Source: Treponema sp.
GTDB lineage: Bacteria > Spirochaetota > Spirochaetia > Treponematales > Treponemataceae
DNA length: 64,000 bases
Assembly (NCBI GenBank): GCA_052169915.1
Contig: JBQNBN010000003.1
Span: forward strand, 3,441-67,440
Direction of reading: 5' to 3'
Part shown: positions 1-64,000 of the stretch, piece after piece
How the letters are laid out: each line of letters begins with the position of its first letter
Position numbering within the stretch: position 1 is the first letter of the stretch
Made by a program: the position numbers and the translations under genes
The notes under the pieces: generated by a model
Told to the model about the DNA's origin: nothing
The model's database searches: none
The model's input: only the letters and a program-made list of their open reading frames with translations

Positions 1-68
1 TCCGTATCGACTTAAAGCCGCATCTAAAAGCGTGATGACTTCAGCGTCATCGCATACGACAAGCGCTT

Positions 69-1043
69 TCATTCCGTCCCCAAATTTGTTACGACGTAAT
101 CGTATATCTGCCAAATGCCTTCGCGCTGGCGAACTTTATAAACGTAACTCTTTTTTTCGCGGAACGTCGGATACTTGAACCATTCGGTAACGGTAACCGT
201 TCCTTCCGTTTTGGAATAAAGCGTTTTTTCAATCTGGAAACTTTCAGGAATTGCGACGATGTCGTTATCAATGCGGGACTGCATTAAGTCCGCTTTGTAA
301 TTTCTCAAAAGACGGGCGCGTTCGTCAGCAGAAACGGAATTGTATTTGCGCTTTGCGGCGGCGTTTTTTTGCAGCATCGCTTCTACGTCCATGTAAAGGA
401 AGTATTGATCCCACAAGGATTTTTGCCGCGCAATAATTGTGCGCTCAACCACTTTGTCGGGAGAAATATCTTCAGGCTTCAAAAGTTCTGCCGTTTTATC
501 CTGCACGGGAAGAATTGCGGACGAGGCTGCCGAAGGGGAGGGGCGCACTTCAAGCGTGAGGCGGTTTGAGTCCAAAGAAACGTATTTTGATTTATAAAGT
601 TCAGGATAGAATTTTAAGTCCGCGTAATAAACTGCAGGTTCGGTTAAGTCGATATAGTCCTTTAAGTTTTCAACAAAGGAATATTCTTCGCCGGTGTCAA
701 GCGCAATATCGCGGAAATAGACGGCATGATTCGTCGTGCGTTTTTTTATCAGATTTTCCGACTGTGAAAGAGCCGTATTTTTTACCATTACGACATTAAA
801 ATCGACGCTGAACATTCTGTCGTCGGCAAGTTTAAAACGCATGGTCTGAGGAGAATTGTTTTTTATGGAAATGTGCACAAGGACGGGATTTGAGACCGAA
901 TCGCCCGGATAATACATCGTGCGGTTATAGTATTTGATGGAAACAGACAGATTTTTGTAGTCCGCAGGGGGAATATCCTCTGCAAACGTCTGTTGTCCAA
1001 AACAAAATAAAACCGCTATAATAGAAAAAACTGCTCGTTTCAA
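69..1043 (-). CDS. Hypothetical secreted protein
   Basis: 324-aa ORF with a signal-peptide-like N-terminus (MKRAVFSIIAVLFCFGQQTFA). No family recognised. Confidence 0.55.
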   Translation of the reverse strand: MKRAVFSIIAVLFCFGQQTFAEDIPPADYKNLSVSIKYYNRTMYYPGDSVSNPVLVHISIKNNSPQTMRFKLADDRMFSVDFNVVMVKNTALSQSENLIKKRTTNHAVYFRDIALDTGEEYSFVENLKDYIDLTEPAVYYADLKFYPELYKSKYVSLDSNRLTLEVRPSPSAASSAILPVQDKTAELLKPEDISPDKVVERTIIARQKSLWDQYFLYMDVEAMLQKNAAAKRKYNSVSADERARLLRNYKADLMQSRIDNDIVAIPESFQIEKTLYSKTEGTVTVTEWFKYPTFREKKSYVYKVRQREGIWQIYDYVVTNLGTE

Positions 1044-1097
1044 TGTAATTCTCCAAAATATATGTTGAAAAACCTGCTTTTATTATCGGCTTAAACT

Positions 1098-4000
1098 ATG
1101 AATATATTATCATCAAATTCCATACAAAATCTACTGCACGGCTGGAAAGATTTTTCTTCCGCTGTAAAAACCGTTTCTGCGCACAATGCGGAATTTCCTT
1201 GCGGAATAACGGGTCTTCACGGCTGCCTTAAAAGTTTTTTTATTTCCGAATACATTATTCAAAAGCGTATGCGATGCACACAAGCAGACACAGCGGGCAG
1301 TGGCAGCTCGGAACAAAATCAGCCTTATGTATGTGATATTTTTATCGTTGTGCAGAACGAGCGCGATGCGGAACTGCTTAAAACCGATCTTGCAACGATC
1401 ATCGAAGATGCCGATGTTTCGATTTTACCCGGCTGGGGAACTCTTCCATATCGTCCTGCATCTCCCGGAAATAAAATTTTTGGAGAGCGGGCAGATTTTT
1501 TATGCCGCCTGCTTTTGACTCAGTCTGGAACACGCAAAAAAAATCGTCCGCATATTTTTATTGCTGTCCAGCGTGTGCTTCTTACGCCTCTTACGCCGCC
1601 GAATTTCTTACGTCCGTTTATATTCGATTTGAAAAAAGGGCAAAAAATCGATACACAGGAAGTGTCTGCCAAACTCGTAAAAAGTTGTTATGTGCGCGTT
1701 CCAAAGGTGAGCGCACGCGGCGAATTCAGTCTCCGCGGCGAAGTGCTCGACATATTTTTGCCTGCCGGAGAAGATGCCGTCCGTATCGTGTTTGATTTTG
1801 ATAAAATCGAAGAAATTAAAACATTCGATATTGAAACGCAGACAACGACAGGAACTATGGATTCTGTTTTAATCTCTCCGATGAAAGAAGTTTTGTGGAA
1901 TGCAGAGCTTGTTTCCGTTCTTGAAGAAAGGCTGAAAAATGGAGCCGCAGCGGATAACGTCGGCGGAGAAGAAAATCTGTCGAATATTCAAATCGAGTAT
2001 TCGGAGCGTGCGCAAAACTTTGGAGAAAACCTCTTGCTTGAACTAGAAGAAATGGGGCAGAGCGAGGGCGAAGAGATTTTTTATCCTATTTTGTGGGATA
2101 AGAAATATTCGGTGTTCGATTATATTCCTTCGGATATGCCGGTTTTCTTTTTTGATTACGACAGACTTTGCAATGCGAATGAAAGTTTGAATCGGGAATT
2201 GTTCAACAGTTATAAAACTGCGGTGCAGAATATGTGCGTGCCTTTACCGTCAGCCGTGTCGCTTGAATTCGAAAGTCCGGTAAAAAACATAAAAGAGTCT
2301 ATATTTTTCTATACTATTGATATAAATAATTTTACCAAAACTGAAAAGTCTCATATAAAAATCGCTGCCGAACCTGCGCAAAGTTATTTTGGAAACATAA
2401 AATATCTTAAAGAAGAACTTGAAAAGTCGAATGCAAACGGCTGGACTTCCGTGATTTTTGCCGACAATCCGAATCAGGCTCTGCGCATTTCTGAAATTCT
2501 GAAAGATGTTACGGAGACGAGCGACGGCAAAAAAGCAAATATTTCGATTATCGGAAAAGCTGTTTCCGAAGGATTTGCCGTTCCTGATATCAAACTGCGC
2601 ATAATTCAGGAAAACGAGATTTTCGGACGGCGGAAATACGTTCCAAAGTCGATACAAAAAGCGAAAAGCACGGCAATTGATACTTTTGTTGACCTTACTC
2701 CGGGCGATTATATCGTGCACGTCAATTACGGAATCGGGATTTTTTGCGGAATCGACCGCGTTAAGGCGGGAGGAAACGAGCGCGATTACGTCAAACTTGA
2801 ATATGCCGACAAAGAATTCGTTTTTGTTCCGATTGAACAGGTCAATATGGTGCAGCGTTACGTCGGAAATGCCGGAAATGCGCCTCATCTCGATACGCTC
2901 GGTTCAAAAGCGTGGGAAAACCGCAAAAATAAAGTAAAACAGGCGGTCGAAGATCTTGCAGGAAAACTCATCGACTTGTATTCGCGGAGGAAAGCGGCAC
3001 ACGGATTCCCGTTCCCCAAAGACACCGAATGGCAGACGATGTTTGAAGCCGCCTTTCCGTATGAGGATACGGACGACCAAATTACCGTTACGGAAGAAAT
3101 TAAAAAGGACATGGAAAGCGCGTCTCCGATGGACAGGCTTGTCTGTGGAGATGTCGGCTACGGGAAGACTGAAATTGCGATGAGGGCGGCGTTTAAGGCG
3201 GTTATGGGCGGCAGGCAGGTTGCTTTTCTTGCGCCGACAACGATTCTTGCAGAGCAGCATTACGAAACCTGTATTGAACGCTTTAAAAACTTTCCGGTCA
3301 GGATTGCACAAATGTCCCGCTTTGTCCCGCCAAAAGAACAAAGAGAGACGCTTAAAAAACTTAAAGACGGACAAATCGACATTTTAATCGGAACGCACAG
3401 AATTATTCAAAAAGACGTGGTCTTCAAAAACTTGGGGCTGATGATAATCGATGAAGAGCAGCGGTTCGGCGTCAAAGATAAGGAAAAACTCAAAGTTCTC
3501 CGCAACAATATAGACTCCCTTGCGCTTTCGGCAACTCCTATTCCGCGAACGCTTCATATGAGCCTGTTGAAAATCCGCGACATGAGCCTTTTGACGACGC
3601 CGCCGAAAAACCGACAGCCGATAGAAACCGTTGTAGACGGATTTACGGATGAGCGGGTCGCCTCTGCAATCAGAAAGGAAGCGGAACGGGGAGGGCAGAT
3701 TTTTTATCTTCATAACCGAGTTGAATCGCTTGAAGAAACGCGGATAAAACTTGAGCGTCTGGTTCCCGAAATGCTGATTGAAACGGCGCACGGCAAAATG
3801 ACCGCCGACGAACTTGACGATATTTTCCGCCGCTTTAAGCTTGGCGGATTCAACGTTCTTGTTTCGACGACGATTATCGAAAACGGAATCGACATTCCGA
3901 ACGTCAACACGATTATCATCGACCGCGCGGATATGTACGGCGTCTCGCAATTGTACCAGCTTCGTGGGCGCGTCGGACGGAGCGACCGGAAAGCCTACGC

Positions 4001-4691
4001 GTATCTCTTGTATCCGGAAAACAAAGTTTTAAGCGAAGATGCGATGAAGCGTCTGCAGGTCATAAGCGACTTTACCGAGCTTGGAAGCGGCTTTAAAATC
4101 GCGATGAAAGACATGGAAATCCGCGGCGCGGGAAATCTTTTGGGGCGCGACCAAGCGGGTAACGTATATTCGGTCGGCTTTGACATGTACGTCAGGCTTT
4201 TGAACGACGCGGTGAACCGTCTTATCATGCAGGAAGAATACAAAGCGGAAAACGAAGTTCTGCTTGAACTTGAATACACCGGTTTTATTCCCGACTCTTA
4301 CGTTCAAAATCCGCAGACAAAGATGGAAATCTACAAAAAAATCGCCGCCGTCCAGACTCAAGATGAACTTGACGGCGTGTTTATCGAAGTAAGCGACCGT
4401 TTCGGACCATTGCCCGACGAAGTGAACAGTCTTATGTCCCTTGCAAGCATACGGATTTTATGCCGACGGTTGAACATATCTTCGATAAAAGAAAAAGCGG
4501 GCGTTGCCGCCGTGTCGTTTGAAAAAGTTTCGGATATTTCGATAGACAAAGTGCTGCGCCTCATAAAAGAATCGTCCGGCAGCGTAAAACTTGATTCCGC
4601 AAAGCCCAACGGCATATTCTTAAACACGGGCAATATCACCTTAAAAGAAAAAAGCGAGTTTATACGGGAGAAACTTGAGCGGATTGTGTGA
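1098..4691 (+). CDS. mfd: Transcription-repair coupling factor Mfd
   Basis: 1197-aa ORF with a CarD-like RNAP-interaction region (DYVKLEYADKEFVFVPIEQ). SF2 helicase motifs GDVGYGKTE and DEEQRFG are present, followed by a TRCF C-terminal region. Confidence 0.95.
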   Translation: MNILSSNSIQNLLHGWKDFSSAVKTVSAHNAEFPCGITGLHGCLKSFFISEYIIQKRMRCTQADTAGSGSSEQNQPYVCDIFIVVQNERDAELLKTDLATIIEDADVSILPGWGTLPYRPASPGNKIFGERADFLCRLLLTQSGTRKKNRPHIFIAVQRVLLTPLTPPNFLRPFIFDLKKGQKIDTQEVSAKLVKSCYVRVPKVSARGEFSLRGEVLDIFLPAGEDAVRIVFDFDKIEEIKTFDIETQTTTGTMDSVLISPMKEVLWNAELVSVLEERLKNGAAADNVGGEENLSNIQIEYSERAQNFGENLLLELEEMGQSEGEEIFYPILWDKKYSVFDYIPSDMPVFFFDYDRLCNANESLNRELFNSYKTAVQNMCVPLPSAVSLEFESPVKNIKESIFFYTIDINNFTKTEKSHIKIAAEPAQSYFGNIKYLKEELEKSNANGWTSVIFADNPNQALRISEILKDVTETSDGKKANISIIGKAVSEGFAVPDIKLRIIQENEIFGRRKYVPKSIQKAKSTAIDTFVDLTPGDYIVHVNYGIGIFCGIDRVKAGGNERDYVKLEYADKEFVFVPIEQVNMVQRYVGNAGNAPHLDTLGSKAWENRKNKVKQAVEDLAGKLIDLYSRRKAAHGFPFPKDTEWQTMFEAAFPYEDTDDQITVTEEIKKDMESASPMDRLVCGDVGYGKTEIAMRAAFKAVMGGRQVAFLAPTTILAEQHYETCIERFKNFPVRIAQMSRFVPPKEQRETLKKLKDGQIDILIGTHRIIQKDVVFKNLGLMIIDEEQRFGVKDKEKLKVLRNNIDSLALSATPIPRTLHMSLLKIRDMSLLTTPPKNRQPIETVVDGFTDERVASAIRKEAERGGQIFYLHNRVESLEETRIKLERLVPEMLIETAHGKMTADELDDIFRRFKLGGFNVLVSTTIIENGIDIPNVNTIIIDRADMYGVSQLYQLRGRVGRSDRKAYAYLLYPENKVLSEDAMKRLQVISDFTELGSGFKIAMKDMEIRGAGNLLGRDQAGNVYSVGFDMYVRLLNDAVNRLIMQEEYKAENEVLLELEYTGFIPDSYVQNPQTKMEIYKKIAAVQTQDELDGVFIEVSDRFGPLPDEVNSLMSLASIRILCRRLNISSIKEKAGVAAVSFEKVSDISIDKVLRLIKESSGSVKLDSAKPNGIFLNTGNITLKEKSEFIREKLERIV

Positions 4692-4798
4692 TGCAGAAAT
4701 GCGGAAACAAAGTAAAAACGATGTACTTTATTGCTTTTCATAATAAATATTCTGTCTATTTACATCAAAACAAACCTTCCCCTCTCAGCTTCCTCCCC

Positions 4799-6100
4799 CT
4801 ATTTCCTATAATGTATGCTCATTAAAATCCCGGTGCAGCTCATTGCAGTTAGAAGCGATGAGCCGCCGTAAGAAAGAAACAAAAGCGGGATGCCGGTAAT
4901 CGGCATAATGCCCATGACCATGCCGACGTTGATAAAAAAATGAATGATAAACATTCCTAAAATGCCGGAAGCGATATACATGCCGAAGTTGTCCATTGCG
5001 TTTTTGATAATAAAAATAGTTCTAAACATTATTATCATGTAAATTCCAAAAACTAAAATTCCGCCGAGAAAGCCGAGTTCTTCGGAGAGAATGCTGAATA
5101 TAAAATCGGTCGACTGCTGCGGGAGAAAACGGTAGTGGCTTTGCGTTCCGTGCAGGAATGAGCGGCCGCGAAAACCGCCGGCTCCTATTGCAATTTTTGA
5201 CTGAATGATATTCCAGCCGGAGCCGCGCGGGTCGACCGACGGATCCATAAATACGATAAGGCGCTGGATTTGGTATTCTTTGAGGAATTTTCCGGCGGCG
5301 CTCGACACGGTAAGTCCAATCGTAATGATTGCGAATGCAAATGCGATCCAAAAGTAGTATTTGGGCGCGTGAAAATACCGTCTGACAACAAAGGCCAGCG
5401 CGAATATCGACACGGAGGCGAAAATTAAAATCGCCTTTAATGAGCGGTTCGTAAGAACGCGGATTACGGCAACCGAGTCGTGGGCGATAAACTCATTCCA
5501 CACCGGCAATACCGTAAAGAGCACCGTTGCAGCCCCCGCTCCAAGCAAAAACACCAGATATTTATGCGGAATGCCTGCCATAAAGCACATAATAAAGAAA
5601 ATCGGAATGTAAACGGTCGACGTTCCTAAGTCCGGCTGAATAAAAACCAGTCCTGTCGGCAGGGCGAAAATGCCGATTGCGACAAAAAAACGTTTGAGCG
5701 GTTCTTCCCGCTCCGATTCTGAAAGATAGCGCGCAAGCATAATGATAAAAACGGCTTTTCCCAACTCGGACGGCTGGATTCCGAATTCCCAAATGCCTAT
5801 CCAACTGCGCGCGCCGTTCCGCTTGCTTCCGAACAGCAGTGTGTACGTAAGCACTACAATCAGTCCGAGGTAAAGCCATTTTGCAGGGCGCTCAAAGCGT
5901 CGATAGTCGGTAAACGTAAAGCCCAGCAAAAAGACCAGTCCGATTCCCGCCCAAACGATTTGTTTAACGTATTCGCGGGAAACAAGAACGCCGTCGGAAT
6001 TGACGCCTGATGAATAAATGAACGCAATTCCAGTCGCCGTAAGGATTAAGACTGAAAGCAGCATGATAAAATCGAAGTTTTCAAATATGTTTTTTTTCAC
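4799..6100 (-). CDS. rodA: SEDS-family peptidoglycan polymerase RodA
   Basis: 433-aa polytopic membrane ORF of FtsW/RodA/SpoVE type (GSGWNIIQSKIAIGAGGFRG, PQQSTDFIF). It is adjacent to PBP2 and mreBCD. Confidence 0.88.
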   Translation of the reverse strand: MKKNIFENFDFIMLLSVLILTATGIAFIYSSGVNSDGVLVSREYVKQIVWAGIGLVFLLGFTFTDYRRFERPAKWLYLGLIVVLTYTLLFGSKRNGARSWIGIWEFGIQPSELGKAVFIIMLARYLSESEREEPLKRFFVAIGIFALPTGLVFIQPDLGTSTVYIPIFFIMCFMAGIPHKYLVFLLGAGAATVLFTVLPVWNEFIAHDSVAVIRVLTNRSLKAILIFASVSIFALAFVVRRYFHAPKYYFWIAFAFAIITIGLTVSSAAGKFLKEYQIQRLIVFMDPSVDPRGSGWNIIQSKIAIGAGGFRGRSFLHGTQSHYRFLPQQSTDFIFSILSEELGFLGGILVFGIYMIIMFRTIFIIKNAMDNFGMYIASGILGMFIIHFFINVGMVMGIMPITGIPLLFLSYGGSSLLTAMSCTGILMSIHYRK

Positions 6101-6130
6101 GCGTTATCCTTTGTGCCTTCATTCAAGATT

Positions 6131-8008
6131 TTATTCTTGTCTGCCGCTCTTTTTTATCAAGTAATTAAAGCCCAGCGCGTTGACCGCCTGTTCGTAAGTT
6201 TGCTTTGCAAATATCCCCTGCAAAATGATATTCGTTGCGTAAGGCGCCCACCATTCCCACGGATTGCTCGCTTCTACGATAACGGCGACTGCAACCTGCT
6301 CTTCAGGCGGCGCGTCATACGGCGCGTACGCAACCATCCACGAGTGCCACGAGGTTTTATACGGCGCAACTTCCGCCGTTCCCGTTTTCCCCGCCGCCTT
6401 TACCAGTTTATTCCGCATCGGATACTGCGGCGTTCCGTCGGAAATCGTGTAGCGCATAACTTCCTGCACTTCTTTCCACACGTCCGCATCAATGTCGGAC
6501 TTTATCAGGACTTCGCGCTCAACCTTTTTTATTACGTCGTTCGTCACCGGATCGCGCACCTCTTTAAGCAAGTGCGGCTTATATATCACGCCGGAATTGG
6601 CAACCATCGCCGCCATATCCGCAAGCTGCAGGGGCGTTGCAAGCATATACCCCTGCCCGATTGAACACGACATCGTGTCGCCGCCGAGCCATTTTTCATG
6701 GTATTTACGCTCTTTCCATTCAGCGGTCGGAACAAAGCCCGTCTGTTGACTGGGAAGATCGATTTCGGCGCTGCGTCCAAAGCCGAATTCCTTTGCGTAC
6801 TGAGCGATTTTGTTGATTCCCAAATAGTCGCGTCCAATCGTCCAAAAATATATGTCGCACGACTGCGCAAGCGCGTTTTTCATATTGAGCCAGCCGTGCC
6901 CGGGTTCGTGGACGTGGCAGTGGAAAGTCCTGTTTCCGTAGAGCAGTTTTCCCTCGCATTCAATTTTTTTTGCCGAAGGAAACGCTTTTTCCTGCAGCAT
7001 TGCCGTCGACATCACGATTTTAAACGTTGACGCCGGCGGATAAACCGCGTTTACGGCGCGGTTTACCAGCGGAAGATTTTTTTCATCTCTGATAAGTTTG
7101 TTGTAATATTTTGCCGCGTCGTCGGTGTTAAAAATATTGGGGTCAAAAAAAGGATAAGAAACCATCGCAAGCACTTCCCCGTCGGCGGGGCGCAAAACGA
7201 CCGCCGCCCCTACCCTATTCCCGAGCGTTTTTTCGGCAAGCGTTTGAATCGCCGTGTCTATCGTCAGAATAAGATTTTTCCCCGACTTCGGCGGCTCTAT
7301 AACCGGCGTATCGGAAATAATGCGTCCGCGCGCGTCAACCGTCCGGCTTTCCCGCCCCGGCGTTCCTTGTAAAAGATAATCGTACTGCCGCTCAATGCCC
7401 GTTTTTCCCACGACGCTGTTCCGCGTATAGCCTTGATTGTACATGATATTCATTTCTTCTTTTGTAATATCGCCGACGTAGCCGAGTATGTGGGAAAGAG
7501 AACCCGTTTCAACATAATTTCTGACCGGTTTTGAAATCCAAGAAACGCCGGGAAAGTCGGTCTTATTTTCCGCAATATTCGAAATGACTGAAAAAGGCAC
7601 ATTCGAACGGATCGGAAACGAAATGAAATCCCTCCGGGATTTTTTAGGAATCTTTCTGTCGATGTCGAATTTGGAAATCTCAAGCACCGCGGCAAGTTTC
7701 GATGCGACCGTATCGTACATTCCCTTCGGAATTTCACCGGGCTTTAATTCCACCGAAAAGGATTCACTGTTGACAACCATAGGAAGCGAGGCGTTCCGGT
7801 CGAATATTTCTCCGCGCTGCGCGGGAATGCTCGTTATCTGACTTGAAATTGTCCGCGACTGCGAGCGGTATTTGGTCCCGTTGATAACCTGCAAAAAATA
7901 AAGCCGGTAAAAATAAATTGCGAATGAGAAAAGCAATGCAATCGACAAAGAAAGCAGTTTTGCGTTTTTGCTTTCCGAATGCAGCGGCGTCCGTGAAAAA
8001 TACGTCAT
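6131..8008 (-). CDS. mrdA: Penicillin-binding protein 2 (elongasome transpeptidase)
   Basis: 625 aa with an N-terminal membrane anchor. Transpeptidase motifs STFK (PPASTFKIV), SIGQG and KTGT (AGKTGTAEV) are present, and it sits in the mre/rodA cluster. Confidence 0.9.
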   Translation of the reverse strand: MTYFSRTPLHSESKNAKLLSLSIALLFSFAIYFYRLYFLQVINGTKYRSQSRTISSQITSIPAQRGEIFDRNASLPMVVNSESFSVELKPGEIPKGMYDTVASKLAAVLEISKFDIDRKIPKKSRRDFISFPIRSNVPFSVISNIAENKTDFPGVSWISKPVRNYVETGSLSHILGYVGDITKEEMNIMYNQGYTRNSVVGKTGIERQYDYLLQGTPGRESRTVDARGRIISDTPVIEPPKSGKNLILTIDTAIQTLAEKTLGNRVGAAVVLRPADGEVLAMVSYPFFDPNIFNTDDAAKYYNKLIRDEKNLPLVNRAVNAVYPPASTFKIVMSTAMLQEKAFPSAKKIECEGKLLYGNRTFHCHVHEPGHGWLNMKNALAQSCDIYFWTIGRDYLGINKIAQYAKEFGFGRSAEIDLPSQQTGFVPTAEWKERKYHEKWLGGDTMSCSIGQGYMLATPLQLADMAAMVANSGVIYKPHLLKEVRDPVTNDVIKKVEREVLIKSDIDADVWKEVQEVMRYTISDGTPQYPMRNKLVKAAGKTGTAEVAPYKTSWHSWMVAYAPYDAPPEEQVAVAVIVEASNPWEWWAPYATNIILQGIFAKQTYEQAVNALGFNYLIKKSGRQE

Positions 8009-8517
8009 CAGATGAACTCCGTGCGCCGAAGCGCAATCATACTTTCAAATGCGCCGAGCAGTTTAAACAAAACGGGCGCAAAAATCGTGTTTGCCCCAAG
8101 TTCAAACAAAAACGGAAACGATAAAAATCCTTCAGGCAGCGTAATTGCCGGAAAAAAAAGCGAAATGACATAGGTTAAAAGGAATTTAGACACGGTCCCC
8201 GCCGCTCCGAGCATACACGGAATAAAAATTCCTTTAAAATTCAAGGAATCATGAAAAAATCCCGCCGCATATCCGATGATTGTCCGAAAAATGCAGTTAA
8301 ATCCGAACGGGGCTCCCGTCATAAAGTCAAGCGCAAGACCTGAAACAAATCCCGCCGTCTCTCCGTACGTTTTGCCGTTCAAAAGAGAAAAATAGAGCGT
8401 ACTCAAAAGCAAAAAATCCGGTACGACGGGAAGCGCCGTAATATTTGCAAGCAAAGACGTTTCTGCAGTCGCAATACATATGATTATAATAGAAGAAATT
8501 GCAAATGATTTTATCAT
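8008..8517 (-). CDS. mreD: Rod shape-determining protein MreD
   Basis: 169-aa hydrophobic ORF between mreC and mrdA. It overlaps both neighbours by 1-4 nt, and its size and position are typical. Confidence 0.75.
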   Translation of the reverse strand: MIKSFAISSIIIICIATAETSLLANITALPVVPDFLLLSTLYFSLLNGKTYGETAGFVSGLALDFMTGAPFGFNCIFRTIIGYAAGFFHDSLNFKGIFIPCMLGAAGTVSKFLLTYVISLFFPAITLPEGFLSFPFLFELGANTIFAPVLFKLLGAFESMIALRRTEFI

Positions 8518-9380
8518 TTTTCTTTCCTCCTATCGTTTTGCTCCTTCATATTGACGACGACGACATTTTCAAGACGCGCAAAGTCGATGATGGGAACGAT
8601 TTCGATTGCAAGTGACGAATTATAGTCCTGCACGGAGATTTTAGAAATAGTCCCAAGCGGAATATCGCGCATATAGTTGTTGTTTTCGCCGGACGTTACG
8701 ACGATGTCGCCGAAATGCAGTTGGTCGATGAGCCGCTTACGGATATACTGCATGGAAAGCGGACGCTCCGCGCTCCCGTTGCCGGAAACAAGCCCCAAGT
8801 CTCGCGTATTTTGAATGCGCGCCGAAATTATGCAATCGAGGTTATAGACCGGCATAATAATGCTTGTAAACGGCGCGACCTGCACTACTTTCCCAACCAA
8901 TCCTGAGTTTCCATTTTGGTACGCGATAACCGGCATATTCTTTTTTACGCCCGCCGCGCTCCCCTTGTTTATCGTGAGGAATGCATAAACGCTGTCCGTA
9001 TCGCGGGCGATAATTTCTGCAGGGTAATTTTTTTCCGCAAGGGAAAGAGCAAAGCCCAATTGCTCCTTGAGCCGCTCGTTTTCTTTCATTATATCGGCGT
9101 TTGTTCGCCGCATTTGCTCGTAGTTTTCAAGGCGGCGCGTCAGGGCGTCGTAATCTTTCCGGAGTTTTGCCAATTCGTGCACGGATCCGACTGTTCCGCC
9201 GATTCCCTTTGCCGCAAAGTGAACGCCGCTTTGGAGCGAAGACAAAAGCGCAAAGCCTGCCGTCTTAAAATTGACTACAAAGCCGCCTGAACTGAATGCA
9301 AGCATAACGCCTGAGAGAATGACAATAACGGTGAGTAAAAATTCAGACAGTCTGAATGAAAAAACGCGCTTTGCGGACAT
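8514..9380 (-). CDS. mreC: Rod shape-determining protein MreC
   Basis: 288 aa with an N-terminal TM helix, a coiled coil (ENYEQMRRTNADIMKENERLKEQL) and then a beta-rich domain. It lies directly downstream of mreB. Confidence 0.85.
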   Translation of the reverse strand: MSAKRVFSFRLSEFLLTVIVILSGVMLAFSSGGFVVNFKTAGFALLSSLQSGVHFAAKGIGGTVGSVHELAKLRKDYDALTRRLENYEQMRRTNADIMKENERLKEQLGFALSLAEKNYPAEIIARDTDSVYAFLTINKGSAAGVKKNMPVIAYQNGNSGLVGKVVQVAPFTSIIMPVYNLDCIISARIQNTRDLGLVSGNGSAERPLSMQYIRKRLIDQLHFGDIVVTSGENNNYMRDIPLGTISKISVQDYNSSLAIEIVPIIDFARLENVVVVNMKEQNDRRKEK

Positions 9381-9382
9381 TT

Positions 9383-10420
9383 TTATTCATTGAGGCTGTC
9401 GTAAATCGAATGACCTGAGGACATATCGTGGAAAAGCGCAAACGCCTCCCCCGCTCCGATTGCAACGCAGTCAAGCGGATTTTCCACCAAAATGACGGGA
9501 ACGCCCGTTTCTTTTGAGATGAGTTTCGGAAGTCCTTTGAGCATTGAACCGCCGCCGGTCATAACAATTCCCCTGTCGACGATGTCGGAAGCAAGTTCCG
9601 GCGGCGTCTGCCCGATAACGTTTTTTATCTCTTCTACGATGCGTTTAACCGGCTCTTTCAGCGCTTCGCGCACTTCTACGCTGTCGATTTCAAGGCGGCG
9701 CGGAAGTCCGGTGATGGCGTCCGTGCCTTTCAGTTCCATTTTTTCAATCGTTTTGTCGGGCGCAGCATTTCCAATCTGGATTTTAAGCCTTTCCGCCGTC
9801 TGCTGCCCGATGATGAGGTTATGAACGCTTTTTACGTGCTTTACCAGCGCTTCATTGAATTTATTGCCGCCGACTCTGATGGAACTGGTGATTACCATTC
9901 CGTTGAGCGAAATAACGGAAACTTCAGTCGTTCCGCCGCCGATATCGCAAATCATGTGTCCTGCAGGCTCGTGAATGGGAATTTTTGCGCCGATTGCCGC
10001 CGCAAGAGATTCTGCGATAACTTCAACTTCTTTTGCGCCCGCTTTGAGAGAGGCTTCAATGACGGCGCGGCGCTCAACGTCCGTAATGCACGACGGAATG
10101 CCGATTTTTATCTTCGTGGATTTAATAATTTGCCTTCGCGGCGTAATTTTTGAAATAAAATATTTTATCATGCGCTCCGTGCTGTCAATGTCGGCGATAA
10201 CGCCGTCGGCAAGCGGGCGAATTGCGATAATATTGCTCGGCGTTTTTTCAAGCATATTTTTCGCTTCCGCGCCGACCGCTACAATTCGCTTTGTGCCTTT
10301 TTCGACTGCAACAACGGACGGTTCGTTTATGATAATTCCCCTGCCCTTGATATAAATCAGCGTGTTGCAGGTGCCTAAATCAATTCCTATATTGGTTGAA
10401 AATCTGTCAAGAAATCCCAT
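9383..10420 (-). CDS. mreB: Actin-like rod shape protein MreB
   Basis: 345 aa with phosphate-1 GIDLGTCNT, the connect motif AESLAAAIGA and phosphate-2 DIGGGTTEVSVIS. Confidence 0.95.
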   Translation of the reverse strand: MGFLDRFSTNIGIDLGTCNTLIYIKGRGIIINEPSVVAVEKGTKRIVAVGAEAKNMLEKTPSNIIAIRPLADGVIADIDSTERMIKYFISKITPRRQIIKSTKIKIGIPSCITDVERRAVIEASLKAGAKEVEVIAESLAAAIGAKIPIHEPAGHMICDIGGGTTEVSVISLNGMVITSSIRVGGNKFNEALVKHVKSVHNLIIGQQTAERLKIQIGNAAPDKTIEKMELKGTDAITGLPRRLEIDSVEVREALKEPVKRIVEEIKNVIGQTPPELASDIVDRGIVMTGGGSMLKGLPKLISKETGVPVILVENPLDCVAIGAGEAFALFHDMSSGHSIYDSLNE

Positions 10421-10485
10421 AAATCCTCCCGGATTTTAAACTTTTTAAGAAATCTGCAATTAAATTGCAACTTTCCTTTTGTTAC

Positions 10486-11550
10486 TCATTTATAATCTGA
10501 AAATTTTGCAAGCGCACCCGGATGATTAACTTGGATTTTCAACGCTTTTCGCCAGAGCGAACGCGCTTTGACCAGATTTCCTTGCTTTTCGTATATTACA
10601 CCAAGTCCATAGTATGCGTCAGCAGAATTTTTATTTTTCTGCAAAATGTTTTCAAATTCCTTTTCGGCCTCGTCAAAATTCCCTTCTTCTGTGTAAATCG
10701 TTCCCAAAAGATTCATGCTTTTTAGGGCCAGACTTTGATCGTCCGTTTCATTCTTTATGCGAAACAGATACTGCTTTGCCGCCGTCGCCTGCCCCGCCTT
10801 GTAATACTGTTCGGCAATGGAAAGAAGAAGCGTATACGATTCCCGCACCAGCAGAGCCTCCGTAAAGGCAGAAATACTTTCCATCGGCATGCCGAGCGCG
10901 GCGTAACTTAATCCAAGATATTCCGGAATATCGTCGGCTTTATAGCCGTGCACGGCTGCGCTCCCCAAATACTTTGCCGCCAAATCCGCATAATAATAAG
11001 AAGAAACCGTGTTTTTATAAAAATACGCCTTACCGAGCATATATTCGATTTGCGGGATAAGACTCCGGCGCGCGCCCTGAAAAGCAAGACGCAGCGAATT
11101 GATCGCCTCATCAAGATAGTTTTGCGCGTCGGCTGTTTCAAGTTGAGAAACGGCGATGTAAAAACTTGAATAGCCGCGATAGGTCAACGCTGCGTTATTG
11201 AGCGGATGAAGCGAAAGAATCTTTGTGCTGATGTCATACGCGGCATTATAATCGTATACGCTCCACGCTTTTTTCAGCGCGCCGATTGTCGGAGACTTTT
11301 CGACATGAGCCGTTATAAATCCGTATAAAAAAAATCCGCCGACGGCAAAGGATGCGATGAGAATAAAAGAAATGGTCAATTTCAGTATGAGATAGTTTTT
11401 TTTTCTCGTTACGTCGCCGTTTCGCACAATCATTCTCCGCTCATTTTTTTTATAAGCCGCAAAATCAACCGAACGAAAAGCGTACTCTCCTTTCGTTTTT
11501 ATCCTGCGTTTACTACGCTCAACGCTCTTTGCATCAGAGCAATTTTGCAT
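10486..11550 (-). CDS. Membrane-anchored TPR repeat protein
   Basis: 354-aa ORF with one TM helix (LILKLTISFILIASFAVGGFFLYGF) followed by TPR-like repeats (AYYGLGVIYEKQGNLVKARSLWRKALKI). The exact start is uncertain. Confidence 0.7.
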   Translation of the reverse strand: MQNCSDAKSVERSKRRIKTKGEYAFRSVDFAAYKKNERRMIVRNGDVTRKKNYLILKLTISFILIASFAVGGFFLYGFITAHVEKSPTIGALKKAWSVYDYNAAYDISTKILSLHPLNNAALTYRGYSSFYIAVSQLETADAQNYLDEAINSLRLAFQGARRSLIPQIEYMLGKAYFYKNTVSSYYYADLAAKYLGSAAVHGYKADDIPEYLGLSYAALGMPMESISAFTEALLVRESYTLLLSIAEQYYKAGQATAAKQYLFRIKNETDDQSLALKSMNLLGTIYTEEGNFDEAEKEFENILQKNKNSADAYYGLGVIYEKQGNLVKARSLWRKALKIQVNHPGALAKFSDYK

Positions 11551-11621
11551 TTCGCTTTTTCGATTGCAGCCGGCATAAAATCAAATGCTTATGTCTCGAG
11601 TGTAATCGTAATATAAAAAAA

Positions 11622-11988
11622 CAGGCGGGACGATAAGCCGGATTCTGTCAACGCACCAAGTGCGTCATAACCATCTATCTTTGCTGAAAGTTGCCTTTCA
11701 ACTCCTGCGGTCTACCCGAAGTCTCGACTCGGAAAATCAAACTTCTGCTTGACCTTGCTCCAAATGAGGTTTGCACTGCCGCCTTCGTTGCCGAAAGCGC
11801 GGTAGTCTCTTACACTGCCTTTTCACCCTTACGCATAAAGCGCGGTATCTTTTCTGCTGCACTTTCTGTCGTACGGAAACGCTTCCGTACGCCCGGTCGT
11901 TATCCGGCATTTTTTCCGAAGGAGCCCGGACTTTCCTCACGGACTTTCTTTATCATCAAAAAAAGCCGCGCGGTTATATCCCGCCTGC
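11622..11988 (-). ncRNA. rnpB: RNase P RNA, bacterial type A
   Basis: The minus strand carries GAGGAAAGUCCGGGCUCC (complement of 11921-11938), UAAGGGUGAAAAGG...GUAAGAG and ACAGAAUCCGGCUUAUCG (complement of 11631-11648). A P1 pairing joins CAGGCGGGA (5' end) to UCCCGCCUG (3' end), followed by a U-run. End coordinates are +/-5 nt. Confidence 0.85.
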
Positions 11989-11989
11989 A

Positions 11990-12949
11990 TTATTCCTGCG
12001 TTTCACTCTCCTCTTCGGCGTCTTCATCTTCATCATCGCCGCTGTCGTCAGTCTCTTCCTCTTCAAGCTCATCCTCATCGTCATCATCGGAATCGTCTTC
12101 CAAAATCTCTTCTTCGGATTCATCGTAGAGTTCTTCTTCCGTATCTTCTTCGATTTCCTCTTCTTCGTCGTCAATAAAGTCGTCTTCTATATCGGAAAGA
12201 CTGCCCGTGTCGTCAAAATATGCTTCCTGCGCGTCTTCATCGGCTTCTTCATAAAAAAGAATGCGGCTGCAGTACGGACAGAATAAAATGGAATCTCCTT
12301 CGTGCACTTCATTTGCAAACTGAGCGGGAAGAATCATATTGCAGCCGGTGCAAACGCCGTTTTTTACTGCCACAATGCCTTCCGAATTACGCTGAATTAT
12401 GCGCTGAAACTTAAAAAGCACCTCTTGGTCAAGACCGGGGATGATTTCATTTTCCTGACTGGTAAGCGCTGCAAGTTCCGATTTCAGCCCTTCAAGTTGA
12501 CTGTCAAGCGTCTTCCGGCTTTCGCTGATGTCGTTTTCTTGCGCCGCAATCATATCTTCCGTCATTTTTATGGAATCGTTGAGTTCTGCAAGCGTTTTTT
12601 CCTCTTTTTGCAGATCTTTACGCACTTCGTTTTCTTTGGAAGAGGCTTCGGTAATTTGTTTTTCAAGCGCTTCGTATTCGCGGTGCGTGGTAATGCTGTC
12701 CATGTTTTTTTCGCCCGCTTCGCGCGCGCTGACCGCTTCGTCAAGTTCTCTTCTGAGTTCAAGCACTTTTTCTTTGACGCTTTCATACGCGTGATTTTTT
12801 TCTATAAATTCTTTCCGCATACGGTCGAGCAGCGCATCCTGCGAGTCGAGTTGTTTGGGCGCTTCATTTATTTTTGTTTCAAGTTCATATTTGCGCCCAA
12901 GTATCAACTGGAGGCTTTTGAGCTTGTTAAAAATTTCTGTCATTACCAT
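11990..12949 (-). CDS. COG1579/DUF164 coiled-coil zinc-ribbon protein with long acidic tail
   Basis: 319 aa with a long coiled coil followed by a C4 ribbon (CTGCNMIL...CPYCSRIL). About 85 C-terminal residues are almost pure Asp/Glu. Confidence 0.8.
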   Translation of the reverse strand: MVMTEIFNKLKSLQLILGRKYELETKINEAPKQLDSQDALLDRMRKEFIEKNHAYESVKEKVLELRRELDEAVSAREAGEKNMDSITTHREYEALEKQITEASSKENEVRKDLQKEEKTLAELNDSIKMTEDMIAAQENDISESRKTLDSQLEGLKSELAALTSQENEIIPGLDQEVLFKFQRIIQRNSEGIVAVKNGVCTGCNMILPAQFANEVHEGDSILFCPYCSRILFYEEADEDAQEAYFDDTGSLSDIEDDFIDDEEEEIEEDTEEELYDESEEEILEDDSDDDDEDELEEEETDDSGDDEDEDAEEESETQE

Positions 12950-13068
12950 AGCAATTCCTTTCTAAAATATTTTTACACGAAACCTGTTCGGGAAATTCCG
13001 TTCGGAGAACGGGTCTACTATATAGAAAATAAAATTTTGTGTCTATAAAACTGAACTTTAACGCCCGC

Positions 13069-14874
13069 TCACGTTTCGATGTAATCGCGGAGACCGTTGG
13101 CGCGGCGCGGATGCCGGAGCCGCCGCAACGCTTTGGCTTCAATCTGCCGGATTCGCTCGCGCGTAACGTCAAAATACAGTCCCACTTCTTCAAGAGTCAG
13201 TGAATAACCGTCTTCAAGTCCGAAACGCATCTTTAAAACTTCCTGTTCACGCGACGGAAGCGTATCAAGCACGGTTTTCAACTGCTCCTGCAAAAGCGTA
13301 TACGCAGTCTTTGCGGCGGGATTTTCGGCTTCCTTATCTTCGATAAAGTCTCCGAGCGAGGAATCTTCTTCTTCTCCGATCGGCGTTTCAAGCGAAATCG
13401 GCTCGCGCGCAACGTTTTTTACCTGTTTTACGCGCGTAAGCGGCCATCCGAGTTGACTTGCAATCTCTTCGTCGGTCGGCTCGCGCCCGAGTTTTTGCAT
13501 AAGTTGACGCGACTCGCGCACGACTTTGTTGATCTGTTCAATCATGTGCACGGGAACGCGGATGGTGCGCGCTTGATCGGAAATGCTCCGCGTAATCGCC
13601 TGCCTGATCCACCACGTCGCGTAGGTTGAAAACTTAAACCCTTTGCGGTACTCAAATTTTTCAACCGCCTTGATGAGTCCGATGTTGCCTTCCTGCACGA
13701 GATCGAAAAACTGTAAGCCGCGGTTGGTGTATTTTTTTGCAATCGAAACGACGAGGCGGAGATTCGCGTTGATGAGGCGGTTTTTGGCAAGTTCCATCAT
13801 GCGGCTGCCGCGCTTAATTTCTTCCGCCTTTTCAAGAATCTCATCAATTGTGTTTTCAAATTCGTATTCAAGCCGGTGCAGTTTGCGGTCGATCTTTTGA
13901 ATCTGCGTGTAAATATCGCGGATATCGTCGGTCGTCATGTTCAGTTCGGCTTCAAGTTTCGCCGCTTCCGAACGAAGCGCAATTCGTCTTCCGAGGCTTC
14001 TCAATTCCGCGGCATTGGAAATCTTGAGTTCCTTCATCTTTTTTTCTTGTTTTTGATGATAGTCCTCGATTTTTTTGACTGCATCAAGGAATTTTTGATT
14101 AAAGCGGTCGAGTTCCTCCGTTTGAATATCGATTTTCTGTAACTGCGGCTGAATTTTTTCACGCAAGGCGATAAGCTGCGGGTCTTCAAAAAAACGGCTG
14201 GTCTGGTCGGTTTCAAAAATCTGCTTTTTCAAACCCATATAGCGTTTCATTTCCGCAAGCACCGGCTTTATGCATTCCCCGTAACACAATTTTAAGTGCT
14301 TTTTTTCCTGCTGTTCATCGTTGATTTCTTTGCGGGAGCGGCCGGGTTCGTGAATGTCGATTTTGGTAAACGCTTTTTGCGCTATAATAAAAAATTCGGG
14401 AATCATAATCCCCGAATTCAAAATGACATCCTTAATGATGTTTTTGCCGTCTTCCATCTTTTTGGACAGAATGACTTCCTGCTCAGCCGTCAAAAGATTT
14501 TCTTTTCCGATTTCGCGAAGATAAAGACGGATAGGATCATCGACATTCGACTCCCGATCGATATTGACCAGTTTGTTTTTATCGTAGGCGTCTTCTTTTG
14601 TCTCTTGAGATGACGCAATCGCTTCATCCGCATCCGAAACAATAATGTCATCGTCATCGGCAGGCACCGTTCCGTCTTCTTCCGGCTCGTCATCCGGCAT
14701 AAAATCAATCGGCTGCAAATTGTACTGCACGAGGATTTTTGCGACCTGCTCAAGATCGAGCGCGCTGTCGTCCAATTTTCCGGCGAATTCGGCAACTTCG
14801 CTCCACGTTACAATCTGCTTATCTTTTACAAACTCAATGATTTTTTGAATAGAAGAATTTTCTTCCTTATCCAT
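13069..14874 (-). CDS. rpoD: RNA polymerase primary sigma factor (sigma-70)
   Basis: 601 aa with an acidic region 1.1, region 2 ([14 protein letters not shown]) and a region 4.2 HTH ([30 protein letters not shown]). Confidence 0.95.
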
Positions 14875-14899
14875 TCGTTATAACCTACTGCGTAAAATT

Positions 14900-16681
14900 T
14901 CAATTCTTCAGCTGCCGGTCAAGGTTCATCTTTTCAGCAAGAAGTGCGTTCAACTCGTCTTTGTCTTCGGCAGTAACCGCATGAAAGCCGCGTATGCGCT
15001 CCATAATTTTGTCGCGCCGCCTTTCGGTTACTTTCTTTTTTATCAGCCTTATTGAATCCTGTACGGCGCTCTCCGAATAATCTTTAAACTCGCCTAAAGA
15101 TATAACCTTTGTTATAAGGTTTGCCAGCCGTTCGTCATCGCAGAAATCTAAAATGGCGTTTAGAGACAAAGCGTCTTCGCTGTAACACTTTTCAAGAATA
15201 TTCAACAGCGCTATGGCGTGAGGATCTTCAAAGTCATCGGGGGTAAGCTCGTTTCGTATCGTTTTGTATTTATTAAGGTCGGCTATTATTGCCAGTACGC
15301 TTCTGAGTTCCGCAGTAGGTTTGATGGACTGCAGAGCTTCCTGTTTGTCTGGCTGCCGGATATTTAAACGATTTCGGGCTTGTTCTCGATTGTAAAAATC
15401 CCTCTTTACCGCCTCCGGCTTTAAGTTGAATGTCTGACACAGCTGCTCAAGACACGATTCTTTTTGAATATCGGACTGAAGCGAATCCACGTAAGAAAAA
15501 TATTCAAGCGAAGCCTTCGTTTTTCCGTCGGGCGTATCAAGAGGATATTTTTCTCCCAGTCTGGATATTAAAAAGTTACTGTCTAATATAGCATTGCCGA
15601 CTTCATTCGTCAACACCTCTGCGCCGTAATTGTTCATTATTTCAGCGGGGTCTTTTCCCCCTGAAAGTTGTATGACTTTTACCACAATCGAATGCCTGCG
15701 GAGCATGTAAATTGCGCGCTCGGTCGCCTTTTGCCCCGCTTCGTCCGCGTCAAAAGAAAGCAAAACTTCATCTACAAACGGCCGGACTATCTTAATCTGC
15801 TCGTCGGTAAGCGCGGTTCCAAGCGGTGCGACCGCATATTCTATTCCGCATTGGTGATAGGTTATGCAGTCCATATAGCCTTCGCAAAAAATGACTTTTT
15901 TCGCTTCTTTTACCGCTTTTTTTGCAAAGTTAAACGCATAGAGCGTCTCGCCTTTTTTATACTGTATCGAATCGCCTGAGTTGAGATATTTTGGGTTGTT
16001 CGGAGCATTATCAAGCGCCCTGCCTCCGAACGCGGCAACTTTTCCGTGCCGATTATATATCGGAAACATAAGCCGATGTGTAAAAAAAGAGACGTCAGAG
16101 TATTTTTTACTAAACAATCCAGACTGATTGAGAAAGTCTTGACTGAAATTCTTTTTGAGTAAAAAACGCTTAAGCCACCTTTTATCCGCCGGCGCATAAC
16201 CGATATTAAATTTTTTGACGGTCTCAACGCTTATTCCCCTGCCGGTAATATAGTCAAGCGCGTTTTTCCCCTGCTCCGTTTCGGTTAAAATATAATGGAA
16301 CATGGAAGCGCAGCGGTCATAGAGTTCAAGATAGTCGTTGATAAGTTTTAGTTTCGGATCGGATTTTTCCGCCGCGCCGTCGGCATACGAGATAGGAATT
16401 CCCGCTTTTTTTGCGACGAATTCGACGGCGTCGTAATAGGAAAGTTTTTCTTGTTCTTTTATAAAATTGATTACGTTGCCGCCGACATGACAGCCGAAGC
16501 AATAATAAAATTTTTTATCGGCGTCAACGTGGAATGAAGCCGTTTTTTCTCCGTGAAAGGGACAGCAGCCCCACCAATCGTTTGCGCCGCGCATTTCAAG
16601 TTTTGTGTAGTCGTCGATAATGTTTACGATGTCGGCGTTTTCCGCAGCCTTAATCGTTTCCTGCGATATAAAACGCGGCAT
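14900..16681 (-). CDS. dnaG: DNA primase
   Basis: 593 aa with a CHC2 zinc finger (CCPFHGEKTASFHV...YCFGCHVGG) and TOPRIM motifs (VIFCEGYMDCI, SFDADEAGQKAT). It lies upstream of rpoD. Confidence 0.95.
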   Translation of the reverse strand: MPRFISQETIKAAENADIVNIIDDYTKLEMRGANDWWGCCPFHGEKTASFHVDADKKFYYCFGCHVGGNVINFIKEQEKLSYYDAVEFVAKKAGIPISYADGAAEKSDPKLKLINDYLELYDRCASMFHYILTETEQGKNALDYITGRGISVETVKKFNIGYAPADKRWLKRFLLKKNFSQDFLNQSGLFSKKYSDVSFFTHRLMFPIYNRHGKVAAFGGRALDNAPNNPKYLNSGDSIQYKKGETLYAFNFAKKAVKEAKKVIFCEGYMDCITYHQCGIEYAVAPLGTALTDEQIKIVRPFVDEVLLSFDADEAGQKATERAIYMLRRHSIVVKVIQLSGGKDPAEIMNNYGAEVLTNEVGNAILDSNFLISRLGEKYPLDTPDGKTKASLEYFSYVDSLQSDIQKESCLEQLCQTFNLKPEAVKRDFYNREQARNRLNIRQPDKQEALQSIKPTAELRSVLAIIADLNKYKTIRNELTPDDFEDPHAIALLNILEKCYSEDALSLNAILDFCDDERLANLITKVISLGEFKDYSESAVQDSIRLIKKKVTERRRDKIMERIRGFHAVTAEDKDELNALLAEKMNLDRQLKN

Positions 16682-17736
16682 CAGTTTTCCGCAGCCTTTT
16701 TTGTGCTGAACACGTCGCCTTCTTTAATGTGCGCGGAAAAATCTTTGCTGAAGACGTGCTTTCCCGCCGCCGCATCCGTCAGCCGGAAATAATAATAATC
16801 GGTTTCAGGCGGATTGGCGGCGGCTTTGAGAGCCGTCATGCCGGGATTCGCTATTGCTCCGGGTGGAAGACCGGCATATTTATATGTATTATAAGGACTT
16901 GTAAGTTCTAAGTCGGAATATTTTATCACGTCGGGATGTTCCCTTCCTTCAATTTCCGTAATAACGTATTCAACGGTCGCGCACGAATACAGCCCTATTT
17001 TGCTTTTGAGCCGATTTTTAAAAACGCTTGCAATAAGAGGCGCCTCTTCGTTCTGCCGGTATTCGCGCTCGACGACGGAGGCAAGAATGACGGTTTCGTT
17101 CAATTCTTCCATTGTCATATCGCCGAATGCGGAGTCTTCTTTTATATGACTAAAAAAATTATCCGCCATGATTTTTATGGCTTCACTGCCAGCCGTTGAC
17201 GGAGCAAAAAAATACGTATCGGGAAAAAGATAACCTTCAAAAGTTTCTGCAGGAATTTGATACTCTGCAAGCAATTCGGAATCTTTTGCAGCCGCAATAA
17301 AATCTTGTTTTTCGCACACGCCGGCGTTTTCAAGCCGCGCCGCAATTTTCGTAAGCGTAAGCCCCTCCGGCAGAGCAACGCGTATGGAGTCCTCTTTCCC
17401 TGCCGAAAGGATAGCCAAAATTTCTGAAAGATTCATCGAGCCGCTTAATTTGTACGTCCCGCTTTTAAGCGTAAACGGTTCCTTATTTCCCGTCAGCAAA
17501 AAGTAAACGAAGGGAAAACGCGCCGCCGCATAAAATAAGCGCTGACTTTTTATCAGTTCCATCGCGTCCAGTTTATACGCGGCGGTCTTTGCCGTTTCTC
17601 CCTTTTGAATTTCAATGCGGCTGAACTCTGTTTCTTTGGGAGAGACGGGCGCCGCTTGCGTGTAAAAAATAATCAAAGTTGTCAAAAGTGGTAAAAAAAA
17701 TAAGACTAATATAAGCACTATTTTATACTTTTTCAT
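16681..17736 (-). CDS. mltG: Endolytic murein transglycosylase MltG (YceG-like)
   Basis: 351 aa with an N-terminal TM helix and YceG signatures (LASVVEREY, SPYNTYKYAGLPPGAIANPG). Confidence 0.88.
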   Translation of the reverse strand: MKKYKIVLILVLFFLPLLTTLIIFYTQAAPVSPKETEFSRIEIQKGETAKTAAYKLDAMELIKSQRLFYAAARFPFVYFLLTGNKEPFTLKSGTYKLSGSMNLSEILAILSAGKEDSIRVALPEGLTLTKIAARLENAGVCEKQDFIAAAKDSELLAEYQIPAETFEGYLFPDTYFFAPSTAGSEAIKIMADNFFSHIKEDSAFGDMTMEELNETVILASVVEREYRQNEEAPLIASVFKNRLKSKIGLYSCATVEYVITEIEGREHPDVIKYSDLELTSPYNTYKYAGLPPGAIANPGMTALKAAANPPETDYYYFRLTDAAAGKHVFSKDFSAHIKEGDVFSTKKAAEN

Positions 17737-17737
17737 T

Positions 17738-18676
17738 TTAAATCTCGAATTCTTTGTTTTCCATCGCTAAGAAGATTTCAATGTCGGAATGAATAATGTA
17801 TTCAGCATACCACTGCGCGGACAGCAGAATCGAATTTAATTTTTTATCGTCGTACGTGGGATCGTGATGAAACAAAAACAGTTTTTTCACTCCCCAGTTG
17901 ACCGCAAAATCAATCGCATAGCAAAACGCCGAATGCCCCCAGTGGACTTTTTTATAAGACTCCTCGACCGTGTACTGCGCGTCAATGACCATACAATCCG
18001 CATTCCGAAAGACGGCTTCGTGTTCGGGCGTGGATGTAAAATCGTTTTGCGAAAGTTCCACGTCGGTCGCATAAACGAATTTTTTACCGTTTTCCGTAAA
18101 TGAATAACTTTGCGAGCCGCCCGGATGCGCCATCGGACAAGAATTGACCGTAATATCGCCGATTTTTATCGCCTCTCCCGCTTTTACGGTGTGAAAATGA
18201 AAATGCGGAGTCAGTTTTTCAAATGCAATCGGAAAAAACGGAAACGCCTGCTGACGCTCTAAAAAGTCTTTTCCATTCTCTTTTGTTGAATACCAGTCGA
18301 TGACAGTGTCATGTTCGTACACGGGATCGAAAAACGGCAATCCTTGAATGTGATCCCAATGATAGTGCGATAAAAATATGGAAAAATGCTTATCTTTGGG
18401 CAGCGTGTCAGATTTTCCAAGACCGCGTATCCCCGAACCTGCGTCAAGTATTATTTCTTCTCCGCCTGAGCCGCGTAACTCCAAACACGGCGTATTCCCT
18501 CCTGCCGTGCCTAAAATCCAGTCGGGCAGGTTTGAAATAAAACGCTCCCGCGCGTCGGGAGATTCGATATCGCTTGCGCTTATCCGCTGAATGACGGCGC
18601 TGATTTTCGCCTGTATTTGCTGAGGGCTTAAAGGAGATGGAATGGATCCTCTGACGCCCCAAAAACGTATTTTCAA
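17738..18676 (-). CDS. MBL-fold metallo-hydrolase
   Basis: 312 aa with the HxHxDH motif (SHYHWDHIQG) and a later His/Asp pattern typical of the beta-lactamase fold. Confidence 0.8.
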   Translation of the reverse strand: MKIRFWGVRGSIPSPLSPQQIQAKISAVIQRISASDIESPDARERFISNLPDWILGTAGGNTPCLELRGSGGEEIILDAGSGIRGLGKSDTLPKDKHFSIFLSHYHWDHIQGLPFFDPVYEHDTVIDWYSTKENGKDFLERQQAFPFFPIAFEKLTPHFHFHTVKAGEAIKIGDITVNSCPMAHPGGSQSYSFTENGKKFVYATDVELSQNDFTSTPEHEAVFRNADCMVIDAQYTVEESYKKVHWGHSAFCYAIDFAVNWGVKKLFLFHHDPTYDDKKLNSILLSAQWYAEYIIHSDIEIFLAMENKEFEI

Positions 18677-18677
18677 A

Positions 18678-19127
18678 TTATTCCGCCTTATGTATCAAGC
18701 TTTTCTTATTTTCTTCATATTTTGAAAGATGTGCAAGTATGTCGCCGTAAGTTCTGCATTGACCCGAGTCGATTCCGGGACAATATGCCGACTCTTGAAC
18801 CCATGCCCTTTTGGAAGACAAGATACGCGTCCAAAACGGATATGTCGAACATTGCGCGGGGCGCGCGTTATATGCAGTACAGCCGCCGTCCTGCCACAAA
18901 ATACAGTCGAAGTTATCCTTTTCCAAGAGAGAAAGAACCTCCGCCCCGCCGGCATACGGAACAAAACGACAATACGACGAGATAAATGATTCCCGTTCCA
19001 TTTTAAAGTGTTCGCAAAGGTTTGATAAATCGGACTCGGATAAATATACGAAACCTTCGTCGTGCCGACAGCAAGAAGAGCAGCGAGCGCAGGAAAAATG
19101 CAGTCCGTTTTCAAAAAAATCGTTCAT
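18678..19127 (-). CDS. YkgJ-family cysteine-cluster (Fe-S/Zn) protein
   Basis: 149 aa with an N-terminal CxxCxxCC cluster (FSCARCSSCCRHDEGFV) and a second Cys set (CTAYNARPAQCSTYPFW). Confidence 0.72.
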   Translation of the reverse strand: MNDFFENGLHFSCARCSSCCRHDEGFVYLSESDLSNLCEHFKMERESFISSYCRFVPYAGGAEVLSLLEKDNFDCILWQDGGCTAYNARPAQCSTYPFWTRILSSKRAWVQESAYCPGIDSGQCRTYGDILAHLSKYEENKKSLIHKAE

Positions 19128-19166
19128 AATGCGCTCCGCTTTAATGATTTTTCATATTTTCGATTA

Positions 19167-19201
19167 CAAAAAAAGAGAGCCGGAAAATATTTTCCGGCTC
19201 T
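19167..19201 (-). terminator. Rho-independent terminator after the tRNA pair
   Basis: Perfect palindrome AGAGCCGGAAAATATTTTCCGGCTCT (19176-19201), followed on the minus strand by a U-run (the A-run at 19167-19175 on plus). Confidence 0.7.
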
Positions 19202-19203
19202 TA

Positions 19204-19285
19204 TGGGGAGTGAAGGATTCGAACCTACGAAGGCGGAGCCAGCAGATTTACAGTCTGTCCCCTTTGACCACTCGGGAAACTCCCC
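19204..19285 (-). tRNA. tRNA-Tyr (GUA), long variable arm
   Basis: Minus strand reads GGGGAGUUUCCCGAGUGGUCAAAGGGGACAGACUGUAAAUCUGCUGGCUCCGCCUUCGUAGGUUCGAAUCCUUCACUCCCCA. The anticodon loop is CUGUAAA, and the sequence is close to the E. coli tRNA-Tyr architecture. No CCA is encoded. Confidence 0.92.
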
Positions 19286-19291
19286 GTTATG

Positions 19292-19364
19292 AGCTGCCTG
19301 TAGGATTTGAACCCACGACCCCGAGATTACAAATCACGTGCTCTACCAACTGAGCTAAGGCAGC
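19292..19364 (-). tRNA. tRNA-Thr (UGU)
   Basis: Minus strand reads GCUGCCUUAGCUCAGUUGGUAGAGCACGUGAUUUGUAAUCUCGGGGUCGUGGGUUCAAAUCCUACAGGCAGCU. It folds as a cloverleaf with anticodon loop UUUGUAA and one U-U mismatch in the anticodon stem. Confidence 0.88.
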
Positions 19365-19409
19365 AACTTTTGTAGAATAGGCGAATAATATAGGATATAA
19401 GGAAAAGTG

Positions 19410-20999
19410 TCAATTATCGGAAATAAGTTTTTCAAAAAACGGAATATACTTTTCCTGCACGACGGCAGCCCACGAATATTCTTTTTTGACGGTGCGCGCC
19501 GCATACGCAATCATCTCAGTCAGTTTGTCGTCATGGGCGCGCTTAAAACCTGCGGCGTTTATAATCGCGCTGCAAAGCGTTTCTGCGGTGTTCGGCGCGT
19601 ATAAAAATCCCGTTTTGCCGTCTTGAATCTTTTTTAAGCCGCCGGTCGAGTGTGCGACGGGAAGCGTGCCGAACAGTTGGGCGATAAAGTCTTCAAGTCC
19701 GCAGGGCTCAAAAACGCTCGGCATCAGCAAAAAATCGGCGGCGGCAACGGAAAGGCGCGCAGTCCTCTTGTTATATCCCTTAAAATAAATGACTTTGCCC
19801 GGATATTCGCGTGCAAGGGATGAAAGTTCATTTTCAAGCGCCGGCTCTCCCTGCCCTGCGATGATAAAACGCAGGTTTTCATCTCGGCGTAAAACTTCTT
19901 TTACGGCGGGAATCAAAATATCGATTCCTTTTTGCCGTACAATTCGTCCCTGATAGGTAAAATAGACTGCGTTTTTATCGTCCAATCCCTGATTTGAAAG
20001 CGAGCCGCACAGTTCTATGCCGTCAAAAAAAGAGCGGAAACGCTCATTCTCTGCCGCAGAAGACGCCAACTCAAGCAAAAATCGGCGGTTTTCATACTTG
20101 CCGGAAAGTTCTCCGCGTTCAGGAGAAAACGGATATGGCAGCAAAGAAGACGCAGTCTCTTCCGGATTGTAGCGTTCGACTTCAATGCCGTTCGTAATCC
20201 CCGTAATGCGTATCTGCTCGGTGGAAAAAAGCGGAGACAGTCCGTCCGTTTCACTAGAAAAAGCGGCGTCGGCCAGTTCCGCCGCGTAAAACGTTGAGAC
20301 GGTCGTCAAATGCGCGTCCTTACCCGCAAGCAAAAACGGCTCCACCCGCTTTCCATTGAGCGCACCGCGCAATTTTTCTTCCGGCAGCCCCGTGTAGTAC
20401 GCAGCCTCCGCCAAATCCCGAAACTCGTGGTGATAGGCGGGACCCGCGTTGTGGATAGTTGCCGCGCAGGCAATACGCGGCGCAAAGTCCGGCATGGCGG
20501 CGGCAAGATAAGACGGAAGGACTGCAGAAGGCGCGTCGTGGCAATGAATGACGTCGGGCTTTTGAGAATCGGGAAGCGATTTTGCGTACTCGACGACGGC
20601 TTTTGAAAGGAGCGCGTCCAAAAAAAGCGTATCGCGGTGCCCCGTTCCGCGCGCGTGTTCAGGATTTTTGCGCTCTTCTTCTTCCGTGTAGACGTAGACG
20701 GCGCATTTTTCTGCAAACGAAGGATGGCGGATAAAAACGATTTTTACCGGCGCATCCTTAAAACGCCCCGTAGAAAAGTCCACGCGTTCAAGTTTACCGC
20801 ACAAGTCGACTTGAGCGTTCGCCTTTCCGTCTGTTAAGTCCGCAACAGAGTCGAATTCGCTGCACGCATACACCGGAATAAAAAGCGTTACGTCGTGCCC
20901 TCTGCGGGCGACTTCTGCGGAAACCGAATAGGCGACGCTTTTTACGCCGCCTGCCTCAGCAAGTCCTGCGCATTCCATCGTTACTGTCCACAGTTTCAT
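19410..20999 (-). CDS. glgA: Glycogen/starch synthase-like glycosyltransferase (GT5)
   Basis: 529 aa with N-terminal ECAGLAEAGGVKSVAYS and the C-terminal GT-B signature PSVFEPCGLEDFIAQLFGTLPVAHSTGGL. Confidence 0.82.
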   Translation of the reverse strand: MKLWTVTMECAGLAEAGGVKSVAYSVSAEVARRGHDVTLFIPVYACSEFDSVADLTDGKANAQVDLCGKLERVDFSTGRFKDAPVKIVFIRHPSFAEKCAVYVYTEEEERKNPEHARGTGHRDTLFLDALLSKAVVEYAKSLPDSQKPDVIHCHDAPSAVLPSYLAAAMPDFAPRIACAATIHNAGPAYHHEFRDLAEAAYYTGLPEEKLRGALNGKRVEPFLLAGKDAHLTTVSTFYAAELADAAFSSETDGLSPLFSTEQIRITGITNGIEVERYNPEETASSLLPYPFSPERGELSGKYENRRFLLELASSAAENERFRSFFDGIELCGSLSNQGLDDKNAVYFTYQGRIVRQKGIDILIPAVKEVLRRDENLRFIIAGQGEPALENELSSLAREYPGKVIYFKGYNKRTARLSVAAADFLLMPSVFEPCGLEDFIAQLFGTLPVAHSTGGLKKIQDGKTGFLYAPNTAETLCSAIINAAGFKRAHDDKLTEMIAYAARTVKKEYSWAAVVQEKYIPFFEKLISDN

Positions 21000-21011
21000 T
21001 TTTTCACCTTC

Positions 21012-21440
21012 TTAGTTTTCGTTTTGCCCGTCAATGTTCGACTGCAAATCGCTGATCTTTTTCGTCTCAGTGGTAAAATCCGGACGCAAAACTTCGGCGC
21101 CGCGCGTGTATACGTGAACGGGCTTTGCGTTTTCTTCCATATAAACGTGCGCAATCAAGCGAATGACGCGGGGCAGCGCATTTTTAACGGACGCCTCCTG
21201 CGTGCAAAACAGCGGCACGCGCGAAACGTCAACGCCGCCGGAATAATTTTTCCTAAGCGCGGCGCACGGATTTATTTCATCGAGGTCGGACGTCAGCGAA
21301 AACTGCAGCGACACAATATCGTCGGCAGCAAGATTATTGCGCTCAAAAATTGCCGAGCATAGGGCGACGACGCTTTCGGTGATGGACGCCGCCGTGTTTT
21401 TTGCGCAGGCGGCTCCGCGCAATGCAAAAAGTCGTTTCAT
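21012..21440 (-). CDS. aroH: Chorismate mutase, AroH class
   Basis: Reads MKRLFALRGAACAKNT...LRPD, with a pattern and length matching B. subtilis AroH (IRGIRGATT...VVLRPD). The start is taken at the Met preceded by an AAGGA RBS, rather than the upstream ORF-track start. Confidence 0.8.
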   Translation of the reverse strand: MKRLFALRGAACAKNTAASITESVVALCSAIFERNNLAADDIVSLQFSLTSDLDEINPCAALRKNYSGGVDVSRVPLFCTQEASVKNALPRVIRLIAHVYMEENAKPVHVYTRGAEVLRPDFTTETKKISDLQSNIDGQNEN

Positions 21441-21450
21441 CGAGTCATCC

Positions 21451-22254
21451 TTATCGAAGGGAATCAAGGAGTTTTTTCAAAAGCCGCATATCGTCTTCGC
21501 TCAAAGATTTGTCGGAGGACGAATGTTGAGGTTTTTCTTCCGCGTCAAAATCGAGCGTAGGCGTTAAAGTCGGCTTGTCTCCTGAGCGGAGCGCGTCGTT
21601 TAAGACGGGCGCGTATAATTCCTGCGCGCGGAGATAGAGTTTGTAGTCAGGCACGACGGCGGATGCAGCGTAAAACGATGTAAAGAGGAGCGCGGGGTAT
21701 TTTTTTGCGATGCCCAACGCATCCAAAAGTTTTGCAGACGCGTCCACGTCCTTTCGTAAGGCAATATGCGCGTCTTTGTTGATGAGAAAATACGACGCGG
21801 CAAGAGCAGCGGCTTCTTCCGCCGCAGAATGTATATATTTTTCAAGCGAGTCTTGGTCGGAGACGACTGCCGACTGGATAAGTTCCGGCAGAAAGTCCTG
21901 TATAATCGACACGGTGATTTTAAAATCGAATTTATACGAAAAGTCAGGCGAATCTTTAAAAGCGTTTTTCAAAATTTCAGCCGTCGGAAGTTCCCCTTCG
22001 ACCGTCTCGGAAAAGTCATACGGCTTTACCGAAAAGATTTTCAATTCCGCGTTTGTCGGAATCAAAAATTCCCAGTGCCACGAAAACTCGCCTGCTTTCG
22101 CGATTTTCGGCGAAACGCCGCCGGTTTTCGATACGACAACGCCGACCGTTCCCGCTTTGATTTTAAACTGCGTCCACCCGATAAAAAAAAGCGTTGACGC
22201 GAACGAAATCGCAATCACCGCGCACGCGATAAACGTTTTGAAAGCCTTTGCCAT
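21451..22254 (-). CDS. Membrane-anchored hypothetical protein
   Basis: 267-aa ORF with an N-terminal TM helix (FIACAVIAISFASTLFFIGW). There is a weak SPFH/band-7-like start (KAGTVGVVVSKTGG...KAGEFSWHWEF). Family is not secure. Confidence 0.5.
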   Translation of the reverse strand: MAKAFKTFIACAVIAISFASTLFFIGWTQFKIKAGTVGVVVSKTGGVSPKIAKAGEFSWHWEFLIPTNAELKIFSVKPYDFSETVEGELPTAEILKNAFKDSPDFSYKFDFKITVSIIQDFLPELIQSAVVSDQDSLEKYIHSAAEEAAALAASYFLINKDAHIALRKDVDASAKLLDALGIAKKYPALLFTSFYAASAVVPDYKLYLRAQELYAPVLNDALRSGDKPTLTPTLDFDAEEKPQHSSSDKSLSEDDMRLLKKLLDSLR

Positions 22255-22340
22255 AAAACCTCCCGCGCATAGTAGTCGATAAAAGCGATTGGAGCAAGAA
22301 GATTGATTTTTCGACTTGAAAAGCCTCTCAACCGACTGAG

Positions 22341-22832
22341 TTAACGCGTTTCCAAAATCAAATCGACAGTTTGAGCGCCCGCGGCGCGGATAAGGTCAGC
22401 CGGAGAAAGGATCAGTTGAACGCCGCGCGCCCCTGCCGAAATGCAGATTTTTTCGCATTCAAGCGCGCTTTTATCGATAAAGGTGCGGTATTTTTTGCGC
22501 ATTCCAAGCGGACTGCACCCGCCGCGCACATAGCCGGTAAGCGTAAGCAGTTCTTCTGGCTTTACGGGCGCAATGTCCGCCGCCCCCAAGAGAGTCCGCG
22601 CCTTTTTTACGTTGATTTCATGCGCCGCGCTCTGCAAAAACACGCACACTTCCTTTGTGTCGGTGCGCATGACGACGGTTTTAAAGACGCTTCCTGCATC
22701 AAGCCCCAGTTTTTCCGCCAATTTTTCCGCCGCACCCCGTTCAAGATAATGCTCCCCGTCATCGTCGTACATCCTCGTCTCATACGGAATTTTCATCGCG
22801 TCTAAAATCCGCATTGCGTTTGTCTTTTTCAT
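22341..22832 (-). CDS. ybaK: Cys-tRNA(Pro)/Cys-tRNA(Cys) deacylase YbaK
   Basis: 163 aa, collinear with E. coli YbaK (TNAMRILD..., GYVRGGCSPLGMRKKYRTFID, ISAGARG). Confidence 0.85.
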   Translation of the reverse strand: MKKTNAMRILDAMKIPYETRMYDDDGEHYLERGAAEKLAEKLGLDAGSVFKTVVMRTDTKEVCVFLQSAAHEINVKKARTLLGAADIAPVKPEELLTLTGYVRGGCSPLGMRKKYRTFIDKSALECEKICISAGARGVQLILSPADLIRAAGAQTVDLILETR

Positions 22833-22864
22833 ATCAGTATCCTCGACTGTACAAAATGCATGTT

Positions 22865-22957
22865 GGGCGGCAGAGAACCTGCGGCCGGCAGAAAATAAAG
22901 TTTGACAGATTTAACGGTATTCCGGCCGCACACGTTTTGCCTTTAGGTAAAACGTGC
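22865..22957 (-). repeat. Dispersed two-hairpin intergenic repeat (copy)
   Basis: GGGCGGCAGAGAAC...GTTTGACAGATTT...CACGTTTTGCC-N-GGTAAAACGTG. This is the same architecture as the copies at 39.7, 39.8, 43.8, 46.2, 46.5, 47.9, 55.6 and 58.8 kb. Confidence 0.6.
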
Positions 22958-23072
22958 ATAAAACGGAGTGAAAACGGCGCGGCATAGTAATTTTGAGGAC
23001 GTCATCCCACCTTATCCTCCAATTACAAATTACGCGTTCCCAACTGCAAATCCCCCTCCCCAATTCACTTTG

Positions 23073-25445
23073 CTATTCCGTAATCGACTTCAAAAGCGAC
23101 TCCACTTCGGCGCGTTTAAACTCCGGCTGTTTTGCCTTTACTTCCTTTAAGCAGGTTTCCGCCCCCGCGTTGTCTTTGAGCGCGATGTACACTTTTGCAA
23201 GTTCGACATAACTTTCCCAGTCGGAAGGAGAGCGCTGCAGGACGTCCGTGAGCGCCGCCTTAGCATTTTCGTATTGCCCCGCGCCCGCAAAAGCCTTGGC
23301 AAGATTGCTCCGCGCCTCCGTGTTAGCGTTTTCAAGCGCAATCGCATTTTGAAAATACAAAATCGAGTTTTGATAGTCCTTTTTGGCAAGATAGGCGCTT
23401 CCAAGATTGTTGTTGACTTCAAAATTATTTTTTTCCTCCGCATACGCGGCCAGAAAGAAAGAGAGTGCGCCGTCGGCATTGGGCGGATTTTTCGCCATCT
23501 CCAAAACGCCGAGGTTGATTTTCGACTTTACATGATTCGGACTTAAAGCAAGCACTTCAGAATATTTTGTAAAAGCCTCCGCAGTCCTTCCGCTCTTATC
23601 CAAAAGCAGCGCGTAGTTATACATCACGTTCACTTGCAGCGCAGAATCTTTGAGCATTCCCCGTGCGTCGTACGCCGTTTTTGCAGAGGAAAGCGCCTCC
23701 GCCGTTTTATTTTGCGCGGCAAGGACTGCAGAAAGATTGTGGCTTGTCAACGGGTCGGCGCTTCCTGCAGGAAGGAGCGCAAGCGACTTTTTAAACGCGT
23801 TCTCCGAATCCGCATATTTTTCCGTCTGATAATAAAGCGTTCCCAATTCCTGCAAGGCGGTGCGGTTCTTTCCGTTGATTTTCAGCACGTTTTCGTACGC
23901 CGCTTCGCTTCCCGCATAATCCTTTTGCCGGAATAAGAGGCGTGCCTCTTCCAAATACGCCTTTTCGTAGCGCGGGTCGATGTCGCGCGCATTTCTGAAC
24001 GAAGAGAGCGCCGCCGCCTCATCGCCGAGTTTCAGATTGGTGAGCGCAAGGTTATAGCGCGCCGGAGCGAAGCGCGCGTTGAGTTCCGCCGTCTTTGCAA
24101 AAGACGACTTTGCATCCGCGTACTTTTTTGCCATAAACTGCGCGCGCCCCAAGTTGTAAAAATACACGTAATTTTTCTTGTCTTCCGCCGCCGCTTTTTG
24201 AAAAGATGCGCCCGCTTTTGCATAATTTCCTTTTCCGTACGCGTTCATGCCCAAAATAAAGTGCGAAGATGCGTCTTTGGGATTTGCGGCGACGGCTTTT
24301 TCCGCATATTCGGCAGCCTTCTCGCTCAAGATTTCCTTTTCCGAAGGAGAGGCAGCCTTCTGCGCCGAATCATAGAGAGCCGACGCGATTTCAGAATATT
24401 TTCCGGCGGAAAAAGAAGGCTCCCCTGCAGAAATCGGCAACCCTTTTTCCGCAGCGCGGAAGTTTTTAATCGCCTCCTCCGCGTTGCCGGACTTTAGAGC
24501 CGCCTTTCCCTTTTCAATACTGTCGTTGACCGCGTTCACTTCGTTTTTCACATTCGCATTCCGACGGGCAAGTTCCTGTTCCGCTTCTTTCCGCGCCGTC
24601 TCTTCTTTTTTCCGACCCGCTTCAATCGCCCGCTGCTGAGCCGCCTCTTCCTCCCGCTGACTTTGAGACTTTCCGTCCGCATTCCCCGCGCCGTTTTGCT
24701 TGCCGCTGCCGCCGTCCGCGTTCTTTTTTGCGTCCGCAGAAGAGCCGTCGTTTCCTTGACGGGCAATCGCACCCCGCCGTCCGTCGGCAGTTGAAGAGGA
24801 TTGCGCATTCCCGTTTCGACTGGAAGAAGCGCCGTTTCCGCTGTCATTTTTGTTGTTCGAACGATTTTGACCGCTCCGCTGTCCGCCGCTTTCCGCCTCG
24901 TCTAAAAGGTCTCCCCTTCCCCGCCGCGTAAGTCCGCTTGACTGAGAGCCGTCTTGCCCCTGTCTTCCAGTGCCGGCAGTCCCGCCGCCGTTTTCAGTCC
25001 CGTCGCTTTGGCCGTTTCCGCCGGAGACTTGAGCGTTTCCAGTCCGCCCGTATGCGCCGCCCCTGCCGGAAGTTTCGTCCGCGTCCGCACTGCCGTCGGA
25101 AGAAATTCCGTCCGCACCGCTCCCCCGCCCTTTCGCTGCAAGGATTTGCTCCATGAGCGCGCGCGCTTCTTCGTCGTTCCGATTTTGAATTAAAAGTTCG
25201 TCAAGTTTATCGAGCGCGCGGTCGTATTGAGCGCGTTCCATGTACATTTTTGCAAGTTCAAGCGTGTTGCGCCGCGCCTTTGCCGTCTGATCCCCCGCTT
25301 GAGCCTTGCACGTCCGCACGCCGAACAAGAGAATTAAAGCCGCCGCCGTCCCTCCGGCAACGCCTGCGATCGCCTTCGCCCGTTTTTTTGCGGAACGCTT
25401 GTTTGCGCCGCCTGAAACCGTATTAAAATCGTCCGAATTGTTCAT
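23073..25445 (-). CDS. TPR repeat protein with Gly/Ser/Asn/Gln-rich low-complexity insert
   Basis: 790 aa with an N-terminal TM helix and a ~170-aa low-complexity segment. More than 10 TPR-like repeats follow (e.g. AHFILGMNAYGKGNYAKAGASFQKAAAED). Confidence 0.8.
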   Translation of the reverse strand: MNNSDDFNTVSGGANKRSAKKRAKAIAGVAGGTAAALILLFGVRTCKAQAGDQTAKARRNTLELAKMYMERAQYDRALDKLDELLIQNRNDEEARALMEQILAAKGRGSGADGISSDGSADADETSGRGGAYGRTGNAQVSGGNGQSDGTENGGGTAGTGRQGQDGSQSSGLTRRGRGDLLDEAESGGQRSGQNRSNNKNDSGNGASSSRNGNAQSSSTADGRRGAIARQGNDGSSADAKKNADGGSGKQNGAGNADGKSQSQREEEAAQQRAIEAGRKKEETARKEAEQELARRNANVKNEVNAVNDSIEKGKAALKSGNAEEAIKNFRAAEKGLPISAGEPSFSAGKYSEIASALYDSAQKAASPSEKEILSEKAAEYAEKAVAANPKDASSHFILGMNAYGKGNYAKAGASFQKAAAEDKKNYVYFYNLGRAQFMAKKYADAKSSFAKTAELNARFAPARYNLALTNLKLGDEAAALSSFRNARDIDPRYEKAYLEEARLLFRQKDYAGSEAAYENVLKINGKNRTALQELGTLYYQTEKYADSENAFKKSLALLPAGSADPLTSHNLSAVLAAQNKTAEALSSAKTAYDARGMLKDSALQVNVMYNYALLLDKSGRTAEAFTKYSEVLALSPNHVKSKINLGVLEMAKNPPNADGALSFFLAAYAEEKNNFEVNNNLGSAYLAKKDYQNSILYFQNAIALENANTEARSNLAKAFAGAGQYENAKAALTDVLQRSPSDWESYVELAKVYIALKDNAGAETCLKEVKAKQPEFKRAEVESLLKSITE

Positions 25446-25470
25446 ATATCCCTCTGTTTAATTTCAAATC

Positions 25471-27891
25471 CTACTCAAGTTCCGGCTCGCGTTCGTAGTC
25501 GATGATTTCTTCCGCGCCTGCCGACATGTTCGTCGTGTCTCCGCGCTTGAGCGAGCGCACAACGTCTTCGCGGAATTTCCGCCTCCGCGCTTCATTTGCC
25601 TGCGCCGCTCCCGACGGAGAGTTCCCCGTCTGTCGACTGGAATCTGAGCCGTCCGCACGTCCGTTCGCCGTTCCCGACGGCTTTTGCGCGCCGGAAGAAG
25701 ATCGGGCGTTGTCCGCCCCGCCGTTTGCCTGCCGTCCCGTCTGCGCATTCTTCGGCGCGGCATTTTTGTCTTGCGCGCCGCCGTTTTTGCCGCGCGCCGT
25801 ATCGTTTGCGTTCTTTGCGCCGGAGGAGTTTTGATCCGCGCCTGCCGCAGCATTTTGTGAAGCGCGGTTCTGCGCGCCGCCCGCCTTTGCGCCGTTATTT
25901 GCATTGGGGTTTGAAGATGCGGAATTGCCGCTTGCCGCTCCGTTTGTCCGCGAGTTTTCCGCGCTTTGAGGACGACTGCCTGCCGCGCTGTCCGCATTTT
26001 GAGTTTTTCCTGACGCGGCTTCTGCCGTTTTGTCCGTGCTTTGCCGTCCCGTCCTATTGTTTGAAGCGGCTTTATTTCCCTGCGCTCCGTTTCCTTCCGC
26101 GCTTGAGGAATTGCCGTTTTCGCCGCCGTCTTTCTGCGCGTTCTGTCCGCCGTTCTTTGCCGCCGCGTCAGAGTTTTTTCCGTCCGCAGGATTACGCCCG
26201 CTGCCTGCCGCCGCATTATCCTTCCGATTTGCGTCCGACGCTCCGGAGCCGTTTTGTCCGCTGCCGCCGCGTCCGTCATTTTCTTTCGAGGATTGCGCTC
26301 CTTGCGAATTTTTATTTTGCGCATCGCGGCTGCTTTCCGCTCCGCCGGACTTTTTCGCGTCGTCCGCCGCGTTATTGTTACGCTGTCCGTTTTTTTGCTC
26401 CGCTCCGTTTTGTCCGTTTCGCGCGGAAGACGACTGTCCGTTATCCTTTGTATTTGCCGCGGCGTTCGAGCCATCGTCTGCGGTTCCCGTATCGCGAGAG
26501 GCGTCCGCATTACGCCCATCCCCAACTGCCTGCGTATTTTGTCCGTCTCCCGCGCTGCGATTGGAAGAGGCGTTGCTTTCGGCGGATTGTTTTTTCGCTT
26601 GCGCATTCGCGTCTTGTCCGCCGTTTTGTGTTCCGTCTGCGGAACGGACTTTGCCGTCCGCCGTATCGCCCGCTTGAGGATCGCCGCTCGCATTTTGTGT
26701 ACGCCCGTTTGCGCCTTCGTTGCCGGCGGACGAGGAACGCCCCGCTTCGTCTGCGCTCCGTTCCGCTTGCGCATTTTGTGATGCGGACTCTCCGCCGCGC
26801 ATATCGCCGGCATTCATTGACTCGGCATTTTCCGTTTGACTGCGCGCCGTATCGTTTGCGTTCCTTGAACTGGAAGATTTTTGTTCCGATTCGGCAGCGC
26901 CCGCGCGTCCTGTCTGCGCGTATTCGTTTTGTGAGCCGCTGCTTTGTGCGTCCGCATTACGGCCGCCGCCCGCCGCAACTCCGTTGCCGTTTGCCGCGCC
27001 GTCGTTTTCTGTAATACCGTTCCGGTTATTCCCGTTGCCGGAATTTCCGCTTTGCGCGGTATTGGGGGCTCCGTTAAAGCCGCCCGCGCCGCCATTGTTT
27101 CCGGCAGTCCCGTTTCCGTCCGATTGGGTATTCTGCATTCCGCTGCGTTCTTCTCCGGAAGCGTTTGCAAGTCCGCCTGCGGAAGTTCCGCCCGCTCCTT
27201 GCCCGCCGTTCATGCCGACGCCGCTTCCGTCCGCTCCGTTTTGCATTCCGGCGGCATCGCGTACGACGGAGGCCGCTCCGTACCCCGCGGCAATTTTCAT
27301 CAGCGCTTCTTCTATGCGCCGGTTTTCTTCCGCCGTCTGACGCTGGGATTCGGCATAGCGCGCCTCATCTTCCGCTTTTTTGCGCAAGTCTTCAGTCAAA
27401 TAAGAAAGAAGACGCCGAATGTTATCCGCCTGCTCATCGTCGGGTTCAAGTTCAAGAAAACGGCGGTAGTCGGCTTCGGCATCCTTGTATTTTTGCGTCA
27501 TAATGCGCGTGTTCGCGCGGTTCAAAATCGCTTGGGAAAAGTCCGGACGCGCCGCAATCGCAAGCGAAAAACAATTTTCCGCTTTTATGTAGTCGCCCCG
27601 CGTGTAAGCGACGTTGCCTTCATTAAAAGCAATCTGCCTGCGATTTGAAATAGGATTTTTCATACCGCGCTCAAAAGCGTCCATCGCCCGAGCATAGTCG
27701 CCGAGTTGAAAGTACGAAAGTCCCAAAATATTGAAGGTATTGGATTCAACGCGCCCCTCGGCAATTTCTTTTTCAAGAACGGGAGCCGCCTGCTCGGGAT
27801 GATTTTCATTGAAAAGACGCTCGCCTTCGCTTTCGGCATACGCGCCGGACGCCGCTAAAACTGCGGCAAACAAAAAAAACAGTTTTTTCAT
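25471..27891 (-). CDS. Secreted TPR protein with ~560-aa low-complexity region
   Basis: 806 aa with a signal peptide (MKKLFFLFAAVLAASGAYA) and N-terminal TPRs. A very long G/N/A/S/Q/D-rich tract follows, and several overlapping frames stay open across it. Confidence 0.8.
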   Translation of the reverse strand: MKKLFFLFAAVLAASGAYAESEGERLFNENHPEQAAPVLEKEIAEGRVESNTFNILGLSYFQLGDYARAMDAFERGMKNPISNRRQIAFNEGNVAYTRGDYIKAENCFSLAIAARPDFSQAILNRANTRIMTQKYKDAEADYRRFLELEPDDEQADNIRRLLSYLTEDLRKKAEDEARYAESQRQTAEENRRIEEALMKIAAGYGAASVVRDAAGMQNGADGSGVGMNGGQGAGGTSAGGLANASGEERSGMQNTQSDGNGTAGNNGGAGGFNGAPNTAQSGNSGNGNNRNGITENDGAANGNGVAAGGGRNADAQSSGSQNEYAQTGRAGAAESEQKSSSSRNANDTARSQTENAESMNAGDMRGGESASQNAQAERSADEAGRSSSAGNEGANGRTQNASGDPQAGDTADGKVRSADGTQNGGQDANAQAKKQSAESNASSNRSAGDGQNTQAVGDGRNADASRDTGTADDGSNAAANTKDNGQSSSARNGQNGAEQKNGQRNNNAADDAKKSGGAESSRDAQNKNSQGAQSSKENDGRGGSGQNGSGASDANRKDNAAAGSGRNPADGKNSDAAAKNGGQNAQKDGGENGNSSSAEGNGAQGNKAASNNRTGRQSTDKTAEAASGKTQNADSAAGSRPQSAENSRTNGAASGNSASSNPNANNGAKAGGAQNRASQNAAAGADQNSSGAKNANDTARGKNGGAQDKNAAPKNAQTGRQANGGADNARSSSGAQKPSGTANGRADGSDSSRQTGNSPSGAAQANEARRRKFREDVVRSLKRGDTTNMSAGAEEIIDYEREPELE

Positions 27892-28059
27892 CAGGCTTCT
27901 GCCCTCTCATGGAAAAATATGTCGGGCAGCTCTAAAATCAGTTTTTTGGAGATTCCCGATACATGATTTTCGGCATATGGCAGAGAAAATCGGAACGGTC
28001 GGCGAATCTTTTTACCCCTTGCGCGTGCAAAGGAAAACAGAGCGACCGGAAAAGAGAGT

Positions 28060-29148
28060 TTAGACAGTCGATTGCGTTTTTTGAAAAAAATTGTTCAATA
28101 AAATTCCTGCCGCAACGCGCCCCGTCGTCCCGAGTTTTTTATAAATTTTGTGCGTGTAATTTTTTATCGTCTGCTCTTTGAGTTCCAGCTCCCACGCAAT
28201 TTCCTTGTTCGTCCGCCCGTCGGCAATCAAACGGCAGATTTTGACTTCAAGCGGAGAAAGAAAAAAAAGACTTTCAAGCGGAGGACTTTTTTGCTTAAAG
28301 TTACATTTCTTTCTTTTATATTGGAATGCAAAAAACGGCAATGCGAATGAAAGCGCGGGGACTAAAAACAAAGCGGGAAGCGAACAAAAAACAGTTTCCG
28401 CCGGAGAAAGAGTTAAAACGAGGAAAAGCGGAGAGTCTTGATTTTCGCGAAGAGTTTTTTCCGCAAACTTCGCGCGATTCGTCTTGCCCGCACCGACTGG
28501 ACAGACGCGTTTTCCGTCGTTTGAAGAAAACAAAAGTTTGCAGCGGCATTTTCCGTCGCGCAAAAATCGTTCGATATTCGGCATGTTGACCGCAAAGCAT
28601 AAGGCTCCGATTGCCCTGCCGTCTTCAAGATTTTTGATGAGCCTGACTACAAACGCGCCTTTTTCCGTCCCGAACCATACGGGGTTCCCGTTTGACGCGA
28701 TAATCCGCGCGATATAATCTTGCGAGCGGAGAACGCTTTTTGTTGAAAACGAAAGATTTTCGCGCATCGTCAACGCGGACTTTTTGCCGCCGCTCACGGG
28801 AAAGAAAAACGCGTCGCCGATAAAATCGTCGCTTCCGGCAAGACTTTCCAAATATTCGGAAAAAGGCGCGTTCCATTCGTTTATTTGATAGCGTTCCGCC
28901 GACTCCGCATAGCTTGAAAGCAAGCGGTTGAACGAAGGCGCGGCAAGCGCCTGAAAACTGTACGATTCGATTGCGCCGAGCCGGTAGGATAAAAGGAACG
29001 AAGCGCGCTCAAGGCAGCCGTTTTGCCGGGCGCGCAATGCCGTCCGCACGGTAAAAAAGAGCAGACAAAGCGCAAACGCCGTAAAAAACGCCGCCCGCCG
29101 CGCGCGAAAAAACAAATGCAGTCCGTTCAAGTGATGCCCCAAGCGCAT
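28060..29148 (-). CDS. LuxR-family transcriptional regulator with membrane-anchored N-terminal domain
   Basis: C-terminal LuxR/FixJ HTH (LSPLEVKICRLIADGRTNKEIAWELELKEQTIKNYTHKIYKKLG). The start is placed at MRLGHH... because the upstream part of the ORF-track ORF runs into repeat sequence. Confidence 0.7.
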   Translation of the reverse strand: MRLGHHLNGLHLFFRARRAAFFTAFALCLLFFTVRTALRARQNGCLERASFLLSYRLGAIESYSFQALAAPSFNRLLSSYAESAERYQINEWNAPFSEYLESLAGSDDFIGDAFFFPVSGGKKSALTMRENLSFSTKSVLRSQDYIARIIASNGNPVWFGTEKGAFVVRLIKNLEDGRAIGALCFAVNMPNIERFLRDGKCRCKLLFSSNDGKRVCPVGAGKTNRAKFAEKTLRENQDSPLFLVLTLSPAETVFCSLPALFLVPALSFALPFFAFQYKRKKCNFKQKSPPLESLFFLSPLEVKICRLIADGRTNKEIAWELELKEQTIKNYTHKIYKKLGTTGRVAAGILLNNFFQKTQSTV

Positions 29149-29251
29149 GGGCGCATAATATCGATTTTTTTTCGCGGACGCTATGGGGGGATTGTTTAAT
29201 GAGGAGGTGGGAATGTGGGATGCGGAATTCCCAATTAAGCATTCCGAATGA

Positions 29252-29506
29252 AAAACAATTCCCTTCACGCAGCGTTCGCTTCGCGTCTTCATAGCCGAGG
29301 CGGATTAAATGCCGCATTCGTCCTGAAGAAAAGTTTAGAGCGCCGAGTTTCCCGAGCGGCTCGGACGGGCGGACGATGACCACGCGCATTTGAGGCGGCG
29401 GGGACAGTTTTAATTCGTCGTTCGGCAAAAGGGGGACTGCGATGACGTGCGTGCAGCCGACACGCGCTTTGCGGAACAGCAGATCATGCCAAAAAGCGTA
29501 TGTCAG
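29252..29506 (-). pseudogene. 3' remnant of a patatin-like phospholipase gene
   Basis: Open frame ...HDLLFRKARVGCTHVIAVPLLPNDELKLSPPPQMRVVIVRPSEPLGKLGALNFSSGRMRHLIRLGYEDAKRTLREGNCF matches the C-terminus of the intact patatin at 47967-48782. The last ~150 nt are ~85-90% identical by eye. There is no N-terminal catalytic part, and a TAG lies immediately upstream. Confidence 0.65.
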
Positions 29507-29842
29507 CTAGTAAAAATGCCGCCGTACTCCTTGTAAAGTATTTCGTCCGTCCGATATCGTCAATGTATTTCCGACCACCGTAAACGTGAAAAGAGTACCG
29601 CCGGTTCTTTGAACTGTCGCCATATTGCCGGAGCGTGTGTAAGGCTTCGGAGAATCGGGGTCTTGCTGCCACTTACCTATGCTGCTTTTGCTGTATAATG
29701 TTACGGTTGATGAATCAAATACGGCTTTAAAAAGTCCGTCATTTGCTTCCCACGTGCCGATAAACGGATTTGTCGCGATATTTCCGCCGCCGCCCTTATC
29801 GGAATTGGCGTCCTGTTTACTGTCGGCGATAAACGCCGCCTT
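29507..29842 (-). pseudogene. 5'-truncated lipoprotein-like gene fragment
   Basis: A 111-codon open frame (..FIADSKQDANSDKGGGGNIATNPFIGTWEANDGLFKAVFDSSTVTLYSK...) is bounded by TAA upstream. It has no start codon near its 5' end, and its TAG stop is in frame with the patatin remnant. Confidence 0.35.
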
Positions 29843-29861
29843 TTAACGTTCGCTTCAGCTT

Positions 29862-30089
29862 TTATTGCAATACGTGGTTACCGGTCGGTGAGTGCTGACA
29901 CCGTTGTCCGTAAGTCGTTGTCAGATGTCCGCCCATAGTGCGGGTTTCCCGTCCGCAATAAACGCAGTGAATACCATCTGATAGACATACGTGTTTTTTT
30001 GTAGGACTCGATTTACACTGTTGTCCGTAGTTTGTCGTTAAAGCGTTACCGAGCGCTTTTACTTCTCTTCCGCAATATCTGCATTGCAT
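29862..30089 (-). CDS. Small tandem-repeat Cys/His (zinc-binding-like) protein
   Basis: 75 aa made of two ~37-aa repeats, C-x-Y-C-G-R-E...L-T-T-x-Y-G-Q-x-C-x-x-S-P-T-x-x-H-V. An AGGAGGA RBS overlaps the stop of the upstream gene. Confidence 0.6.
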   Translation of the reverse strand: MQCRYCGREVKALGNALTTNYGQQCKSSPTKKHVCLSDGIHCVYCGRETRTMGGHLTTTYGQRCQHSPTGNHVLQ

Positions 30090-30098
30090 ATTTTCCTC

Positions 30099-30845
30099 CT
30101 ATTTCAGCACAATCATATCTTTATCGCCGAACCAAGCCTCTAAATCAGAAGCAAGCATACGCGGCTCATATATTTTGACTAAACCTTCCATAGATTGCGT
30201 TTGATGCTCGAATAAACACAATATCACTTGTTTCCCATGCTTGATGACGACAGCCGATAATTTGGGATTGCATCTTAACCGGTGCAGGCATTTTTCGTTT
30301 TTGAAAAAGTCAATAACCGTTTCCGCAGTCAATTCATCAACTTCTTCTACCGGTGCAATACCAAGCTTATGCATCTCATCGGATTTTTCAGACAGCGCAT
30401 TTATCAATACCGCTTCGTTTTCCTCACCGTCAGTCTTGAAAATGCCGCCGACTGCCGAAACAAACAGCGCTAACATTCCAGCTGCAACATTTACCTGAAA
30501 CGATTCGGATTCGCCGGTTTTACACCACAATGCAAAGTGCTCGCAATTATTGGTTACAAGGTTGTATTGCCGCTCTCCAATCCGAGAACGCGCCCGCGCA
30601 ACAGTTTCGTCAGGACTATACACGGTATGAGTATTCATAAATGCATCGCTGAACCGTCCGACAATAATTTCATTCTTCTGTGCAAATTGTTCAAGAGGCG
30701 CTTCGTGAATGCAAATATCATCGCCGAAATCTCCGTTTAATGCCGCGTAATGAATAACCGTCCCGTTTCCTGCATAAATACCGTAATATTTGTAAAGTAT
30801 GCGGTTTACAATCAAAATATCGCCGCGCCGTAGGGCAGTCCTCAT
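30099..30845 (-). CDS. LRAT/PLAAT-type NlpC-P60 superfamily protein + TM helix + shared C-terminal module
   Basis: 248 aa with GDILIVNR..YKYYGIYAGNGTVIHYA...NCEHFALWCKTG (permuted His...Cys order). A TM helix (VAAGMLALFVSAVGGIF) follows, and the tail ends FGDKDMIVLK. Confidence 0.8.
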   Translation of the reverse strand: MRTALRRGDILIVNRILYKYYGIYAGNGTVIHYAALNGDFGDDICIHEAPLEQFAQKNEIIVGRFSDAFMNTHTVYSPDETVARARSRIGERQYNLVTNNCEHFALWCKTGESESFQVNVAAGMLALFVSAVGGIFKTDGEENEAVLINALSEKSDEMHKLGIAPVEEVDELTAETVIDFFKNEKCLHRLRCNPKLSAVVIKHGKQVILCLFEHQTQSMEGLVKIYEPRMLASDLEAWFGDKDMIVLK

Positions 30846-30913
30846 AGTAAATCCTCAAATAGAAATGGATGCGGCAGCGGCCGATTATAGGCGGCATCTC
30901 GCACCCGCTTTTA

Positions 30914-31255
30914 TCAGTTTAAAACAATCATCGGTTTATCGCCGAACATAGTTTTTAAGTCTTCTGCCATCGACGTAAATCGATAAGAAACAAATTCTTC
31001 CTCCACGCGGTTTTCTTCTTTATTGAAGCAAGCCAACGTAATAATATTCTTAGTACTGCCTTTGACGGCAACCGCCAAAAGATTTGTGTTTTGCTTGAGT
31101 TTCTGCAAAACCTCGGGGCGTTTAAAAAACGTAATGACCGTTTCAGCGGAAAGAACATCAATGACGATAGGCTGCAATGCGCCTTTCGTCCCTTTGAAAA
31201 AAATTATTGCGCCGACGCTGATAATAACAATACCGATAATGATTGCGATATACAC
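30914..31255 (-). CDS. Small membrane protein with shared C-terminal module
   Basis: 113 aa with a GTG start and an AAGGAGG RBS. It has an N-terminal TM helix (YIAIIIGIVIISVGAIIFF), and the tail ends FGDKPMIVLN. Confidence 0.65.
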   Translation of the reverse strand: MYIAIIIGIVIISVGAIIFFKGTKGALQPIVIDVLSAETVITFFKRPEVLQKLKQNTNLLAVAVKGSTKNIITLACFNKEENRVEEEFVSYRFTSMAEDLKTMFGDKPMIVLN

Positions 31256-31265
31256 ATATACCTCC

Positions 31266-31604
31266 TTAGGTCAAAACAATCATCGCTTTATCGCCGAAAT
31301 TCTGACGGGTTTCGGCATCAAGCTCTTCCGCCTCAATACCTTGCGCGTCTTCTTCCATATCAACGACTTCGCCGGTTGCTTTATTAAAAAGACAGTTAAT
31401 CGTATTAAAATTTCCGTTATCGAGATTGTCTTTTACTACAGCAGCAATTATGTCCTTATTCTGTTGTAATTTCCGCAGCCGGTTCGGATCTTTAAAAAAG
31501 CTTACAATGTGAGTAAAAAATTGCAGCACCTTATGAAAAATATGCTTTATATAATTCCATATCCCTCGTACGATTTTGACAATCGCATCTATAACAAATC
31601 CCAT
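31266..31604 (-). CDS. Small protein (amphipathic N-helix) with shared C-terminal module
   Basis: 112 aa with a GAGGAG RBS inside the stop region of the upstream gene. The tail ends FGDKAMIVLT. Confidence 0.65.
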   Translation of the reverse strand: MGFVIDAIVKIVRGIWNYIKHIFHKVLQFFTHIVSFFKDPNRLRKLQQNKDIIAAVVKDNLDNGNFNTINCLFNKATGEVVDMEEDAQGIEAEELDAETRQNFGDKAMIVLT

Positions 31605-31614
31605 TGTATTCTCC

Positions 31615-32151
31615 TCATTTTAAAAGCAGCATGTTTTTATCCGCTAATTGCGCTTTAAGGTCTGCATCAAGGGTCTTTGCATAAAAAATTTTATGCGCTT
31701 CCGAGCCGTCTAAAATCGGTTTATTGTCCTTATTAAGAAAGAATAAATTATATTCCTTTATTCCGTCCACACGCTGAGAATCATGATCCGTTTTTTTAGG
31801 AACTAAAAAACAAACTGCGCTATGGCTGTTTTGATTAAAATGCCGTTTACTCCACGCAATAAGCGACTCAAACGTAATAATCTCAACCGTTTCTTCTTCT
31901 ACATTCCATGCCATTGTGAGCAATGCACTGATGCCGCCCATCTCTTTGATAGCCGTTTGGTATTCTCCAACTTTATCAGAAAAGGGTTTCAGCATATCGA
32001 GCAAAATCTTCTTAAAGTTTTTTGCGACTTCATCGATGTTCAAGTCATCAATACCAGTTTTGCGAGTCGCTTTGCCGATGCTTTCTTTCGCTATCTTTTC
32101 CAGTTGCTCTTTTAGATTGAGTTCATCATCTACCGTGTCTTTTAAACTCAT
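31615..32151 (-). CDS. Helical-domain protein with divergent copy of shared C-terminal module
   Basis: 178 aa with an ATGA start/stop overlap with the AAA ATPase gene. The tail ends LADKNMLLLK. Confidence 0.65.
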   Translation of the reverse strand: MSLKDTVDDELNLKEQLEKIAKESIGKATRKTGIDDLNIDEVAKNFKKILLDMLKPFSDKVGEYQTAIKEMGGISALLTMAWNVEEETVEIITFESLIAWSKRHFNQNSHSAVCFLVPKKTDHDSQRVDGIKEYNLFFLNKDNKPILDGSEAHKIFYAKTLDADLKAQLADKNMLLLK

Positions 32152-33461
32152 TTTTGTTCCTCCTCCTGAGTTTTTTGTTGATCGGTTTCTTTTACTACAT
32201 TGTAGTTTTTTGTTTCGATATTCTGTTTTATGTCTGCGCTTAAGCTTTTTCTCCGTTCCTCCTTTTTGAGTTTTATCTCGTCCCGTTTATTTTTATCCTC
32301 TGTGAATACTGCAGTAAACAATTCCGGTGTAAGCTTTTGCTCCTCGGAAGTTGCGGCTTTAATGAGCGTATTCAACACAAGATTTTTTAATTCACGCGGT
32401 GCGAGCTCTTCAGATAAGTCGCCCAACGTATTCCAAAATTCCTCTCCCGCCTGATCTTTATCAAATGGAGCTTTTGAAGGAATATGCTTTTTGATTATTT
32501 CAATGCGTAGGTTTTTATCGGGCAGCCTAAATTGAATGTGCTTGAGTATTCTGCTTTCAAATGCTGAGTCATAATTTTCTTTTAAGTTAGTAGCAAAGAT
32601 CGTAATGACATCGTAGGTTTCAAGGAGAATAAGCATTTGGCTGCGCAGCGAGTTAATAGCTTGATCGGAACTGGATGCGACATTGGTAATCCGTTTACCT
32701 AAAAAAGAATCCGCTTCGTCAAAAAATAAGACAGCTCCCGTTTCTTTTGCTTTTTTAAAAGCGGCAACTAAATTCTTTGGAGCATCGCCGACAAATTTTG
32801 ATTCAATGTCGGAATAGTTCAGCGGTAAAAACGGCATTCCTAATTCTTTTACAATGGCATGAGCAGCCATTGTTTTACCGGTTCCCGGCGGTCCATAAAA
32901 GTTGACTACTGAACGAGCAACAGGGTCAATTTCGGAAAAGCCCCATTCGTTGTAAATTAAATCCCGCTTTTTAATCAGCGTGATAACACTGTTTAATTCC
33001 GCGGCAATTTCTACTGGCAGTATGAGCTGCGAAAGTGAATAACGCGGTGTAACCGGCTCTACGTTTAAACGTACTTCATCATCTTGCGGTTTTTCTTTTT
33101 TTTCATCCACAGTATGTTCCTTTTTCGGTTTCTTTTGCGGATCGCCTATAATCCGTATTGTGATGCGGTGTTTTTCCATTTCAGTACGGTATTTTTTTAC
33201 CGAACAGTCCGCCATTGCCATAAATACCGACCATTTAATGTCGGTATTACTACTTTTCTTGCTTTTATCGTACAGAATACATGCAAAATACGTGCTTTCA
33301 TCCCAATCAGGTTCTCCGTAGGAAAAAGTACATTCGACTGCCTCTATATCCCCGACAGCGCTTTCAAGTTTTTGCACATATTGTGTGTATAGTTCTTCTG
33401 AAAGAGCTTCGATAAAAGCAAAATCTTCTTTTTTATTACGATGATTAATAGTAAAGTTCAT
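32148..33461 (-). CDS. Classical-clade AAA ATPase with unrecognised N-terminal domain
   Basis: 437 aa with Walker A GPPGTGKT, Walker B LFFDEAD, sensor-1 FATN and the second region of homology (NYDSAFESRI). The ~190-aa N-domain and the Lys/Glu-rich tail are not recognised. Confidence 0.9.
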   Translation of the reverse strand: MNFTINHRNKKEDFAFIEALSEELYTQYVQKLESAVGDIEAVECTFSYGEPDWDESTYFACILYDKSKKSSNTDIKWSVFMAMADCSVKKYRTEMEKHRITIRIIGDPQKKPKKEHTVDEKKEKPQDDEVRLNVEPVTPRYSLSQLILPVEIAAELNSVITLIKKRDLIYNEWGFSEIDPVARSVVNFYGPPGTGKTMAAHAIVKELGMPFLPLNYSDIESKFVGDAPKNLVAAFKKAKETGAVLFFDEADSFLGKRITNVASSSDQAINSLRSQMLILLETYDVITIFATNLKENYDSAFESRILKHIQFRLPDKNLRIEIIKKHIPSKAPFDKDQAGEEFWNTLGDLSEELAPRELKNLVLNTLIKAATSEEQKLTPELFTAVFTEDKNKRDEIKLKKEERRKSLSADIKQNIETKNYNVVKETDQQKTQEEEQK

Positions 33462-33472
33462 GCAAGAATTCC

Positions 33473-34063
33473 TTATGCTATTAAAGAAATTTCTCTGCCC
33501 TCGTAGATTTCATTCTCATCCACTTCTTCTGCTGAAAATTCTACTTCATCTATAAGCCCTTCAGCATCATGTAAACCGACCTTCACCGTCTTATAACCGT
33601 CCTTAGTTTTCAAACATTTCAAAATTTTTGCGTTCAGCGCTTTTCTCTTTAGTTCCGCTTGTTTCTTTTTTAGTTCTTCTTTTAATTTTTTAAGGTCTAA
33701 GCGCTTAATAATCGCATATGCGACACCGGCAGCACCGGCGGCAATTCCCAATTTTACTAATTGAGAAAAGACCATTCCGACGACACCGACATCATCCAAT
33801 AATCCAGCAATCGGAATAATATCCGGTACTATATCAAGCGGACTGACAATATAAATTAACCCGCCGATAATAATGGCTTTCATGTATGCAGGAGTAGACG
33901 GCGAATTAAACGCTTTCCACATTGCTTGAATCTTGTTCCAAACGGCAGCAAGCGGACCTTTATTCATCGAATCAAGTTTCTTCGACACATTATCGATGTC
34001 AGCTTGGCTGGCATTTTTTCCCATTTTCTCTGCCATTGACTGGGCTTTTTCCTCATCAGTCAT
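33473..34063 (-). CDS. DUF1232 (YkvA-like) membrane protein with coiled coil and short C-terminal module-like tail
   Basis: SPLDIVPDIIPIAGLLDDVG is the DUF1232 hallmark. The start is chosen at MTDEEKAQ, which has an AAGGAG RBS, rather than at the upstream ORF-track start. Confidence 0.8.
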   Translation of the reverse strand: MTDEEKAQSMAEKMGKNASQADIDNVSKKLDSMNKGPLAAVWNKIQAMWKAFNSPSTPAYMKAIIIGGLIYIVSPLDIVPDIIPIAGLLDDVGVVGMVFSQLVKLGIAAGAAGVAYAIIKRLDLKKLKEELKKKQAELKRKALNAKILKCLKTKDGYKTVKVGLHDAEGLIDEVEFSAEEVDENEIYEGREISLIA

Positions 34064-34124
34064 AAAAACTCCTTGCCGCCGTGCGGCGAATGTTTTGTCC
34101 GTATGCGTTCCGCATCGCATTCGG

Positions 34125-34240
34125 TATTACAGTGAGAATTCCTGCCGAATTCCGCTTAAAACAACTGTATTGCCGTTAGTACAACTGTATATCAGTTGAT
34201 TTTCAATTGTAATACAGTTGTTTTTACGCTTAATACAGTG
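34125..34240. promoter_or_regulatory. Divergent promoter/operator region with repeated ACAACTGTAT / ATACAGTTGT motifs
   Basis: ACAACTGTAT occurs at 34161-34170 and 34181-34190, with its reverse complement at 34212-34221. A CAACTG-N5-CAGTTG palindrome lies at 34182-34198, and partial copies at 34125-34134 and 34231-34240. Confidence 0.45.
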
Positions 34241-34275
34241 ATTTAATTCGCACACAAAACAAGTACGCTTTGTCC

Positions 34276-34587
34276 ATGACGCGCATTCAAGAACTTTTTA
34301 TCGCAAATCTGCGTTTTTACCGGACGCAAAACGGCTTTTCCCAACTTTCGTTTTCCGAAGCAATCGACATCAGTCCGAATTATTTGAACGCAGTCGAAAA
34401 CGGAAAGAATTTTCCGTCGCTGGAAGTGCTGCAAAACATCACCGAGACGCTTAAAATCATGCCCTACCAACTTTTTTTAGAAATTCCCGTCATGCAAAAC
34501 GACTTTTCACCGGTGTCAAAGCAAACGTTAATCGAACTCAAACAAAAAATATGCGGATTGATTGATTCGGAATTGGAAAAAAGTTGA
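34276..34587 (+). CDS. XRE-family helix-turn-helix regulator
   Basis: Reads MTRIQELFIANLRFYRTQNGFSQLSFSEAIDISPNYLNAVENGKNFPSLEVLQNI, a Cro/C1-type HTH. It is divergent from the AAA operon. Confidence 0.8.
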   Translation: MTRIQELFIANLRFYRTQNGFSQLSFSEAIDISPNYLNAVENGKNFPSLEVLQNITETLKIMPYQLFLEIPVMQNDFSPVSKQTLIELKQKICGLIDSELEKS

Positions 34588-34646
34588 CTGGAAAAGCGAG
34601 CTGTGCACGTTACAGCCGCACTCCTTTTTCAGAAAAATAAATACTC

Positions 34647-34675
34647 TTGACTATAAAGCTTCTTTTTGATATTGT
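34647..34675 (+). promoter_or_regulatory. Sigma-70-type promoter for tRNA-Val
   Basis: TTGACT, a 17-nt spacer, then TATTGT. The tRNA 5' end lies 11 nt downstream. Confidence 0.55.
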
Positions 34676-34686
34676 ACAAATATCTT

Positions 34687-34760
34687 GCGCGACTAGCTCA
34701 GTTGGTTAGAGTACAAGCATGACACGCTTGGGGTCTCTGGTTCGATTCCAGAGTTGCGCA
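34687..34760 (+). tRNA. tRNA-Val (GAC)
   Basis: GCGCGACUAGCUCAGUUGGUUAGAGUACAAGCAUGACACGCUUGGGGUCUCUGGUUCGAUUCCAGAGUUGCGCA folds as a cloverleaf with anticodon loop AUGACAC. Confidence 0.92.
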
Positions 34761-34761
34761 C

Positions 34762-34794
34762 AAAAAACTGCGTTCAAACGGACGCAGTTTTTTT
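34762..34794 (+). terminator. Rho-independent terminator after tRNA-Val
   Basis: CTGCGT-loop-ACGCAG stem (34768-34787) followed by T7. Confidence 0.75.
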
Positions 34795-34918
34795 ATTTAC
34801 GGGGAGTTTATCGAGGGCAAAACAGTCGTACTGACGGAAAACTCAGCGTTCACGTGGGCGGGACTGCAAAACGCCATTTGCTACGAGTTTTCACATTAGA
34901 GTTCATGAGAGCAGTTAC

Positions 34919-35182
34919 AGGCGGCAGAAAACAAAGCGTGAAAGACACTATGGAGTTTGAAAGATACAGCTATGTACCGCTCTCACGAGTTTCGCGGATG
35001 GGGAGAACTTTATTTAGAAGATTTAACATTGTTTCCCATCCGCACGAGTTTTGCATTAGCAAAACTCGCGGAAAATGTTTCCTTGATATTCTCTTTTATC
35101 GACTAAACCAAGCATTCTTGATGTTGGCTTCATTAAAACAACCCGCCGCAAGAAAATACTCGCTTCCTGCAGCCGCCCGCCT
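34919..35182. repeat. Two copies (opposite orientation) of the dispersed two-hairpin intergenic repeat
   Basis: GGCGGCAGAAAAC...GAGTTTGAAAGAT...CACGAGTTTCGCGG is the reverse copy. The forward copy is CGAGTTTTGC-ATTA-GCAAAACTCG (35045-35068) ... GCAGCCGCCCGCC. Coordinates are approximate. Confidence 0.5.
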
Positions 35183-35226
35183 ACCCCTCATTTATTTTTT
35201 CCCGTCTTTTGTGTATTCTCACCGTC

Positions 35227-36171
35227 ATGCAGGAACAAAACACAATCATCGCGGACGGGAACACGTCTGGTGTAGTCGGCAGCGGAAAGAAAAATGCGCT
35301 TGTTGCGCTGCTCGGTCGTCCTTCCGCCGGAAAATCCACTTTTTTGAATACCGCGTGTCAGGAGCCGGTTTCCATTGTGTCGCCGATACCGCAGACGACG
35401 CGCAATGCGGTGCGCGGCATCGTCAACACGTCGTTCGGGCAGCTCGTTTTTGTCGACACGCCGGGCTATCACGACTCCGACAAAAAACTCAATCTCCGCC
35501 TCCGCGCCCTCACCGAAGACGCGCTTGAAGGCGCGGACGCCGTTCTTTACATCATGGATTCGACGCGCCCGGCAGGACAGGAAGAAATGCTGACGGCAAC
35601 TCTTGCTGCGCGTTACGAAAGTCGACTGGTTGCGGCAATCAACAAAATCGACGCGAAAGGAGCAGACGCACAAGGCGCGCGTTCGTTTTTAAGAAGCGTT
35701 TTTCCCGCTCTTTCCGACGATCGCATTTTGGAAATGTCCGCGCTCAAAGACGACGGCATAAACGAGGTTCTCAAAGCCTTGTATGCCCTTTCGCCGGAGC
35801 AGCCCCCGCTGTACGAAGAAGATTTATACACCGACCAGAGCATTGAGTTTCGGGCTGCGGAAGTTATCCGGGGGGAAGCGGTCAACCGCCTTTCCGACGA
35901 AATTCCGCACTGTCTCTACGTTAAAGTCGCCGATCTTGAAAAACGGAGCGAAACGAAATTGTGGGTACGCGCGTTTTTGTGCGTGGAAAGAGAAAGTCAA
36001 AAAGGAATTGCGATTGGAAAAAACGCCGCGATGATAAAGGAAATCCGCACAGCGGCAGAGCGCGCTCTTAACGGCATTTTCCCGTACAAGGTGCAGCTTG
36101 ACCTGCAGGTCAAAGTCGACAAAAACTGGCGGCAGCGCGATTCCGTCTTGAACAAAATTATTCCAAATTAA
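35227..36171 (+). CDS. era: GTPase Era
   Basis: G1 GRPSAGKST, G3 DTPG and G4 NKID, with a C-terminal KH domain (RAFLCVERESQKGIAIGKNAAMIKEI). The start is at MQEQ. Confidence 0.9.
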   Translation: MQEQNTIIADGNTSGVVGSGKKNALVALLGRPSAGKSTFLNTACQEPVSIVSPIPQTTRNAVRGIVNTSFGQLVFVDTPGYHDSDKKLNLRLRALTEDALEGADAVLYIMDSTRPAGQEEMLTATLAARYESRLVAAINKIDAKGADAQGARSFLRSVFPALSDDRILEMSALKDDGINEVLKALYALSPEQPPLYEEDLYTDQSIEFRAAEVIRGEAVNRLSDEIPHCLYVKVADLEKRSETKLWVRAFLCVERESQKGIAIGKNAAMIKEIRTAAERALNGIFPYKVQLDLQVKVDKNWRQRDSVLNKIIPN

Positions 36172-36252
36172 ACATTCCATAATTACCAATTCCAAATCAC
36201 CCCAATCCCCCATTCGATTGTATAAACGGCGCAATATGGCTATAATTATTGC

Positions 36253-37518
36253 ATGAAGTATGTCTTAATTGTTGATGCTTCTCCGACTTTTTTAGAGTTT
36301 CTGAAAGATAAGCTGGAAGAAGAGCAGATTGAAGTAACCGCGGTGCAGGGAAAAAGAGATGCGCTGACTAAGCTGATTTCCATTTTGCCTGACTTGATGA
36401 TTCTTGACATAAACGAAGAGGGAGATTTTATCGGACTTGTTGAGTTTCTTGAAAACGTAAGCAAAGATCCCAATGCCCGAAACGTTCCTATCATTGCAGC
36501 AGGTCCCATTCGGAGCAGAGATGAAATAACGATACTTGCCAAATACGGAATCGTTAAATATTTTGTCAAGCCGATAAAGTTCGACATATTTTTTGAATCG
36601 GTGGGGCACTTTTTACGTACCGCATTTTCAATGGACGTAACGCCGTGCGTTCTTGACCTGCACAAAAACGGCAATCTGATTTTTATTGAGATTGCGCAGG
36701 GCTTAAACCGTGAAAAAATCCAGCTGATGAAGTACAAAATCAGCGAGATGATAGAAAATGACGAAGCGGCTCCCAAAATAATTTTAATGTTGTCAAATCT
36801 TGAACTCACCTTTATCGACGGACTGAATATCGAGTTTTTACTGGACAATGTTCTTGCAAACCGCAAAATCCAGCCGAAAAACATTAAAATTCTTTCGCTC
36901 AGCACATTTGTAAAGGAATTGATAGCGGGGCACGAATTGTACAACGGCATTGAAGTCGTTTCAGACGTTTCCGATATTCTCAATTCCGTCGTTGACAGCA
37001 CAAAAACCTCGCACGTGCCGGATCTTATTTCCGACAATATTCTCGTTTCGGCGGAAGATGAAGCGGAAGAACAGTCTTCTATAGAAATGCGTTTTGCCTC
37101 CGACGTCTGCATTATCAATCAAAAACCGAAAGAAGAAAGGAAAGAGGAGCAAAAACCTGCCGTAGGATTGGTAGACGACGATTCGGTTGTAACGCGGCTT
37201 TTGACCGCAGCCTTTGAAACCGAAGGTTTTGACTGCCGCTCGTATCCGTCCGGCACGGAATTCCTTGCCGAATACAATAAGTATAAATACGACATTATCG
37301 TGCTCGATATTTTTATGCCGGGAATTTCCGGTTTTGATACGCTCAAGCGCCTTAAAACGCTGCAAGACTGTCCGCCTGTTATCGTCTATTCGCAGGCGGT
37401 TGACCGCGATATGATTACTCAGATTCTTTCGCTTGGAGCAAAGCAGTACATCGTAAAGCCGCAGAAGCCTGAAAATATCGTGCAAAAAGCGCTTGAAATT
37501 TTAAATGCAGGGCAATAA
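36253..37518 (+). CDS. Response regulator with two receiver domains (REC-REC)
   Basis: 421 aa with an N-terminal REC-like domain (ILIVDASP...DLMILDI). The C-terminal CheY-like REC reads VGLVDDDSVV...DIIVLDIFMPGISG...KQYIVKP. Confidence 0.8.
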   Translation: MKYVLIVDASPTFLEFLKDKLEEEQIEVTAVQGKRDALTKLISILPDLMILDINEEGDFIGLVEFLENVSKDPNARNVPIIAAGPIRSRDEITILAKYGIVKYFVKPIKFDIFFESVGHFLRTAFSMDVTPCVLDLHKNGNLIFIEIAQGLNREKIQLMKYKISEMIENDEAAPKIILMLSNLELTFIDGLNIEFLLDNVLANRKIQPKNIKILSLSTFVKELIAGHELYNGIEVVSDVSDILNSVVDSTKTSHVPDLISDNILVSAEDEAEEQSSIEMRFASDVCIINQKPKEERKEEQKPAVGLVDDDSVVTRLLTAAFETEGFDCRSYPSGTEFLAEYNKYKYDIIVLDIFMPGISGFDTLKRLKTLQDCPPVIVYSQAVDRDMITQILSLGAKQYIVKPQKPENIVQKALEILNAGQ

Positions 37519-37527
37519 CGGTCAAAA

Positions 37528-39474
37528 ATGACGAGCAATCTTTTTATGGCGAATGCGGTGCATGAAATCCGCACGCCGGTGCAGACAATCATCGGAACGC
37601 TTGATCTCCTTTCCGAGACGGAACTTGATACCGAACAGCTTGAGTACGTTCATCAGATACGCGAAGGGGCGGACATTCTTCTAAACCTTGTCAACGACTT
37701 TTTGGATTTTTCAAAACTCAATTCGCAGCGCATGACGATTGAAAATATTCCGTTTGACGTAAAGTCCCTTTTGGAAGAAACCGTGCACCTGATCGGGCTT
37801 GAAGCGTTTGCAAAGGGTATTGAAGTCGTTACCGATATCGACTATTCAATTCCGTCCCTTGTGATGGGAGACCCGACGCGGGTGCGGCAAGTTTTAATCA
37901 ATCTTATAAAAAACGCGCTCAAATTTACCGAACGCGGCTACATATACGTCGTTTTAAAAAACGATGACGGCGCCCTCCGTTTTGAAGTTACCGACAGCGG
38001 AATCGGCATTTCCGAAAAGCAGCAAAAAAAGTTGTTTACCAATTATTTTCAGACCGAAGGTTCAACGACGCGTAAATACGGGGGAACGGGGCTTGGTCTT
38101 CCGATCTGCCGGTCGCTCGTGGAAAAAATGAAGGGCGTCATCGGCGTAAAACCGAATCCTTACGGCGGCTCCGTCTTTTGGTTTTCACTGCCGCTGGTAA
38201 AGTCCTCTCCGTTCGACGATAAAATGCCCGAACCGCCCGTTCCCGCAACGTCTCGCATTATGATTGTCGACGACAGCATTCTTGCTGCAAAGGGATTGAC
38301 GAATATGCTCAACTACATGGGCTTGCAGTACATTCAAACGTCGTCGGATCCCAAAGACGCGCTTTTAAGTCTTACGTACGCGGAAAAAATCGGCTGTCCG
38401 TTTAATATCGTTTTTATCGATATGGTTATGCCGATGATGAACGGCTGGAACCTTGCGCGGGAAATTAAAACGTCGCCGGCGCTCAAAAACACAAAGCTCT
38501 ACCTGCTTGTGCCGGAAGGCGAGATGGGAAAAGAAGCCAAAATGAAGATTTTGGATTGGTTTGCAGGTTTTATTTATAAGCCAATCCGCTTTGAAAAACT
38601 TTATCTTTTGCTTTTGGAGACGAATGCAACCGATTCGGCGGAAAAACTCATCGATGAAGCGCAGTCCTCTTCAATCGGAGAAAGGCTGCGGATAGATGAG
38701 TCTACGGGGCTGGTTAAAGGCGTAAAAATCCTTGCGACCGACGATCATCCCGTCAATAGAAAGATTTTAGTAACATTTCTTAAAAAATTCGGCGCAGAAA
38801 TTTTGGAAGCGTCGAACGGTCAAGAAGCGGTCGACGCTATTCGGCACGATCCGTCCATTCAAATGGTGTTTTTGGATATTCAAATGCCGGTGCTCACCGG
38901 AGTTGAAGCGGCGCGAATCCTGCGAAACGAGCAGTATCAAGGCGTCATTATCGCCTGCACGGCAAACGATAACAAAGACGATTGTTTAAGCTATCAGAAA
39001 ATCGGCATGAACGATTTTTTGATAAAGCCGTTCAAAAAGGAAAGCATAAAGCTTTTGCTCGACAAATGGCGCGCCGTCATCGATTTTCAAGAGCCGGCGC
39101 CGCTTTCCGCAGTCGATGAACGGAGCGTTTTTGTCGACGAGCTTTGGGACGTGGACGATTTTAAAGGCACTGTCGGCGGCGATATGGATTTGGGAAAAAG
39201 CATTCTATTCGATTACACCGATCAGACGAGGGAATTGCTAGCGAAGGCGGAAAAAGCCGTCCTTGCAAGCGATTATGACGCCCTCAATATGATTGCGCAC
39301 ACGATAAAGGGAAGCTCCGCCGCCATTTCCGCAAACAAATTGCGGCAGCTTGGAGAAGCGATGAATAAAGGCGTTAAAGCGCGCGATAAAGAAACCGTCG
39401 TACAGTCGCTCAAAGAATTAAAAACGCAGTTTGAACTCTTCATTTTAAAAAGCGCCGACTGGACGCGCGACTAG
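37528..39474 (+). CDS. Cytoplasmic hybrid sensor histidine kinase (HisKA-HATPase-REC-REC-HPt)
   Basis: H-box HEIRTPV, G-boxes DSGIGI and GGTGLGL, two REC domains (VFIDMVMP, VFLDIQMP) and an HPt (HTIKGSSAAI). No TM or sensor domain was seen. Confidence 0.9.
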   Translation: MTSNLFMANAVHEIRTPVQTIIGTLDLLSETELDTEQLEYVHQIREGADILLNLVNDFLDFSKLNSQRMTIENIPFDVKSLLEETVHLIGLEAFAKGIEVVTDIDYSIPSLVMGDPTRVRQVLINLIKNALKFTERGYIYVVLKNDDGALRFEVTDSGIGISEKQQKKLFTNYFQTEGSTTRKYGGTGLGLPICRSLVEKMKGVIGVKPNPYGGSVFWFSLPLVKSSPFDDKMPEPPVPATSRIMIVDDSILAAKGLTNMLNYMGLQYIQTSSDPKDALLSLTYAEKIGCPFNIVFIDMVMPMMNGWNLAREIKTSPALKNTKLYLLVPEGEMGKEAKMKILDWFAGFIYKPIRFEKLYLLLLETNATDSAEKLIDEAQSSSIGERLRIDESTGLVKGVKILATDDHPVNRKILVTFLKKFGAEILEASNGQEAVDAIRHDPSIQMVFLDIQMPVLTGVEAARILRNEQYQGVIIACTANDNKDDCLSYQKIGMNDFLIKPFKKESIKLLLDKWRAVIDFQEPAPLSAVDERSVFVDELWDVDDFKGTVGGDMDLGKSILFDYTDQTRELLAKAEKAVLASDYDALNMIAHTIKGSSAAISANKLRQLGEAMNKGVKARDKETVVQSLKELKTQFELFILKSADWTRD

Positions 39475-39706
39475 AAGCGCCGCTATGCAGCGGGAAGTCA
39501 ATTACCGCACTCAAGAGTCCGTTTTATAGCCTGAAAAATACGTTTTCTACAGGATAAATCATAAGCCGCCGCATCCTCACTGCCGCTTCATATACTGTAA
39601 ATACCGCATACCCCTAACTGCCGTCTTAAAATTCCACTTTCGATGATTTTACGATACCGTTTCCCCAAAATCTGCGATGCCACCTCCTATCACCTCCCAG
39701 TTTCCC

Positions 39707-39782
39707 GCAAGTTTTCAAAAGAAAACTTGGGAGGGCGGCGCCCTCCGTTAAGTCTGTCATACCTCGTAATAACCGCCCGCCC
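39707..39782 (+). repeat. Dispersed two-hairpin intergenic repeat (copy)
   Basis: CAAGTTTTC-AAAA-GAAAACTTG hairpin, then GGAGGGCGGCGCCCTCC...GTCTGTCATA...CCGCCCGCC. Confidence 0.6.
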
Positions 39783-39805
39783 ACCGCTCCAAAATCCTAT
39801 TTTCT

Positions 39806-39882
39806 GCGAGTTTTGCCTTCGGCAAAACTCGTGCGGGCGGAACATTGCTCTATCTTTCAAATACCGTCCTTTGCCGCCCGCA
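39806..39882 (+). repeat. Dispersed two-hairpin intergenic repeat (copy)
   Basis: CGAGTTTTGCC-TTC-GGCAAAACTCG, then TGCGGGCGG...ATCTTTCAAA...GCCGCCCGCAG. Confidence 0.6.
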
Positions 39883-39998
39883 GTTTGACAAACAAAATCC
39901 TGCAACTTATAATAAACCTTGTTCGAGAGTTTAATTTCCGAACGGGTCTATTATTCACATCTGAATAAAACAAATCTTTCATATTTACGGAGGAAAAA

Positions 39999-41252
39999 AT
40001 GAAAAAGATTTTCGTTGCGGCGGCGGCATTGGCAGTCGTATCTTTTACGGGTTGTCAGAAAAAAAGTGCAAGCGGCGGCATTAAGCTTGAGTTGTATTAT
40101 TACAAGCAGGAAAACCAAGAAGGACTAAAAAACGTCATCAAGGCGTTTGAAAAATCGAATCCCGGCATCACGATTGACACGCTCATTATCCCGAATGACG
40201 GGGACGCGCAGATGATTGCGCGCGCGGCTCAAGGCGACTTGCCGGATATTCTTCAAATGCAGTCGTATGCCCGCGTCCGCGAGTACGCCTCTAAAGGCTA
40301 TCTTCTTGACCTTTCAAACACGGACGCGATGGAAAAGGTGCTTCCGAGCGCATTGCCTGCCGTCAGTTACGGCGGAAAACCGTATGCGCTTCCGACGGAC
40401 TACGCGGGAATCGGAATTATCTACAATGTGGATATTTTCGATAAATTGGGACTTGCGGCTCCCTCGACATTCCGCGAACTGCAAGACGTGTGCGAAAAAC
40501 TTGAAGACGCAGGAATTGTTCCCTTTGCGGGACTGCTCAAAGAAAACTGGTCGGTCGGGCATTTTCTCACGCTCGTGCACACCGCGCTTCTCAAAGAAAA
40601 AAACATCGCCCTCGAGTCCTTTATCGCCGACATGAGCGTCGGAAACACGTCTTACGGCGTCGTCGATACGGCAAAACTGTTTGGCATTCTCGACTTTTAC
40701 CGCGAAAACATGAATAAAACGGCGGCGGAAATGGGCGGCGGCGAGCAGCAGCAGTCTTTTGCAAAAGGCGAAGCCGCGATGATGGTGCAGGGACTGTGGT
40801 CGTATGCCGACGCAAAAAAACTCAATCCCACGCTCAACGCGTATTTTATTCCCTTCCCCGTTCACAACGATCCTGAAATGAACGTTTTTTACGCCGATGT
40901 CGATTCAACATTCGGACTTTCGTCCCAGTCGTCTCCTGAAAAACAGGAAGCCTCGCTCAAGTTCATCAACTGGATTACCTCCGTCGAAGGGCGCGCGCTC
41001 TGGCTTAAAGAGTACAAACTCATTCCGCCGTTTAAAGGAATCGACGTTTCCGCATTCGATAATCCCTATATCGACTTGATGAAAACCGTCCAAGAAAAGG
41101 CGCCGATGCAGTGGGCGTTCTCGCAGTATCCGTCCGACGTGTTTGAATCCGCCTGCAAAGAAGGCGCGCAGCAGTACATGCTGCATAAACGCACCGCCGA
41201 CGACGTTATCAGCGTTATCGACACGCAGTGGGCTGCCTCCGTCAATAAATAG
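39999..41252 (+). CDS. Sugar ABC transporter substrate-binding lipoprotein (CUT1 family)
   Basis: 417 aa with a lipobox (VSFTGCQ) and an extracellular solute-binding family-1 pattern. Two permease genes follow. Confidence 0.85.
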   Translation: MKKIFVAAAALAVVSFTGCQKKSASGGIKLELYYYKQENQEGLKNVIKAFEKSNPGITIDTLIIPNDGDAQMIARAAQGDLPDILQMQSYARVREYASKGYLLDLSNTDAMEKVLPSALPAVSYGGKPYALPTDYAGIGIIYNVDIFDKLGLAAPSTFRELQDVCEKLEDAGIVPFAGLLKENWSVGHFLTLVHTALLKEKNIALESFIADMSVGNTSYGVVDTAKLFGILDFYRENMNKTAAEMGGGEQQQSFAKGEAAMMVQGLWSYADAKKLNPTLNAYFIPFPVHNDPEMNVFYADVDSTFGLSSQSSPEKQEASLKFINWITSVEGRALWLKEYKLIPPFKGIDVSAFDNPYIDLMKTVQEKAPMQWAFSQYPSDVFESACKEGAQQYMLHKRTADDVISVIDTQWAASVNK

Positions 41253-41292
41253 ACAGCGATAGAACAGTCCCGGCGCCTGTCCTGCGGACTAG

Positions 41293-41340
41293 ACCTGTTC
41301 GGTAACTTCATTATCGAACAGGTTATTGTTTTTATTTTTT
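41293..41340 (+). terminator. Intra-operon hairpin + T-rich tract (attenuating terminator) after the binding-protein gene
   Basis: ACCTGTTCG-13 nt-CGAACAGGT (41293-41323), followed by TATTGTTTTTATTTTTT. Confidence 0.55.
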
Positions 41341-41393
41341 TGGGAGCGGCTGCAAAGGCTCGTCCGCAAAGCCGCTTAAAATCGGATTATATT

Positions 41394-42923
41394 ATGGTAG
41401 AAAAACGAATTACAAAAGGATTTTATTTTACCGCTTTTATTTTGCCGTGCATGCTCTTGTACGGCATTTTCTGTATTGTGCCGTTCGTGCGCGGAATCGG
41501 CATTTCATTGACGAATTGGGACGGACTGACGCCCAAGACGCCCATCGTTCTTGAAAAAAGCGAATTCGAAGAGCGGATTCTTTCAAAAATAAAAACGGAG
41601 CGCGATAAAACCTTCGTTATGAGCATCTATTCGTTTTCCGCTGCCGACGGAACCTACCGCCGTTTAAGCGTAAGCGGGCTTAAAAAAATCAAACTCGAAC
41701 GGATTATCAAGTCTACAGGCTATGAGCCGGAATACAACCGCTTTGTGGGGCTTGCCAACTACAAACAGATTTTTGCAGGACAGGTCGGAACGGATTTTTA
41801 TCCGCATAAAACCAAAATCGAAAAGTTTACAAAAACATCCGCACTGCCGCGCTCGATTGCAAAAGTCGACTTTGAAAACGAAGTCTTAAAAGAAGCCGCG
41901 GCGCATGCGGACTGGACGGCAAAACTTCAAGACGCCTACGAATACGACGCTGAAAAACGCAGTTATCGGCGAACGGAATCTTACGATGAGAAAAAAGCCG
42001 TCCGCACAGTCCTCAACCTTGCAGAAATTCAAGAAGCCGGAAGCGAAGGAGAAGCCGCCGTCGACGATTTTACGCGCGGTTTGGAAGCCTCCTTTGCGGA
42101 GGGAAAAAGCGCATTTGACGAAGCAGCGGCGGAGTTTTCCTCCGCGCGGGGACTTTCTCCGGCATCATCAGCGGCTCTTTCCAAAGCGGCGGCGGCTCTT
42201 TATTCGATATACGAATTGAAAAACATTCTTGCCTCCTCGTGGACGCTCACCGAATTCAATATGGGAGTCGTCGGTTTTACGCTCTTTTTCGCAGTCTTTT
42301 CGGTCATCGGCATAAACACGCTCGCATTCGTCCTCGCGATGGCGCTCGATACGGGCATTCGCGGGCAGAAGGCGCTGCGCACCATTTTCTTTTTGCCGAA
42401 CATGCTTTCGATGATTATCGTCGCGCTGATTTGGTCAATGCTCTTTAATCAACTTTTGCCGGCGCTGACGGGCATCGACAAATGGATTTCCGACTCGCAC
42501 AAAACGCCGTGGCTGCTCGTGCTCGTTTCCGTGTGGCAGGGCGCCGGTTACTACATGATTGTCTACCTTGCAGGGCTCCAAAACATTCCGACTGAAGTTG
42601 TGGAAGCCGCGCGCATCGACGGGGCGACCGGCTGGCAGCGTTTCCGCTTTATCACGCTCCCGCTCATGGTGCCGTCCATGACGATTTCGCTTTTCTTAAC
42701 GATTGCCAACGCGCTCAAGAGTTTTGATCTCATCTACGCGATGATTGGACGCGCCGGCTACGCGACAGGCACGGTTCCCTTCGTTATGGATATTTATTTT
42801 GACGCGTTTTCCAAAAAACTTGCCGGTCTTGCGACTGCAAAAGCGATGGTTCTGTTCGTCGTAATCGTTTTGATTACGGGCGTGCAGTTGTTTATCATGA
42901 AACGAAAGGAAGTTGAGGCGTAA
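41394..42923 (+). CDS. Carbohydrate ABC transporter permease with ~240-aa extracytoplasmic insertion
   Basis: The start is at MVEKRITKG. TM1 is followed by a long hydrophilic insert, then a typical MalF/UgpA-like core with the EAA region (EAARIDGATGWQRFRFITLP). Confidence 0.85.
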   Translation: MVEKRITKGFYFTAFILPCMLLYGIFCIVPFVRGIGISLTNWDGLTPKTPIVLEKSEFEERILSKIKTERDKTFVMSIYSFSAADGTYRRLSVSGLKKIKLERIIKSTGYEPEYNRFVGLANYKQIFAGQVGTDFYPHKTKIEKFTKTSALPRSIAKVDFENEVLKEAAAHADWTAKLQDAYEYDAEKRSYRRTESYDEKKAVRTVLNLAEIQEAGSEGEAAVDDFTRGLEASFAEGKSAFDEAAAEFSSARGLSPASSAALSKAAAALYSIYELKNILASSWTLTEFNMGVVGFTLFFAVFSVIGINTLAFVLAMALDTGIRGQKALRTIFFLPNMLSMIIVALIWSMLFNQLLPALTGIDKWISDSHKTPWLLVLVSVWQGAGYYMIVYLAGLQNIPTEVVEAARIDGATGWQRFRFITLPLMVPSMTISLFLTIANALKSFDLIYAMIGRAGYATGTVPFVMDIYFDAFSKKLAGLATAKAMVLFVVIVLITGVQLFIMKRKEVEA

Positions 42924-42924
42924 T

Positions 42925-43797
42925 ATGAATTCTTCTGCGCATATTCTAAAAAGATTATTATTCGCAAACACGGCGGCGAAAGTCAAAAAGCCCAAAGCGA
43001 TGGAAGCAGCCCTTGCAGCCGCTTTAATCGTATTCGCCGTATTTTTTATCTATCCGATGTTTTTCGTCGTCATCAATTCCATCCGCTCCACAAACGACAT
43101 CATCTTAAATCCCTCAGGCTGGCCGGTTACCGCCTACCTTTCAAACTACGCCGAAGCGTGGAAAGAAATGCAATTCCCCAAAGTCTTTTTGAACACGCTT
43201 ATCATCACCGCGTTCGGGACAGGGGGAATTATCATCACGTCCGCCATGGCCGCATACGCGCTTGCCCGCTCCAATTCAAAACTTTCGTGGATTTTATACG
43301 GATTTTTTACGTTTTATATGGTCATTCCCTTTCAGATTATCATGGTTCCCATCGGCGAACTTGCGGCGGGACTGCACTTGATGAATATTCCGGGCATTAT
43401 TCTCATGTACTGGGGCGTCGGCTGTCCGACTGCGATTTTCATGTTCCACGGATTTATCAAAAGCGTTCCGCGCGAACTTGAAGAGTCCGCCGCCATCGAC
43501 GGTGCGGGGCGCTTTTATATTTTCTTTGTGATTGTGCTGCCGCTGATAAAAACGATAATCGCGACCGTCGCCGTCATCGACGCGCTGTGGATTTGGAACG
43601 ACTTTTTGCTCCCGACGATTATCATCAAACAGGGGACTATCCAGCTCGCTCAACAAGCCTTCCGCGGACTTTCCGTCAACAAATACGGCCCCATGTGCGC
43701 CTCTCTCACCATTTCATCGATTCCGATAATTCTTTTTTATCTTTCACTGCAAAGATATATCATCAAAGGAATCGCCGCCGGCGCGGTGAAGGGGTGA
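42925..43797 (+). CDS. Carbohydrate ABC transporter permease (MalG/UgpE-like)
   Basis: The ATG lies 1 nt after the upstream stop. The EAA motif reads ESAAIDGAGRFYIFFVIVLP, and there are six TM segments. Confidence 0.85.
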   Translation: MNSSAHILKRLLFANTAAKVKKPKAMEAALAAALIVFAVFFIYPMFFVVINSIRSTNDIILNPSGWPVTAYLSNYAEAWKEMQFPKVFLNTLIITAFGTGGIIITSAMAAYALARSNSKLSWILYGFFTFYMVIPFQIIMVPIGELAAGLHLMNIPGIILMYWGVGCPTAIFMFHGFIKSVPRELEESAAIDGAGRFYIFFVIVLPLIKTIIATVAVIDALWIWNDFLLPTIIIKQGTIQLAQQAFRGLSVNKYGPMCASLTISSIPIILFYLSLQRYIIKGIAAGAVKG

Positions 43798-43814
43798 GGG
43801 AGGAATGGGGAATT

Positions 43815-43892
43815 GGCGGACGGCAGAGAACGAAGTCTGAAGAACGCAGAAAAATTTCCGCATGCACTCATTTTGCCTATAGCAAAACGAGC
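43815..43892 (-). repeat. Dispersed two-hairpin intergenic repeat (copy)
   Basis: GGCGGACGGCAGAGAAC...CTCATTTTGCC-TAT-AGCAAAACGAG. Confidence 0.55.
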
Positions 43893-44015
43893 TAGGAAAT
43901 AAAGTTTGGGGCGGACGCGGTTTGCGACTCTCTCGTGTTATTCTTGCTGTCGTCGAGCAAAAAGCTATGCCTCCCAATCACACATTCCAACTTCCTCATT
44001 AATAGCCCCCTTCCC

Positions 44016-44044
44016 TTGACAGTCCTACCTCCCTGTTCTATCAT
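44016..44044 (+). promoter_or_regulatory. Near-consensus sigma-70-type promoter upstream of aroF-tyrA
   Basis: TTGACA (44016-44021), a 17-nt spacer, then TATCAT (44039-44044). Confidence 0.5.
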
Positions 44045-44051
44045 CGTTTCC

Positions 44052-44180
44052 ATGAAAGACGAATTCGGTTTTATACAGTCACCGCCTGTCCTTCCGCGCG
44101 GCACAAACGCGGCATTCGGCTATTATTATTCTCTTACACGCAGACGCGCAGGGACTTCAATCGATAGACGGCTTATATAA
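44052..44180 (+). CDS. Candidate leader peptide with triple-Tyr codons
   Basis: MKDEFGFIQSPPVLPRGTNAAFGYYYSLTRRRAGTSIDRRLI, with TAT TAT TAT at 44121-44129. It lies between the promoter and the terminator. Whether it is translated is unproven. Confidence 0.25.
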   Translation: MKDEFGFIQSPPVLPRGTNAAFGYYYSLTRRRAGTSIDRRLI

Positions 44181-44209
44181 CCGGTTTTCTATTGACGAGC
44201 GTGGATTGA

Positions 44210-44238
44210 GGGACTCTGCATACGGAGTTCCTTTTTTT
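44210..44238 (+). terminator. Intrinsic terminator in the aroF leader
   Basis: GGGACTC, an 8-nt loop, GAGTTCC and then T7. It ends 35 nt before the aroF ATG. Confidence 0.6.
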
Positions 44239-44272
44239 ATGCAAAAAACTTTAATGTATAGCGAGGTAAAAA

Positions 44273-45304
44273 ATGATTGTAACGTTGAAAAAGGGCACGG
44301 ATGACGTGCAGATGAACGACTACATTGCCGGCTGGAAAGAGCGAGGATTCGGCGTGCACGTGTCAAAAGGGCAGAACGTAACGATTTTGGGGCTTATCGG
44401 AGATACAACGTCGCTCAGTCCCGAACAGATTCTTGCCAATCCCCTTGTAGAAAGCGCACACCGCGTTTCCGCTCCGTATAAACTGGCAAACCGCTCGTTT
44501 CATCCGGAAGACTCCGTGATTGAAGTCGGCGGGGGGCAGACGGGGGTAGAGGCAAGCACCTTCGGCGCGGACATCGTCGGCATTATCGCAGGCCCGTGCT
44601 CGGTCGAGTCGGAAGAGCAGATGATTGAAATTGCGCGCGCAGTGAAAAAAAGCGGGGCGCGCTACCTTCGCGGCGGCGCCTTTAAGCCGCGGACTTCTCC
44701 CTATTCGTTTCAAGGGCTCGGCGCCAAGGGACTTGAGTTTATGGTAACGGCAAAAAAAGAGACGGGGCTTCCGATCGTAACCGAACTTATGGATGCGCGG
44801 CAGCTCAAATATTTTGACGATGTGGACATGATTCAAATCGGCGCGCGCAATATGCAGAACTTCGACCTGCTCAAAGAGATGGGAAAAGTCAATAAGCCCG
44901 TTCTCTTAAAGCGCGGAATGTCTGCGACCGTCAAAGAGTTTTTGATGTCCGCCGAATACATTATGGCAAGCGGCAACGAAAACGTCATTTTGTGCGAGCG
45001 CGGTATCCGCACCTTCGACAATTATACGCGGAACTGCCTCGACATCAGCATAGTCCCGTACCTGCACAAGGTAACGCACCTGCCCGTGATCGTCGACCCG
45101 AGCCATGCAGGCGGAATGAGCTGGCTTGTGCCGACTCTTGCGCAAGTGTCCGTTGCGGCTGGCGCGGACGGTTTGATGATTGAAGTGCACAACAATCCTG
45201 AAAAAGCGCTTTCAGACGGCGAGCAGTCCCTTCGACCTTCGGAGTTCGACGACTTAATGCGCATTCTCCCCCAGTATGCCCTCATAAACGGGCGCCAAAT
45301 GTAA
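44273..45304 (+). CDS. aroF: 3-deoxy-7-phosphoheptulonate (DAHP) synthase, type I-beta with N-terminal regulatory domain
   Basis: 343 aa with GAFKPRTSPYSFQGLG, DPSHAGG and an N-terminal ~70-aa ferredoxin-like extension, as in Thermotoga-type enzymes. Confidence 0.9.
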   Translation: MIVTLKKGTDDVQMNDYIAGWKERGFGVHVSKGQNVTILGLIGDTTSLSPEQILANPLVESAHRVSAPYKLANRSFHPEDSVIEVGGGQTGVEASTFGADIVGIIAGPCSVESEEQMIEIARAVKKSGARYLRGGAFKPRTSPYSFQGLGAKGLEFMVTAKKETGLPIVTELMDARQLKYFDDVDMIQIGARNMQNFDLLKEMGKVNKPVLLKRGMSATVKEFLMSAEYIMASGNENVILCERGIRTFDNYTRNCLDISIVPYLHKVTHLPVIVDPSHAGGMSWLVPTLAQVSVAAGADGLMIEVHNNPEKALSDGEQSLRPSEFDDLMRILPQYALINGRQM

Positions 45305-45305
45305 G

Positions 45306-46202
45306 ATGGACGCAAAAAATCTCACCTACGGCATCGTAGGGCTCGGCATTATGGGCGGATCGATTGCAAAAAGCATCAGGCGGAATGTTTTAAGCGCGGA
45401 CGGCAGCGGAAAGATTCTTGCCTGCGACAAAAATCCTCAAAGTCTTGAGGCTGCATTGACGGAAGGCGTTATCGACGGCGCATACGGAGACGAGGACGCA
45501 AAGGATATGCTCAGATGCTGCGACTGCGTTTTCGTCTGTCTGTATCCTCGGGCGACGCTTTCTTTCCTCAAAGCGAATAAAGCCGCGTTCAAAAGCGGAG
45601 CCGTCGTAACGGACATCTCCGGCGTGAAAAACATTTTTGAAAACGAAACGGACATCGTGCGGCGCGACGTCGATTTTATCGTCGGGCACCCGATGGCAGG
45701 CGGCGAAAAGGAAGGCTATGCGAACGCGTCGGCGGACTTTTTTTTGCGGCGCAACTACATTTTAGTCCCTCGTCGGGAAAACAAGGCGGAAAATCTCGAC
45801 TTTATGCGCGCTCTCATTCACGCGATGGGTTTTTCGCGCATAACGGAAACGACGTTCGACACGCACGACTACAAAATTGCCTTTACGTCCCAACTTTGCC
45901 ACATCATCGCAAGCGCGCTGGTTTTAAGCGCGGAAGACGACTCGATTACTGCGTTCGGCGGCGGCAGTTTTGAAGATTTAACCCGCATTGCAATGATAAA
46001 CGCGCCGCTCTGGACGGAACTTTTCCTTTCAAACAAAAAAATGCTTTTAGCGCACATAGAACGCTTTTGTGCGCGCATGACCGAATTAAAGTCCGCCATA
46101 GAAACAGAAGATGCCGCGCGCCTTTGCGCCGTCCTCGAAGACACGCGCGCTCAGCGGACAGCGATGAATGCACAGGGAGCGGAGATGGAAGGACAAAGTT
46201 GA
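45306..46202 (+). CDS. tyrA: Prephenate dehydrogenase
   Basis: 298 aa with a Rossmann GLGIMGGSIA motif and the catalytic HPMAG motif. It starts 1 nt after the aroF stop. Confidence 0.85.
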   Translation: MDAKNLTYGIVGLGIMGGSIAKSIRRNVLSADGSGKILACDKNPQSLEAALTEGVIDGAYGDEDAKDMLRCCDCVFVCLYPRATLSFLKANKAAFKSGAVVTDISGVKNIFENETDIVRRDVDFIVGHPMAGGEKEGYANASADFFLRRNYILVPRRENKAENLDFMRALIHAMGFSRITETTFDTHDYKIAFTSQLCHIIASALVLSAEDDSITAFGGGSFEDLTRIAMINAPLWTELFLSNKKMLLAHIERFCARMTELKSAIETEDAARLCAVLEDTRAQRTAMNAQGAEMEGQS

Positions 46203-46209
46203 GTTTGTT

Positions 46210-46309
46210 GGGCGGGTGCGGGCGGCGGCGGGCGGCAGAGAACTGAGTTTGAAAGATTTAGCGGTGTGCCGCCCGCTACAAGTTTTGCCTGTCGGCAAAA
46301 CTTGCGGGG
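46210..46309 (-). repeat. Dispersed two-hairpin intergenic repeat (copy)
   Basis: GGGCGGGTGCGGGCGGCGGCGGGCGGCAGAGAAC...GTTTGAAAGATTT...CAAGTTTTGCC-TGTC-GGCAAAACTTG. Confidence 0.6.
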
Positions 46310-46540
46310 AATGGGGTTAGGGGTGAGGCGGCATTGTTGGGAAGACGTTTTTCAGGGTTGGGGGAGAGGTGAAAGTGTTTTTTGAGAAGATATTAAGCAA
46401 AACGTGCGGTGAATGAAGTTTTTGGGGGAGGGCTTCTCCGTATTGCACGCTAAACAATCTGCCATCAGCAAACGCATTCCTCATTAGGCATTCGTAATTC
46501 ATAATAAGGAATGCCGCCGCCCGCCGAACACTGTTTTCTG

Positions 46541-46618
46541 CTCGTTTTGCCAATAGGCAAAACGAGTGCAGGCGGAACACAGTACACTCTGTCAAACTTC
46601 CGCAGCAGCCGCCTGCAG
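46541..46618 (+). repeat. Dispersed two-hairpin intergenic repeat (copy)
   Basis: CTCGTTTTGCC-AATA-GGCAAAACGAG, then TGCAGGCGG...CTCTGTCAAAC...GCCGCCTGCAG. Confidence 0.6.
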
Positions 46619-46633
46619 CAGACAGCGCGCCGC

Positions 46634-47593
46634 TTACGTCTTCCCGTCGGACATCTTCTGCAGTAAGTAATCCATTATCCCGTCATCATCGCAGGCGTTA
46701 AGAATCGTTTCCATCATATGCCCGTGAAGCATAGTCCAGTCGTTTTTGATGAACTCAAGGCTTCCGTCAGGTAAGCGGCGGTAGATAAGGCGGAAACTGT
46801 CTGCGTTTCCGTAAATGTCGACAAAAAGCGTGTCCCCGTATTCTTCCGTGCGCTCAACGCGCGTATGTCGCGCGCCGAAAGTCGGAGCCGGATATTCGAT
46901 TATCGTGCCGACAATATCTTTTACGCGGAGACTTTCCGCCTTTCCTGCCGCGCGGATTTTTGAAAACCGCTTGAGTTTTTCAATATGAAAGTCGGTGTTG
47001 TCGCGGTAATCTTCCATTATATAAAGAAGATACCAGTCGTCCCACGCATAAATGAGCCGTACCGGACGCAGCAGGACTTCAGTCTCGCCGTCTTTTACGC
47101 AGCGAACGCAAAGATTTTTGTTCATCGACTGCACAAACGTTTCCGCATCGGAAAAAGTTCCCCAGTTGGAAAGCGCAATCTGGATATTCTCCCGCACCGT
47201 GTGGAAGGTCATTTTTTGCATTTGTCCTGCACGCTCGACGATGGAGCGGAATATATCGTCAATCTGAGGCGCATAAAAAGTCCCGCCGAAAAGCGAATCC
47301 ATAAGGCGCCACGCAAGCGTCAAAACGGCAATGTCGCTCTCACTGTAGGCAAAATCCAAAAGCGCAAAGTCGGGATAGCAGTAAAAATAGCCGCGCTTTT
47401 CATGACTGTATTCGATGGGCGCGCCGAGATTCATTTCCATATACCGAAGGTCGCGCTGAATTGTGCGCTTACTCACCTCAAGTTTTTCCGCAATCTTTTT
47501 CGCCGACGGGCATTTTCCCGCTCGTATCATCTTATCGATTTCAAACATCCGCTTGTACGCCGTGCGGTATTTGTCTTTGAATAATTCATCCAT
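46634..47593 (-). CDS. WYL-domain transcriptional regulator (HTH + WYL)
   Basis: 319 aa with an N-terminal DeoR/HTH_11-type motif (AKKIAEKLEVSKRTIQRDLRYMEMNLGAPIEY) and a central WYL-like region (IYAWDDWYLLYI). Confidence 0.78.
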   Translation of the reverse strand: MDELFKDKYRTAYKRMFEIDKMIRAGKCPSAKKIAEKLEVSKRTIQRDLRYMEMNLGAPIEYSHEKRGYFYCYPDFALLDFAYSESDIAVLTLAWRLMDSLFGGTFYAPQIDDIFRSIVERAGQMQKMTFHTVRENIQIALSNWGTFSDAETFVQSMNKNLCVRCVKDGETEVLLRPVRLIYAWDDWYLLYIMEDYRDNTDFHIEKLKRFSKIRAAGKAESLRVKDIVGTIIEYPAPTFGARHTRVERTEEYGDTLFVDIYGNADSFRLIYRRLPDGSLEFIKNDWTMLHGHMMETILNACDDDGIMDYLLQKMSDGKT

Positions 47594-47852
47594 AATTTCC
47601 TCCGTATGTTTTTTCTTGTTAGATACTGCCTTTCTCCGCCCTTTTCGACTGCAAAAACTGCACTTTACCGTAAGTACTCAGTAATAAGGCGAATAGAAAC
47701 GCCGTCTTTGTCCGTTACGCAAAATTGCCGACTGTCTAGGCTCCATTCCCCGTAACCGGATTGCGTTGCCGCCGCAATGAAAACTCACCCCGGGCGGACG
47801 GCAACTTTGTATTGTCTCTCAAATTTCATTCTATTCCGCCCGCAACATTTCC

Positions 47853-47932
47853 TCAAGTTTTCGATTAGTAAACTTGCAGCAGGCTGAACTCAGTTTAAGT
47901 CTGTCAAATCTTTATAGCACCCACCTGCGCCG
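47853..47932 (+). repeat. Dispersed two-hairpin intergenic repeat (copy)
   Basis: CAAGTTTTCG-ATTA-GTAAACTTG...AAGTCTGTCAAATC...CACCTGCGCCG. It occupies the 5' extension of the ORF-track patatin ORF. Confidence 0.5.
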
Positions 47933-47966
47933 TCTCTTGTCGCCCCCGCTGCGCTATACTTTCCGC

Positions 47967-48782
47967 ATGGAAAAGAAACTCGGTTTAGTATTAGCAGGCG
48001 GAGGCGGAAAGGGAGCGTATCAAGCCGGCGTATGGAAATATTTACGGGAATCAGGCATTGCAGACCGCATTTCCGTATTGTCGGGAACGTCCGTCGGCGC
48101 GCTCAACGCCGCTCTTTTTACTCTTGTACCGTACAAAACGGTGGAACGCATTTGGACGTGCGCCGTCCATGACAAAATCCTTTCGTTGCAGGACAAATCT
48201 CTTCCTGCAATAGAAGACGGATTATCTTTTATTGCAGAGGGACTTTTTAGCGCCGCCTTATCGTCGTTCAAGACAGTTGCGGAAAACGGTATCTGGAGCA
48301 GAGACGGACTTTTGGAAATTATGCAGAGCATTCCGCTTAAAAATCTGCACAATCCCAAAATTCCTTCAGTTTATGCCGCCTGCACAGCCGTTTTTCCTCT
48401 GTTCGGAACCAAATATTTTAGACTAAACGGATACAATATCCCGAAAATCCGAAAAATTCTCCTTGCTTCAAGCGCAATCCCGCTTGCCTTTAAGCCGGAG
48501 ACGATTGACGGCACGCTCTACCTTGACGGCGGACTTACCTGCAACGTACCGCTTGCCCCGCTTATCAGAACACACTGCGCCTGCGCCATCGTAATCACCT
48601 TGTTGGAAAATGCCGAAATAACTCCCCCTCCGCCGCCTCAAATGCGCGTTGTTACAATCCGCCCGTCCGAGCCGCTTGGAAAACTCGGCGCTCTAAACTT
48701 TTCTTCCGCGCGGATACGCCGCTTAATCCGCCTCGGCTATGAAGACACGAAGCGAACGCTGCGTGAGGGGAATTGGTTTTAA
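47967..48782 (+). CDS. Patatin-like phospholipase
   Basis: Reads MEKKLGLVLAGGGGKGAYQAG (oxyanion GGGxxG), with GTSVG (GxSxG nucleophile) and YLDGGL (catalytic Asp). The start is placed at the internal Met after the repeat element. Confidence 0.85.
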   Translation: MEKKLGLVLAGGGGKGAYQAGVWKYLRESGIADRISVLSGTSVGALNAALFTLVPYKTVERIWTCAVHDKILSLQDKSLPAIEDGLSFIAEGLFSAALSSFKTVAENGIWSRDGLLEIMQSIPLKNLHNPKIPSVYAACTAVFPLFGTKYFRLNGYNIPKIRKILLASSAIPLAFKPETIDGTLYLDGGLTCNVPLAPLIRTHCACAIVITLLENAEITPPPPPQMRVVTIRPSEPLGKLGALNFSSARIRRLIRLGYEDTKRTLREGNWF

Positions 48783-48785
48783 TTG

Positions 48786-48821
48786 GGAATGCGGAGGACT
48801 TAATTATGAATTCCGCATTCC
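48786..48821. repeat. GGAATGCGGA/TCCGCATTCC hairpin between convergent genes
   Basis: A perfect 10-bp inverted repeat with a 16-nt loop. Related GGAATGCG...CGCATTCC + AATTAAGCAT modules occur at about 29215-29255, 55478-55525 and 58666-58712. Confidence 0.55.
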
Positions 48822-48831
48822 GAATTAAGCA

Positions 48832-49131
48832 TTAAAATTTACGCATTACCCTCACTCCCATCCGCGTTTCATTGAATATGAATACATATTCTCCGCTGTC
48901 CGGCACGGTGAAGAAAAAATTACTATTAGACTTCCTGCCTGATGTTGACTTGTAGTCTGCGCTGTCAAGCGGAATAACAGCACGCATGTAATCAAGCGCG
49001 CCCCACTGCTGCGACCAGTTTTCAACAGCAGCGCAAAACTTAAATTGCGCGGTTGTACCGACTGCAAGATATACCGTACACGACCAAACGGCTTCTCCTG
49101 AGGGCGCATCAAGCATCATCCCCATCGCGCC
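48832..49131 (-). other. CBM-like beta-sandwich module, in frame with the upstream ORF across a TGA
   Basis: ..GAMGMMLDAPSGEAVWSCTVYLAVGTTAQFKF...GEYVFIFNETRMGVRVMRKF is homologous to 54251-54652. The preceding codon (49132-49134) is TGA where the paralogue has TGG. Confidence 0.6.
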
Positions 49132-50388
49132 TCAATTATTCATGTTGCCGCGCAAGAACATCGCCGTAGAGACGGCTACGACTACGGCAATGTTTTGCTC
49201 TTCGGCGGCGTAATCTGCGTCCCCCATATCCGAATTAACTTGTCTTTCTCCTTCTACTCGTTCACTGTTTCGGGGGGGGGGGGGGGGGGTAATGATTGCA
49301 AAAGGGGTCCTGTCGCCAAAATTATGTTCCACTACTTTCAAATAAAATATCTTTCCTGAACATGGAGCAAAAATGTTATATGTTGATGAGGAACGAACAG
49401 TTGCTTTCCCTTCAAAGCCGGTTAGATGTGCAATACATTGCCCTTCTTCTACCAGAGCACCATGTTCACAGCCTCTCTGGAGTTCCCATCTGAGTCTATA
49501 ATAACCAGAACTCTCTTTACTAGCAGCATAAGCAGAACTGCCTATTTGATTGAGAATGTGAAGAAAGCCGTTATATGGATTAGTAAGACCATTTTTCTCA
49601 TACTCAGAAAAATAACCGCCGGATGCAGCAGCGTGTTTAGTTACGCAGACTACACTGTTCGTAAGCACTCTATCGATTTCACTTTCAAGCTTTCGCTCAT
49701 ATTCGGTTTGCAGTTCCAAGATTTTTGCGTCTTTCCGGCTCTCGGTCTCTGCCAGCTGCCGTTGATGTTCGGAGCGTTCTTCCGCCGCTTTTTTCTGCGC
49801 GTTCGTCAATTCCCGCTCGTATTCCGTTCTCATCTTTTCAATCTGTGCGTCTTTTTGCTTTAAGGCTTCTTCATCGCGTCCGAACACGCTTGTATCTGCG
49901 GAAAAAAGCGTAATAAAATCCGACGTCTCAAGAATGAGCGCATTTTCAGGCTCTGAATCGGAGCAGGCACAGTCGGCATGGGCGTTTTCATCAACGCAGA
50001 TTGTATATGCAGCATCCAAAACAGAGACAGCAAATTCGTCACCCTTTTTTATTGCGCGCTTGGCTGCCGCAATAAACGGCAGTACGTACTCCGCTTGGAT
50101 AAGGCTGCTGCACTTTGCTTTGAGAGTCAGCGCGTGCAGGCGTTTGGCGGCAGTTCCGTCCCGCCCGCAGTCAACAATGATGAGCGCAAAATCATCGTCG
50201 TCAAAATCATTGATACTGTAGAAGTCTTTTATAAACTCTACAAATGTATCCATATCTTCTGATGTTTCATAATACATACACGGATTTCCGTTTATGCTCA
50301 CGGGGTTTGCATTGCCGCTTGTATCGACGGCAAGCGCCCGCGCCTCTGAAGCGGTAACGACCGCAAGTATTCTATAGCGCGCTTGCAT
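49132..50388 (-). CDS. Island-II family protein A: conserved N-domain, coiled coil, large middle region, poly-Pro
   Basis: The start is at MQARYRILAVV with an AAGGAGG RBS. The N-terminal 150 aa are ~70-80% identical to the paralogues at 54613-55392 and 56655-58589. It ends ...FLRGNMNN at TGA. Confidence 0.7.
   Translation of the reverse strand: MQARYRILAVVTASEARALAVDTSGNANPVSINGNPCMYYETSEDMDTFVEFIKDFYSINDFDDDDFALIIVDCGRDGTAAKRLHALTLKAKCSSLIQAEYVLPFIAAAKRAIKKGDEFAVSVLDAAYTICVDENAHADCACSDSEPENALILETSDFITLFSADTSVFGRDEEALKQKDAQIEKMRTEYERELTNAQKKAAEERSEHQRQLAETESRKDAKILELQTEYERKLESEIDRVLTNSVVCVTKHAAASGGYFSEYEKNGLTNPYNGFLHILNQIGSSAYAASKESSGYYRLRWELQRGCEHGALVEEGQCIAHLTGFEGKATVRSSSTYNIFAPCSGKIFYLKVVEHNFGDRTPFAIITPPPPPRNSERVEGERQVNSDMGDADYAAEEQNIAVVVAVSTAMFLRGNMNN
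49272..49289. repeat. Homopolymeric G18 tract (C18 on coding strand)
   Basis: Counted directly: 18 consecutive G. On the minus strand it encodes T-P-P-P-P-P-R inside family protein A. Confidence 0.95.
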
Positions 50389-50518
50389 ATTATTTTCCTC
50401 CTTCATAAACCTGTTCGGAAACTTCTGGTTCGGAACAGGGTACTTTTAAATGCAATGTTCTCAATCGCGCTGTTTGTGCGATTGAGAACTCGTCAACCCG
50501 TTTGATAACGGAGTGCTT

Positions 50519-51142
50519 TTATTTACGCGATTTTAATGCGTTAGTCAGCGCATCGGAATCGCTGATATTCGGGTTTATTGCCTTTTCAATACCTTTTAAA
50601 GCGGTTTCCGCTTGGGCAAGTTTTTTGTCGTTGTGTTCGGTTCCATTCATGTATCCGAACACAGTTTTTGCCGTGTCGAGACTGCCGCTTATCAGCTTTC
50701 CGAATTCCGTCATACGCGCTTCCGTAAAATACTGCGGATTTGCAATTACATATTTTGCAAATGCCTCCATGGGGAAATCCGGGTATTTTTCTGCAGCAAG
50801 AGCCGAAGTAAGGGTAATTCCTTTTTGCAACTTCTCCTCTTCGGGAATGAGCTTTGATTTTTCAGGATCGACTTTAAATCCTTCCACTGCTTTTACATAT
50901 TTATCATACGAATCAAAATTTTCAGGTTTTATGCCCGCTTCCTCCGCTTGAATTGCTTTGTCTCCCAATTCTTCAGGCTTTGTTTCAGGCTTGATAATGC
51001 CTAATGCCTTTCCCAACGCGACAAAGGCGCTGCCGAGCGCTTTTAATCCCTGAATTGCAAGCCCTGCAATCGCAAGAGCTTTTCCGATTGTCGTTGCCGC
51101 TGCAATAATACTTCCAATGGCTCCAATAATAACTCCGAACAT
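50519..51142 (-). CDS. Hypothetical protein with N-terminal Gly/Ala-zipper segment
   Basis: 207 aa reading MFGVIIGAIGSIIAAATTIGKALAIAGLAIQGLKALGSAFVALGKALGII, then a helical Lys/Glu-rich region. It starts 18 nt after the ATPase stop. Confidence 0.6.
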   Translation of the reverse strand: MFGVIIGAIGSIIAAATTIGKALAIAGLAIQGLKALGSAFVALGKALGIIKPETKPEELGDKAIQAEEAGIKPENFDSYDKYVKAVEGFKVDPEKSKLIPEEEKLQKGITLTSALAAEKYPDFPMEAFAKYVIANPQYFTEARMTEFGKLISGSLDTAKTVFGYMNGTEHNDKKLAQAETALKGIEKAINPNISDSDALTNALKSRK

Positions 51143-51160
51143 AATCGTTCCTCCTAAATT

Positions 51161-54100
51161 TTACATCAGATACCGGCAAATATCTCCACCGATATCCTCT
51201 TTTGTTATATTTTTTGCATCGAACACGCCGATGTAAAAATCCGTAAGTTCCGCAATACGCTTTTGAGTGTCTTCCGGTTTATCATCGCTTTTCGCTTTGC
51301 CTTTCAACAGTTCCCGTCTGCGTATTAAAAGAGTCCATATCTTTTTACGTTCCAGTCCCGTTTTCTGAGAAACTTCTCCGATTGCTTTTTTAAGCTGTTC
51401 GCAGGTTGCACTATCCGGCTCCCTCTTCGAAATACTTTCCGCAACCTTATCGTACAATCTGTAAATAGAGAGAATTTCAAGATCGTCGTAACACTTCCCC
51501 AATTCAGGACGCTTTTCTAAAAACCGCGTGCGGACAACTTCATCGCCGATTTCGCGCTCGTTGGTGTCGGTGATACGCGTAATAAAGACGTGAACGGGTT
51601 TGTCCGTATGTTCGTTAAAGACGACGGCATTTCCCGTTTCAAGGGCTGAAAGATATTCCTTTTGTTTGTCGTCCATCAGCATGGTGTCTCCGACCGCTTC
51701 TTTGTCGTCTTTGGCAAGAATCTTGTGGATAATCTTTGTGTTGGTGTTTTTTAATACCTCAGGCGCAAGTTTATTCGGAATCTGGTCTACGACGATCAGC
51801 CCTTCGCCGTATTTACGAACTTCCGCAAGCAAGTCCGTAAAGGTTTCAACCGCGCCTTTTTTAGAACCGCTGTCGCCGAATTCCACTTTGGAAAGCAGGC
51901 GGTGCGCTTCTTCTATAAGCGTCAGATGTCTATAGTCGGGATTTTCCTTGTGTTTTGCTTTGATAACCGCAGAAAGGCGCGACAAAACAAAGCCCATCAG
52001 AAGCGATTTATCTTCCGGAGACTTCAGCTCTTCCATTTCAAGAATGACGTTATGCTCGGCAATATAGTTAAAGTCGGTGGAATGAGCGCAGTTGAGCATG
52101 GCGCCTTTTGATCCGACGGTCAGATTGGAAAGACGGCTGACAAGCGAACCTTTATAATTTGCCGCAAGTTCCGCTCCGAATCCTTTTTCGCCAACAACGG
52201 CGTCCAATTCCGTCAGCAATTCGGAAAGAATGGGAAAACTGTCCGTATCGGCGTCAAACGCCGCGTCTCCGTAGGAGTCGTTTTCATTCGTGTCGATATT
52301 CCAGCCCTTTTTTTCGTAGCAGCGGTAGATCGCTTCTTCCAAAATCTGCGGCATAGACGCTTCCATCGGGAAAGCGGACGTAAAAGTCGCCTTTACCATA
52401 TCGATATGCGATGAAATCACTTCGCCGGGGATCAGTTCAAACGGGTTTATTCTAAACGGAGAAGCAGTTTCGTTGCCGAGCGTAAAGACGACGATATCTT
52501 TAAACGCGCTTCCCGTGCCGGAGACGTCTCCGTTGATGAGCGTGCGGTATTCGGTTTTTGCAGGCTCAATAACAAGGAAGGGGATTTTTGCCTGTGAAAG
52601 CAGCTTGTGGCAGGTGGTTGTTTTTCCGCTGCCGGTAACGCCTGCGATAAAGGTGTGCTTTGCCATGCTTTTTCGCGAAAGCGTAAACGGCAGTTTTGTA
52701 AGCGGACGCCCGCGCTGTACCATGTAGCCGAGTTCTATCCCCGCCTCTTGCGTTCCGAACGGTTTTTCGTTCAGTCCGAAGTCTACAATTTCTTTAAGCG
52801 GAATGCCGGGAACCTCCGTCTGAGGCAGTCCCGCCAACAGGCTGATTTCAGACGCGGTCAGATAGGTGCAAAGCCCTTCACCGAGTTTTGAATCGGGACG
52901 GGATAAAAGCAGCCGCGCATCTTCGGAAACGGCAGGCTGCGTGTCGTATTGATTTTGGTATGTTTGCAAAATGCCGCAGGTTTCTTCTACGGATTTTTTT
53001 AATTTTTTTGCGATAAGCGGACTGTGAGTCGCCTTATTCCCTTGAAAGATTGACATAAGTCCGACTTTTAGCCGTTCCGCATGGCTTGGTTCCTTTGCCA
53101 TGTAATACACGGACGTCTTAAACGCTCCCTTACCGAGCCCTAAGCGAATGCGCTCTAAAAGCTCTTCTTCCATATATTTCATTAAATCCTGCGCGTGCTT
53201 GTTGGCAAGCTCAAGCGTTACCGCGTTGGACGAACCGCGGTTTTGCGTGCTTGTGCGGCTTTCGCTGTCCGATGTTGTTTCTCCTCTACTTTTTCCACCG
53301 CCTTTTGTATGCGCTTGGCTGCCTCCTTTGTTATGACCGTGGGTTGACCTGCCGGATTCAGTGGAATCATTCTCTCCCCATGTGGTTGTGCTTGTATCGC
53401 TCTCGTTGACGTTGTTCGTTATATTCTCCGATTCCGAATGCGTATTGCCGACTGCAACGGACGAGCCGTCATTTTCACTGTGCTGCAAGGTCAGTTTTGA
53501 GATAAGCGCAAGACGGTTGTAAAGTCCGTATACATTGCGCTGCAAGGAAAGCATTTCATCCCGTGAAACAGGCTCGCATACGACGACCAGTCTCCACTCA
53601 AGTCCGAGCATTGAATTTATAAGCCGGTCTATTCCCTGAAAGTCCTGTTCATCCCCGGCATCTTTTTCATTGACTGTCGGAATGCCGAGTAAAAGCCCCG
53701 CGTTTACTTCTCCTATATTGTTTGAATATAGTTGTGCGCCTTCCAAAAGAAAGTCGTTTGACTGCTTATCTTTTACTTGTTCCAGCGCACTGCCGTTAAA
53801 GTTCCCCTCAAAGGCATTTTTGAGAATCTTTCCGTAGTCGTTTGCGCTCATATATTCGCCGGTTTGACTGTTTCCGGGATTGACGTTTTTTACAATGCCT
53901 ATATATAAGTCAATTCCCCGCTCCGTGCCGGAAAGAACGTATGCAAAATTGAACGCCGGATTATCCAGCGAGGCAAGCACGTTTTCAAACGCTTCTCTGT
54001 GCGGATAATCTTTGTCGAATGCAAGCTGCGTTACCTTAAAAAAGCACGCCGAATTCCTGTCAAGTACGGTTTTCTTGTCCGGCGGAAAACCGATATCCGC

Positions 54101-54199
54101 AAAGGTTTCAATAACCTCGTTTTCTTCCGAATTTTGCAGATCATTAAACAGACTCAAGACTTGAGCCGTCTGCGCCGTCAATTGTGTGGAATCTTCCAT
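51161..54199 (-). CDS. HerA/FtsK-superfamily (DUF87-like) P-loop ATPase with ~480-aa N-terminal extension
   Basis: 1012 aa with Walker A GVTGSGKTTT and Walker B LTLIEEAHRLL. The downstream RKYGEGLIVVDQIPNKLAPEVLKNTNTKIIHKI is typical of HerA-like ATPases. The N-terminal region contains a Ser/Thr/Gly/Asn-rich tract. An AGGAG RBS is present. Confidence 0.85.
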   Translation of the reverse strand: MEDSTQLTAQTAQVLSLFNDLQNSEENEVIETFADIGFPPDKKTVLDRNSACFFKVTQLAFDKDYPHREAFENVLASLDNPAFNFAYVLSGTERGIDLYIGIVKNVNPGNSQTGEYMSANDYGKILKNAFEGNFNGSALEQVKDKQSNDFLLEGAQLYSNNIGEVNAGLLLGIPTVNEKDAGDEQDFQGIDRLINSMLGLEWRLVVVCEPVSRDEMLSLQRNVYGLYNRLALISKLTLQHSENDGSSVAVGNTHSESENITNNVNESDTSTTTWGENDSTESGRSTHGHNKGGSQAHTKGGGKSRGETTSDSESRTSTQNRGSSNAVTLELANKHAQDLMKYMEEELLERIRLGLGKGAFKTSVYYMAKEPSHAERLKVGLMSIFQGNKATHSPLIAKKLKKSVEETCGILQTYQNQYDTQPAVSEDARLLLSRPDSKLGEGLCTYLTASEISLLAGLPQTEVPGIPLKEIVDFGLNEKPFGTQEAGIELGYMVQRGRPLTKLPFTLSRKSMAKHTFIAGVTGSGKTTTCHKLLSQAKIPFLVIEPAKTEYRTLINGDVSGTGSAFKDIVVFTLGNETASPFRINPFELIPGEVISSHIDMVKATFTSAFPMEASMPQILEEAIYRCYEKKGWNIDTNENDSYGDAAFDADTDSFPILSELLTELDAVVGEKGFGAELAANYKGSLVSRLSNLTVGSKGAMLNCAHSTDFNYIAEHNVILEMEELKSPEDKSLLMGFVLSRLSAVIKAKHKENPDYRHLTLIEEAHRLLSKVEFGDSGSKKGAVETFTDLLAEVRKYGEGLIVVDQIPNKLAPEVLKNTNTKIIHKILAKDDKEAVGDTMLMDDKQKEYLSALETGNAVVFNEHTDKPVHVFITRITDTNEREIGDEVVRTRFLEKRPELGKCYDDLEILSIYRLYDKVAESISKREPDSATCEQLKKAIGEVSQKTGLERKKIWTLLIRRRELLKGKAKSDDKPEDTQKRIAELTDFYIGVFDAKNITKEDIGGDICRYLM

Positions 54200-54250
54200 A
54201 ATTACTCCTATTAAACCTGTCCGGAAATTTTTGTTTTGGAACAGGTCTGT

Positions 54251-54652
54251 TTATCTTTTGCGTTTGACTTGTACCGTCATCCGCGTCTCATTGAATATGA
54301 ATGCGTACTCACCGTTTTGCAGGGGCGATATCGTAACCGTAAAGGAAAATTGTTTTTGTCTGCCGTCTATGTATTTTGCATTTTTCGTAATACCGTTTGG
54401 TACTACAGCAGCATTATTAATATTAGCCGGTATACAATATTGCTCCTCTTCAACATTTTCATTTGCGAATACAAAATTTACCGTTCCAACAAAGAGGTTT
54501 ACCCTACACGACCAAACGGCTTCTCCTGAAGACATATCAAGCGTCATCGCCGTTGCGTCCCAGTTATTCATGCTGCCGCGTAAAAACATCGCAGGAGAGA
54601 CGGCAACGGCTCTTACGTTTTGTACCGCAGTCGTTCCATCTGCAGCACCCAT
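54251..54652 (-). other. CBM-like beta-sandwich module ORF, out of frame with upstream family protein B
   Basis: ..AVAVSPAMFLRGSMNNWDATAMTLDMSSGEAVWSCRVNLFVGTVNFVF...GEYAFIFNETRMTVQVKRKR. The open frame extends upstream to the poly-C tract, and one extra C would fuse it to protein B. Confidence 0.65.
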
Positions 54653-55392
54653 GCCCGAATTAACTTGTCCCTCTCTTCTTGATTCGGAGCCGTAGGGCTT
54701 AGTCTCCCTCGTACTTGTACTGGTACCGGAATGTCGGGGGGGGGGGGGGGCAGAGGCTGTTTTTTACGTTCATATTCTGCAAGCCTTCGTTCATAGTTTT
54801 CCTTTTCCCGCTCGTATTCGGCTTTCAGCTCGGCAATTTCAGCGTCCTTTTGCTTTAAGGCTTCTTCATTGCGCCCGAAAACGCTTGCATCTGCGGAAAA
54901 CAGCGCGGTAAAGTCCGCCGCGCCAAGGGTAAGCGCGTTTTCCGACGGCGTTTCATCCGTACCGCAGTGCGCGCAGTCAATACGTCCTTCATCATCGACA
55001 CGGAGCGTATACGCCGCATCCTCAACGGTAACGGCAAACTCATCGCCCTTTTTTATCGCGCGTTTCCTTGCCGCAATAAACGGCAGCACATACTCCGCTT
55101 CAATGAGGCTGCTGCACTTTGCCTTGAGCGTCAGAGCGTGCAGACGTTTGGCGGCAGTTCCGTCCTGCCCGCAGTCAACAACGATAAGCGCAAAATCGTC
55201 GTCATCAAAATCGTTTATGCTGTAATCGTCTTTTATGTACTGCAAAAAACTTTCCATATCGCCGGCGCTCTCATAATACATACACGGATTGCCGTTTATA
55301 CTCACCGGCGTTGTAACGCCTCTTGAGTCCAGCGACAACGCTAATACCTTTTTCTCCGTAACAACCGCCAATATCCTATAGCGCGCTTTCAT
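54613..55392 (-). CDS. Island-II family protein B (N-domain + coiled coil), frame-shifted at poly-C tract
   Basis: 259 aa. After PPPPP the frame reads DIPVPVQVRGRLSPT..., which resembles neither paralogue. The N-terminal 130 aa are nearly identical to protein C. Confidence 0.7.
   Translation of the reverse strand: MKARYRILAVVTEKKVLALSLDSRGVTTPVSINGNPCMYYESAGDMESFLQYIKDDYSINDFDDDDFALIVVDCGQDGTAAKRLHALTLKAKCSSLIEAEYVLPFIAARKRAIKKGDEFAVTVEDAAYTLRVDDEGRIDCAHCGTDETPSENALTLGAADFTALFSADASVFGRNEEALKQKDAEIAELKAEYEREKENYERRLAEYERKKQPLPPPPPDIPVPVQVRGRLSPTAPNQEERDKLIRAWVLQMERLRYKT
54736..54750. repeat. Homopolymeric G15 tract (C15 on coding strand)
   Basis: Counted directly: 15 consecutive G, at the junction between the coiled coil and the C-terminal module of protein B. 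Confidence 0.95.
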
Positions 55393-55633
55393 TCATTTTT
55401 CCTCCGTAGCACAGAAAATTTATTTTCACCTCTCCGAGTGCAGCCATTGTAATTCGTAGTGCGTAATTCTTAATTTGGGAATGCGTGTTTTTAATTTCGC
55501 ATTACGCATCCTTAAATTAAGCATTGCCCTATCTCCGACGGCAAAAAACAGTTTCCTCAAGTTTTGCGTAAGCAAAACCTGAGAGGGCGGCGCACAGTTC
55601 CCATCTTTCAAACTCCATAACAGCCGCCCGCCC
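54889..55633. repeat. ~745-bp direct repeat, copy 1 (5' third of family gene + upstream element)
   Basis: 54889-55437 aligns with 58086-58635. About 450 bp are identical apart from one T indel. After a ~40-bp divergent patch, similarity resumes to 55633 / 58820. Confidence 0.85.
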
Positions 55634-55638
55634 CCTCT

Positions 55639-56553
55639 TCATAGCCCTTCTACCTCCTCTTTTGAAAGACCGGTTGCGCTTGCAATCGATTCGGAAGACA
55701 ATCCCATTGCAAGCAATTTTTTTGCCGTTTCAACTTTCGCTTGGTAAGAGCCTTGTTCCATGCCTTGCGCTATCCCGCGTTCAATTCCTCGTTCAACCCC
55801 GTATTCCATGCCTTGCGCAAAGGCGATTTTGCCGGCTTCTTCGCACCGGACTGCGATGTCCGTGTCGTAATCGTATTCTGCAAGTAACATATTCAGTACC
55901 TCCCGTGATTTTCTTTGCAGATATTCTTTCAAAATATCATTTTTTATGCACTCTTTGATCGCTTCTTCAAAGCTGTGCGCTTTATCGGCTGCCGTATGCC
56001 GGCGGACAGATTCCACAAAGAGGCTGTATTCCTCAAGCGGTTTGCAGTCCCGAAGGATTTTGTTGTTTTTATCCGTGTTGATATTCAAAATCCGTACGGC
56101 AAGCTCTAACGAGGGCGCGGATGATTCTGTCATATAGGCGTCGGAGAGTTTTAAGGTTTTTTGCTCAGGATAATTTTCCCGCCCGTTGTAGAATACGTAG
56201 AATTCCGGCGTTGGGATTTTTTGCAATATCCGAAAATATTTTGCGCGCGGCTCTTGAATCTGCTCGTACAGACGGGCGACGTATTGCAGACAGCGAAGCG
56301 GCATATTTTCATTGACGGTCGACTGGTGCTCGGCTAAGACGATGATTTTATTGTCGATAAGGCACGATACGTCGTTCGATAATTTTGTGTAGACGGCTTG
56401 CTCCAATTTGAGCGTTTTGAGCTCCGTCGTGCGCTCGAGGTGCGTACCGTGCAGGGCGTTGTACAACGACAAAAAGTTATCTTTTGCGTTTTTATCCTCG
56501 CTGAATAGGTCAACAAAAACCGAATCTTTATAACGGCGGTTATGCTTTGCCAT
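55639..56553 (-). CDS. Rpn-family recombination-promoting nuclease / putative transposase (PD-(D/E)xK, YhgA-like)
   Basis: 304 aa with N-terminal YKDSVFVDLF...LEHQS-type core (IIVLAEHQSTVNENMP). The C-terminal repeat reads ERGIERGIAQGMEQG...LSKEEVEGL. Confidence 0.8.
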   Translation of the reverse strand: MAKHNRRYKDSVFVDLFSEDKNAKDNFLSLYNALHGTHLERTTELKTLKLEQAVYTKLSNDVSCLIDNKIIVLAEHQSTVNENMPLRCLQYVARLYEQIQEPRAKYFRILQKIPTPEFYVFYNGRENYPEQKTLKLSDAYMTESSAPSLELAVRILNINTDKNNKILRDCKPLEEYSLFVESVRRHTAADKAHSFEEAIKECIKNDILKEYLQRKSREVLNMLLAEYDYDTDIAVRCEEAGKIAFAQGMEYGVERGIERGIAQGMEQGSYQAKVETAKKLLAMGLSSESIASATGLSKEEVEGL

Positions 56554-56654
56554 AAAATCCTCCTCGATTTGTATTTTATTGCAGCTTCCCTATTTCATAA
56601 AGACTTAAACTCCAATTCAACCGGTTCGGAATTGGAGTTTTCGAACCGGTTTAT

Positions 56655-58589
56655 TTATTCCCGTCCGCCGCAGCTTTTACAAATCCTGAAGCCGGTATAC
56701 CCGTCAATCTCAAAAATTGAAAGGTGAACAGATAAGGAGTATATGTCAGAGGGATTGCAAGCCGAGCCTCCGAATTCGTAGAACGTATTGGCGTTATCTA
56801 CGGCAGTTGTTTCCCATATATTACCGCTCATATCGTATAGGCCGATTGTGTTCGGTTGTTTTTGCGCGACCGGATGCAGTTTGCCGCCGGTATTATCTGC
56901 GTACCATGCGACAGCATCTAAATCATCGCTGCCTGCATATTGAAAACTCTGCTGGTCTTTACCACCGTTGGCAGCATATATCCATTTTGCTGAAGTCGGT
57001 ATGTAATAGCCCTGTTTATTTGAGGAAACAAGTTCATAACACTGTACATAATAGTAACGACCCGGCAGGAGAGATAAAGATTCTGCCGGAATATAGGAAA
57101 TACCATCTTTTTGAGTTTTCTTTTCACAGAAATACTGCATATCTTCATCGGATATATGGATTCTTGATAAGTAGACTTCGTACGAGACTTTGGTGTTAAA
57201 TTTGCTGAACATAATATTATACTTCAATTCATTTTCAGGAGTTCTTCCTACTACATCAAGGTACTCAGCCGCCGTCACAGGTCCTGATTTGTGGTGTTTT
57301 TCTGTTAATTTTATTATTTCATCCAGTCCGTCTTTTTTGCTTTTTTGATTACAAAAAAAGACTTGGTCTTTTATGGAAACGTGCGTTACCGGAACGTCTC
57401 TTCCGTAAAAATCAAGCGCCTGCTCAATAAAGTCTTCCCATGCAAGAAATTTATATTTTGAACGCAGTATTGCGTCCACGTCTGCAAGCGCAGTTTTAGG
57501 CAGCAGCAAGGTTCCGCCTTTTTGCAGTTGTACGAAATGTTCTTTATCGATTTCAGGCGTTTCCAAATAAAAATGCGTTTTGAGGTTGGAAAACGTCTCG
57601 TTCAAATCATCGTGAGACATAGCGCACGCATCTGCTTGAGCGTATGGGTCAAGCGTTTTGAGCAAACCCGCTTGCACGGCGTACATTCCCAAGATCGCAT
57701 CCGGCACCTTTTCCGTTACGTCAAAATATTCCTGCATCGTTACCGGAGTCGCTGCCATATAAAAACTTTCAACCTTTATTCCGTTAAACTCTTCCGAATC
57801 CGGCATATCAATCATGCCGCCTTCAACAAATACCATATCGCTTGGGAGTGTCGTTTGCGCCGCAGGTGCGGGAGTTACTATTGGACTTGTATTGGGATGC
57901 GGCTGCGGGAGCAAAGCGTGATTGCCGTGCGGCTGCGCTGATTCTGCTGTCAATTTTTGAATGAGCTCTTTTTTGTCTTCGCCAAAGTATTCTATAAGCC
58001 CTTGTTCAATATTTTTAAGCTTCCGCTCATACTCCGTCTGCAATTCCAATTCCGCAATCTCCGCATCGCGCCCGAACGCGTTTATATCTGCGGAAAACAG
58101 CGCGGTAAAGTCCGCCGCGTCAAGGGGGAGCGCGTTTTCCGCCGGCGTTTCATCCGTACCGCAGCGCGCGCAGTCAATGCGCCCCTCATCATCAGCGTGG
58201 AGCGTATACGCCGCATCCTCAACGGTAACGGCAAACTCATCGCCCTTTTTTATCGCGCGTTTCCTTGCCGCAATAAACGGCAGCACATACTCCGCTTCAA
58301 TGAGGCTGCTGCACTTTGCCTTGAGCGTCAGAGCGTGCAGACGTTTGGCGGCAGTTCCGTCCTGCCCGCAGTCAACAACGATAAGCGCAAAATCGTCGTC
58401 ATCAAAATCGTTTATGCTGTAATCGTCTTTTATGTACTGCAAAAAACTTTCCATATCGCCGGCGCTCTCATAATACATACACGGATTGCCGTTTATACTC
58501 ACCGGCGTTGTAACGCCTCTTGAGTCCAGCGACAACGCTAATACCTTTTTCTCCGTAACAACCGCCAATATCCTATAGCGCGCTTTCAT
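56655..58589 (-). CDS. Island-II family protein C: conserved N-domain + coiled coil + FGE-sulfatase (SUMF1/CLec-fold) domain with inserts
   Basis: 644 aa. FGE motifs are MVFVEGGMIDMP, YYIPTSAKWIYAANGG and GLYDMSGNIWE...GFRI. The N-terminal 130 aa are identical or near-identical to protein B. Confidence 0.8.
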   Translation of the reverse strand: MKARYRILAVVTEKKVLALSLDSRGVTTPVSINGNPCMYYESAGDMESFLQYIKDDYSINDFDDDDFALIVVDCGQDGTAAKRLHALTLKAKCSSLIEAEYVLPFIAARKRAIKKGDEFAVTVEDAAYTLHADDEGRIDCARCGTDETPAENALPLDAADFTALFSADINAFGRDAEIAELELQTEYERKLKNIEQGLIEYFGEDKKELIQKLTAESAQPHGNHALLPQPHPNTSPIVTPAPAAQTTLPSDMVFVEGGMIDMPDSEEFNGIKVESFYMAATPVTMQEYFDVTEKVPDAILGMYAVQAGLLKTLDPYAQADACAMSHDDLNETFSNLKTHFYLETPEIDKEHFVQLQKGGTLLLPKTALADVDAILRSKYKFLAWEDFIEQALDFYGRDVPVTHVSIKDQVFFCNQKSKKDGLDEIIKLTEKHHKSGPVTAAEYLDVVGRTPENELKYNIMFSKFNTKVSYEVYLSRIHISDEDMQYFCEKKTQKDGISYIPAESLSLLPGRYYYVQCYELVSSNKQGYYIPTSAKWIYAANGGKDQQSFQYAGSDDLDAVAWYADNTGGKLHPVAQKQPNTIGLYDMSGNIWETTAVDNANTFYEFGGSACNPSDIYSLSVHLSIFEIDGYTGFRICKSCGGRE

Positions 58590-58820
58590 TCATTTTTCCT
58601 CCGTAGCACAGAAAATTTTATTTTCACCTCTCCGATATCCCCGCTCCGAGCACAGCAATTATAATGCAGAATGCGTATTTTCAATTCCGCATTACGCATC
58701 CCTCATTAAGCATTGCCCTATCTCCGTCTGCAAACACCAGTCTCCTCAAGTTTTGCGTAAGCAAAACTTGGCAGGGCGGCGCACAGTTCCATCTTTCAAA
58801 CTCCGTAACAGCCGCCCGCC
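58086..58820. repeat. ~745-bp direct repeat, copy 2
   Basis: See copy 1. It includes the hairpin CAAGTTTTGC-GTAA-GCAAAACTTG (58748-58771) and GGGCGGCGC...GCCGCCCGCC. Confidence 0.85.
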
Positions 58821-59012
58821 CTAATTCATCACCCTCCCGTCCTTTTCCATGTTGCCGCTGCCGCAGTTCGGGCAGGCGGGCTTTACGAACGCGGCAAAAA
58901 TTCCTCCGTATTTGGCGCGGAAGGACTTGCCGCACGCCTTGCAGCGCATCGGGACGCTCTCGCCCATACGCGGCGGAATGACGGAATTGTTATTTGCTCC
59001 AAAATTTTTCAT
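58821..59012 (-). CDS. Small zinc-ribbon protein (CxxC...CxxC)
   Basis: Reads MKNFGANNNSVIPPRMGESVPMRCKACGKSF...ACPNCGSGNMEK. A GGAGG RBS lies 6 nt upstream of this Met. Confidence 0.5.
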   Translation of the reverse strand: MKNFGANNNSVIPPRMGESVPMRCKACGKSFRAKYGGIFAAFVKPACPNCGSGNMEKDGRVMN

Positions 59013-59109
59013 ACGCGCCTCCAAAGTCAGCCTTATGCCGGATAAAATCAGATAAATAGATTAACACAACAATTTTCATATTTCTATAGAATATATTTTC
59101 AATTACAAG

Positions 59110-59135
59110 ATATTTATAAAGTCGTCTATAAATAT
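59110..59135. promoter_or_regulatory. Palindrome ATATTTATA-N8-TATAAATAT in the promoter region of the second XRE gene
   Basis: Perfect 9-bp inverted arms. The right arm contains a TATAAAT -10-like hexamer about 38 nt upstream of the ATG. Confidence 0.35.
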
Positions 59136-59170
59136 TTGAGAGAGACTTATCCGTTCGCTACTGTACCGGT

Positions 59171-59452
59171 ATGGATATTGAAATCATTGCTGAAGTACAT
59201 AAAGTTTCCGAGCGAATCCAAAAACTCAGACAGGAAAAGCGCATGAGTCAGATGGATTTGGCAGTCGAGGCGGGAATTTCTCAAGGTTTTCTTGCAATGA
59301 TAGAGACGCGCCGCAAAGTCCCCACGATTATGACGATTTTCAAATTGGCAAAAGCCTTGAACGTGCGCGCCGCCGCCTTGATGGAAGACTCTGATCCCGA
59401 CCGAGAACAGACAAAGAAAGAAATTATCGACTTTATCCAAAAACGGCTGTAA
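59171..59452 (+). CDS. XRE-family helix-turn-helix regulator
   Basis: 93 aa reading IQKLRQEKRMSQMDLAVEAGISQGFLAMIETRRKVPTIMTIFKLAKAL. Confidence 0.8.
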   Translation: MDIEIIAEVHKVSERIQKLRQEKRMSQMDLAVEAGISQGFLAMIETRRKVPTIMTIFKLAKALNVRAAALMEDSDPDREQTKKEIIDFIQKRL

Positions 59453-59704
59453 TTCGGTGAGCACGTGAGGATTTTTCATTCAATCGACTGGAAAAGGCAG
59501 CGTCAAAGCGCGTTTAAGCAAAATGTCTCCGCCTCCCGTCCGCTGAACTCAGGGGGCAGGTTATAGGCAAGCCGAATAACTTTTACACCTAACGCGCGCT
59601 CTCTGCAGTCAACAAACACGGAGGCTTCTTTTTGCGCCGCCTTCCCGCCTTCCGCCGAAGGATTAAACCGCTTCGACAACTTCACGTTTTTTCGCATTAT
59701 CTGT

Positions 59705-60376
59705 CTATCCTTCCTGCCCACACCGCAGACTTCGCCTCATAAAACCTAAACATATACCACCGTTCTCCGGCGTAATGGAAAACCGATTCTTGTATTCGTC
59801 TTCGGAAGATACAGCCGTAAACGCTGTGCCGTCAGCCCCATTAACCGGAGGGGTACCGTCCGCCCCCCGATATTGCACCTCCCTGCCGTTCTCAATTCTG
59901 CCGCGAAACATAAACTTTGTGGTTCCGGCAGAAACGTCTTCCATACGCTGCCAAACAGCGTCTCCCGAAGACGTATCAAGAAGCATCCCCTGTGGAATGC
60001 GCTGCGTCCACTCCCGCTCTCAATCAAATATCGAATTAAGGTCAGCCATTTCATTGTCGCGGCAAAAAAAGCCCATTATCTGGAGCGGATCGTCGGTAAA
60101 TTCCTCGTGTTCGTCAGGAGGAAAAAAACGCAGTGCCGTCGTGTTGATTGCATTTGACGCCATACAAAGAACCCACCCAAACAGAATAAATCCCGCGCCA
60201 GCCGCCTCCGCCAGCGCGCTCTTAAAACCCGCTTTCTTGTCTTTTCCGCTTTCACGCTCCTCGCTCCCTGCCGACTGGACAAGCGCGTGCCCCGCGCCGA
60301 GTACTGCAAGTCCTGCATTCCCAATCGCATCTCCAACCGCGTTCATAATGACTTTCCGCTTTATTCTTTTTCCCAT
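59705..60376 (-). pseudogene. Gly-zipper protein ORF (60023-60376) continued in frame, across TGA 60020-60022, by a divergent CBM-like module (59705-60019)
   Basis: MGKRIKRKVIMNAVGDAIGNAGLAVLGAGHAL...NSIFD-TGA-EREWTQRIPQGMLLDTSSGDAVWQRMEDVSAGTTKFMFRG.... The module is homologous to those at 48832-49131 and 54251-54652. Confidence 0.5.
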
Positions 60377-60482
60377 TGTATCCTCCATGACGCACAGCGC
60401 GCCGTTTCATACGGCAGCCGGTTTCAACGGCCTTTCGACTGTCCATGCCGCCGTTTTTTCTGCTAAAAGACGACTTTTCACC

Positions 60483-61067
60483 TCACCCTGCGTGAAAAAC
60501 GTCCCCTTGCGCTTGCATTTCTTCACCGCATTCATCTCCTGCCCGAAAGGCGATAACGTCTTTTGCCGTCATACCGCACGCTTGTTCGGCAAACTTGAGA
60601 AAGGTCTCTTTGGTGCGGCGTGCGTTTTCCTGCAGTTTTTCAGAACGTTTTAAACGTTCGGCAATCTCTTCCGCTTGTTTCGAAGAAAGAGAGGAAAGAT
60701 CGACTGCGGACAAAAGGCGCGAAAGTTCCCGCTCATTTTCTTCGCGGGCAAAAATATCGCGGTAAATTTCCTGCGCGTTTTTCTTTGCCCGAACGTCAAA
60801 ATCTTCTTCCGCGCCGTTCGTATTCGCTTCCGCGCCGGCGGAGCCGCCGTCGTCGTTTCCGCCGGAATCATCGCTTTCAGAATCATCAGTCTCATCATCA
60901 TCGTAGTCGTCTTCACCGTCGAAAAAACTGTCATCCGAATCAATGTCGTCGTCCAAAAATCCGAACAAATCCAAATCGTCAAGCAATCCCGACTCATAAA
61001 GCGCCGCAGCAGCCCCGACCGCTCCGAGCGCAGCCGCCGCCCCCGCAATAAAACTTTTCTTTCCCAT
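60483..61067 (-). CDS. Hypothetical protein: Gly/Ala-rich N-terminus, poly-acidic segment, helical tail
   Basis: The start is at MGKKSFIAGAAAALGAVGAAAALYESG, followed by DDDIDSDDSFFDGEDDYDDDETDDSESDDSGGNDD. Confidence 0.5.
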   Translation of the reverse strand: MGKKSFIAGAAAALGAVGAAAALYESGLLDDLDLFGFLDDDIDSDDSFFDGEDDYDDDETDDSESDDSGGNDDGGSAGAEANTNGAEEDFDVRAKKNAQEIYRDIFAREENERELSRLLSAVDLSSLSSKQAEEIAERLKRSEKLQENARRTKETFLKFAEQACGMTAKDVIAFRAGDECGEEMQAQGDVFHAG

Positions 61068-61319
61068 TTTGTCCTCCTGACATCGCATATAATTTTTCCG
61101 CATGGTCTGCGCCGCGCACACCATTTTTCTCTGCGGGTGCGAGTATAAACACAGCAGGGTGACAAGTTTTGTCACATCGGGAAAAATATTTTTTGATGGG
61201 GATAGAGAACAACCGGCCGCTTCTCTTGACCCCATCCTTATTTGCAATGCGTCCCGTCTTTCGGGTAAAATCCTGAGCATGCGCGCTCGGCGTTACGCCG
61301 CGCTTTTAGTGGAGCGTTT

Positions 61320-62423
61320 ATGAAAAAACTTCCGTTTTTTATCGGGCTTATGTGCGTCCTTGCCGTTTCCTGCGCGGCGGGGAAAAACGAGTTCGGCTGG
61401 TACGCGGATTTTGAGGCGGCGAAAAAAGCTGCAAAATCACAGAAAAAAAATATTTTGCTTTTCGTATCCTCGTTTCAGGATTTTGAAGACTCCGCTTCTG
61501 CCGTCGCGCTGCTGACAAAGTCGCGCGCCTTTACGGACGCGGTAGAAGATTCCTATGTCTGCGTCCATTTCGACTTTTCAAAAGCGAATATACTAATAGA
61601 AGAAAACGATGAAAAATCGACTGCTGACAAAAAAAATCGGCTTTCCGCGAAGCAAAAAACGTTGCAAAAACAGTTTTCCGTTGCCGACTCTTACGCGGTG
61701 AAAGAAACGCCGCAGGCAGTCATCGCGACGGCGGACGGTTATTACGTCGGCAAAGCGGATTTTAATTACGGAGGCGCCGACGCTGCCGCTTACGCCGACG
61801 CGCTTGAGGCGCAAAAAGATACGGCGCGTCTGGTAAACGAACTGACAGCGGCGGTAAAAAACTCTTCCGGCGTAAAAAAAGCGCAGGCAATCGATGAGCT
61901 CTACGCGCGCACGGCGCAAAACTGCCGCGCGCCGCTCAAAGACCTTGTGCGCCTCATTCCCCGCATCGATAAAAAAAATGAAAGCGGACTTGTCAGCTCC
62001 TATCTCCGAGAGGGCGCGTACTTGGACGCCTCCGAGCGGCTGAAAGCGTCCGGTCCCGCTGAAGCGGCGGCCGTTTACGAAAAAGCGGCGGCCGACGAAC
62101 GCCTTAATCCTATCGACCGGCAGCTTTTGTATTACGCGGCGGCAAATGTTTTGGCTCTTAATGGCAGCGCTTTTGCCGACCGGATTATTTCGCTTTTGCT
62201 CACCTCCGTTTCCGCCGCCCCTGAAAGTCCGTATGCACAAAAAATTGCGCTTACCGCGGACGAAGCGGAAAAAACTTTGCGCGCGCCGGACGCAGCTTCA
62301 AACGCGGATACGGCTCCCCCAATTCCTTCTCCCGCGTACGACAGCGGACTTGAAAGCGGGGCGCCCACGGATTCAAGCTCAAACTCCGCCTTCCGCCGCG
62401 CCTACGCGTTAGCCGAACGATAA
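61320..62423 (+). CDS. Lipoprotein with thioredoxin-like N-terminal pattern
   Basis: Lipobox LAVSCAA. GWYADFEAAKKAAKSQKKNILLFVSS resembles thioredoxin_7-type domains. The remainder is Ala-rich and helical. Confidence 0.6.
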   Translation: MKKLPFFIGLMCVLAVSCAAGKNEFGWYADFEAAKKAAKSQKKNILLFVSSFQDFEDSASAVALLTKSRAFTDAVEDSYVCVHFDFSKANILIEENDEKSTADKKNRLSAKQKTLQKQFSVADSYAVKETPQAVIATADGYYVGKADFNYGGADAAAYADALEAQKDTARLVNELTAAVKNSSGVKKAQAIDELYARTAQNCRAPLKDLVRLIPRIDKKNESGLVSSYLREGAYLDASERLKASGPAEAAAVYEKAAADERLNPIDRQLLYYAAANVLALNGSAFADRIISLLLTSVSAAPESPYAQKIALTADEAEKTLRAPDAASNADTAPPIPSPAYDSGLESGAPTDSSSNSAFRRAYALAER

Positions 62424-62429
62424 GACGCA

Positions 62430-63701
62430 ATGCTTGTTCTTACCGGACTTATCGCAGCCTGCATTCTCCTCATAACGCTTTCGATGCTGTTTTCCATTTC
62501 GGAGTGCTCCTTTCTTGCGATGAACAAATTGCGCCTTCGCATTTTGCGCGGTAAAAAAGACGAACGCGCCCTCCGCGTAGGAAAACTCCTCGACCAAAAA
62601 GAAACGCTTATCAACACGCTGCTTGCCGCAAACGACTTTGTAAACATTCTCCTCTCGTCTTTATTGACCGCGCTCTCTCTCAAACTTTTCGGAAGCAAGG
62701 GAGTGGGCATTGCGACTTTTACCGTTACCTTTTTGCTTTTGATTTTCGGCGAAATCACGCCTAAAACGCTTTCCACCCGAAACCCCGACGCAGTCGCCTA
62801 CCGTCTCTCGCGTTTCGTCTCCGTCGTCGTTGCCCTCATGCGCCCTGCAGTCGTCCTGCTGACAGCCTTTTCCCGATTTATTTTGCGCCTGCTTAAAATC
62901 GATACGGCAAAGCCTGTGCAGTCGTACACGGAAGAAGACATCAAACAGTTTATCGAAGCCGGATGGGAGACGGGAATTCTCGAACGCGGTGAAAAAAACA
63001 TGATGCGCCGCGTCTTTACGTTTACCGACCTTGAAGCGCGCGACATTATGATTCCGCGCACGCGTATGAAAGCGCTTCCCGACACCTGCACGTACCGCGA
63101 TGCGCTTGAGCGCGCCCAGCGCACGCGTTTTTCGTATTTCCCCGTCTATCACGAAAACCTTGACCGCATAGTCGGCGTTTTGTACCTCAAGGACTTGCTC
63201 AAATATACAGGAACGTGCGAACAATTCGACATAAAAAAAGCCGTGCGCCCGCCCTTGTTCATACTCGGCGCAAAAAAAATCTCATCGGTTCAAGAGCTGC
63301 TCCGCCAAAATCGGCAGGCGGCGGCAATCATTACGGACGAATATTCCGGCACGGCAGGTTTTTTGACGCAGGACGACTTGTACACGGAGATTTTCGGAGC
63401 GGAAGGAAGCCGTACGCCGAGCCGGAACGTGCAGGGACTTTTTGAAGCGCAGGATTTTTCCGACTTTACGGTCGACGGTTCCGTCCTGCTTTCCGACTTA
63501 AAAGAACATGCGGGAATTAAACTTTGCTCCCATTTGAGCGAAACGCTCGGCGGCTGGATCACCGAACGGCTCGGGCGGCTTGCCAAAAAGGGAGATGCAG
63601 TCGAATACGAAGGCTTCTTGTTTACGGTGGAAGCCGTGCACAAGAAGCGCATTGCAAAAGCGCGCGTACGCTCGCGCTCAAAAACGGAGACGGAGACGTG
63701 A
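62430..63701 (+). CDS. CNNM/TlyC-family protein (DUF21 + CBS pair + CorC_HlyC)
   Basis: 423 aa with a DUF21 TM region (SECSFLAMNKLRLRIL), a CBS region (ARDIMIPRTRM) and a C-terminal transporter-associated domain. Confidence 0.88.
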   Translation: MLVLTGLIAACILLITLSMLFSISECSFLAMNKLRLRILRGKKDERALRVGKLLDQKETLINTLLAANDFVNILLSSLLTALSLKLFGSKGVGIATFTVTFLLLIFGEITPKTLSTRNPDAVAYRLSRFVSVVVALMRPAVVLLTAFSRFILRLLKIDTAKPVQSYTEEDIKQFIEAGWETGILERGEKNMMRRVFTFTDLEARDIMIPRTRMKALPDTCTYRDALERAQRTRFSYFPVYHENLDRIVGVLYLKDLLKYTGTCEQFDIKKAVRPPLFILGAKKISSVQELLRQNRQAAAIITDEYSGTAGFLTQDDLYTEIFGAEGSRTPSRNVQGLFEAQDFSDFTVDGSVLLSDLKEHAGIKLCSHLSETLGGWITERLGRLAKKGDAVEYEGFLFTVEAVHKKRIAKARVRSRSKTETET

Positions 63702-64000
63702 ACGCCGTAAACTTTCTAAAAACCGCCGCAATACTTGCATCTCTTATTGCGATAATCCGCGCCGTAGCGTTTTTTTCAAGTTCTGAAACCGCCTTTCTTT
63801 CCGTATCAAAGCTTAAAATGCGCCTCCTGCTCCGCGAAAAGCGCAAAGGCGCGCAAAAAGCCGCAGCCCTCCGCGAGCGCATGGACGAACTTTTAACGGT
63901 CGTCCTCATCGGTACAAACTTTATGAACAGCTTCGCGTCCGCCCTCGCAACGGCTCTTGCCGTCGAAATTGCAGGATCCGGCGGCGTGGGCATTGCGACT
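63697..64000 (+). CDS. Second CNNM/DUF21-family protein (5' partial, runs off window)
   Basis: The GTG start overlaps the upstream TGA (GTGA). It reads VNAVNFLKTAAILASLIAIIRAVAFFSSSETAFLSVSKLKMRLL. Confidence 0.7.

Follow-up and report, generated by a model that had tools for sequence, protein, structure and literature searches.

The locus analysed here raises the question of what an AAA+ ATPase does when it is encoded together with several small proteins, most of which end in the same conserved module. The window, a 64-kb stretch of Treponema DNA, holds this operon as seven tightly packed minus-strand ORFs at 29862-34063. Its parts and immediate neighbours are listed below.

29862-30089, minus strand: g7, accessory mini-protein, zinc-ribbon-like (from its translation; Pfam zinc-finger matches weak only)
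30099-30845, minus strand: g6, accessory LRAT/PLAAT-like subunit (Pfam LRAT 87.5 bits; module HMM E 9e-36)
30914-31255, minus strand: g5, M3 subunit, GTG start (module HMM E 7.9e-36)
31266-31604, minus strand: g4, M2 subunit (module HMM E 2.8e-40)
31615-32151, minus strand: g3, M1 subunit (module HMM E 1.2e-32)
32148-33461, minus strand: g2, classical-clade AAA+ ATPase, 437 aa (Pfam AAA E 3.3e-28)
33473-34063, minus strand: g1, X-type subunit (DUF1232 44.1 bits; C-terminal X-family match)
34064-34269, no strand: putative divergent promoter/operator spacer (4-5 ACAACTGTAT half-sites)
34270-34587, plus strand: XRE/Cro-C1-type HTH regulator (HTH_3 E 4.5e-10)
34687-34761, plus strand: tRNA-Val(GAC) (ARAGORN)

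The seven packed genes reported in an earlier note on this DNA are confirmed at these positions, and its reading of their content is upheld: DUF1232 (E 1.7e-11) and LRAT (E 1.1e-24) both clear their Pfam gathering scores of 23 and 24.3 bits, the AAA domain is present in g2, and the duplicated Cys/His mini-protein is g7. None of the seven reading frames is interrupted, and their ribosome-binding sites are well formed; the start of g1 is placed at 34063 because its homologues begin MTDEQKAQ. The junctions are also as first described. The g2/g3 junction is a 4-nt ATGA overlap, and the remaining tight junctions have gaps of 11, 10, 10 and 9 nt, with GGAG-type ribosome-binding sites overlapping the stop of the upstream gene (TAAGGA, TGAGGAG, TAAGGAGG and TAGGAGG); the widest gap, 68 nt, separates g5 from g6. 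The AT-richness of the block, originally judged by eye, has now been computed: at 40.4%, its GC content is below that of the window (47.8%), the left 10 kb (53.0%) and the right 10 kb (48.3%), and it ranks among the lowest of the window's 4.2-kb stretches. A coherent operon centred on the ATPase is supported. The two ORF fragments at 29252-29842, previously called gene remnants, gave no family match. No protease is encoded, the six non-ATPase products being without a protease or PADLOC match, and PADLOC holds no model for the small proteins.

Four, possibly five, of the products had been said to share a C-terminal module. A profile HMM recovers it in g3, g4, g5 and g6 (E 1e-32 to 1e-40) and nowhere else in the 64-kb window, and the count of four therefore stands. 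The fifth candidate, g1, ends instead in a separate and shorter conserved domain of about 55 aa, termed X, whose hhalign match to the module is borderline (probability 39%, E 3e-4). The module is a genuine, previously unannotated domain. It has no relatives in Pfam, NCBIfam, PADLOC, PHROG, PDB or Foldseek, and its carriers form 295 clusters out of 1.84 billion representatives, those listed all being small proteins. Both domains are terminal: 199 of 209 module copies and 68 of 71 X copies run to the end of the protein. The AF2 model of g3 gives the module a beta-alpha-beta-beta-beta-alpha-beta layout with pLDDT values of 81-95.

The heads that precede these domains point to the membrane. In M1 (g3), long helices (aa 1-80) that make up a soluble head precede the module (aa 81-178), M2 (g4) starts with an amphipathic helix (hydrophobic moment 0.73, no transmembrane segment), and M3 (g5), which is 100% identical to a hypothetical protein of an NCBI Treponema sp. 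MAG, starts with a transmembrane helix (19-residue hydropathy 2.91); none of the three has a Pfam match. Proteins of the X type combine a membrane head with the smaller C-terminal domain, and in the window this is the DUF1232 protein g1, hydrophobic around aa 60-125, with its X domain reaching the C-terminus. The four small proteins have membrane-directed N-termini, M1 through a helical/amphipathic region, M2 through an amphipathic helix, M3 through a transmembrane helix and X through a transmembrane or DUF1232 segment, which agrees with the mostly membrane-associated heads proposed earlier. Behind these heads lie related alpha/beta domains that stop right at the C-terminus. K+R content rises from 0.5 ahead of the transmembrane helix to 2.7 behind it (n = 130), which places the C-terminus inside the cell; this charge distribution locates the module and X domains in the cytoplasm.

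The cassette is here defined by three features: an AAA gene belonging to the FFDEADSF / NSLRSQ clade, two or more same-strand genes ending in the module, and an X-domain gene next to them. All three are found in the window, which has four module genes. In a first pass over 90 loci of this AAA clade, 72 had module genes alongside, and the reverse look-up from module proteins lands beside the AAA gene. At least two module genes occur within 4 kb of the AAA gene in 51 of the 60 well-flanked loci, spread over more than eight phyla, and an X gene accompanies them in 41; the modal composition is three M and one X. The X family adjoins the AAA gene in about 70 loci, and every module ORF (210/210) shares the AAA strand. 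The gene set is strongly conserved as a neighbourhood, and the earlier note's proposal thus survives the refutation it had set itself on this point. As the earlier note had suspected, it matches no named defence, toxin-antitoxin or secretion system in PADLOC, Pfam, NCBIfam, PHROGs or the literature searched. The usual core consists of M1, M2, M3, X and the classical AAA+ ATPase, and the cassette, apparently undescribed so far, is present in many bacterial phyla. The M1, M2, M3 order is conserved across loci, M1 directly following the AAA gene when the series is downstream and standing at its far end when the series is upstream. The heads are not interchangeable alternatives, as first imagined for the module: three orthologous types keep a fixed order from phylum to phylum, and X accompanies them as a fourth protein.

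Accessory genes, by comparison, differ from locus to locus, and the LRAT, DUF1232 and zinc-ribbon proteins prove to be sporadic among loci and not core parts. In the accessory protein g6, aa 1-115 form an LRAT/PLAAT-like NlpC/P60 head; a hydrophobic segment (about 119-137) comes next, and the module occupies 166-248. This architecture recurs in four loci (L001, L002, L013 and L019). Its catalytic Cys, C101 in an NCEHF motif, is invariant in 10/10 aligned sequences. In PLAAT3 and LRAT the first His pairs with the catalytic Cys; this position is Tyr20 in the window copy and His in all 9 homologues. The suggested lipid-directed enzyme thus retains its domain and its Cys, while its catalytic His is replaced. 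The mini-protein g7 carries two CxxCG...C...P...H zinc-ribbon-like repeats; the operons of L014 and L010 close with duplicated mini-proteins akin to it, those of L069 and L024 with members of an analogous family.

Could the module nevertheless tag interchangeable membrane-active effectors, such as pore-forming peptides or a phospholipase, to the AAA ring, with the ATPase as sensor or activator (as proposed for IetA) and abortive infection by membrane damage as the outcome? The short amphipathic or transmembrane heads look like small membrane toxins, the LRAT/PLAAT head would be a plausible phospholipase, and the best defence-library match of the AAA protein is IetA (E 8.7e-31). XRE- or WYL-type regulators fit as well, as does a variant locus (L009) in which the AAA gene, one module protein and an FGE-sulfatase protein lie inside a Fic/ResIII island. 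However, heads of the same three types in the same order across phyla form a pattern of subunits and not of polymorphic effectors. LRAT is the sole recognisable enzymatic head (5 of the 26 longest module proteins), and the window copy is without the catalytic His; membership in the IetA family fails and the IetS protease is absent. We regard effector docking as unlikely.

The ATPase itself (AF2 pLDDT 82.8) comprises a private alpha/beta N-domain (aa 1-110), a disordered linker (114-130), the AAA core and a long C-terminal helix. By PDB profile and Foldseek comparison, the core is closest to VAT/p97 D2, Afg2, Vps4, Msp1 and Rpt; p97/VAT, Vps4, Msp1 and Rpt are substrate-threading enzymes. Across 91 homologues, conservation extends to both Walker motifs (A and B), the K-F-V-G pore loop, N292 and R304, with GPPGTGKT, DE, K222/G225 of the pore loop, N292 and R304 invariant, and g2 keeps all catalytic residues and the aromatic pore loop. 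The N-domain is modelled as a confident soluble fold (beta-alpha-beta-beta-alpha-alpha-beta) with no Pfam or PDB sequence match, and neither it nor the module matches a known fold. Since the module has no detectable sequence relationship to the N-domain (hhalign probability 0.35%), docking of one to the other stays a guess. The C-terminal tail of g2, with its conserved motif IK.NLe.kNY.V, weakly matches the X and M core. The module finishes in a beta-strand without a free tail, which would make a C-terminal start of threading awkward.

Upstream of g1, the divergent XRE gene, likely starting at the ATG at 34276, is separated from the operon by 206 bp. This spacer contains the ACAACTGTAT half-sites in both orientations, repeat families D1-D4 and inverted pairs I1-I3, one of which is a perfect 14-nt pair. 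An HTH_3 domain and repeated/palindromic sites are both present, as would be expected of an XRE/Cro-C1 repressor with its putative operator. Divergent XRE genes lie 0-500 bp from the cassette in at least seven non-redundant loci, and WYL regulators head the operon at some others. The tRNA-Val(GAC) lies 100 bp beyond the XRE stop, and the regulator, repeat-rich spacer and tRNA distance are all as originally reported.

The tRNA is a neighbour only, and nothing ties it to the system. Its adjacency is no sign of an integrative island: relative to the tRNA the operon is on the 5' side, a scan of ten flanking ORFs (19410-29840, 35209-37518) gave no integrase, and no att-like repeat was found, the direct repeats being only the DNA image of the module motif. 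A tRNA-integrated island is thus unsupported. In the comparison of the tRNA site, relatives of the left-flank protein from outside its own record reach no more than 43% identity, bar one match of 65% over 24% of the query, and the contigs found show no synteny.

The same evidence bears on whether the operon is cargo of a mobile element, for instance a prophage lysis or superinfection-exclusion cassette, or a decaying remnant without function. PHROG families do match the AAA protein (phrog_3757, E 1.6e-53) and the DUF1232 protein, and one IMG/VR contig (L091) carries an X gene, an AAA gene and a weak module match cut by the contig end (E 1.3e-3); the low GC content and the His-to-Tyr change, which could mark decay, point the same way. 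Yet the module-linked clade occurs in just 1 of 35 viral loci and in none of the GenBank phage or PLSDB plasmid matches, integrase, att repeat and phage structural genes are all absent nearby, and the intact frames, well-formed ribosome-binding sites and cross-phyla conservation of the core are not those of a remnant. This origin is very improbable.

The cassette is patchily spread (230 relatives among 185,579 species), and close relatives carry it at different genomic sites; in Brachyspira it occupies one conserved site, more like stable inheritance than a defence island. Immediate neighbours are mostly ordinary, with 156 Pfam families among 125 flanking proteins and none dominant. One Treponema locus (L002) has a full Eleos LeoBC-LeoA pair upstream on the same strand (E 3e-91 and 9e-90). 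Same-strand dynamin-like GTPase genes adjoin the cassette in four phyla (L002, L051, L062 and L075), the more distant ones coming after the AAA gene in the last three, and a retron reverse transcriptase is the neighbour in L073.

These observations might be taken to indicate housekeeping membrane remodelling or repair in the manner of ESCRT-III/Vps4 or PspA, with subunits that polymerise on the membrane, an ATPase that recycles them and no role in conflict. Four paralogous small subunits with N-terminal membrane-binding elements, a Vps4-like AAA core, the adjoining dynamin-like genes, the stable Brachyspira site and the ordinary flanks would all suit such a function. Against it stand the very sparse and patchy distribution, the atypical GC content in the window, the differing sites in close relatives, the XRE/WYL control, the retron, Eleos and restriction-type neighbours, and the lack of a MIT domain or an ESCRT-III/PspA fold. 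A purely housekeeping role is in our view doubtful; the regulators and the Eleos, retron and restriction-type neighbours make a conflict or stress role likely.

Based on the above data, we tentatively propose an inducible machine with a five-part core, whose ATPase would remodel module proteins assembled at the membrane. The shared domains of M1, M2, M3 and X would join these four proteins into a hetero-oligomer at the inner face of the membrane, and the ATPase would be drawn to it by its private N-domain, its M/X-like C-terminal tail or both. ATP-driven threading would then assemble, disassemble or extract subunits and so toggle a membrane-active state. Extra module-bearing subunits, here the LRAT/PLAAT-like lipid enzyme, may be brought to the same platform, and the XRE repressor would silence the operon pending a signal. 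The most likely biological role would be an inducible response to membrane stress or phage. The locus in the window may be a working copy, under regulation, of a conserved cassette that has spread horizontally, an explanation to which, taken as a whole, we give somewhat less than an even chance. If it holds, it describes a new phylum-spanning protein machine, with two unannotated families (module and X) and a dedicated classical AAA+ clade at the cytoplasmic membrane, and a new bacterial coupling of an unfoldase to membrane-bound subunits. With its Eleos dynamin, retron and XRE/WYL links, it may belong to the repertoire used against phage or envelope stress. Cultured strains of Brachyspira, Helicobacter, Tenacibaculum, Capnocytophaga and Metabacillus carry the cassette, which is thus directly testable.

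Among known systems, IetAS (Gao_Iet) gives the best PADLOC and NCBIfam match of g2 (IetA/IteA), and each is an accessory operon with a classical AAA protein at its centre. However, g2 scores 86 bits vs a cut-off of 510 (NCBIfam NF042959), the PADLOC match is partial and of a kind that any AAA protein gives, and the partners are small membrane proteins instead of the subtilisin-like serine protease IetS; membership in IetAS fails. Msp1/ATAD1 is among the top structural matches of the g2 core (Foldseek E about 4e-15), shares the aromatic pore loop and, like g2, would probably have single-pass membrane proteins as clients. Unlike Msp1, g2 has no transmembrane anchor (maximum 19-residue hydropathy 1.48), and its putative clients are dedicated, co-encoded and anchored N-terminally, not by a tail. 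The g6 protein resembles PLAAT/H-RAS-like suppressor/LRAT enzymes in its NlpC/P60 domain, its NCEHF Cys and the hydrophobic membrane segment that follows, but it adds a C-terminal module tying it to the AAA cassette, has Tyr for the catalytic His, and has some homologues without the hydrophobic segment. Eleos (LeoA/LeoBC) and other bacterial dynamin-like proteins likewise act at the membrane and are physically linked to the cassette in L002, whereas the window has no dynamin gene and the cassette proteins are unrelated to dynamins.

The Vps4/CdvC-ESCRT-III systems offer a further parallel. There too, a soluble classical AAA+ ATPase is encoded with small paralogues that have N-terminal membrane binding and a conserved C-terminal region, and the g2 core resembles theirs (Vps4 E 1e-26; CdvC profile match), with Walker A/B, aromatic pore loop and Arg finger present; the analogy would have the ATPase recycle an assembly bound to the membrane. 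In contrast, g2 has its private alpha/beta N-domain instead of the MIT three-helix bundle and misses the CdvC equivalog threshold (72 bits vs 650), and none of its partners is an ESCRT-III, Snf7 or PspA protein; what they conserve is an alpha/beta domain without known relative. Pressed further, this likeness would make the cassette a functional analogue of ESCRT-III/Vps4 unrelated to ESCRT, in which the AAA+ ATPase builds or strips an assembly of four paralogues with a new alpha/beta domain, for inducible membrane repair or sacrifice against phage or envelope damage, sometimes together with Eleos dynamins and module-tagged lipid enzymes; we offer this more specific picture as speculation that is improbable in full.

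The ORF listing and the tRNA search confirm what an earlier note had proposed from the sequence, namely a tight packing of seven genes, a divergent XRE gene and a nearby tRNA-Val. These features of the window are arranged as follows.

34063 to 29862, minus strand: operon of seven genes, g1 to g7 (ORF listing)
34270-34587, divergent from the operon: XRE gene, HTH_3 match (Pfam)
100 bp beyond the XRE stop: tRNA-Val(GAC) (tRNA search)

At five of the six operon junctions the genes either share an ATGA overlap or lie 9-11 nt apart, with ribosome-binding sites that run into the stop codon of the upstream gene. The 206-bp spacer between the XRE gene and the operon carries four to five ACAACTGTAT half-sites in both orientations. 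Besides HTH_3 in the regulator, Pfam matches were obtained for g1 (DUF1232), g2 (AAA) and g6 (LRAT). An NCBI Treponema sp. MAG record matches g5 with 100% identity. The AT-richness of the operon, earlier judged by eye, is borne out by computation: at 40.4%, its GC content lies below that of the window (47.8%) and of the flanks (48-53%). The sole long junction, a 68-nt gap between g5 and g6 (window 30846-30913), contains a GC-rich stretch, a possible hairpin that might act as an internal attenuator before the accessory genes.

Elsewhere on the minus strand, two ORF fragments (window 29009-29428 and ~29507-29840), taken for gene remnants in the earlier note, have no Pfam match; one of them is devoid of a start codon and resembles the C-terminal part of a lipoprotein. 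The stretch at 23073-27891, also on the minus strand, encodes two large TPR-repeat proteins of 790 and 806 aa and is a composition outlier in the direction opposite to the operon (56-60% GC, AT skew down to -0.57). A tRNA-Tyr(GTA) and tRNA-Thr(TGT) pair (19204-19364, minus strand) bears no relation to the cassette formed by the AAA gene, its module genes and X.

The module is a C-terminal domain of ~85 aa. A profile built on the C-termini of g3-g6 matches these four proteins (E 1e-32 to 1e-40) and no other ORF in the 64 kb. AlphaFold confidently predicts a beta-alpha-beta-beta-beta-alpha-beta arrangement (pLDDT 81-95). The module corresponds to no family in Pfam, NCBIfam, PADLOC or PHROG and has no PDB match by sequence profile. 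Foldseek, which had been suggested as a check on the predicted structures, returned nothing at E < 1e-3 for the module and M1 fold against PDB and BFVD, leaving the module without a known relative there. When 1.84 billion representative proteins were searched with the profile, it turned up in just 295 clusters. Among the matches listed, all module proteins are small (69-250 aa) and the module reaches the last residue in nearly all; LRAT is the sole recognisable head among the 26 longest (5/26). The partner domains of the ATPase appear to be new.

Module proteins fall into three types, which differ in their N-terminal heads and stand in the fixed order M1, M2, M3.

M1 (g3): long, soluble, helical head
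M2 (g4): short, strongly amphipathic head
M3 (g5): transmembrane helix at the N-terminus

X, a small membrane-head protein represented here by g1, adjoins the AAA gene in ~70 loci. Its head is transmembrane, or instead a DUF1232 domain in the window, L002 and L013 (the L numbers denote homologous loci in other genomes), and its C-terminal domain of ~55 aa also reaches the end of the protein. The alignment of X with the module is collinear and borderline (hhalign probability 39%, E 3e-4), so the fifth module that the earlier note had held possible, in addition to the four upheld by the profile, is better described as a separate domain, perhaps a remote relative. Around 130 transmembrane helices, the K+R count is 0.5 before and 2.7 after the helix; this charge distribution places the C-terminal domains in the cytoplasm, the compartment of the ATPase.

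The gene set is conserved as a neighbourhood elsewhere. AAA homologues with identities between 46% and 92% each have three to five module genes downstream, and their chromosomal contexts differ. A survey of 185,579 species (one genome per species; clade-specific motifs FFDEADSF and NSLRSQ) yielded 230 relatives, and the best 80 of these 230 loci were retained. They span Treponema, Brachyspira, Helicobacter, Bacteroidales, Flavobacteriia, Clostridia and Bacillales, and further include cyanobacteria, Desulfovibrio, Chloroflexota, Parcubacteria, Lentisphaerae and Kiritimatiellae. Module ORFs were present in 72 of 90 loci in a first pass; where both flanks extend for at least 2.5 kb (60 loci), 51 loci have two or more module ORFs no further than 4 kb from the AAA gene. 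The most frequent composition, seen in 30 loci, is three module genes and one X gene, and all module ORFs (210/210) share the strand of the AAA gene. ORFs were taken from stop-to-stop and same-strand sets; single-linkage BLAST clustering fused AAA, M and X genes and was excluded from the family counts. Look-ups starting from module proteins also reach the AAA neighbourhood.

In the AF2 model of g2 (pLDDT 82.8), residues 1-110 form a private alpha/beta N-domain; a disordered linker connects it to a classical AAA core, which is followed by a long C-terminal helix. This core has matches in VAT/p97 D2, Afg2, Vps4/CdvC, Msp1 and proteasomal Rpt subunits. Across 91 homologues there is no variation in Walker A and B, in K222 and G225 of the pore loop (K-F-V-G), in sensor-1 N292 or in Arg304, and this invariance of catalytic and pore-loop residues indicates an active, substrate-threading enzyme. 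The N-domain profile found nothing among PDB sequences, and homology between the module and this domain was rejected at sequence level (hhalign probability 0.35%). The N-domain is duplicated in tandem in a cyanobacterial locus (L029 7752-9500) and in a Parcubacteria homologue (L051 2907-4628). The conserved g2 tail IK.NLe.kNY.V (window 32148-32330) is weakly similar to the start of the X/M core (E ~5e-5 with 91 tails; hhalign E 2.5e-3 and 7.5e-3). The motif L...IK.NLe.kNY.V recalls the X/M2 core start K.NL..GNYN.V with weak statistics, and we treat this likeness as a lead.

LRAT-module proteins occur in the window, L001, L002, L013 and L019. Codon 20 of g6 (window 30786-30788, minus strand) specifies Tyr at the position of the predicted catalytic His found in 9/9 aligned homologues. 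The NCEHF Cys is retained, as is the second His; this copy may be inactive or altered. In 16 Bacteroidales loci the cassette has a same-strand neighbour encoding a DUF6140 protein of ~73 aa (e.g. L033 987-1208; Pfam E 2.5e-33). This gene mostly comes first, and in three loci it is downstream of the AAA gene; its position provides a genomic context for this family of unknown function. Other sporadic additions are CxxCxxCC/YkgJ proteins and duplicated zinc-ribbon mini-proteins resembling g7; a variant locus (L009) has an FGE-sulfatase protein.

Divergent XRE genes lie beside at least seven non-redundant loci, and WYL regulators lead the operon in L002 and L003. The immediate flanks are otherwise heterogeneous, with 156 Pfam families among 125 proteins, including retron reverse transcriptases (E 5e-103), ResIII, Fic, integrases and PDDEXK_9. 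L002 has the complete pair of the Eleos dynamin defence system (LeoBC, E 3e-91; LeoA, E 9e-90) just upstream of X and AAA on the same strand. Three further loci have more distant dynamin-like genes.

L002 666-11378, one strand: WYL, 145-aa gene, DUF1232, LeoBC, LeoA, DUF1232-X, AAA, M1, M2, M3, LRAT-module
L073 5017-6603, same strand, directly 3' of AAA: retron-type reverse transcriptase (PADLOC RT-Protease_XI, E 5e-103)
L051 4792-6870 (Parcubacteria), same strand, 3' of AAA: dynamin-family GTPase
L062 12177-15473 (Flexilinea), same strand, 3' of AAA: dynamin-family GTPase pair
L075 7479-10882 (Bacteroidaceae), same strand, 3' of AAA: dynamin-family GTPase pair

A phage or plasmid origin was rejected: GenBank phages and PLSDB plasmids gave only distant matches, to the AAA core, and the cassette is found in one of 35 IMG/VR loci. 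An integrative island at tRNA-Val is likewise unsupported, the operon lying 5' of the tRNA with no att repeat and with no integrase among the ten flanking ORFs scanned (19410-29840 and 35209-37518). No close relatives of the LuxR-type flank protein were found, and the retrieved contigs end on the wrong side for an empty-site comparison.

Moderate evidence favours a role in conflict or stress: the cassette is sparsely and patchily distributed, its GC content here is atypical, close relatives carry it at differing sites, it is under XRE or WYL control, and it has neighbours of Eleos, retron and restriction type. The stable site in Brachyspira counts against it: there, several contigs of differing sample origin (L005, L128 and L129; species named for some) carry the cassette at a conserved RecO/ferredoxin site. 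A second, different Brachyspira version (L007, L021) has a multi-pass membrane protein and lies beside a DinG-like helicase.

We rate the cassette as an accessory, membrane-associated system built around an AAA+ ATPase. The linkage statistics, fixed subunit types, cytoplasmic orientation and intact translocase support a model in which M and X would form a membrane-bound assembly for the ATPase to act on, with module-tagged extras such as LRAT joining the same platform. The earlier view that this combination matches no named defence, toxin-antitoxin or secretion system holds, as no description of it was found in the family libraries and literature searched. Membership of IetAS was rejected, since the family cut-off is missed and there is no protease. 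Membership also fails for Vps4/ESCRT-III, whose MIT domain and ESCRT-III fold are absent from the cassette, and for Msp1, whose transmembrane anchor is absent from the cassette ATPase. The proposed mode of working would be similar to that of Vps4/ESCRT-III, or of Msp1 with its clients, and the apparently new partner domains leave room for a categorically new mechanism.

Follow-up and report, generated by a model that had tools for sequence, protein, structure and literature searches.

A new C-terminal domain family on small, mostly membrane-anchored proteins encoded with a classical AAA+ ATPase in Treponema and other bacteria

What is the tail that four consecutive small proteins with different N-terminal heads have in common, and what does its place beside an ATPase gene suggest about its function? 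The question arises from a stretch of 64,000 nucleotides of a Treponema sp. contig (hereafter the window), in which the four proteins are encoded in an operon of seven genes, A to G (Table 1). The genes are tightly spaced (-4 to 68 nt); 4 nt are shared between the stop of B and the start of C, and G, the final gene, lies 9 nt past F. The operon is a low-GC patch (0.39-0.41 vs ~0.47-0.50 nearby) flanked in the window by ordinary genes, such as those for a LuxR-type regulator and the Era GTPase, and by no defence genes. The true start of gene A is probably the Met at 34063, where its homologues begin. A scan for promoters and terminators gave counts no higher than shuffle expectation.

Table 1. 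Features of the operon and its divergent neighbour, in window coordinates
Feature	Position	Strand	Basis
Operon A-G, seven genes	29862..34120	(-)	
Gene A, DUF1232 membrane protein	33473..34120	(-)	Pfam DUF1232 1.7e-11
Gene A tail, truncated module copy	33476..33643	(-)	hhalign of tail profile
Gene B, single-domain classical-clade AAA+ ATPase, 437 aa	32148..33461	(-)	Pfam AAA 3.3e-28
Gene B C-terminal tail motif SADIKQNIETKNYNVV	32193..32231	(-)	kept across AAA homologues
Gene C, 178 aa, charged ~85-aa head + divergent module (31618-31896)	31615..32151	(-)	
Gene D, 112 aa, amphipathic N-terminal helix + module (31269-31547)	31266..31604	(-)	
Gene E, 113 aa, N-terminal TM helix + module (30917-31171)	30914..31255	(-)	
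Gene F, 248 aa, LRAT/NlpC-P60 (aa 5-113), hydrophobic segment (aa 118-140), linker, module (30102-30347)	30099..30845	(-)	
Gene G, 75 aa, two CxxC...C...H zinc-ribbon-like repeats	29862..30089	(-)	weak Pfam zinc-finger matches only
XRE-type HTH regulator, 105 aa, divergent from operon	34270..34587	(+)	Pfam HTH_3 4.5e-10

The initial annotation had aligned the tails of C, D, E, and F by eye, and the four reading frames and the homology of their tails are both upheld; the module it put at ~70 aa measures ~85-92 aa. In pairwise BLASTP of the whole proteins (search space fixed at 1e6 residues), alignments were confined to the tails and significant for E-F (41% identity over 81 aa, E 1.9e-11), D-E (37% identity over 79 aa, E 1.6e-8), and D-F (E 1e-3). 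Gene C gave no significant pairwise match (C-F, E 0.85); it proves to be the divergent copy that it had been called, with homology that is seen at the profile level. The D/E/F-type profile aligns to the C-type profile with an hhalign probability of 90% (E 1.7e-6, 76 columns), and an HMM built from D, E, and F only scores C-type orthologues of other loci at E 8e-10 to 4e-3. Against the module HMM, D, E, and F score 4e-39, 2e-29, and 2.3e-23, respectively. Chance similarity is ruled out by BLASTP, hhalign, and the HMMER family search.

That search, run exhaustively with HMMER, returned 455 representative clusters (50% identity) at E<=1e-3, and the position of the module in its proteins is strict: it runs to the very last residue in 178 of 185 retrieved proteins, with F-G-D-K-D-M-I-V-L-x as the consensus end. 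Scans of C, D, E, and F against Pfam, NCBIfam, PADLOC, and PHROGs gave nothing above sub-threshold noise, and 29 module sequences, each scanned against Pfam, gave no match. The sole PDB sequence-profile match, to a designed repeat protein and with no passing stretch, was judged spurious. The AF2 model of the gene E module is confident (pLDDT 95) and has the predicted topology b-a-a-b-b-b-a-b, for which Foldseek gave no match to any fold in the PDB, ubiquitin-like folds included; the best hits in the PDB (E 0.27, TM <=0.35) and in BFVD (E 0.013, TM 0.29) were rejected as non-matches. The module, which had been left without a family, is an undescribed C-terminal domain family.

Its linkage to an ATPase, also proposed at the outset, is obligate where it can be assessed. 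A gene for an AAA+ ATPase lies <=2.5 kb from the module in all 15 loci where each flank is >=2 kb long. Of all 36 loci, 25 have the ATPase gene within this distance, and the others are cut by contig ends. The cassette core (the ATPase with C, D, and E) is seen in Treponema, Brachyspira, Helicobacter, and metagenomes; the order AAA-C-D-E is fixed in Treponema, Brachyspira alvinipulli, and four Helicobacter species, and a second order, D-E-(TM protein)-AAA, occurs in metagenomes. C-type orthologues stand directly after the ATPase in L003, L006-L010, L013, L014, and L019-L023. D is the best conserved class, and its scores across genera (D-D 86-119 bits vs 39-76 for D-E and 20-38 for D-C) place C, D, and E in three ancient classes of paralogues, each with its orthologues in other genera. 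The cassette is a fixed three-paralogue set with optional extras, not a mobile adaptor shuffled onto effectors. Scanning 185,579 species representatives with a 10-sequence alignment and an exact FGDKDMIV motif confirmed six loci (Treponema, Brachyspira, Helicobacter, and a Helicobacteraceae MAG), a figure that undercounts genomes since the exact motif was required. The module-linked ATPase itself forms >2,000 clusters at 90% identity.

Several further genes recur beside the cassette. A divergent XRE HTH gene adjoins it in L007/L020, L041, and L045, as in the window, and a homologue of gene G is found in L003/L004 (phmmer 3.8e-11). Proteins with the pattern YCxYCG...C..HP, alike by eye, adjoin it in L014, L020, and L023.

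The heads of the module proteins differ in the way first described. F carries an enzyme and a hydrophobic segment; E has an N-terminal TM helix (aa 2-20, Kyte-Doolittle 2.9); D has a strongly amphipathic helix (aa 5-22, hydrophobic moment 0.73); and C has a domain of ~85 aa, for which no family match was obtained. No TM helix was found in D-type or C-type proteins. Among the best 150 of the 455 representatives, most heads are membrane anchors made of a TM or an amphipathic helix; the sole enzymatic, Pfam-recognisable head is LRAT. LRAT-module fusions include F, P0106, P0123, and P0151, and the F-like architecture comes after E in L013, L014, L016, L021, and L030.

The LRAT domain of F is clear (Pfam E 1.1e-24, 87.5 bits vs a cutoff of 24.3) and includes an NCEHF motif with the catalytic Cys, as in the LRAT/PLAAT (H-RAS-like suppressor) phospholipase-acyltransferases; the hydrophobic anchor after the domain is presumably a further likeness to PLAAT proteins. 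F differs from these enzymes in its extra C-terminal module, in being encoded within an AAA+ cassette, and in a Tyr at the first catalytic-type His. The window protein reads YKYYGIY at a site where all seven relatives that cover it read Y[KY]HYG[IV]Y or YYHFGIY, and we take the replaced residue to be the first catalytic His, equivalent to His23 of PLAAT3. Because this His is invariant in the relatives, the window protein may be enzymatically weak.

Parts of the module also appear to recur on other proteins of the cassette. Gene A encodes a DUF1232 protein above the Pfam gathering threshold (44.1 bits vs a cutoff of 23), with homologues adjoining the cassette in L003, L007, L013, L014, L019-L021, and L024. 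Its tail had been read as a shortened fifth copy of the module, and this finds support at modest significance: the full-module HMM gave no match to the tail, and a profile built from the tails of DUF1232/TM proteins at 12 loci aligns locally with positions 31-80 of the module (hhalign probability 84%, E 7.4e-6). The tail corresponds to the part from the beta2-beta3 hairpin to the region of the last strand, without the N-terminal beta1-alpha1-alpha2 and without the FGDKxMIVL end. In the ATPase, the tail has the consensus RKxxLxxxIKxNLxxxNYxV across 60 homologues, of which a motif of ~13 aa resembles the beta2-beta3 hairpin of D-type modules; a hairpin mini-HMM matches the ATPase tails at E 0.001-0.2 among 1,023-1,951 ORFs. 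The AF2 model places this motif in a helix, at the end of the long C-terminal helix, so that its structural equivalence with the hairpin is unproven. No docking of the motif onto the N-domain was apparent in this single-chain model.

These data bear on the initial annotation's own model, which sees in the module an effector-associated domain (EAD) or adaptor through which exchangeable effectors would be recruited to the NTPase in homotypic contacts. EADs are defined as small non-enzymatic domains, N- or C-terminal, with a copy on the core NTPase and further copies fused in adjacent genes to effector or signalling domains, usually enzymatic, these copies being mutual closest relatives (Kaur et al. 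2020, PMC7159879). The module is likewise small, non-enzymatic, and terminal, it occurs on one enzyme (LRAT, gene F) as well as on non-enzymatic proteins of a single NTPase-linked operon, seven module genes stand in a row in L002, and its short motif recurs in the ATPase tail, the DUF1232 tails, and small TM proteins of the same cassettes. The module HMM, however, found no full copy in the AAA+ proteins of the window or of any of the loci, and the N-domain of B gave no sign of being one, which leaves only the weak tail motif. Among the best 150 representatives the diversity of heads is low, most being membrane anchors; the copies within an operon are ancient orthologous paralogues and not lineage-specific twins; both features depart from the EAD definition; and a classical AAA+ unfoldase takes the place of the MoxR, STAND, or GAP1 NTPase. 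What survives of the original proposal is the NTPase linkage and the conflict-system setting (see below), and we consider the homotypic adaptor model improbable.

The ATPase offers a different lead. In the product of gene B, a disordered, Lys/Glu-rich linker (111-130) joins an alpha/beta N-domain (1-110) to the AAA core, which the long C-terminal helix follows. Walker A (GPPGTGKT), Walker B (FFDEAD; D248 E249), pore-loop 1 (K222-[F/Y]-V-G225), sensor 1 (N292), and the Arg finger (R304) vary little or not at all across 60 homologues, and these motifs place B among the classical-clade AAA+ polypeptide translocases. The N-domain alone, used as a query, returned only four close relatives, which suggests that it diverges quickly. 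The best PDB sequence match of B is VAT/p97 (1.7e-37), and the top Foldseek matches of its AF2 model (pLDDT 83) are Msp1 (AAA core, E 3e-15), the proteasomal Rpt, Vps4, and FtsHi.

B also matches the PADLOC profile for IetA (8.7e-31), along most of the protein. In IetAS, the AAA+ ATPase is an antitoxin that restrains a toxic partner (PMC13069673). Both systems are centred on a single-domain classical AAA+ protein, and B is related to IetA below the equivalog level (NCBIfam IteA_antiphage, 86 bits vs a cutoff of 510). No operon gene matched peptidase S8 or the IetS subtilisin-like protease; the partners here are instead three or four small membrane-anchored proteins with a common new domain. 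Given the sub-cutoff score and the missing protease, the analogy is one of logic and not of membership. By that analogy, we favour, tentatively and at just short of even confidence, a reading in which the cassette follows IetAS-like toxin-antitoxin or abortive-infection logic, with the module as the handle for AAA+ control of membrane-active proteins.

The same structural matches could point elsewhere. C, D, and E might hetero-oligomerise through the module into a membrane-bound scaffold, a structural complex that serves in envelope stress or remodelling, with the AAA+ protein as an assembly/disassembly motor comparable to Vps4, which recycles ESCRT-III, or Msp1, which clears tail-anchored proteins, and with TerB and DUF1232 proteins as stress sensors. 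One C, one D, and one E in a fixed order across genera suggest a defined hetero-complex. B resembles Msp1/ATAD1 and Vps4 in its fold, its retained pore loop, and its membrane-anchored partners with a cytosolic domain, and it also matches NCBIfam CdvC (3.4e-20). TerB recurs in L002, L003, and L006, and DUF1232 in the window, L003, L007, L013, L014, and L019-L021; these partners are equally consistent with a function in membrane stress. In some Helicobacter loci, moreover, the cassette lies amid housekeeping genes. Unlike Msp1 and Vps4, B has neither a TM anchor of its own (maximum 19-residue hydropathy 1.48; soluble alpha/beta N-domain by AF2) nor a MIT domain. The distribution of the cassette is patchy, with the six exact-motif loci among the species representatives, and looks horizontally transferred, and a conflict system is the better fit for its effector-like optional partners (LRAT, NYN, and FGE-sulfatase) and its defence or toxin-antitoxin neighbours. 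We judge such a structural role rather unlikely.

Those neighbours make the conflict-system setting of the initial annotation plausible. The cassette adjoins a type III REase and SoFic in L041, LeoBC and LeoA in L021, a DinG/Csf4-like helicase in L009, a toxin-antitoxin gene cluster in L043, and HipA in L007. The module was not found in 50,697 phage genomes or in plasmids (both by tblastn), nor in 2.9 million viral contigs, so the mobility of the cassette is only implied. The same result bears on whether the proteins are phage lysis or holin-like remnants, or secreted small peptides, their TM heads being holin helices or signal peptides. The proteins are small and tandem with N-terminal hydrophobic helices, and PHROGs families match the ATPase (phrog_3757, 1.6e-53) and the DUF1232 protein (phrog_14750, 3.6e-16); yet BFVD and PHROGs, like the phage and viral-contig collections, hold no match to the module, other phage genes were not found nearby, and the D-type and C-type proteins have no TM helix to serve as such. 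This origin seems very improbable. Literature searches on DUF1232 with AAA, on LRAT with anti-phage, and on TerB/LRAT/AAA+ conflict systems did not return a description of the cassette.

Taken together with the membrane-anchor heads, the intact ATPase and pore loop, and the defence-island neighbours of several loci, the IetAS-like reading makes the cassette a probable defence or toxin-antitoxin-like system that targets membranes. We infer three elements for it: that the AAA+ protein binds the module physically, that the small proteins are toxic, and that there is a trigger. The module would be the cytoplasmic part of small membrane-associated proteins, with E held at the membrane by its TM helix, D by an in-plane amphipathic helix, and F, with its LRAT lipase/peptidase domain, by a hydrophobic anchor. 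Through the module, B would recognise, hold apart, extract, or unfold these membrane-active proteins, and its ongoing ATP hydrolysis would keep C, D, E, and F harmless. Inhibition, titration, or loss of B, as could follow from phage infection, energy collapse, or loss of the island, would be the trigger; the C/D/E set might then assemble through the module, with F where present, and damage the membrane.

A more elaborate form of this mechanism can be drawn from p97, whose UBX-domain cofactors bind it through one docking domain common to different heads. The module likewise sits on different heads of the cassette proteins, though its topology matches no PDB fold, ubiquitin-like folds among them. 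It is possible, if on the doubtful side, that B is a Cdc48/Msp1-like unfoldase that polices a latent, membrane-disrupting hetero-oligomer of three paralogues along with optional lipase, RNase, or other effectors. The module would then be a prokaryotic, UBX-like AAA+ docking domain of new fold, the truncated hairpins on the DUF1232 and TM proteins and the ATPase tail would be competitors or regulators, and the whole would constitute a new class of defence or addiction system.

The domain family described here is sizeable and absent from all four libraries searched (Pfam, NCBIfam, PADLOC, and PHROGs), and it is obligately linked to a single subfamily of AAA+ unfoldases in spirochaetes of the gut and mouth, in Helicobacter, and in many metagenomes. 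If the IetAS-like reading is true, a membrane-targeting, ATPase-gated system would be added to the defence and toxin-antitoxin repertoire, and the cassette would provide a simple bacterial model of one AAA+ machine recognising several clients via a common domain. Should its function lie in envelope homeostasis instead, the cassette would still be a well-delimited unit of four small genes that lends itself to testing.

Four consecutive proteins of one operon (C to F) share a C-terminal domain, here called the module, and the operon also encodes an AAA+ ATPase (B). The seven genes A to G (Table) are tightly packed on the minus strand in the ORF listing of the window, with intergenic spacings, from A to G, of 11, -4, 10, 10, 68 and 9 nt, and form a low-GC patch (0.39-0.41, against ~0.47-0.50 on both sides). 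The listed ORF of gene A begins 19 codons upstream of the Met (MTDEEKAQ...) at which all homologues begin; its true start is probably 34063 (listed extra stretch, 34063-34120). Elsewhere in the window, an 806-aa protein starts with a signal-like segment and a TPR-like region and continues with ~550 residues of low-complexity, G/N/A/S/Q-rich sequence; it accounts for the high GC content and strong AT skew at 24-28 kb and for the many spurious overlapping ORFs there.

Coordinates of the operon and related features (L numbers denote loci from other genomes or metagenomes)
Feature	Sequence	Coordinates	Strand
XRE-type HTH gene	window	34270-34587	divergent from operon
A, DUF1232 protein	window	33473-34120	-
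B, AAA+ ATPase	window	32148-33461	-
B tail motif, aa 411-423	window	32193-32231	
C, 178 aa	window	31615-32151	-
D, 112 aa	window	31266-31604	-
E, 113 aa	window	30914-31255	-
F, LRAT protein, 248 aa	window	30099-30845	-
F segment with the His-to-Tyr change, aa ~19-25	window	30770-30790	
G, double zinc-ribbon-like protein, 75 aa	window	29862-30089	-
806-aa protein	window	25471-27891	-
G-type protein	L003	8914-9129	
G-type protein	L014	3892-4239	
G-type protein	L020	7914-8162	
G-type protein	L023	1316-1564	
Other small CxxC protein	L041	9129-9503	
Other small CxxC protein	L043	5787-5987	
TM + hairpin protein	L033	1277-1636	
TM + hairpin protein	L029	5949-6221	
TM + hairpin protein	L026	2335-2610	
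TM + hairpin protein	L015	7266-7601	
TM + hairpin protein	L045	5732-6001	
Second LRAT-like protein, 297 aa	L014	10477-11367	
Region of the reduced AAA+ gene	L003	4506-7122	

Pairwise BLASTP of the whole proteins (search space 1e6 residues) gave alignments confined to the C-terminal parts, with E-values of 1.9e-11 for E-F (41% identity across 81 aa), 1.6e-8 for D-E (37% across 79 aa) and 1e-3 for D-F. Protein C had no significant pairwise similarity to the other tails; a profile built from D/E/F-type sequences only aligns end to end with a C-type profile (hhalign probability 90%, E-value 1.7e-6) and picks up C-type orthologues from other loci at 8e-10 to 4e-3, so that C is, at the level of sequence profiles, a member of the family. 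The common tail of the initial annotation is thus borne out for all four proteins, at ~85-92 aa instead of the ~70 aa proposed. Conservation is strongest in an FFK-x-P turn, a K...N/D-G hairpin and a terminal F-G-D-K-D-M-I-V-L-x. The heads (the N-terminal remainders) differ as first described: LRAT (Pfam, 1.1e-24) followed by a hydrophobic segment (aa 118-140) in F, a TM helix in E, a strongly amphipathic helix (hydrophobic moment 0.73) in D, and in C a charged region of ~85 aa with no family match.

The module lies outside the family libraries searched: the window proteins and 29 family members, scanned singly, found no module match in Pfam (2025), NCBIfam, PADLOC or PHROGs, and a PDB sequence search gave no credible one. 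AlphaFold2 modeled it confidently from a 29-sequence alignment (pLDDT 95.1, pTM 0.83), with the predicted element order b-a-a-b-b-b-a-b. Foldseek returned nothing convincing for this model from the PDB (best E-value 0.27, TM at most 0.35) or BFVD (0.013, TM 0.29), and judged against these two collections the predicted fold is provisionally new.

An exhaustive HMMER search over 1.84 billion representatives recovered 455 module clusters at E<=1e-3 and 182 at E<=1e-10. The position is strictly C-terminal: the HMM matches 189 retrieved proteins, extends to its last positions in 185, and in 178 of these 185 the protein ends with the last residue of the module. Heads are short (median 30 aa). Most consist of one TM helix (E-type) or of an amphipathic helix that bears the signature W-x-[FY]-[IV]-K-K-I (D-type). 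C-type helical heads are rarer, LRAT occurs in three representatives among the best 150 of the 455, and a handful of longer heads lack a family assignment.

In the window LRAT protein the catalytic Cys motif (NCEHF) is preserved, as is the second His. The protein reads YKYYGIY where every relative covering the position has Y-K/Y-H-Y/F-G-I/V-Y; the substituted His corresponds to the first catalytic His in PLAAT-type enzymes. The Tyr may impair the enzyme or may itself be an error in the MAG. In L014, a second LRAT-like protein, ~2.5 kb downstream of the cassette (the AAA+ gene plus module genes), has a module ending FGNRNMCILS; it is apparently an inactive paralogue, because its NCEHF motif is lost and reads NSRKAF.

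Among loci drawn from genomes and metagenomes, an AAA+ gene lies within 2.5 kb of the module genes in all 15 with at least 2 kb of flank on both sides of those genes, and in 25 of 36 overall, the remainder being cut by contig ends. Treponema MAGs, Brachyspira alvinipulli, Helicobacter saguini, H. didelphidarum and Helicobacter sp. CLO-3 share the gene order AAA-C-D-E. H. felis has C-D-E on a contig that stops just before these genes, which leaves the ATPase position out of view. Metagenomic loci show (C)-D-E-(TM-hairpin protein)-AAA as a second arrangement. C, D and E each resemble their counterparts in other genera more than their operon neighbours and, by this sequence comparison, are ancient classes. 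Even distant AAA+ homologues (~55% identity) are accompanied by at least a divergent D-type partner. Recurrent optional genes encode DUF1232, TerB, CxxCxxCC, NYN and FGE-sulfatase proteins, G-like zinc ribbons, and LRAT-module proteins, the last always after E. One locus has seven consecutive module genes, and L021 matches the window operon from A to F in both gene content and order. G-type proteins, with two CxxC...C..H zinc-ribbon-like repeats, recur at cassette edges, and other small CxxC proteins adjoin divergent cassettes. In L003 (Treponemataceae MAG GCA_038397925.1), the AAA+ gene is reduced to its last 151 aa beside intact C, D and E, and two opposite-strand genes (DUF4365 and T5orf172/MUG113) occupy the place of the missing part; it looks as if an insertion had cut the ATPase gene in two or removed its front part.

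B is a single-domain classical-clade AAA+ protein whose best PDB sequence matches are VAT and p97/Cdc48 (1.7e-37). Across 60 homologues there is little or no variation in Walker A, Walker B, the pore-loop K-[F/Y]-V-G, sensor 1 or the Arg finger. In the AlphaFold model of B (pLDDT 83), residues 1-110 fold as a soluble alpha/beta N-domain, which a disordered linker connects to the AAA core; a long C-terminal helix follows. Between genera the N-domain changes quickly and the core is highly conserved. The nearest solved folds (Msp1, proteasomal Rpt subunits, Vps4 and FtsHi) are all polypeptide translocases. B is not an Msp1 orthologue, as it has no TM anchor. It matches PADLOC IetA (8.7e-31) and falls far under the NCBIfam IteA cutoff; with the ATPase under the equivalog cutoff and no protease present, the cassette is not IetAS, which pairs an AAA+ ATPase with the subtilisin-like protease IetS.

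A shortened fifth copy had been proposed at the end of the DUF1232 protein A. The full-module HMM does not detect this tail, but in 12 cassettes the C-terminal ends of DUF1232 proteins and of small TM proteins can be aligned as one family (~[IV]-K-x-x-L-x-x-G-[DN]-Y-x-x-V-x-[VI]-G-L-Y-D ... I-Y-E-G-x-x-I), whose profile matches module positions 31-80 locally (hhalign probability 84%, E-value 7.4e-6). We therefore interpret the A tail as a truncated copy lacking the first strand, both helices and the canonical FGDKxMIVL end. When a mini-HMM of the D-type beta2-beta3 hairpin was searched against 1,951 ORFs (window plus 40 loci), non-module matches at E<1 fell, with one exception, within module cassettes: DUF1232 tails, small TM proteins, one 439-aa protein and the AAA+ C-terminal tail. 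The AAA+ tail motif (RKxxLxxxIKxNLxxxNYxV) is kept in 60 homologues; its IKxNLxxxNYxV part, in B and in the AAA+ homologues of all loci, resembles the D-type hairpin, a statistically weak likeness. AlphaFold2 places the motif in a helix, so any equivalence to the hairpin is tentative. Small proteins with a TM helix and a truncated module, one of them (L033) with two hairpin repeats, lie immediately upstream of the AAA+ gene in D-E-x-AAA loci, where they apparently stand in for the DUF1232 protein.

A single domain, strictly C-terminal on membrane-anchored proteins, is obligately linked to an intact unfoldase, and effector-like genes are optional partners. The module would serve B as a shared handle for binding and remodelling C, D, E and F. 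Judging from positive charges downstream of the TM helix and from an ATPase located in the cytoplasm, the module probably faces the cytoplasm. In IetAS the AAA+ ATPase acts as antitoxin (PMC13069673); by analogy, B could restrain a latent membrane-damaging assembly, which would be released should B fail. A conflict role is supported by defence and toxin-antitoxin neighbours at independent loci: a type III REase (2.8e-271) and SoFic (2e-114) in L041, LeoBC and LeoA (about 1e-90) immediately upstream in L021, a DinG/Csf4-like helicase in L009, toxin-antitoxin clusters in L043 and HipA in L007. Against it count the ordinary genes flanking the window operon, the lack of any PADLOC model matching the small cassette proteins and the lack of module copies in phage and plasmid collections; the main rival, an ATPase-serviced complex for membrane stress or remodelling, accommodates the TerB and DUF1232 partners equally well.

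The initial annotation had read the module through the logic of effector-associated domains. Measured against their published definition (PMC7159879), its small size, non-enzymatic nature and terminal position fit, but the core NTPase carries no full copy, adjacent copies have closer relatives elsewhere than in one another, and among the best 150 representatives enzymatic heads are exceptional. The first observation is thus confirmed and extended, and its interpretation partly supported. In its proposed working the cassette resembles an AAA+ machine whose several clients or cofactors share one docking domain. Both the module and the AAA-C-D-E cassette appear to be undescribed in the family libraries and literature searched. 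We tentatively place the cassette among AAA+-gated toxin-antitoxin or defence operons, and it may well prove more distinct than these.

Follow-up and report, generated by a model that had tools for sequence, protein, structure and literature searches.

A VirB4- and HerA-like motor ATPase cassette with a modular N-domain protein family in a Treponema genomic island

The window examined here was a 64-kb stretch of DNA from a metagenome-assembled genome (MAG) of Treponema sp.; because of this source, exact tract lengths within it are uncertain. It contains a block of ORFs that, as the initial annotation had stated, all lie on the minus strand. From high to low coordinates, these encode family protein C (56655-58589, 644 aa), an Rpn nuclease (55639-56553), family protein B (54613-55392, 259 aa as assembled), the CBM-like tail ORF of B (54251-54652, 133 aa), a motor ATPase (51161-54199, 1012 aa), its 207-aa partner, termed "GZ" (50519-51142), family protein A (49132-50406), and the tail ORF of A (48832-49125, 97 aa). 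Protein B is 100% identical to the NCBI entry ACTTKL_01000, a Treponema sp. MAG protein, and its tail has a separate entry (ACTTKL_00995).

A patatin-like phospholipase (47874-48782, plus strand, divergent from A; PF01734, 3.3e-27; PADLOC phospholipase effector models, 1e-9) and an HTH + WYL-type regulator (46634-47593, minus strand; HTH_11 and the PADLOC WYL model, 2.5e-17) are found on one side of the block. On the other are a small zinc-ribbon protein upstream of C (58821-59024, minus strand; CxxC...CxxC in the translation) and an XRE-family HTH regulator (59171-59452, plus strand, divergent from the operon; HTH_3, 1.2e-11). The four flanking genes named in the initial annotation were thus confirmed by domain matches and translation. 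The further Gly-zipper genes it had placed there were not: in an HMM search of the window, those at 60-61 kb proved not to be GZ homologues. In the syntenic locus of the closest relative (L001), counterparts exist for the WYL regulator (68% identity), the XRE regulator (84% identity; also present in L005), and the zinc-ribbon gene (a Zn_ribbon_8 gene). The patatin recurs only in L001 (75% identity) and is possibly a lineage-specific effector. At least 15 other loci, and an Acinetobacter plasmid as well, have a WYL regulator next to the cassette, and the one described here likely controls transcription of the island. Housekeeping genes form the island borders, where no integrase was found in this window; the chromosomal site in L001 is different. 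The Rpn protein (TIGR01784, 60 bits; cutoff 52) is encoded between C and B. Homologues of it were found in none of 56 related loci, and it is also absent from L001; this Rpn-family PD-(D/E)xK nuclease or putative transposase probably arose through an insertion connected with the duplication of the B and C regions, rather than being a component.

The ATPase has 441 homologues, mostly of ca. 985 aa. It was matched by DUF87 (26 bits; cutoff 23.2), by PADLOC HerA models, and by mad8, and HerA matches among PDB profiles were limited to its C-terminal half. For the modeled N-region (pLDDT 74), the top 14 Foldseek matches were to TrwK/VirB4 (best E 2.4e-5, prob 1.0), and the ESX-3 translocon was also matched with weak similarity (prob 0.6). 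As modeled, the protein resembles a VirB4-NTD/EccE3-like N-region with an S/G/T/N-rich insertion, followed by a HerA/FtsK-superfamily P-loop domain. The low-complexity insertion (aa 236-326; 53222-53494, minus strand) is 75-135 aa long across 85 homologues, with S, G, T or N accounting for 56% of residues; its pLDDT is <50, and beta-hairpins are weakly predicted. The Walker A motif GVTGSGKT (aa 520-527; 52619-52642, minus strand) is invariant in alignments of 20 and of 85 homologues. Residues E763, E764, A765 and H766 of the Walker B region LIEEAH (aa 761-766; 51902-51919, minus strand) are likewise invariant, from which the motor is predicted to be catalytically active.

In GZ, a hydrophobic, Gly/Ala-rich N-terminus of ca. 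45 aa (Kyte-Doolittle mean of 2.09 for residues 1-19), predicted to be a membrane anchor, precedes a conserved helical domain; the conserved motif is LGDKALQAEE..PE.F.SY. Searches of Pfam, PADLOC, NCBIfam and PHROG gave no match to GZ. The survey covered related loci from seven or more bacterial families, 52 for the ATPase, GZ and family-protein counts and 56 for the Rpn search. A GZ homologue is located directly 3' of the ATPase in 50 of the 52 (median gap 15 nt), and others are carried on plasmids of Acinetobacter and Photobacterium. Proteins with the N-domain (Nd) of the A/B/C family were present in 44 of the 52, from Treponema, Lachnospiraceae, Selenomonadaceae, Fibrobacter, Prevotellaceae, Brachyspira and Halalkalibacter; the ATPase, GZ and the family therefore co-occur in other genomes, across phyla. 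In Campylobacter L040 and L042, the ATPase is present (with GZ in L040) and no Nd was detected.

No system model in PADLOC, Pfam or NCBIfam fits the cluster. Bell et al. (eLife 2024; PMC11090510) noted an "EccE3-HerA" ATPase comprising a VirB4-like motor and a variable β-strand insertion, together with a small helical partner. They list it as an uncharacterised accessory of Type III-A CoCoNuT restriction systems and raise secretion and mobilisation as options. Domain order, insertion and partner gene all agree with those of the present cassette. The ATPase-GZ core, and only this motor pair, has accordingly been mentioned in print, uncharacterised; the Nd family, the common long operon (see below) and the reduced Treponema form are new. 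A DUF2357+CSD CnuC-like gene adjoins the ATPase-GZ pair in L035, L055, L041 and L058. The designation "undescribed system" thus stands for the Nd family and for the lack of a model, and falls for the motor pair. The suggested likeness to Sir2-HerA and DUF4297-HerA also fell: the motor N-region resembles VirB4 and is unlike the HerA of those systems, whose effectors are absent here.

Mobilisation would make the cassette a remnant of, or accessory to, a DNA-transfer apparatus, with conjugative mobilisation or DNA uptake as the task of the VirB4-like ATPase and its small membrane partner, comparable to that of VirB4-VirB3 in type IV secretion systems or of the archaeal Ced ATPase. The VirB4 fold matches and the option named by Bell et al. 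(PMC11090510) are in its favor, as is the presence of some homologues on mobilisable or conjugative plasmids; the NCBIfam CedD DNA-translocating ATPase model (84 bits) and a mycoplasma ICE VirB4 model (2.5e-10) also match, both far under cutoff. However, TIGR00929 VirB4 scored 15.6 bits against a cutoff of 643, and no relaxase, coupling protein, VirB6, VirB8 or VirB1 was found in the operon or prominently among 146 flanking proteins. The integrase-free borders and the steady partners (Nd, dynamin, radical SAM and WYL, none of them conjugation genes) also argue against DNA transfer, which we consider highly improbable.

The ca. 150-aa Nd is common to the paralogues A, B and C (HMM E-values of 1e-33 to 1e-35 in the window; A, 3.8e-33; B, 7.8e-35), with no further HMM match in the 64 kb. 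Nucleotide repeats also bear out this three-member family. A 768-nt repeat, 92% identical between its copies, covers the upstream region and first ca. 175 codons of C (58064-58821, minus strand) and of B (54867-55633, minus strand) and stops where the C-terminal modules diverge; A is ca. 75% identical to both over ca. 600 nt. An exhaustive search of 1.84 billion proteins returned ca. 150 Nd representatives. Nd adjoins the ATPase in the 56 surveyed loci and in one of two traced operons of the same type; the contig of the other begins at the Nd gene, and the ATPase is not visible there. This size and operon context are not those of a housekeeping family. The Nd model was poor (pLDDT 61); its fold matches (E 1.6e-3 or worse, TM ~0.4) weakly suggest an RNase-H/actin-like half-fold.

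The C-terminal partners of Nd were of four types (FGE-sulfatase/TvpA-like, a ~130-aa module, a CBM-like tail, and a dynamin GTPase), in agreement with the proposal of interchangeable modules. Protein A runs from Nd through a coiled coil, the ~130-aa module and a poly-Pro linker into the beginning of a CBM-like tail that is cut by an in-frame TGA. In B as assembled, Nd, a coiled coil and a poly-Pro linker are followed by a tail that is out of frame. In C, Nd and a short coiled coil precede an FGE-sulfatase (C-type-lectin-fold) domain (PF03781, 2.3e-19). The protein encoded immediately 5' of the ATPase in L001 shares 55% identity with C. The closest solved structure to the C tail is that of the Treponema denticola variable protein TvpA (2y3c, 1.7e-12), a ligand-binding protein. 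Nd + FGE-sulfatase fusions also occur in P0280, P0290 and P0323. In P0250, Nd is fused to Dynamin_N, and hexapeptide, 259-aa and radical SAM genes come next.

This architecture could also belong to a minimal protein-export or surface-display machine, in which the motor and GZ translocate Nd proteins by using Nd as a recognition handle and the tails act extracellularly; poly-C switching would then be classical surface-protein phase variation in a host-associated spirochaete. A conserved N-domain, coiled coil and polymorphic C-terminus recall the design of polymorphic cargo such as T7SS LXG proteins, switching by homopolymers is a typical trait of surface antigens, and TvpA is reported to be a surface lipoprotein. 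The VirB4-like fold of the N-region, the weak ESX-3 similarity, and the secretion option of Bell et al. (PMC11090510) point the same way. Export fits poorly with the stand-alone Nd (154 aa, no cargo) of 32 loci and with the fusion to a cytoplasmic dynamin-like GTPase in P0250. Moreover, the operon has no polytopic channel, outer-membrane component or WXG100-type partner, and an RNase-H-like folded domain would be an unusual export signal. We regard this account, including its version of the switching, as rather unlikely.

Only two G/C homopolymers of at least 8 nt occur in the 64-kb window, G18 in A and G15 in B. On the coding strand, they are an 18-C tract in the poly-Pro linker of A (49272-49289, minus strand) and a 15-C tract in B (54736-54750, minus strand), candidate slippage tracts at homologous positions directly upstream of the CBM-like tails. 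At 15 C, the B reading frame ends after 259 aa, leaving the tail off; with 13, 16 or 19 C, reading continues to 379-381 aa and includes the tail. In A, 15, 18 or 21 C preserve the frame, and other lengths truncate the protein. The TGA in A (49132-49134), read directly from the sequence, replaces the Trp codon of an NNW motif, and the frame carries on into the tail at 48832-49131 (whole, 48832-49134, minus strand). TGA is a normal stop in this window, ending 17 of 41 long ORFs. The tails of A and B are 48% identical. Their matches to Pfam carbohydrate families are sub-threshold (A: CBM_20, E 0.015; B: AMPK1_CBM, CBM_48 and CBM53, E 0.018-0.049), so that of the "CBM-like modules" first described, the modules are present and the carbohydrate label is sub-threshold (E 0.015-0.05). 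A third CBM-like remnant (59759-59992, minus strand; tblastn and direct reading) lies in frame behind the TGA stop of a 122-aa Gly/Ala-rich ORF (60020-60388) and matches the A and B tails with tblastn E-values of 5e-7 and 3e-5. The tracts do fall at module junctions, as had been reported, and the 768-nt repeat stops where the modules diverge.

Being the only long G/C runs in 64 kb, and both at homologous tail junctions, the two poly-C tracts are candidates for switching the two tails in and out of frame. Alternatively, there may be no switch: the tails would be pseudogenised (the TGA in A, the frameshift in B, and the remnant at 59.8 kb) or the homopolymers miscalled in the MAG, leaving the conserved parts of the Nd proteins as the only ones of importance. 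Residues 7-356 of A align to ~350-aa "NdLong" proteins of Treponema and Lachnospiraceae loci, and the conserved architecture is thus intact before the stop. All three CBM-like copies are interrupted, no other homologue of the B tail (ACTTKL_00995) was found, and the tract lengths are MAG-derived. The G10 tract of L001-L003 has the same length in three independent assemblies. In favor of switching, only five G/C runs of such length were present across 900 kb of related loci, and three of these correspond to a single site, in the L001-L003 Nd-FGE gene. Against decay or miscalls, every tail retains an open frame of 93-133 codons, and the C runs (15 and 18) are pure and confined to the homologous junctions, whereas the poly-Pro stretch of the adjacent patatin is encoded without any G/C run of at least 8 nt. 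We hold the no-switch account, in both its parts, to be somewhat unlikely. The TGA of A and the out-of-frame tail of B may nonetheless be mere decay.

In ca. 30 loci, the cassette is part of a long operon with a dynamin-like GTPase (co-operonic in 31 loci), a hexapeptide protein, a Cys-rich coiled-coil protein and a radical SAM enzyme. These genes are absent from the window, which is a reduced variant; no recognisable nuclease or toxin effector was found in this Treponema form. The dynamin linkage, together with the P0250 fusion, CBM-like or lectin-fold tails, and the ordinary housekeeping genes (rather than dense defence islands) that flank most loci, would suit a cell-biological role in which the motor and GTPase remodel or repair membrane and the Nd tails anchor to envelope glycans. 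This role seems improbable to us. The cassette is distributed patchily across phyla, and Treponema and Firmicutes proteins are 54-60% identical; it occupies different chromosomal positions and is in some cases plasmid-borne. The reduced form lacks dynamin entirely, and the cassette is linked to WYL regulators and to CoCoNuT, restriction-modification and HNH genes. Neighbours in other loci include a Pkinase-STAND-TPR protein, a NERD helicase, GIMAP-like GTPases, type I restriction-modification and Csm6, and a distant homologue on a Lactococcus plasmid is accompanied by two dynamins and an HNH nuclease.

The initial interpretation therefore holds for co-occurrence, modularity and the lack of a system model, and not for an undescribed core, a HerA-defence likeness, or the Rpn gene. 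In our preferred reading, to which we give about even credence, this is a WYL-linked, membrane-anchored motor cassette used against invaders, in which the Nd proteins act as sensor adaptors that are exchangeable and phase-variable. The adaptor role is suggested by the Nd-Dynamin_N and Nd-FGE fusions and by the small size of a family that adjoins the ATPase; the conflict role is suggested by WYL linkage, the restriction-modification, Csm6 and HNH neighbours, the differing chromosomal site of the island in L001, and the TvpA-like tail of C. The VirB4/EccE3 likeness suits secretion as readily as defence, and the reduced form has no recognisable nuclease or toxin effector and a patatin shared only with L001; the housekeeping flanks of most loci and the poor Nd model also weigh against this reading.

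The cassette is widespread and unstudied, and it is probably an accessory anti-invader device. Its motor would be a hexameric HerA/FtsK-superfamily ATPase whose VirB4-NTD/EccE3-fold N-region carries the Ser-rich insertion, and the Gly/Ala-rich N-terminus of GZ (~205 aa) would hold the complex in the cytoplasmic membrane. Nd would serve as a docking adaptor, whether alone, fused to a dynamin-like GTPase, or joined via a coiled coil to ligand-binding modules. In this Treponema, three Nd paralogues with differing tails (TvpA-like C-type-lectin/FGE, the ~130-aa module, and CBM-like beta-sandwich tails), two of these tails lying behind poly-C tracts that could switch them in or out of frame, would recognise ligand and couple that recognition to the membrane motor. 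Invader macromolecules might then be captured or translocated, or the membrane damaged via the Gly-zipper partner, perhaps with the adjacent patatin, and WYL/XRE regulators would control this accessory conflict module.

The island occupies approximately 46.3–61.3 kb of the window, between genes for DAHP synthase and prephenate dehydrogenase at one border and genes for a thioredoxin-like protein and a CNNM transporter at the other. An ORF map agreed with the coordinates, gene order, and minus-strand orientation in the initial annotation, and its domain calls were reproduced using Pfam, NCBIfam, and PADLOC. Three of the genes encode proteins (A, B, and C) that share an N-terminal domain of ca. 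150 residues, here termed Nd, followed by C-terminal modules (“tails”). In order along the minus strand, the island features C (56655-58589, 644 aa), an Rpn-type nuclease (55639-56553, TIGR01784 above cutoff), B (54613-55392, 259 aa) and, beside it, a separate ORF of 133 aa (54251-54652), the motor ATPase (51161-54199, 1012 aa, DUF87/HerA just over cutoff), its Gly/Ala-rich partner GZ (50519-51142, 207 aa), and A (49132-50406, 424 aa) and, beside it, a separate ORF of 97 aa (48832-49125). The FGE-sulfatase domain of C was detected by Pfam at 2.3e-19. A plus-strand patatin gene (47874-48782) lies on the same side of the cluster as an HTH/WYL-type regulator; a zinc-ribbon gene (58821-59024, CxxC...CxxC) and an XRE gene (59171-59452) lie on the opposite side. 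B is 100% identical to ACTTKL_01000 (NCBI, “MAG: Treponema sp.”), and the source is therefore a metagenome-assembled spirochaete genome.

Two other regions of the window were also noted. Very long low-complexity regions rich in Gly, Ser, Asn, Ala, and Gln occur in a pair of TPR proteins of 790 and 806 aa (23073-27891, minus strand), and GC content is raised there (0.56-0.58), with a strong AT skew (-0.32 to -0.34). A low-GC block (0.39-0.41) at 30099-33461 (minus strand) comprises a 437-aa AAA+ ATPase and a 248-aa protein with an NCEHF motif that appeared LRAT/NlpC-P60-like by eye; this block may be another accessory module.

The Walker A (GVTGSGKT) and Walker B (LIEEAH) motifs of the motor were invariant among the aligned homologues, and on this basis the P-loop is active-looking. 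DUF87 scored 26 bits against a cutoff of 23.2, and solved HerA structures were matched by sequence profiles (5e-12 to 1e-8, residues 710-852) in the C-terminal half of the protein only; PADLOC HerA models likewise matched ca. 120 C-terminal residues. A RecA-like core, Walker motifs, and a family-model match thus place the protein among the HerA/FtsK pumping ATPases. The nearest NCBIfam model, the “serine-rich protein” NF033849, scored below its cutoff (135 versus 650 bits) and was rejected as a paralogous family. Residues 1-500 were modeled from an 85-sequence alignment (pLDDT 74) and searched with Foldseek. The top 14 PDB matches were all TrwK/VirB4 (best E 2.4e-5, probability 1.0), and an ESX-3 translocon chain was matched with a probability of 0.6; the N-region is thus predicted to be VirB4-like, at the level of the fold only. 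Residues 236-326 form an insertion, modeled as disordered or weakly β-hairpin, in which 56% of the residues are Ser, Gly, Thr, or Asn; in the homologues, the insertion is 75-135 residues long. In GZ, the N-terminal ca. 45 residues are hydrophobic and rich in small residues (mean Kyte-Doolittle value of 2.09 for residues 1-19), and the remainder is a conserved helical domain.

The arrangement resembles that of VirB4/TrwK and VirB3/TrwM in type IV secretion systems (T4SS), in which an N-terminal domain is likewise joined to a P-loop motor and a small membrane protein adjoins. By sequence, however, the ATPase falls outside the VirB4 family (TIGR00929, 15.6 bits against a cutoff of 643; the ICE VirB4 model, 38.7 against 590), it contains the Ser-rich insertion, and its partner is located downstream, is ca. 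205 aa long, and has a large soluble domain. No T4SS partner genes (VirB3, VirB6, VirB8, or coupling protein) were found in the operons or their flanks. A sample of 146 flanking proteins was mostly housekeeping and held neither conjugation genes nor dense defense islands; with no T4SS genes standing out in this sample, a conjugative-element context was rejected. Despite the VirB4-like fold, we regard a role in DNA transfer as very improbable.

Homologues of the ATPase numbered 441, mostly full-length at ca. 985 aa, and were distributed among gut and rumen Firmicutes, spirochaetes, Fibrobacter, Campylobacter, and proteobacterial plasmids. Genomic neighborhoods were compared at 52 loci, a few of them near-duplicates, from Treponema (71-79% identity), Lachnospiraceae, Selenomonadaceae, Oscillospiraceae, Fretibacterium, Fibrobacter, Prevotellaceae, Campylobacter, Brachyspira, and Halalkalibacter; metagenomic loci were retrieved in addition. 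A GZ homologue was situated directly downstream of the ATPase in 50 of these (median gap 15 nt), and iterated HMM searches located Nd in 44, as a stand-alone protein of ca. 154 aa in 32 and as the N-terminus of longer proteins in 17. The co-occurrence on which the earlier proposal of an undescribed system depended was therefore present in other genomes. Nd, moreover, is not a characterized housekeeping family (ca. 150 representatives among 1.84 billion), and no known-system model in PADLOC, Pfam, NCBIfam, or PHROGs fits the cluster: on all cluster proteins, these libraries returned only generic HerA, mad8, WYL, and patatin matches, with none for GZ or Nd. The system of ATPase, GZ, and Nd (“the cassette”) is real, conserved, and uncharacterized, and it spreads horizontally. 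A phage origin was rejected; the ATPase is essentially absent from 50,697 phage records, in which only two weak partial matches were found.

No sequence relative of Nd was found in the PDB. A mediocre model built from database homologues (mean pLDDT 61) had the topology β-β-β-α-β-α-β, and its best Foldseek matches were weak (E 1.6e-3 or worse, TM 0.35-0.44): pantothenate kinase, glucokinase, TsaB, actin, MamK, uS11, and YqgF. The topology and the consistency of these weak matches suggest that Nd may be an RNase-H-like half-domain; no acidic residue in the Nd alignment was invariant or at least 90% conserved. Three long members of the family (P0280, P0290, and P0323) carry an FGE-sulfatase domain. 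In another, P0250 (671 aa; locus L060, 46-2061), Nd is fused directly to Dynamin_N, which links Nd functionally to dynamin; genes for a hexapeptide protein, a 259-aa protein, and a radical SAM enzyme follow.

The same kinds of gene recur in a longer operon present at ca. 30 loci, where the ATPase, GZ, stand-alone Nd, and sometimes a ca. 350-aa Nd protein are followed by genes for a dynamin-like GTPase, a hexapeptide-repeat protein, a coiled-coil Cys-rich protein of ca. 245 aa, and a radical SAM enzyme (e.g., L004 13774-19625, L039 13502-18562, and L062 4120-13155). The coiled-coil protein has a Cys-rich N-terminus with CCxxxCC motifs and the radical SAM enzyme a Cys-rich C-terminus; the two look like a peptide-modification pair. 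None of these four added genes was found by tblastn in the window, in L001 (its closest relative, which is syntenic), or in several other loci, which have Nd-fusion proteins only. The window is therefore a reduced variant of the cassette. L001, whose ATPase is 86% identical to that of the window, has the syntenic order XRE, zinc ribbon, Nd-FGE, ATPase, GZ, Nd-FGE, patatin, and WYL regulator, but it occupies a different chromosomal site and lacks the Rpn gene and a B-like gene. The Rpn nuclease did not hold up as a component, with no homologue in 56 related loci, and its gene is read as an insertion tied to the duplication of C and B.

The dynamin-like GTPase recalls the Eleos (LeoA, LeoBC) type of dynamin-like defense, to which the ca. 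30 related operons are similar in having a Dynamin_N GTPase (weak PADLOC LeoA matches, 1.6e-11). Eleos, however, lacks counterparts of the HerA-type ATPase, GZ, and Nd, and the window has no dynamin. A membrane-remodeling role for the cassette is considered improbable.

Genes for WYL regulators lie next to the cassette in the window, on an Acinetobacter plasmid, and at no fewer than 15 loci elsewhere, and they are frequently near the long operon. The other neighbors include a Pkinase-STAND-TPR protein, an NERD helicase, GIMAP-like GTPases, type I restriction genes, and Csm6. On the Acinetobacter piscicola plasmid pYH12207-1 (L057, 7765-20607), a WYL regulator precedes the ATPase (40% identity); next come a 78-aa gene, the gene of a GZ homologue (226 aa), and a run of five hypothetical genes, of which two encode ca. 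940 aa or more. This is another uncharacterized form of the cassette, in a proteobacterium. Separately, a distant ATPase homologue (27% identity, 1076 aa) was observed on the conjugative dairy plasmid pB26B of Lactococcus cremoris (L059, 40983-48796). Its operon also contains a pair of dynamin-family genes, two small genes for hypothetical proteins, and an HNH endonuclease gene, and HMM searches detected neither Nd nor GZ there.

The core of the cassette has been noted before. In their paper on CoCoNuTs, Bell et al. (2024, PMC11090510) described EccE3-HerA as a third kind of Type III-A extension, comprising an EccE3-like N-domain with a variable β-strand insertion and a VirB4-like ATPase, with a small helical protein in the operon; mobilization, secretion, or a stand-alone defensive cassette was suggested. 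The present ATPase corresponds by description only, in its VirB4 fold and in an insertion of variable length with weakly predicted β-hairpins, and GZ is the counterpart of the small helical protein. The pair also lies beside a DUF2357+CSD CnuC-like gene in four related loci (L035, L055, L041, and a Photobacterium plasmid). The Type III-A CoCoNuT has a core of a McrB-like GTPase (CnuB), a DUF2357 protein (CnuC), a helicase, and a HEPN effector, with VWA genes flanking the cassette. The window, by contrast, lacks this core and the flanking VWA genes (no DUF2357, McrB-like domain, or VWA was found in most ORFs of at least 95 aa scanned in the 46.3–61.3 kb island), whereas CoCoNuT-type genes do adjoin the cassette in L035, L055, and L058. 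That paper makes no mention of Nd, of the dynamin, hexapeptide, Cys-rich, or radical SAM genes, of WYL linkage, of putatively phase-variable tails, or of the Treponema form. What is new, then, is a fuller definition of the cassette and a variant of a barely described kind. The initial annotation was thus sound in proposing a real and conserved system, but the core was noted before, the motor is VirB4-like by its model, and the Rpn gene and (largely) the patatin gene are bystanders.

The HerA/FtsK “capture systems” (PMC10853773, PMC12839542) provide the nearest general framework. SIR2-HerA, DUF4297-HerA, and DndH-type systems are similar to the cassette in pairing a hexameric motor of the HerA superfamily with variable partners, in mobile and often regulator-linked form. 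The cassette, however, has no SIR2, DUF4297, nuclease, PglZ, or Dnd partner (Pfam and PADLOC located no SIR2 or DUF4297 domain in the neighbor proteins), the HerA_antiphage equivalog models scored 36.7 bits (cutoff 800) and 29.6 bits (cutoff 850), the N-region is predicted to be VirB4-like instead of the HerA HAS-barrel type, and the partner is a predicted membrane protein. As for MADS, in which a mad8 ATPase is accompanied by a methyltransferase and further mad genes, mad8 matched the ATPase at 1.1e-18 in the P-loop domain only, and the other mad models matched none of the nine other neighbors scanned. The literature yielded no relevant paper combining HerA with dynamin and radical SAM or HerA with FGE-sulfatase and WYL, and that on MADS likewise yielded nothing relevant; a 2020 eLife survey of conflict systems (PMC7159879) does not cover the cassette.

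A membrane-anchored complex would be formed by the ATPase, GZ, and Nd, with Nd serving as a docking adaptor that may recruit either a dynamin or a ligand-binding tail. The cassette might act in conflict with invaders under WYL/XRE control, and its output could be the capture or translocation of invader molecules, or membrane damage via the Gly-zipper partner and possibly the adjacent patatin. We assign roughly even chances to such a complex with Nd adaptors and an anti-invader role. The alternative of a secretion or display system, in which the Nd proteins would be the cargo, is in line with one of the suggestions made for EccE3-HerA; it is unlikely, because Nd stands alone in many loci, is also fused to dynamin, and is not accompanied by a channel protein.

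The initial annotation had placed hypermutable tracts, in-frame stops, and direct repeats at the module junctions, and both long homopolymers were indeed located there. The repeat shared by B and C (54867-55633 and 58064-58821) extends over 768 nt at 92% identity and spans the upstream region and ca. 175 codons; A is ca. 75% identical to B and C across ca. 600 nt. Exactly two G/C homopolymers of at least 8 nt occur in the 64-kb window, G18 at 49272-49289 and G15 at 54736-54750, lengths that were read from a MAG assembly and are uncertain for homopolymers. They encode homologous poly-Pro linkers directly ahead of the tails of A and B. With 15 C, B stops at 259 aa; with 13, 16, or 19 C, read-through would give 379-381 aa. 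For A, a tract of 18 C preserves the frame, but a TGA stands in place of the Trp codon in an NNW motif, and past this TGA the frame is open for 97 further codons. Recoding of TGA was rejected; 17 of 41 long ORFs terminate in this codon. Residues 7-356 of A align with ca. 350-aa Nd proteins from other phyla, so A is architecturally complete ahead of the stop. A third, shorter copy of the CBM-like tail (59759-59992, minus strand) is in frame directly past the TGA of a 122-aa Gly/Ala-rich ORF (60020-60388, minus strand). Each of the three CBM-like copies is interrupted, and all are therefore cut off from the upstream ORF, two by TGA and one by the poly-C frameshift. Matches of these tails to CBM20, CBM48, and CBM53 were sub-threshold (E 0.015-0.05; 14-16 bits against cutoffs of 22-28), there was no sequence match in the PDB, and a search for homologues elsewhere returned only the protein itself.

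In 900 kb of related loci, five such tracts were found, three of which are a single G10 site in the Nd-FGE gene of the closest relative. This tract (L001 9825-9834, and likewise in L002 and L003) is located ca. 40 codons before the end of the gene, just 5' of the ATPase, and had the same length in the three independent assemblies. The PPPPP stretch of the patatin is encoded without any G/C run of at least 8, unlike the pure C15 and C18 of B and A. The rarity of such tracts and their sites at tail junctions imply that their placement is not due to chance. Like A and B, the contingency loci of host-associated bacteria have long pure C runs in coding sequence, with the frame shifting per base; they differ in switching the whole protein, whereas the tracts in A and B would attach or detach the C-terminal module only, if their length varies. 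Pattern scans of metagenomes for tract-length variants made no finds. That the apparent switch merely reflects decay or assembly noise is possible, though we consider it the less probable outcome; both the interrupted frames and the non-random placement bear on it.

For the C-terminal domain of C, the closest match was TvpA of Treponema denticola (1.7e-12), a variable ligand-binding protein and one of the C-type-lectin-fold proteins that are targets of diversity-generating retroelements (DGRs). The FGE/lectin fold is a widely used ligand-binding sensor in conflict systems (PMC7159879). Unlike the TvpA-type targets, the domain in C is fused to Nd, and variation is predicted to arise from module swapping and homopolymer slippage, not mutagenic retrohoming. 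DGR control of this tail found no support in the 64-kb window: a search there for a template-like repeat of the 446 nt at the 3' end of C located none.

Overall, the analysis revealed a conserved triad of motor, predicted membrane partner, and Nd, together with modular Nd fusions and poly-C tracts at tail junctions. A bolder reading, which we consider quite unlikely, is that the triad constitutes an unrecognized class of membrane machine, a VirB4/EccE hybrid with plug-in adaptors whose tails are swapped and slippage-switched, acting as a programmable innate-immune sensor/translocase or as a minimal secretion system; under it, the full version in most gut Firmicutes would add a dynamin-like GTPase as well as a Cys-rich protein modified by the radical SAM enzyme. 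A common cassette, with 441 homologues of its ATPase but no assigned function or model in a defense-finder library, has progressed from a one-paragraph remark in the literature to a defined three-part core of motor, membrane partner, and Nd adaptor, in long and reduced forms. The Nd fusions to dynamin, lectin-fold domains, and other tails provide a testable rule for partner attachment. The Treponema locus is a natural experiment in which one motor is accompanied by three adaptors whose tails would be attachable or detachable by slippage; if true, this would be an unusual means by which an immune or secretion device could vary its specificity. Whether it functions in defense or in export, a VirB4/EccE-like motor outside the classical T4SS and T7SS would widen the known roles of such motors.
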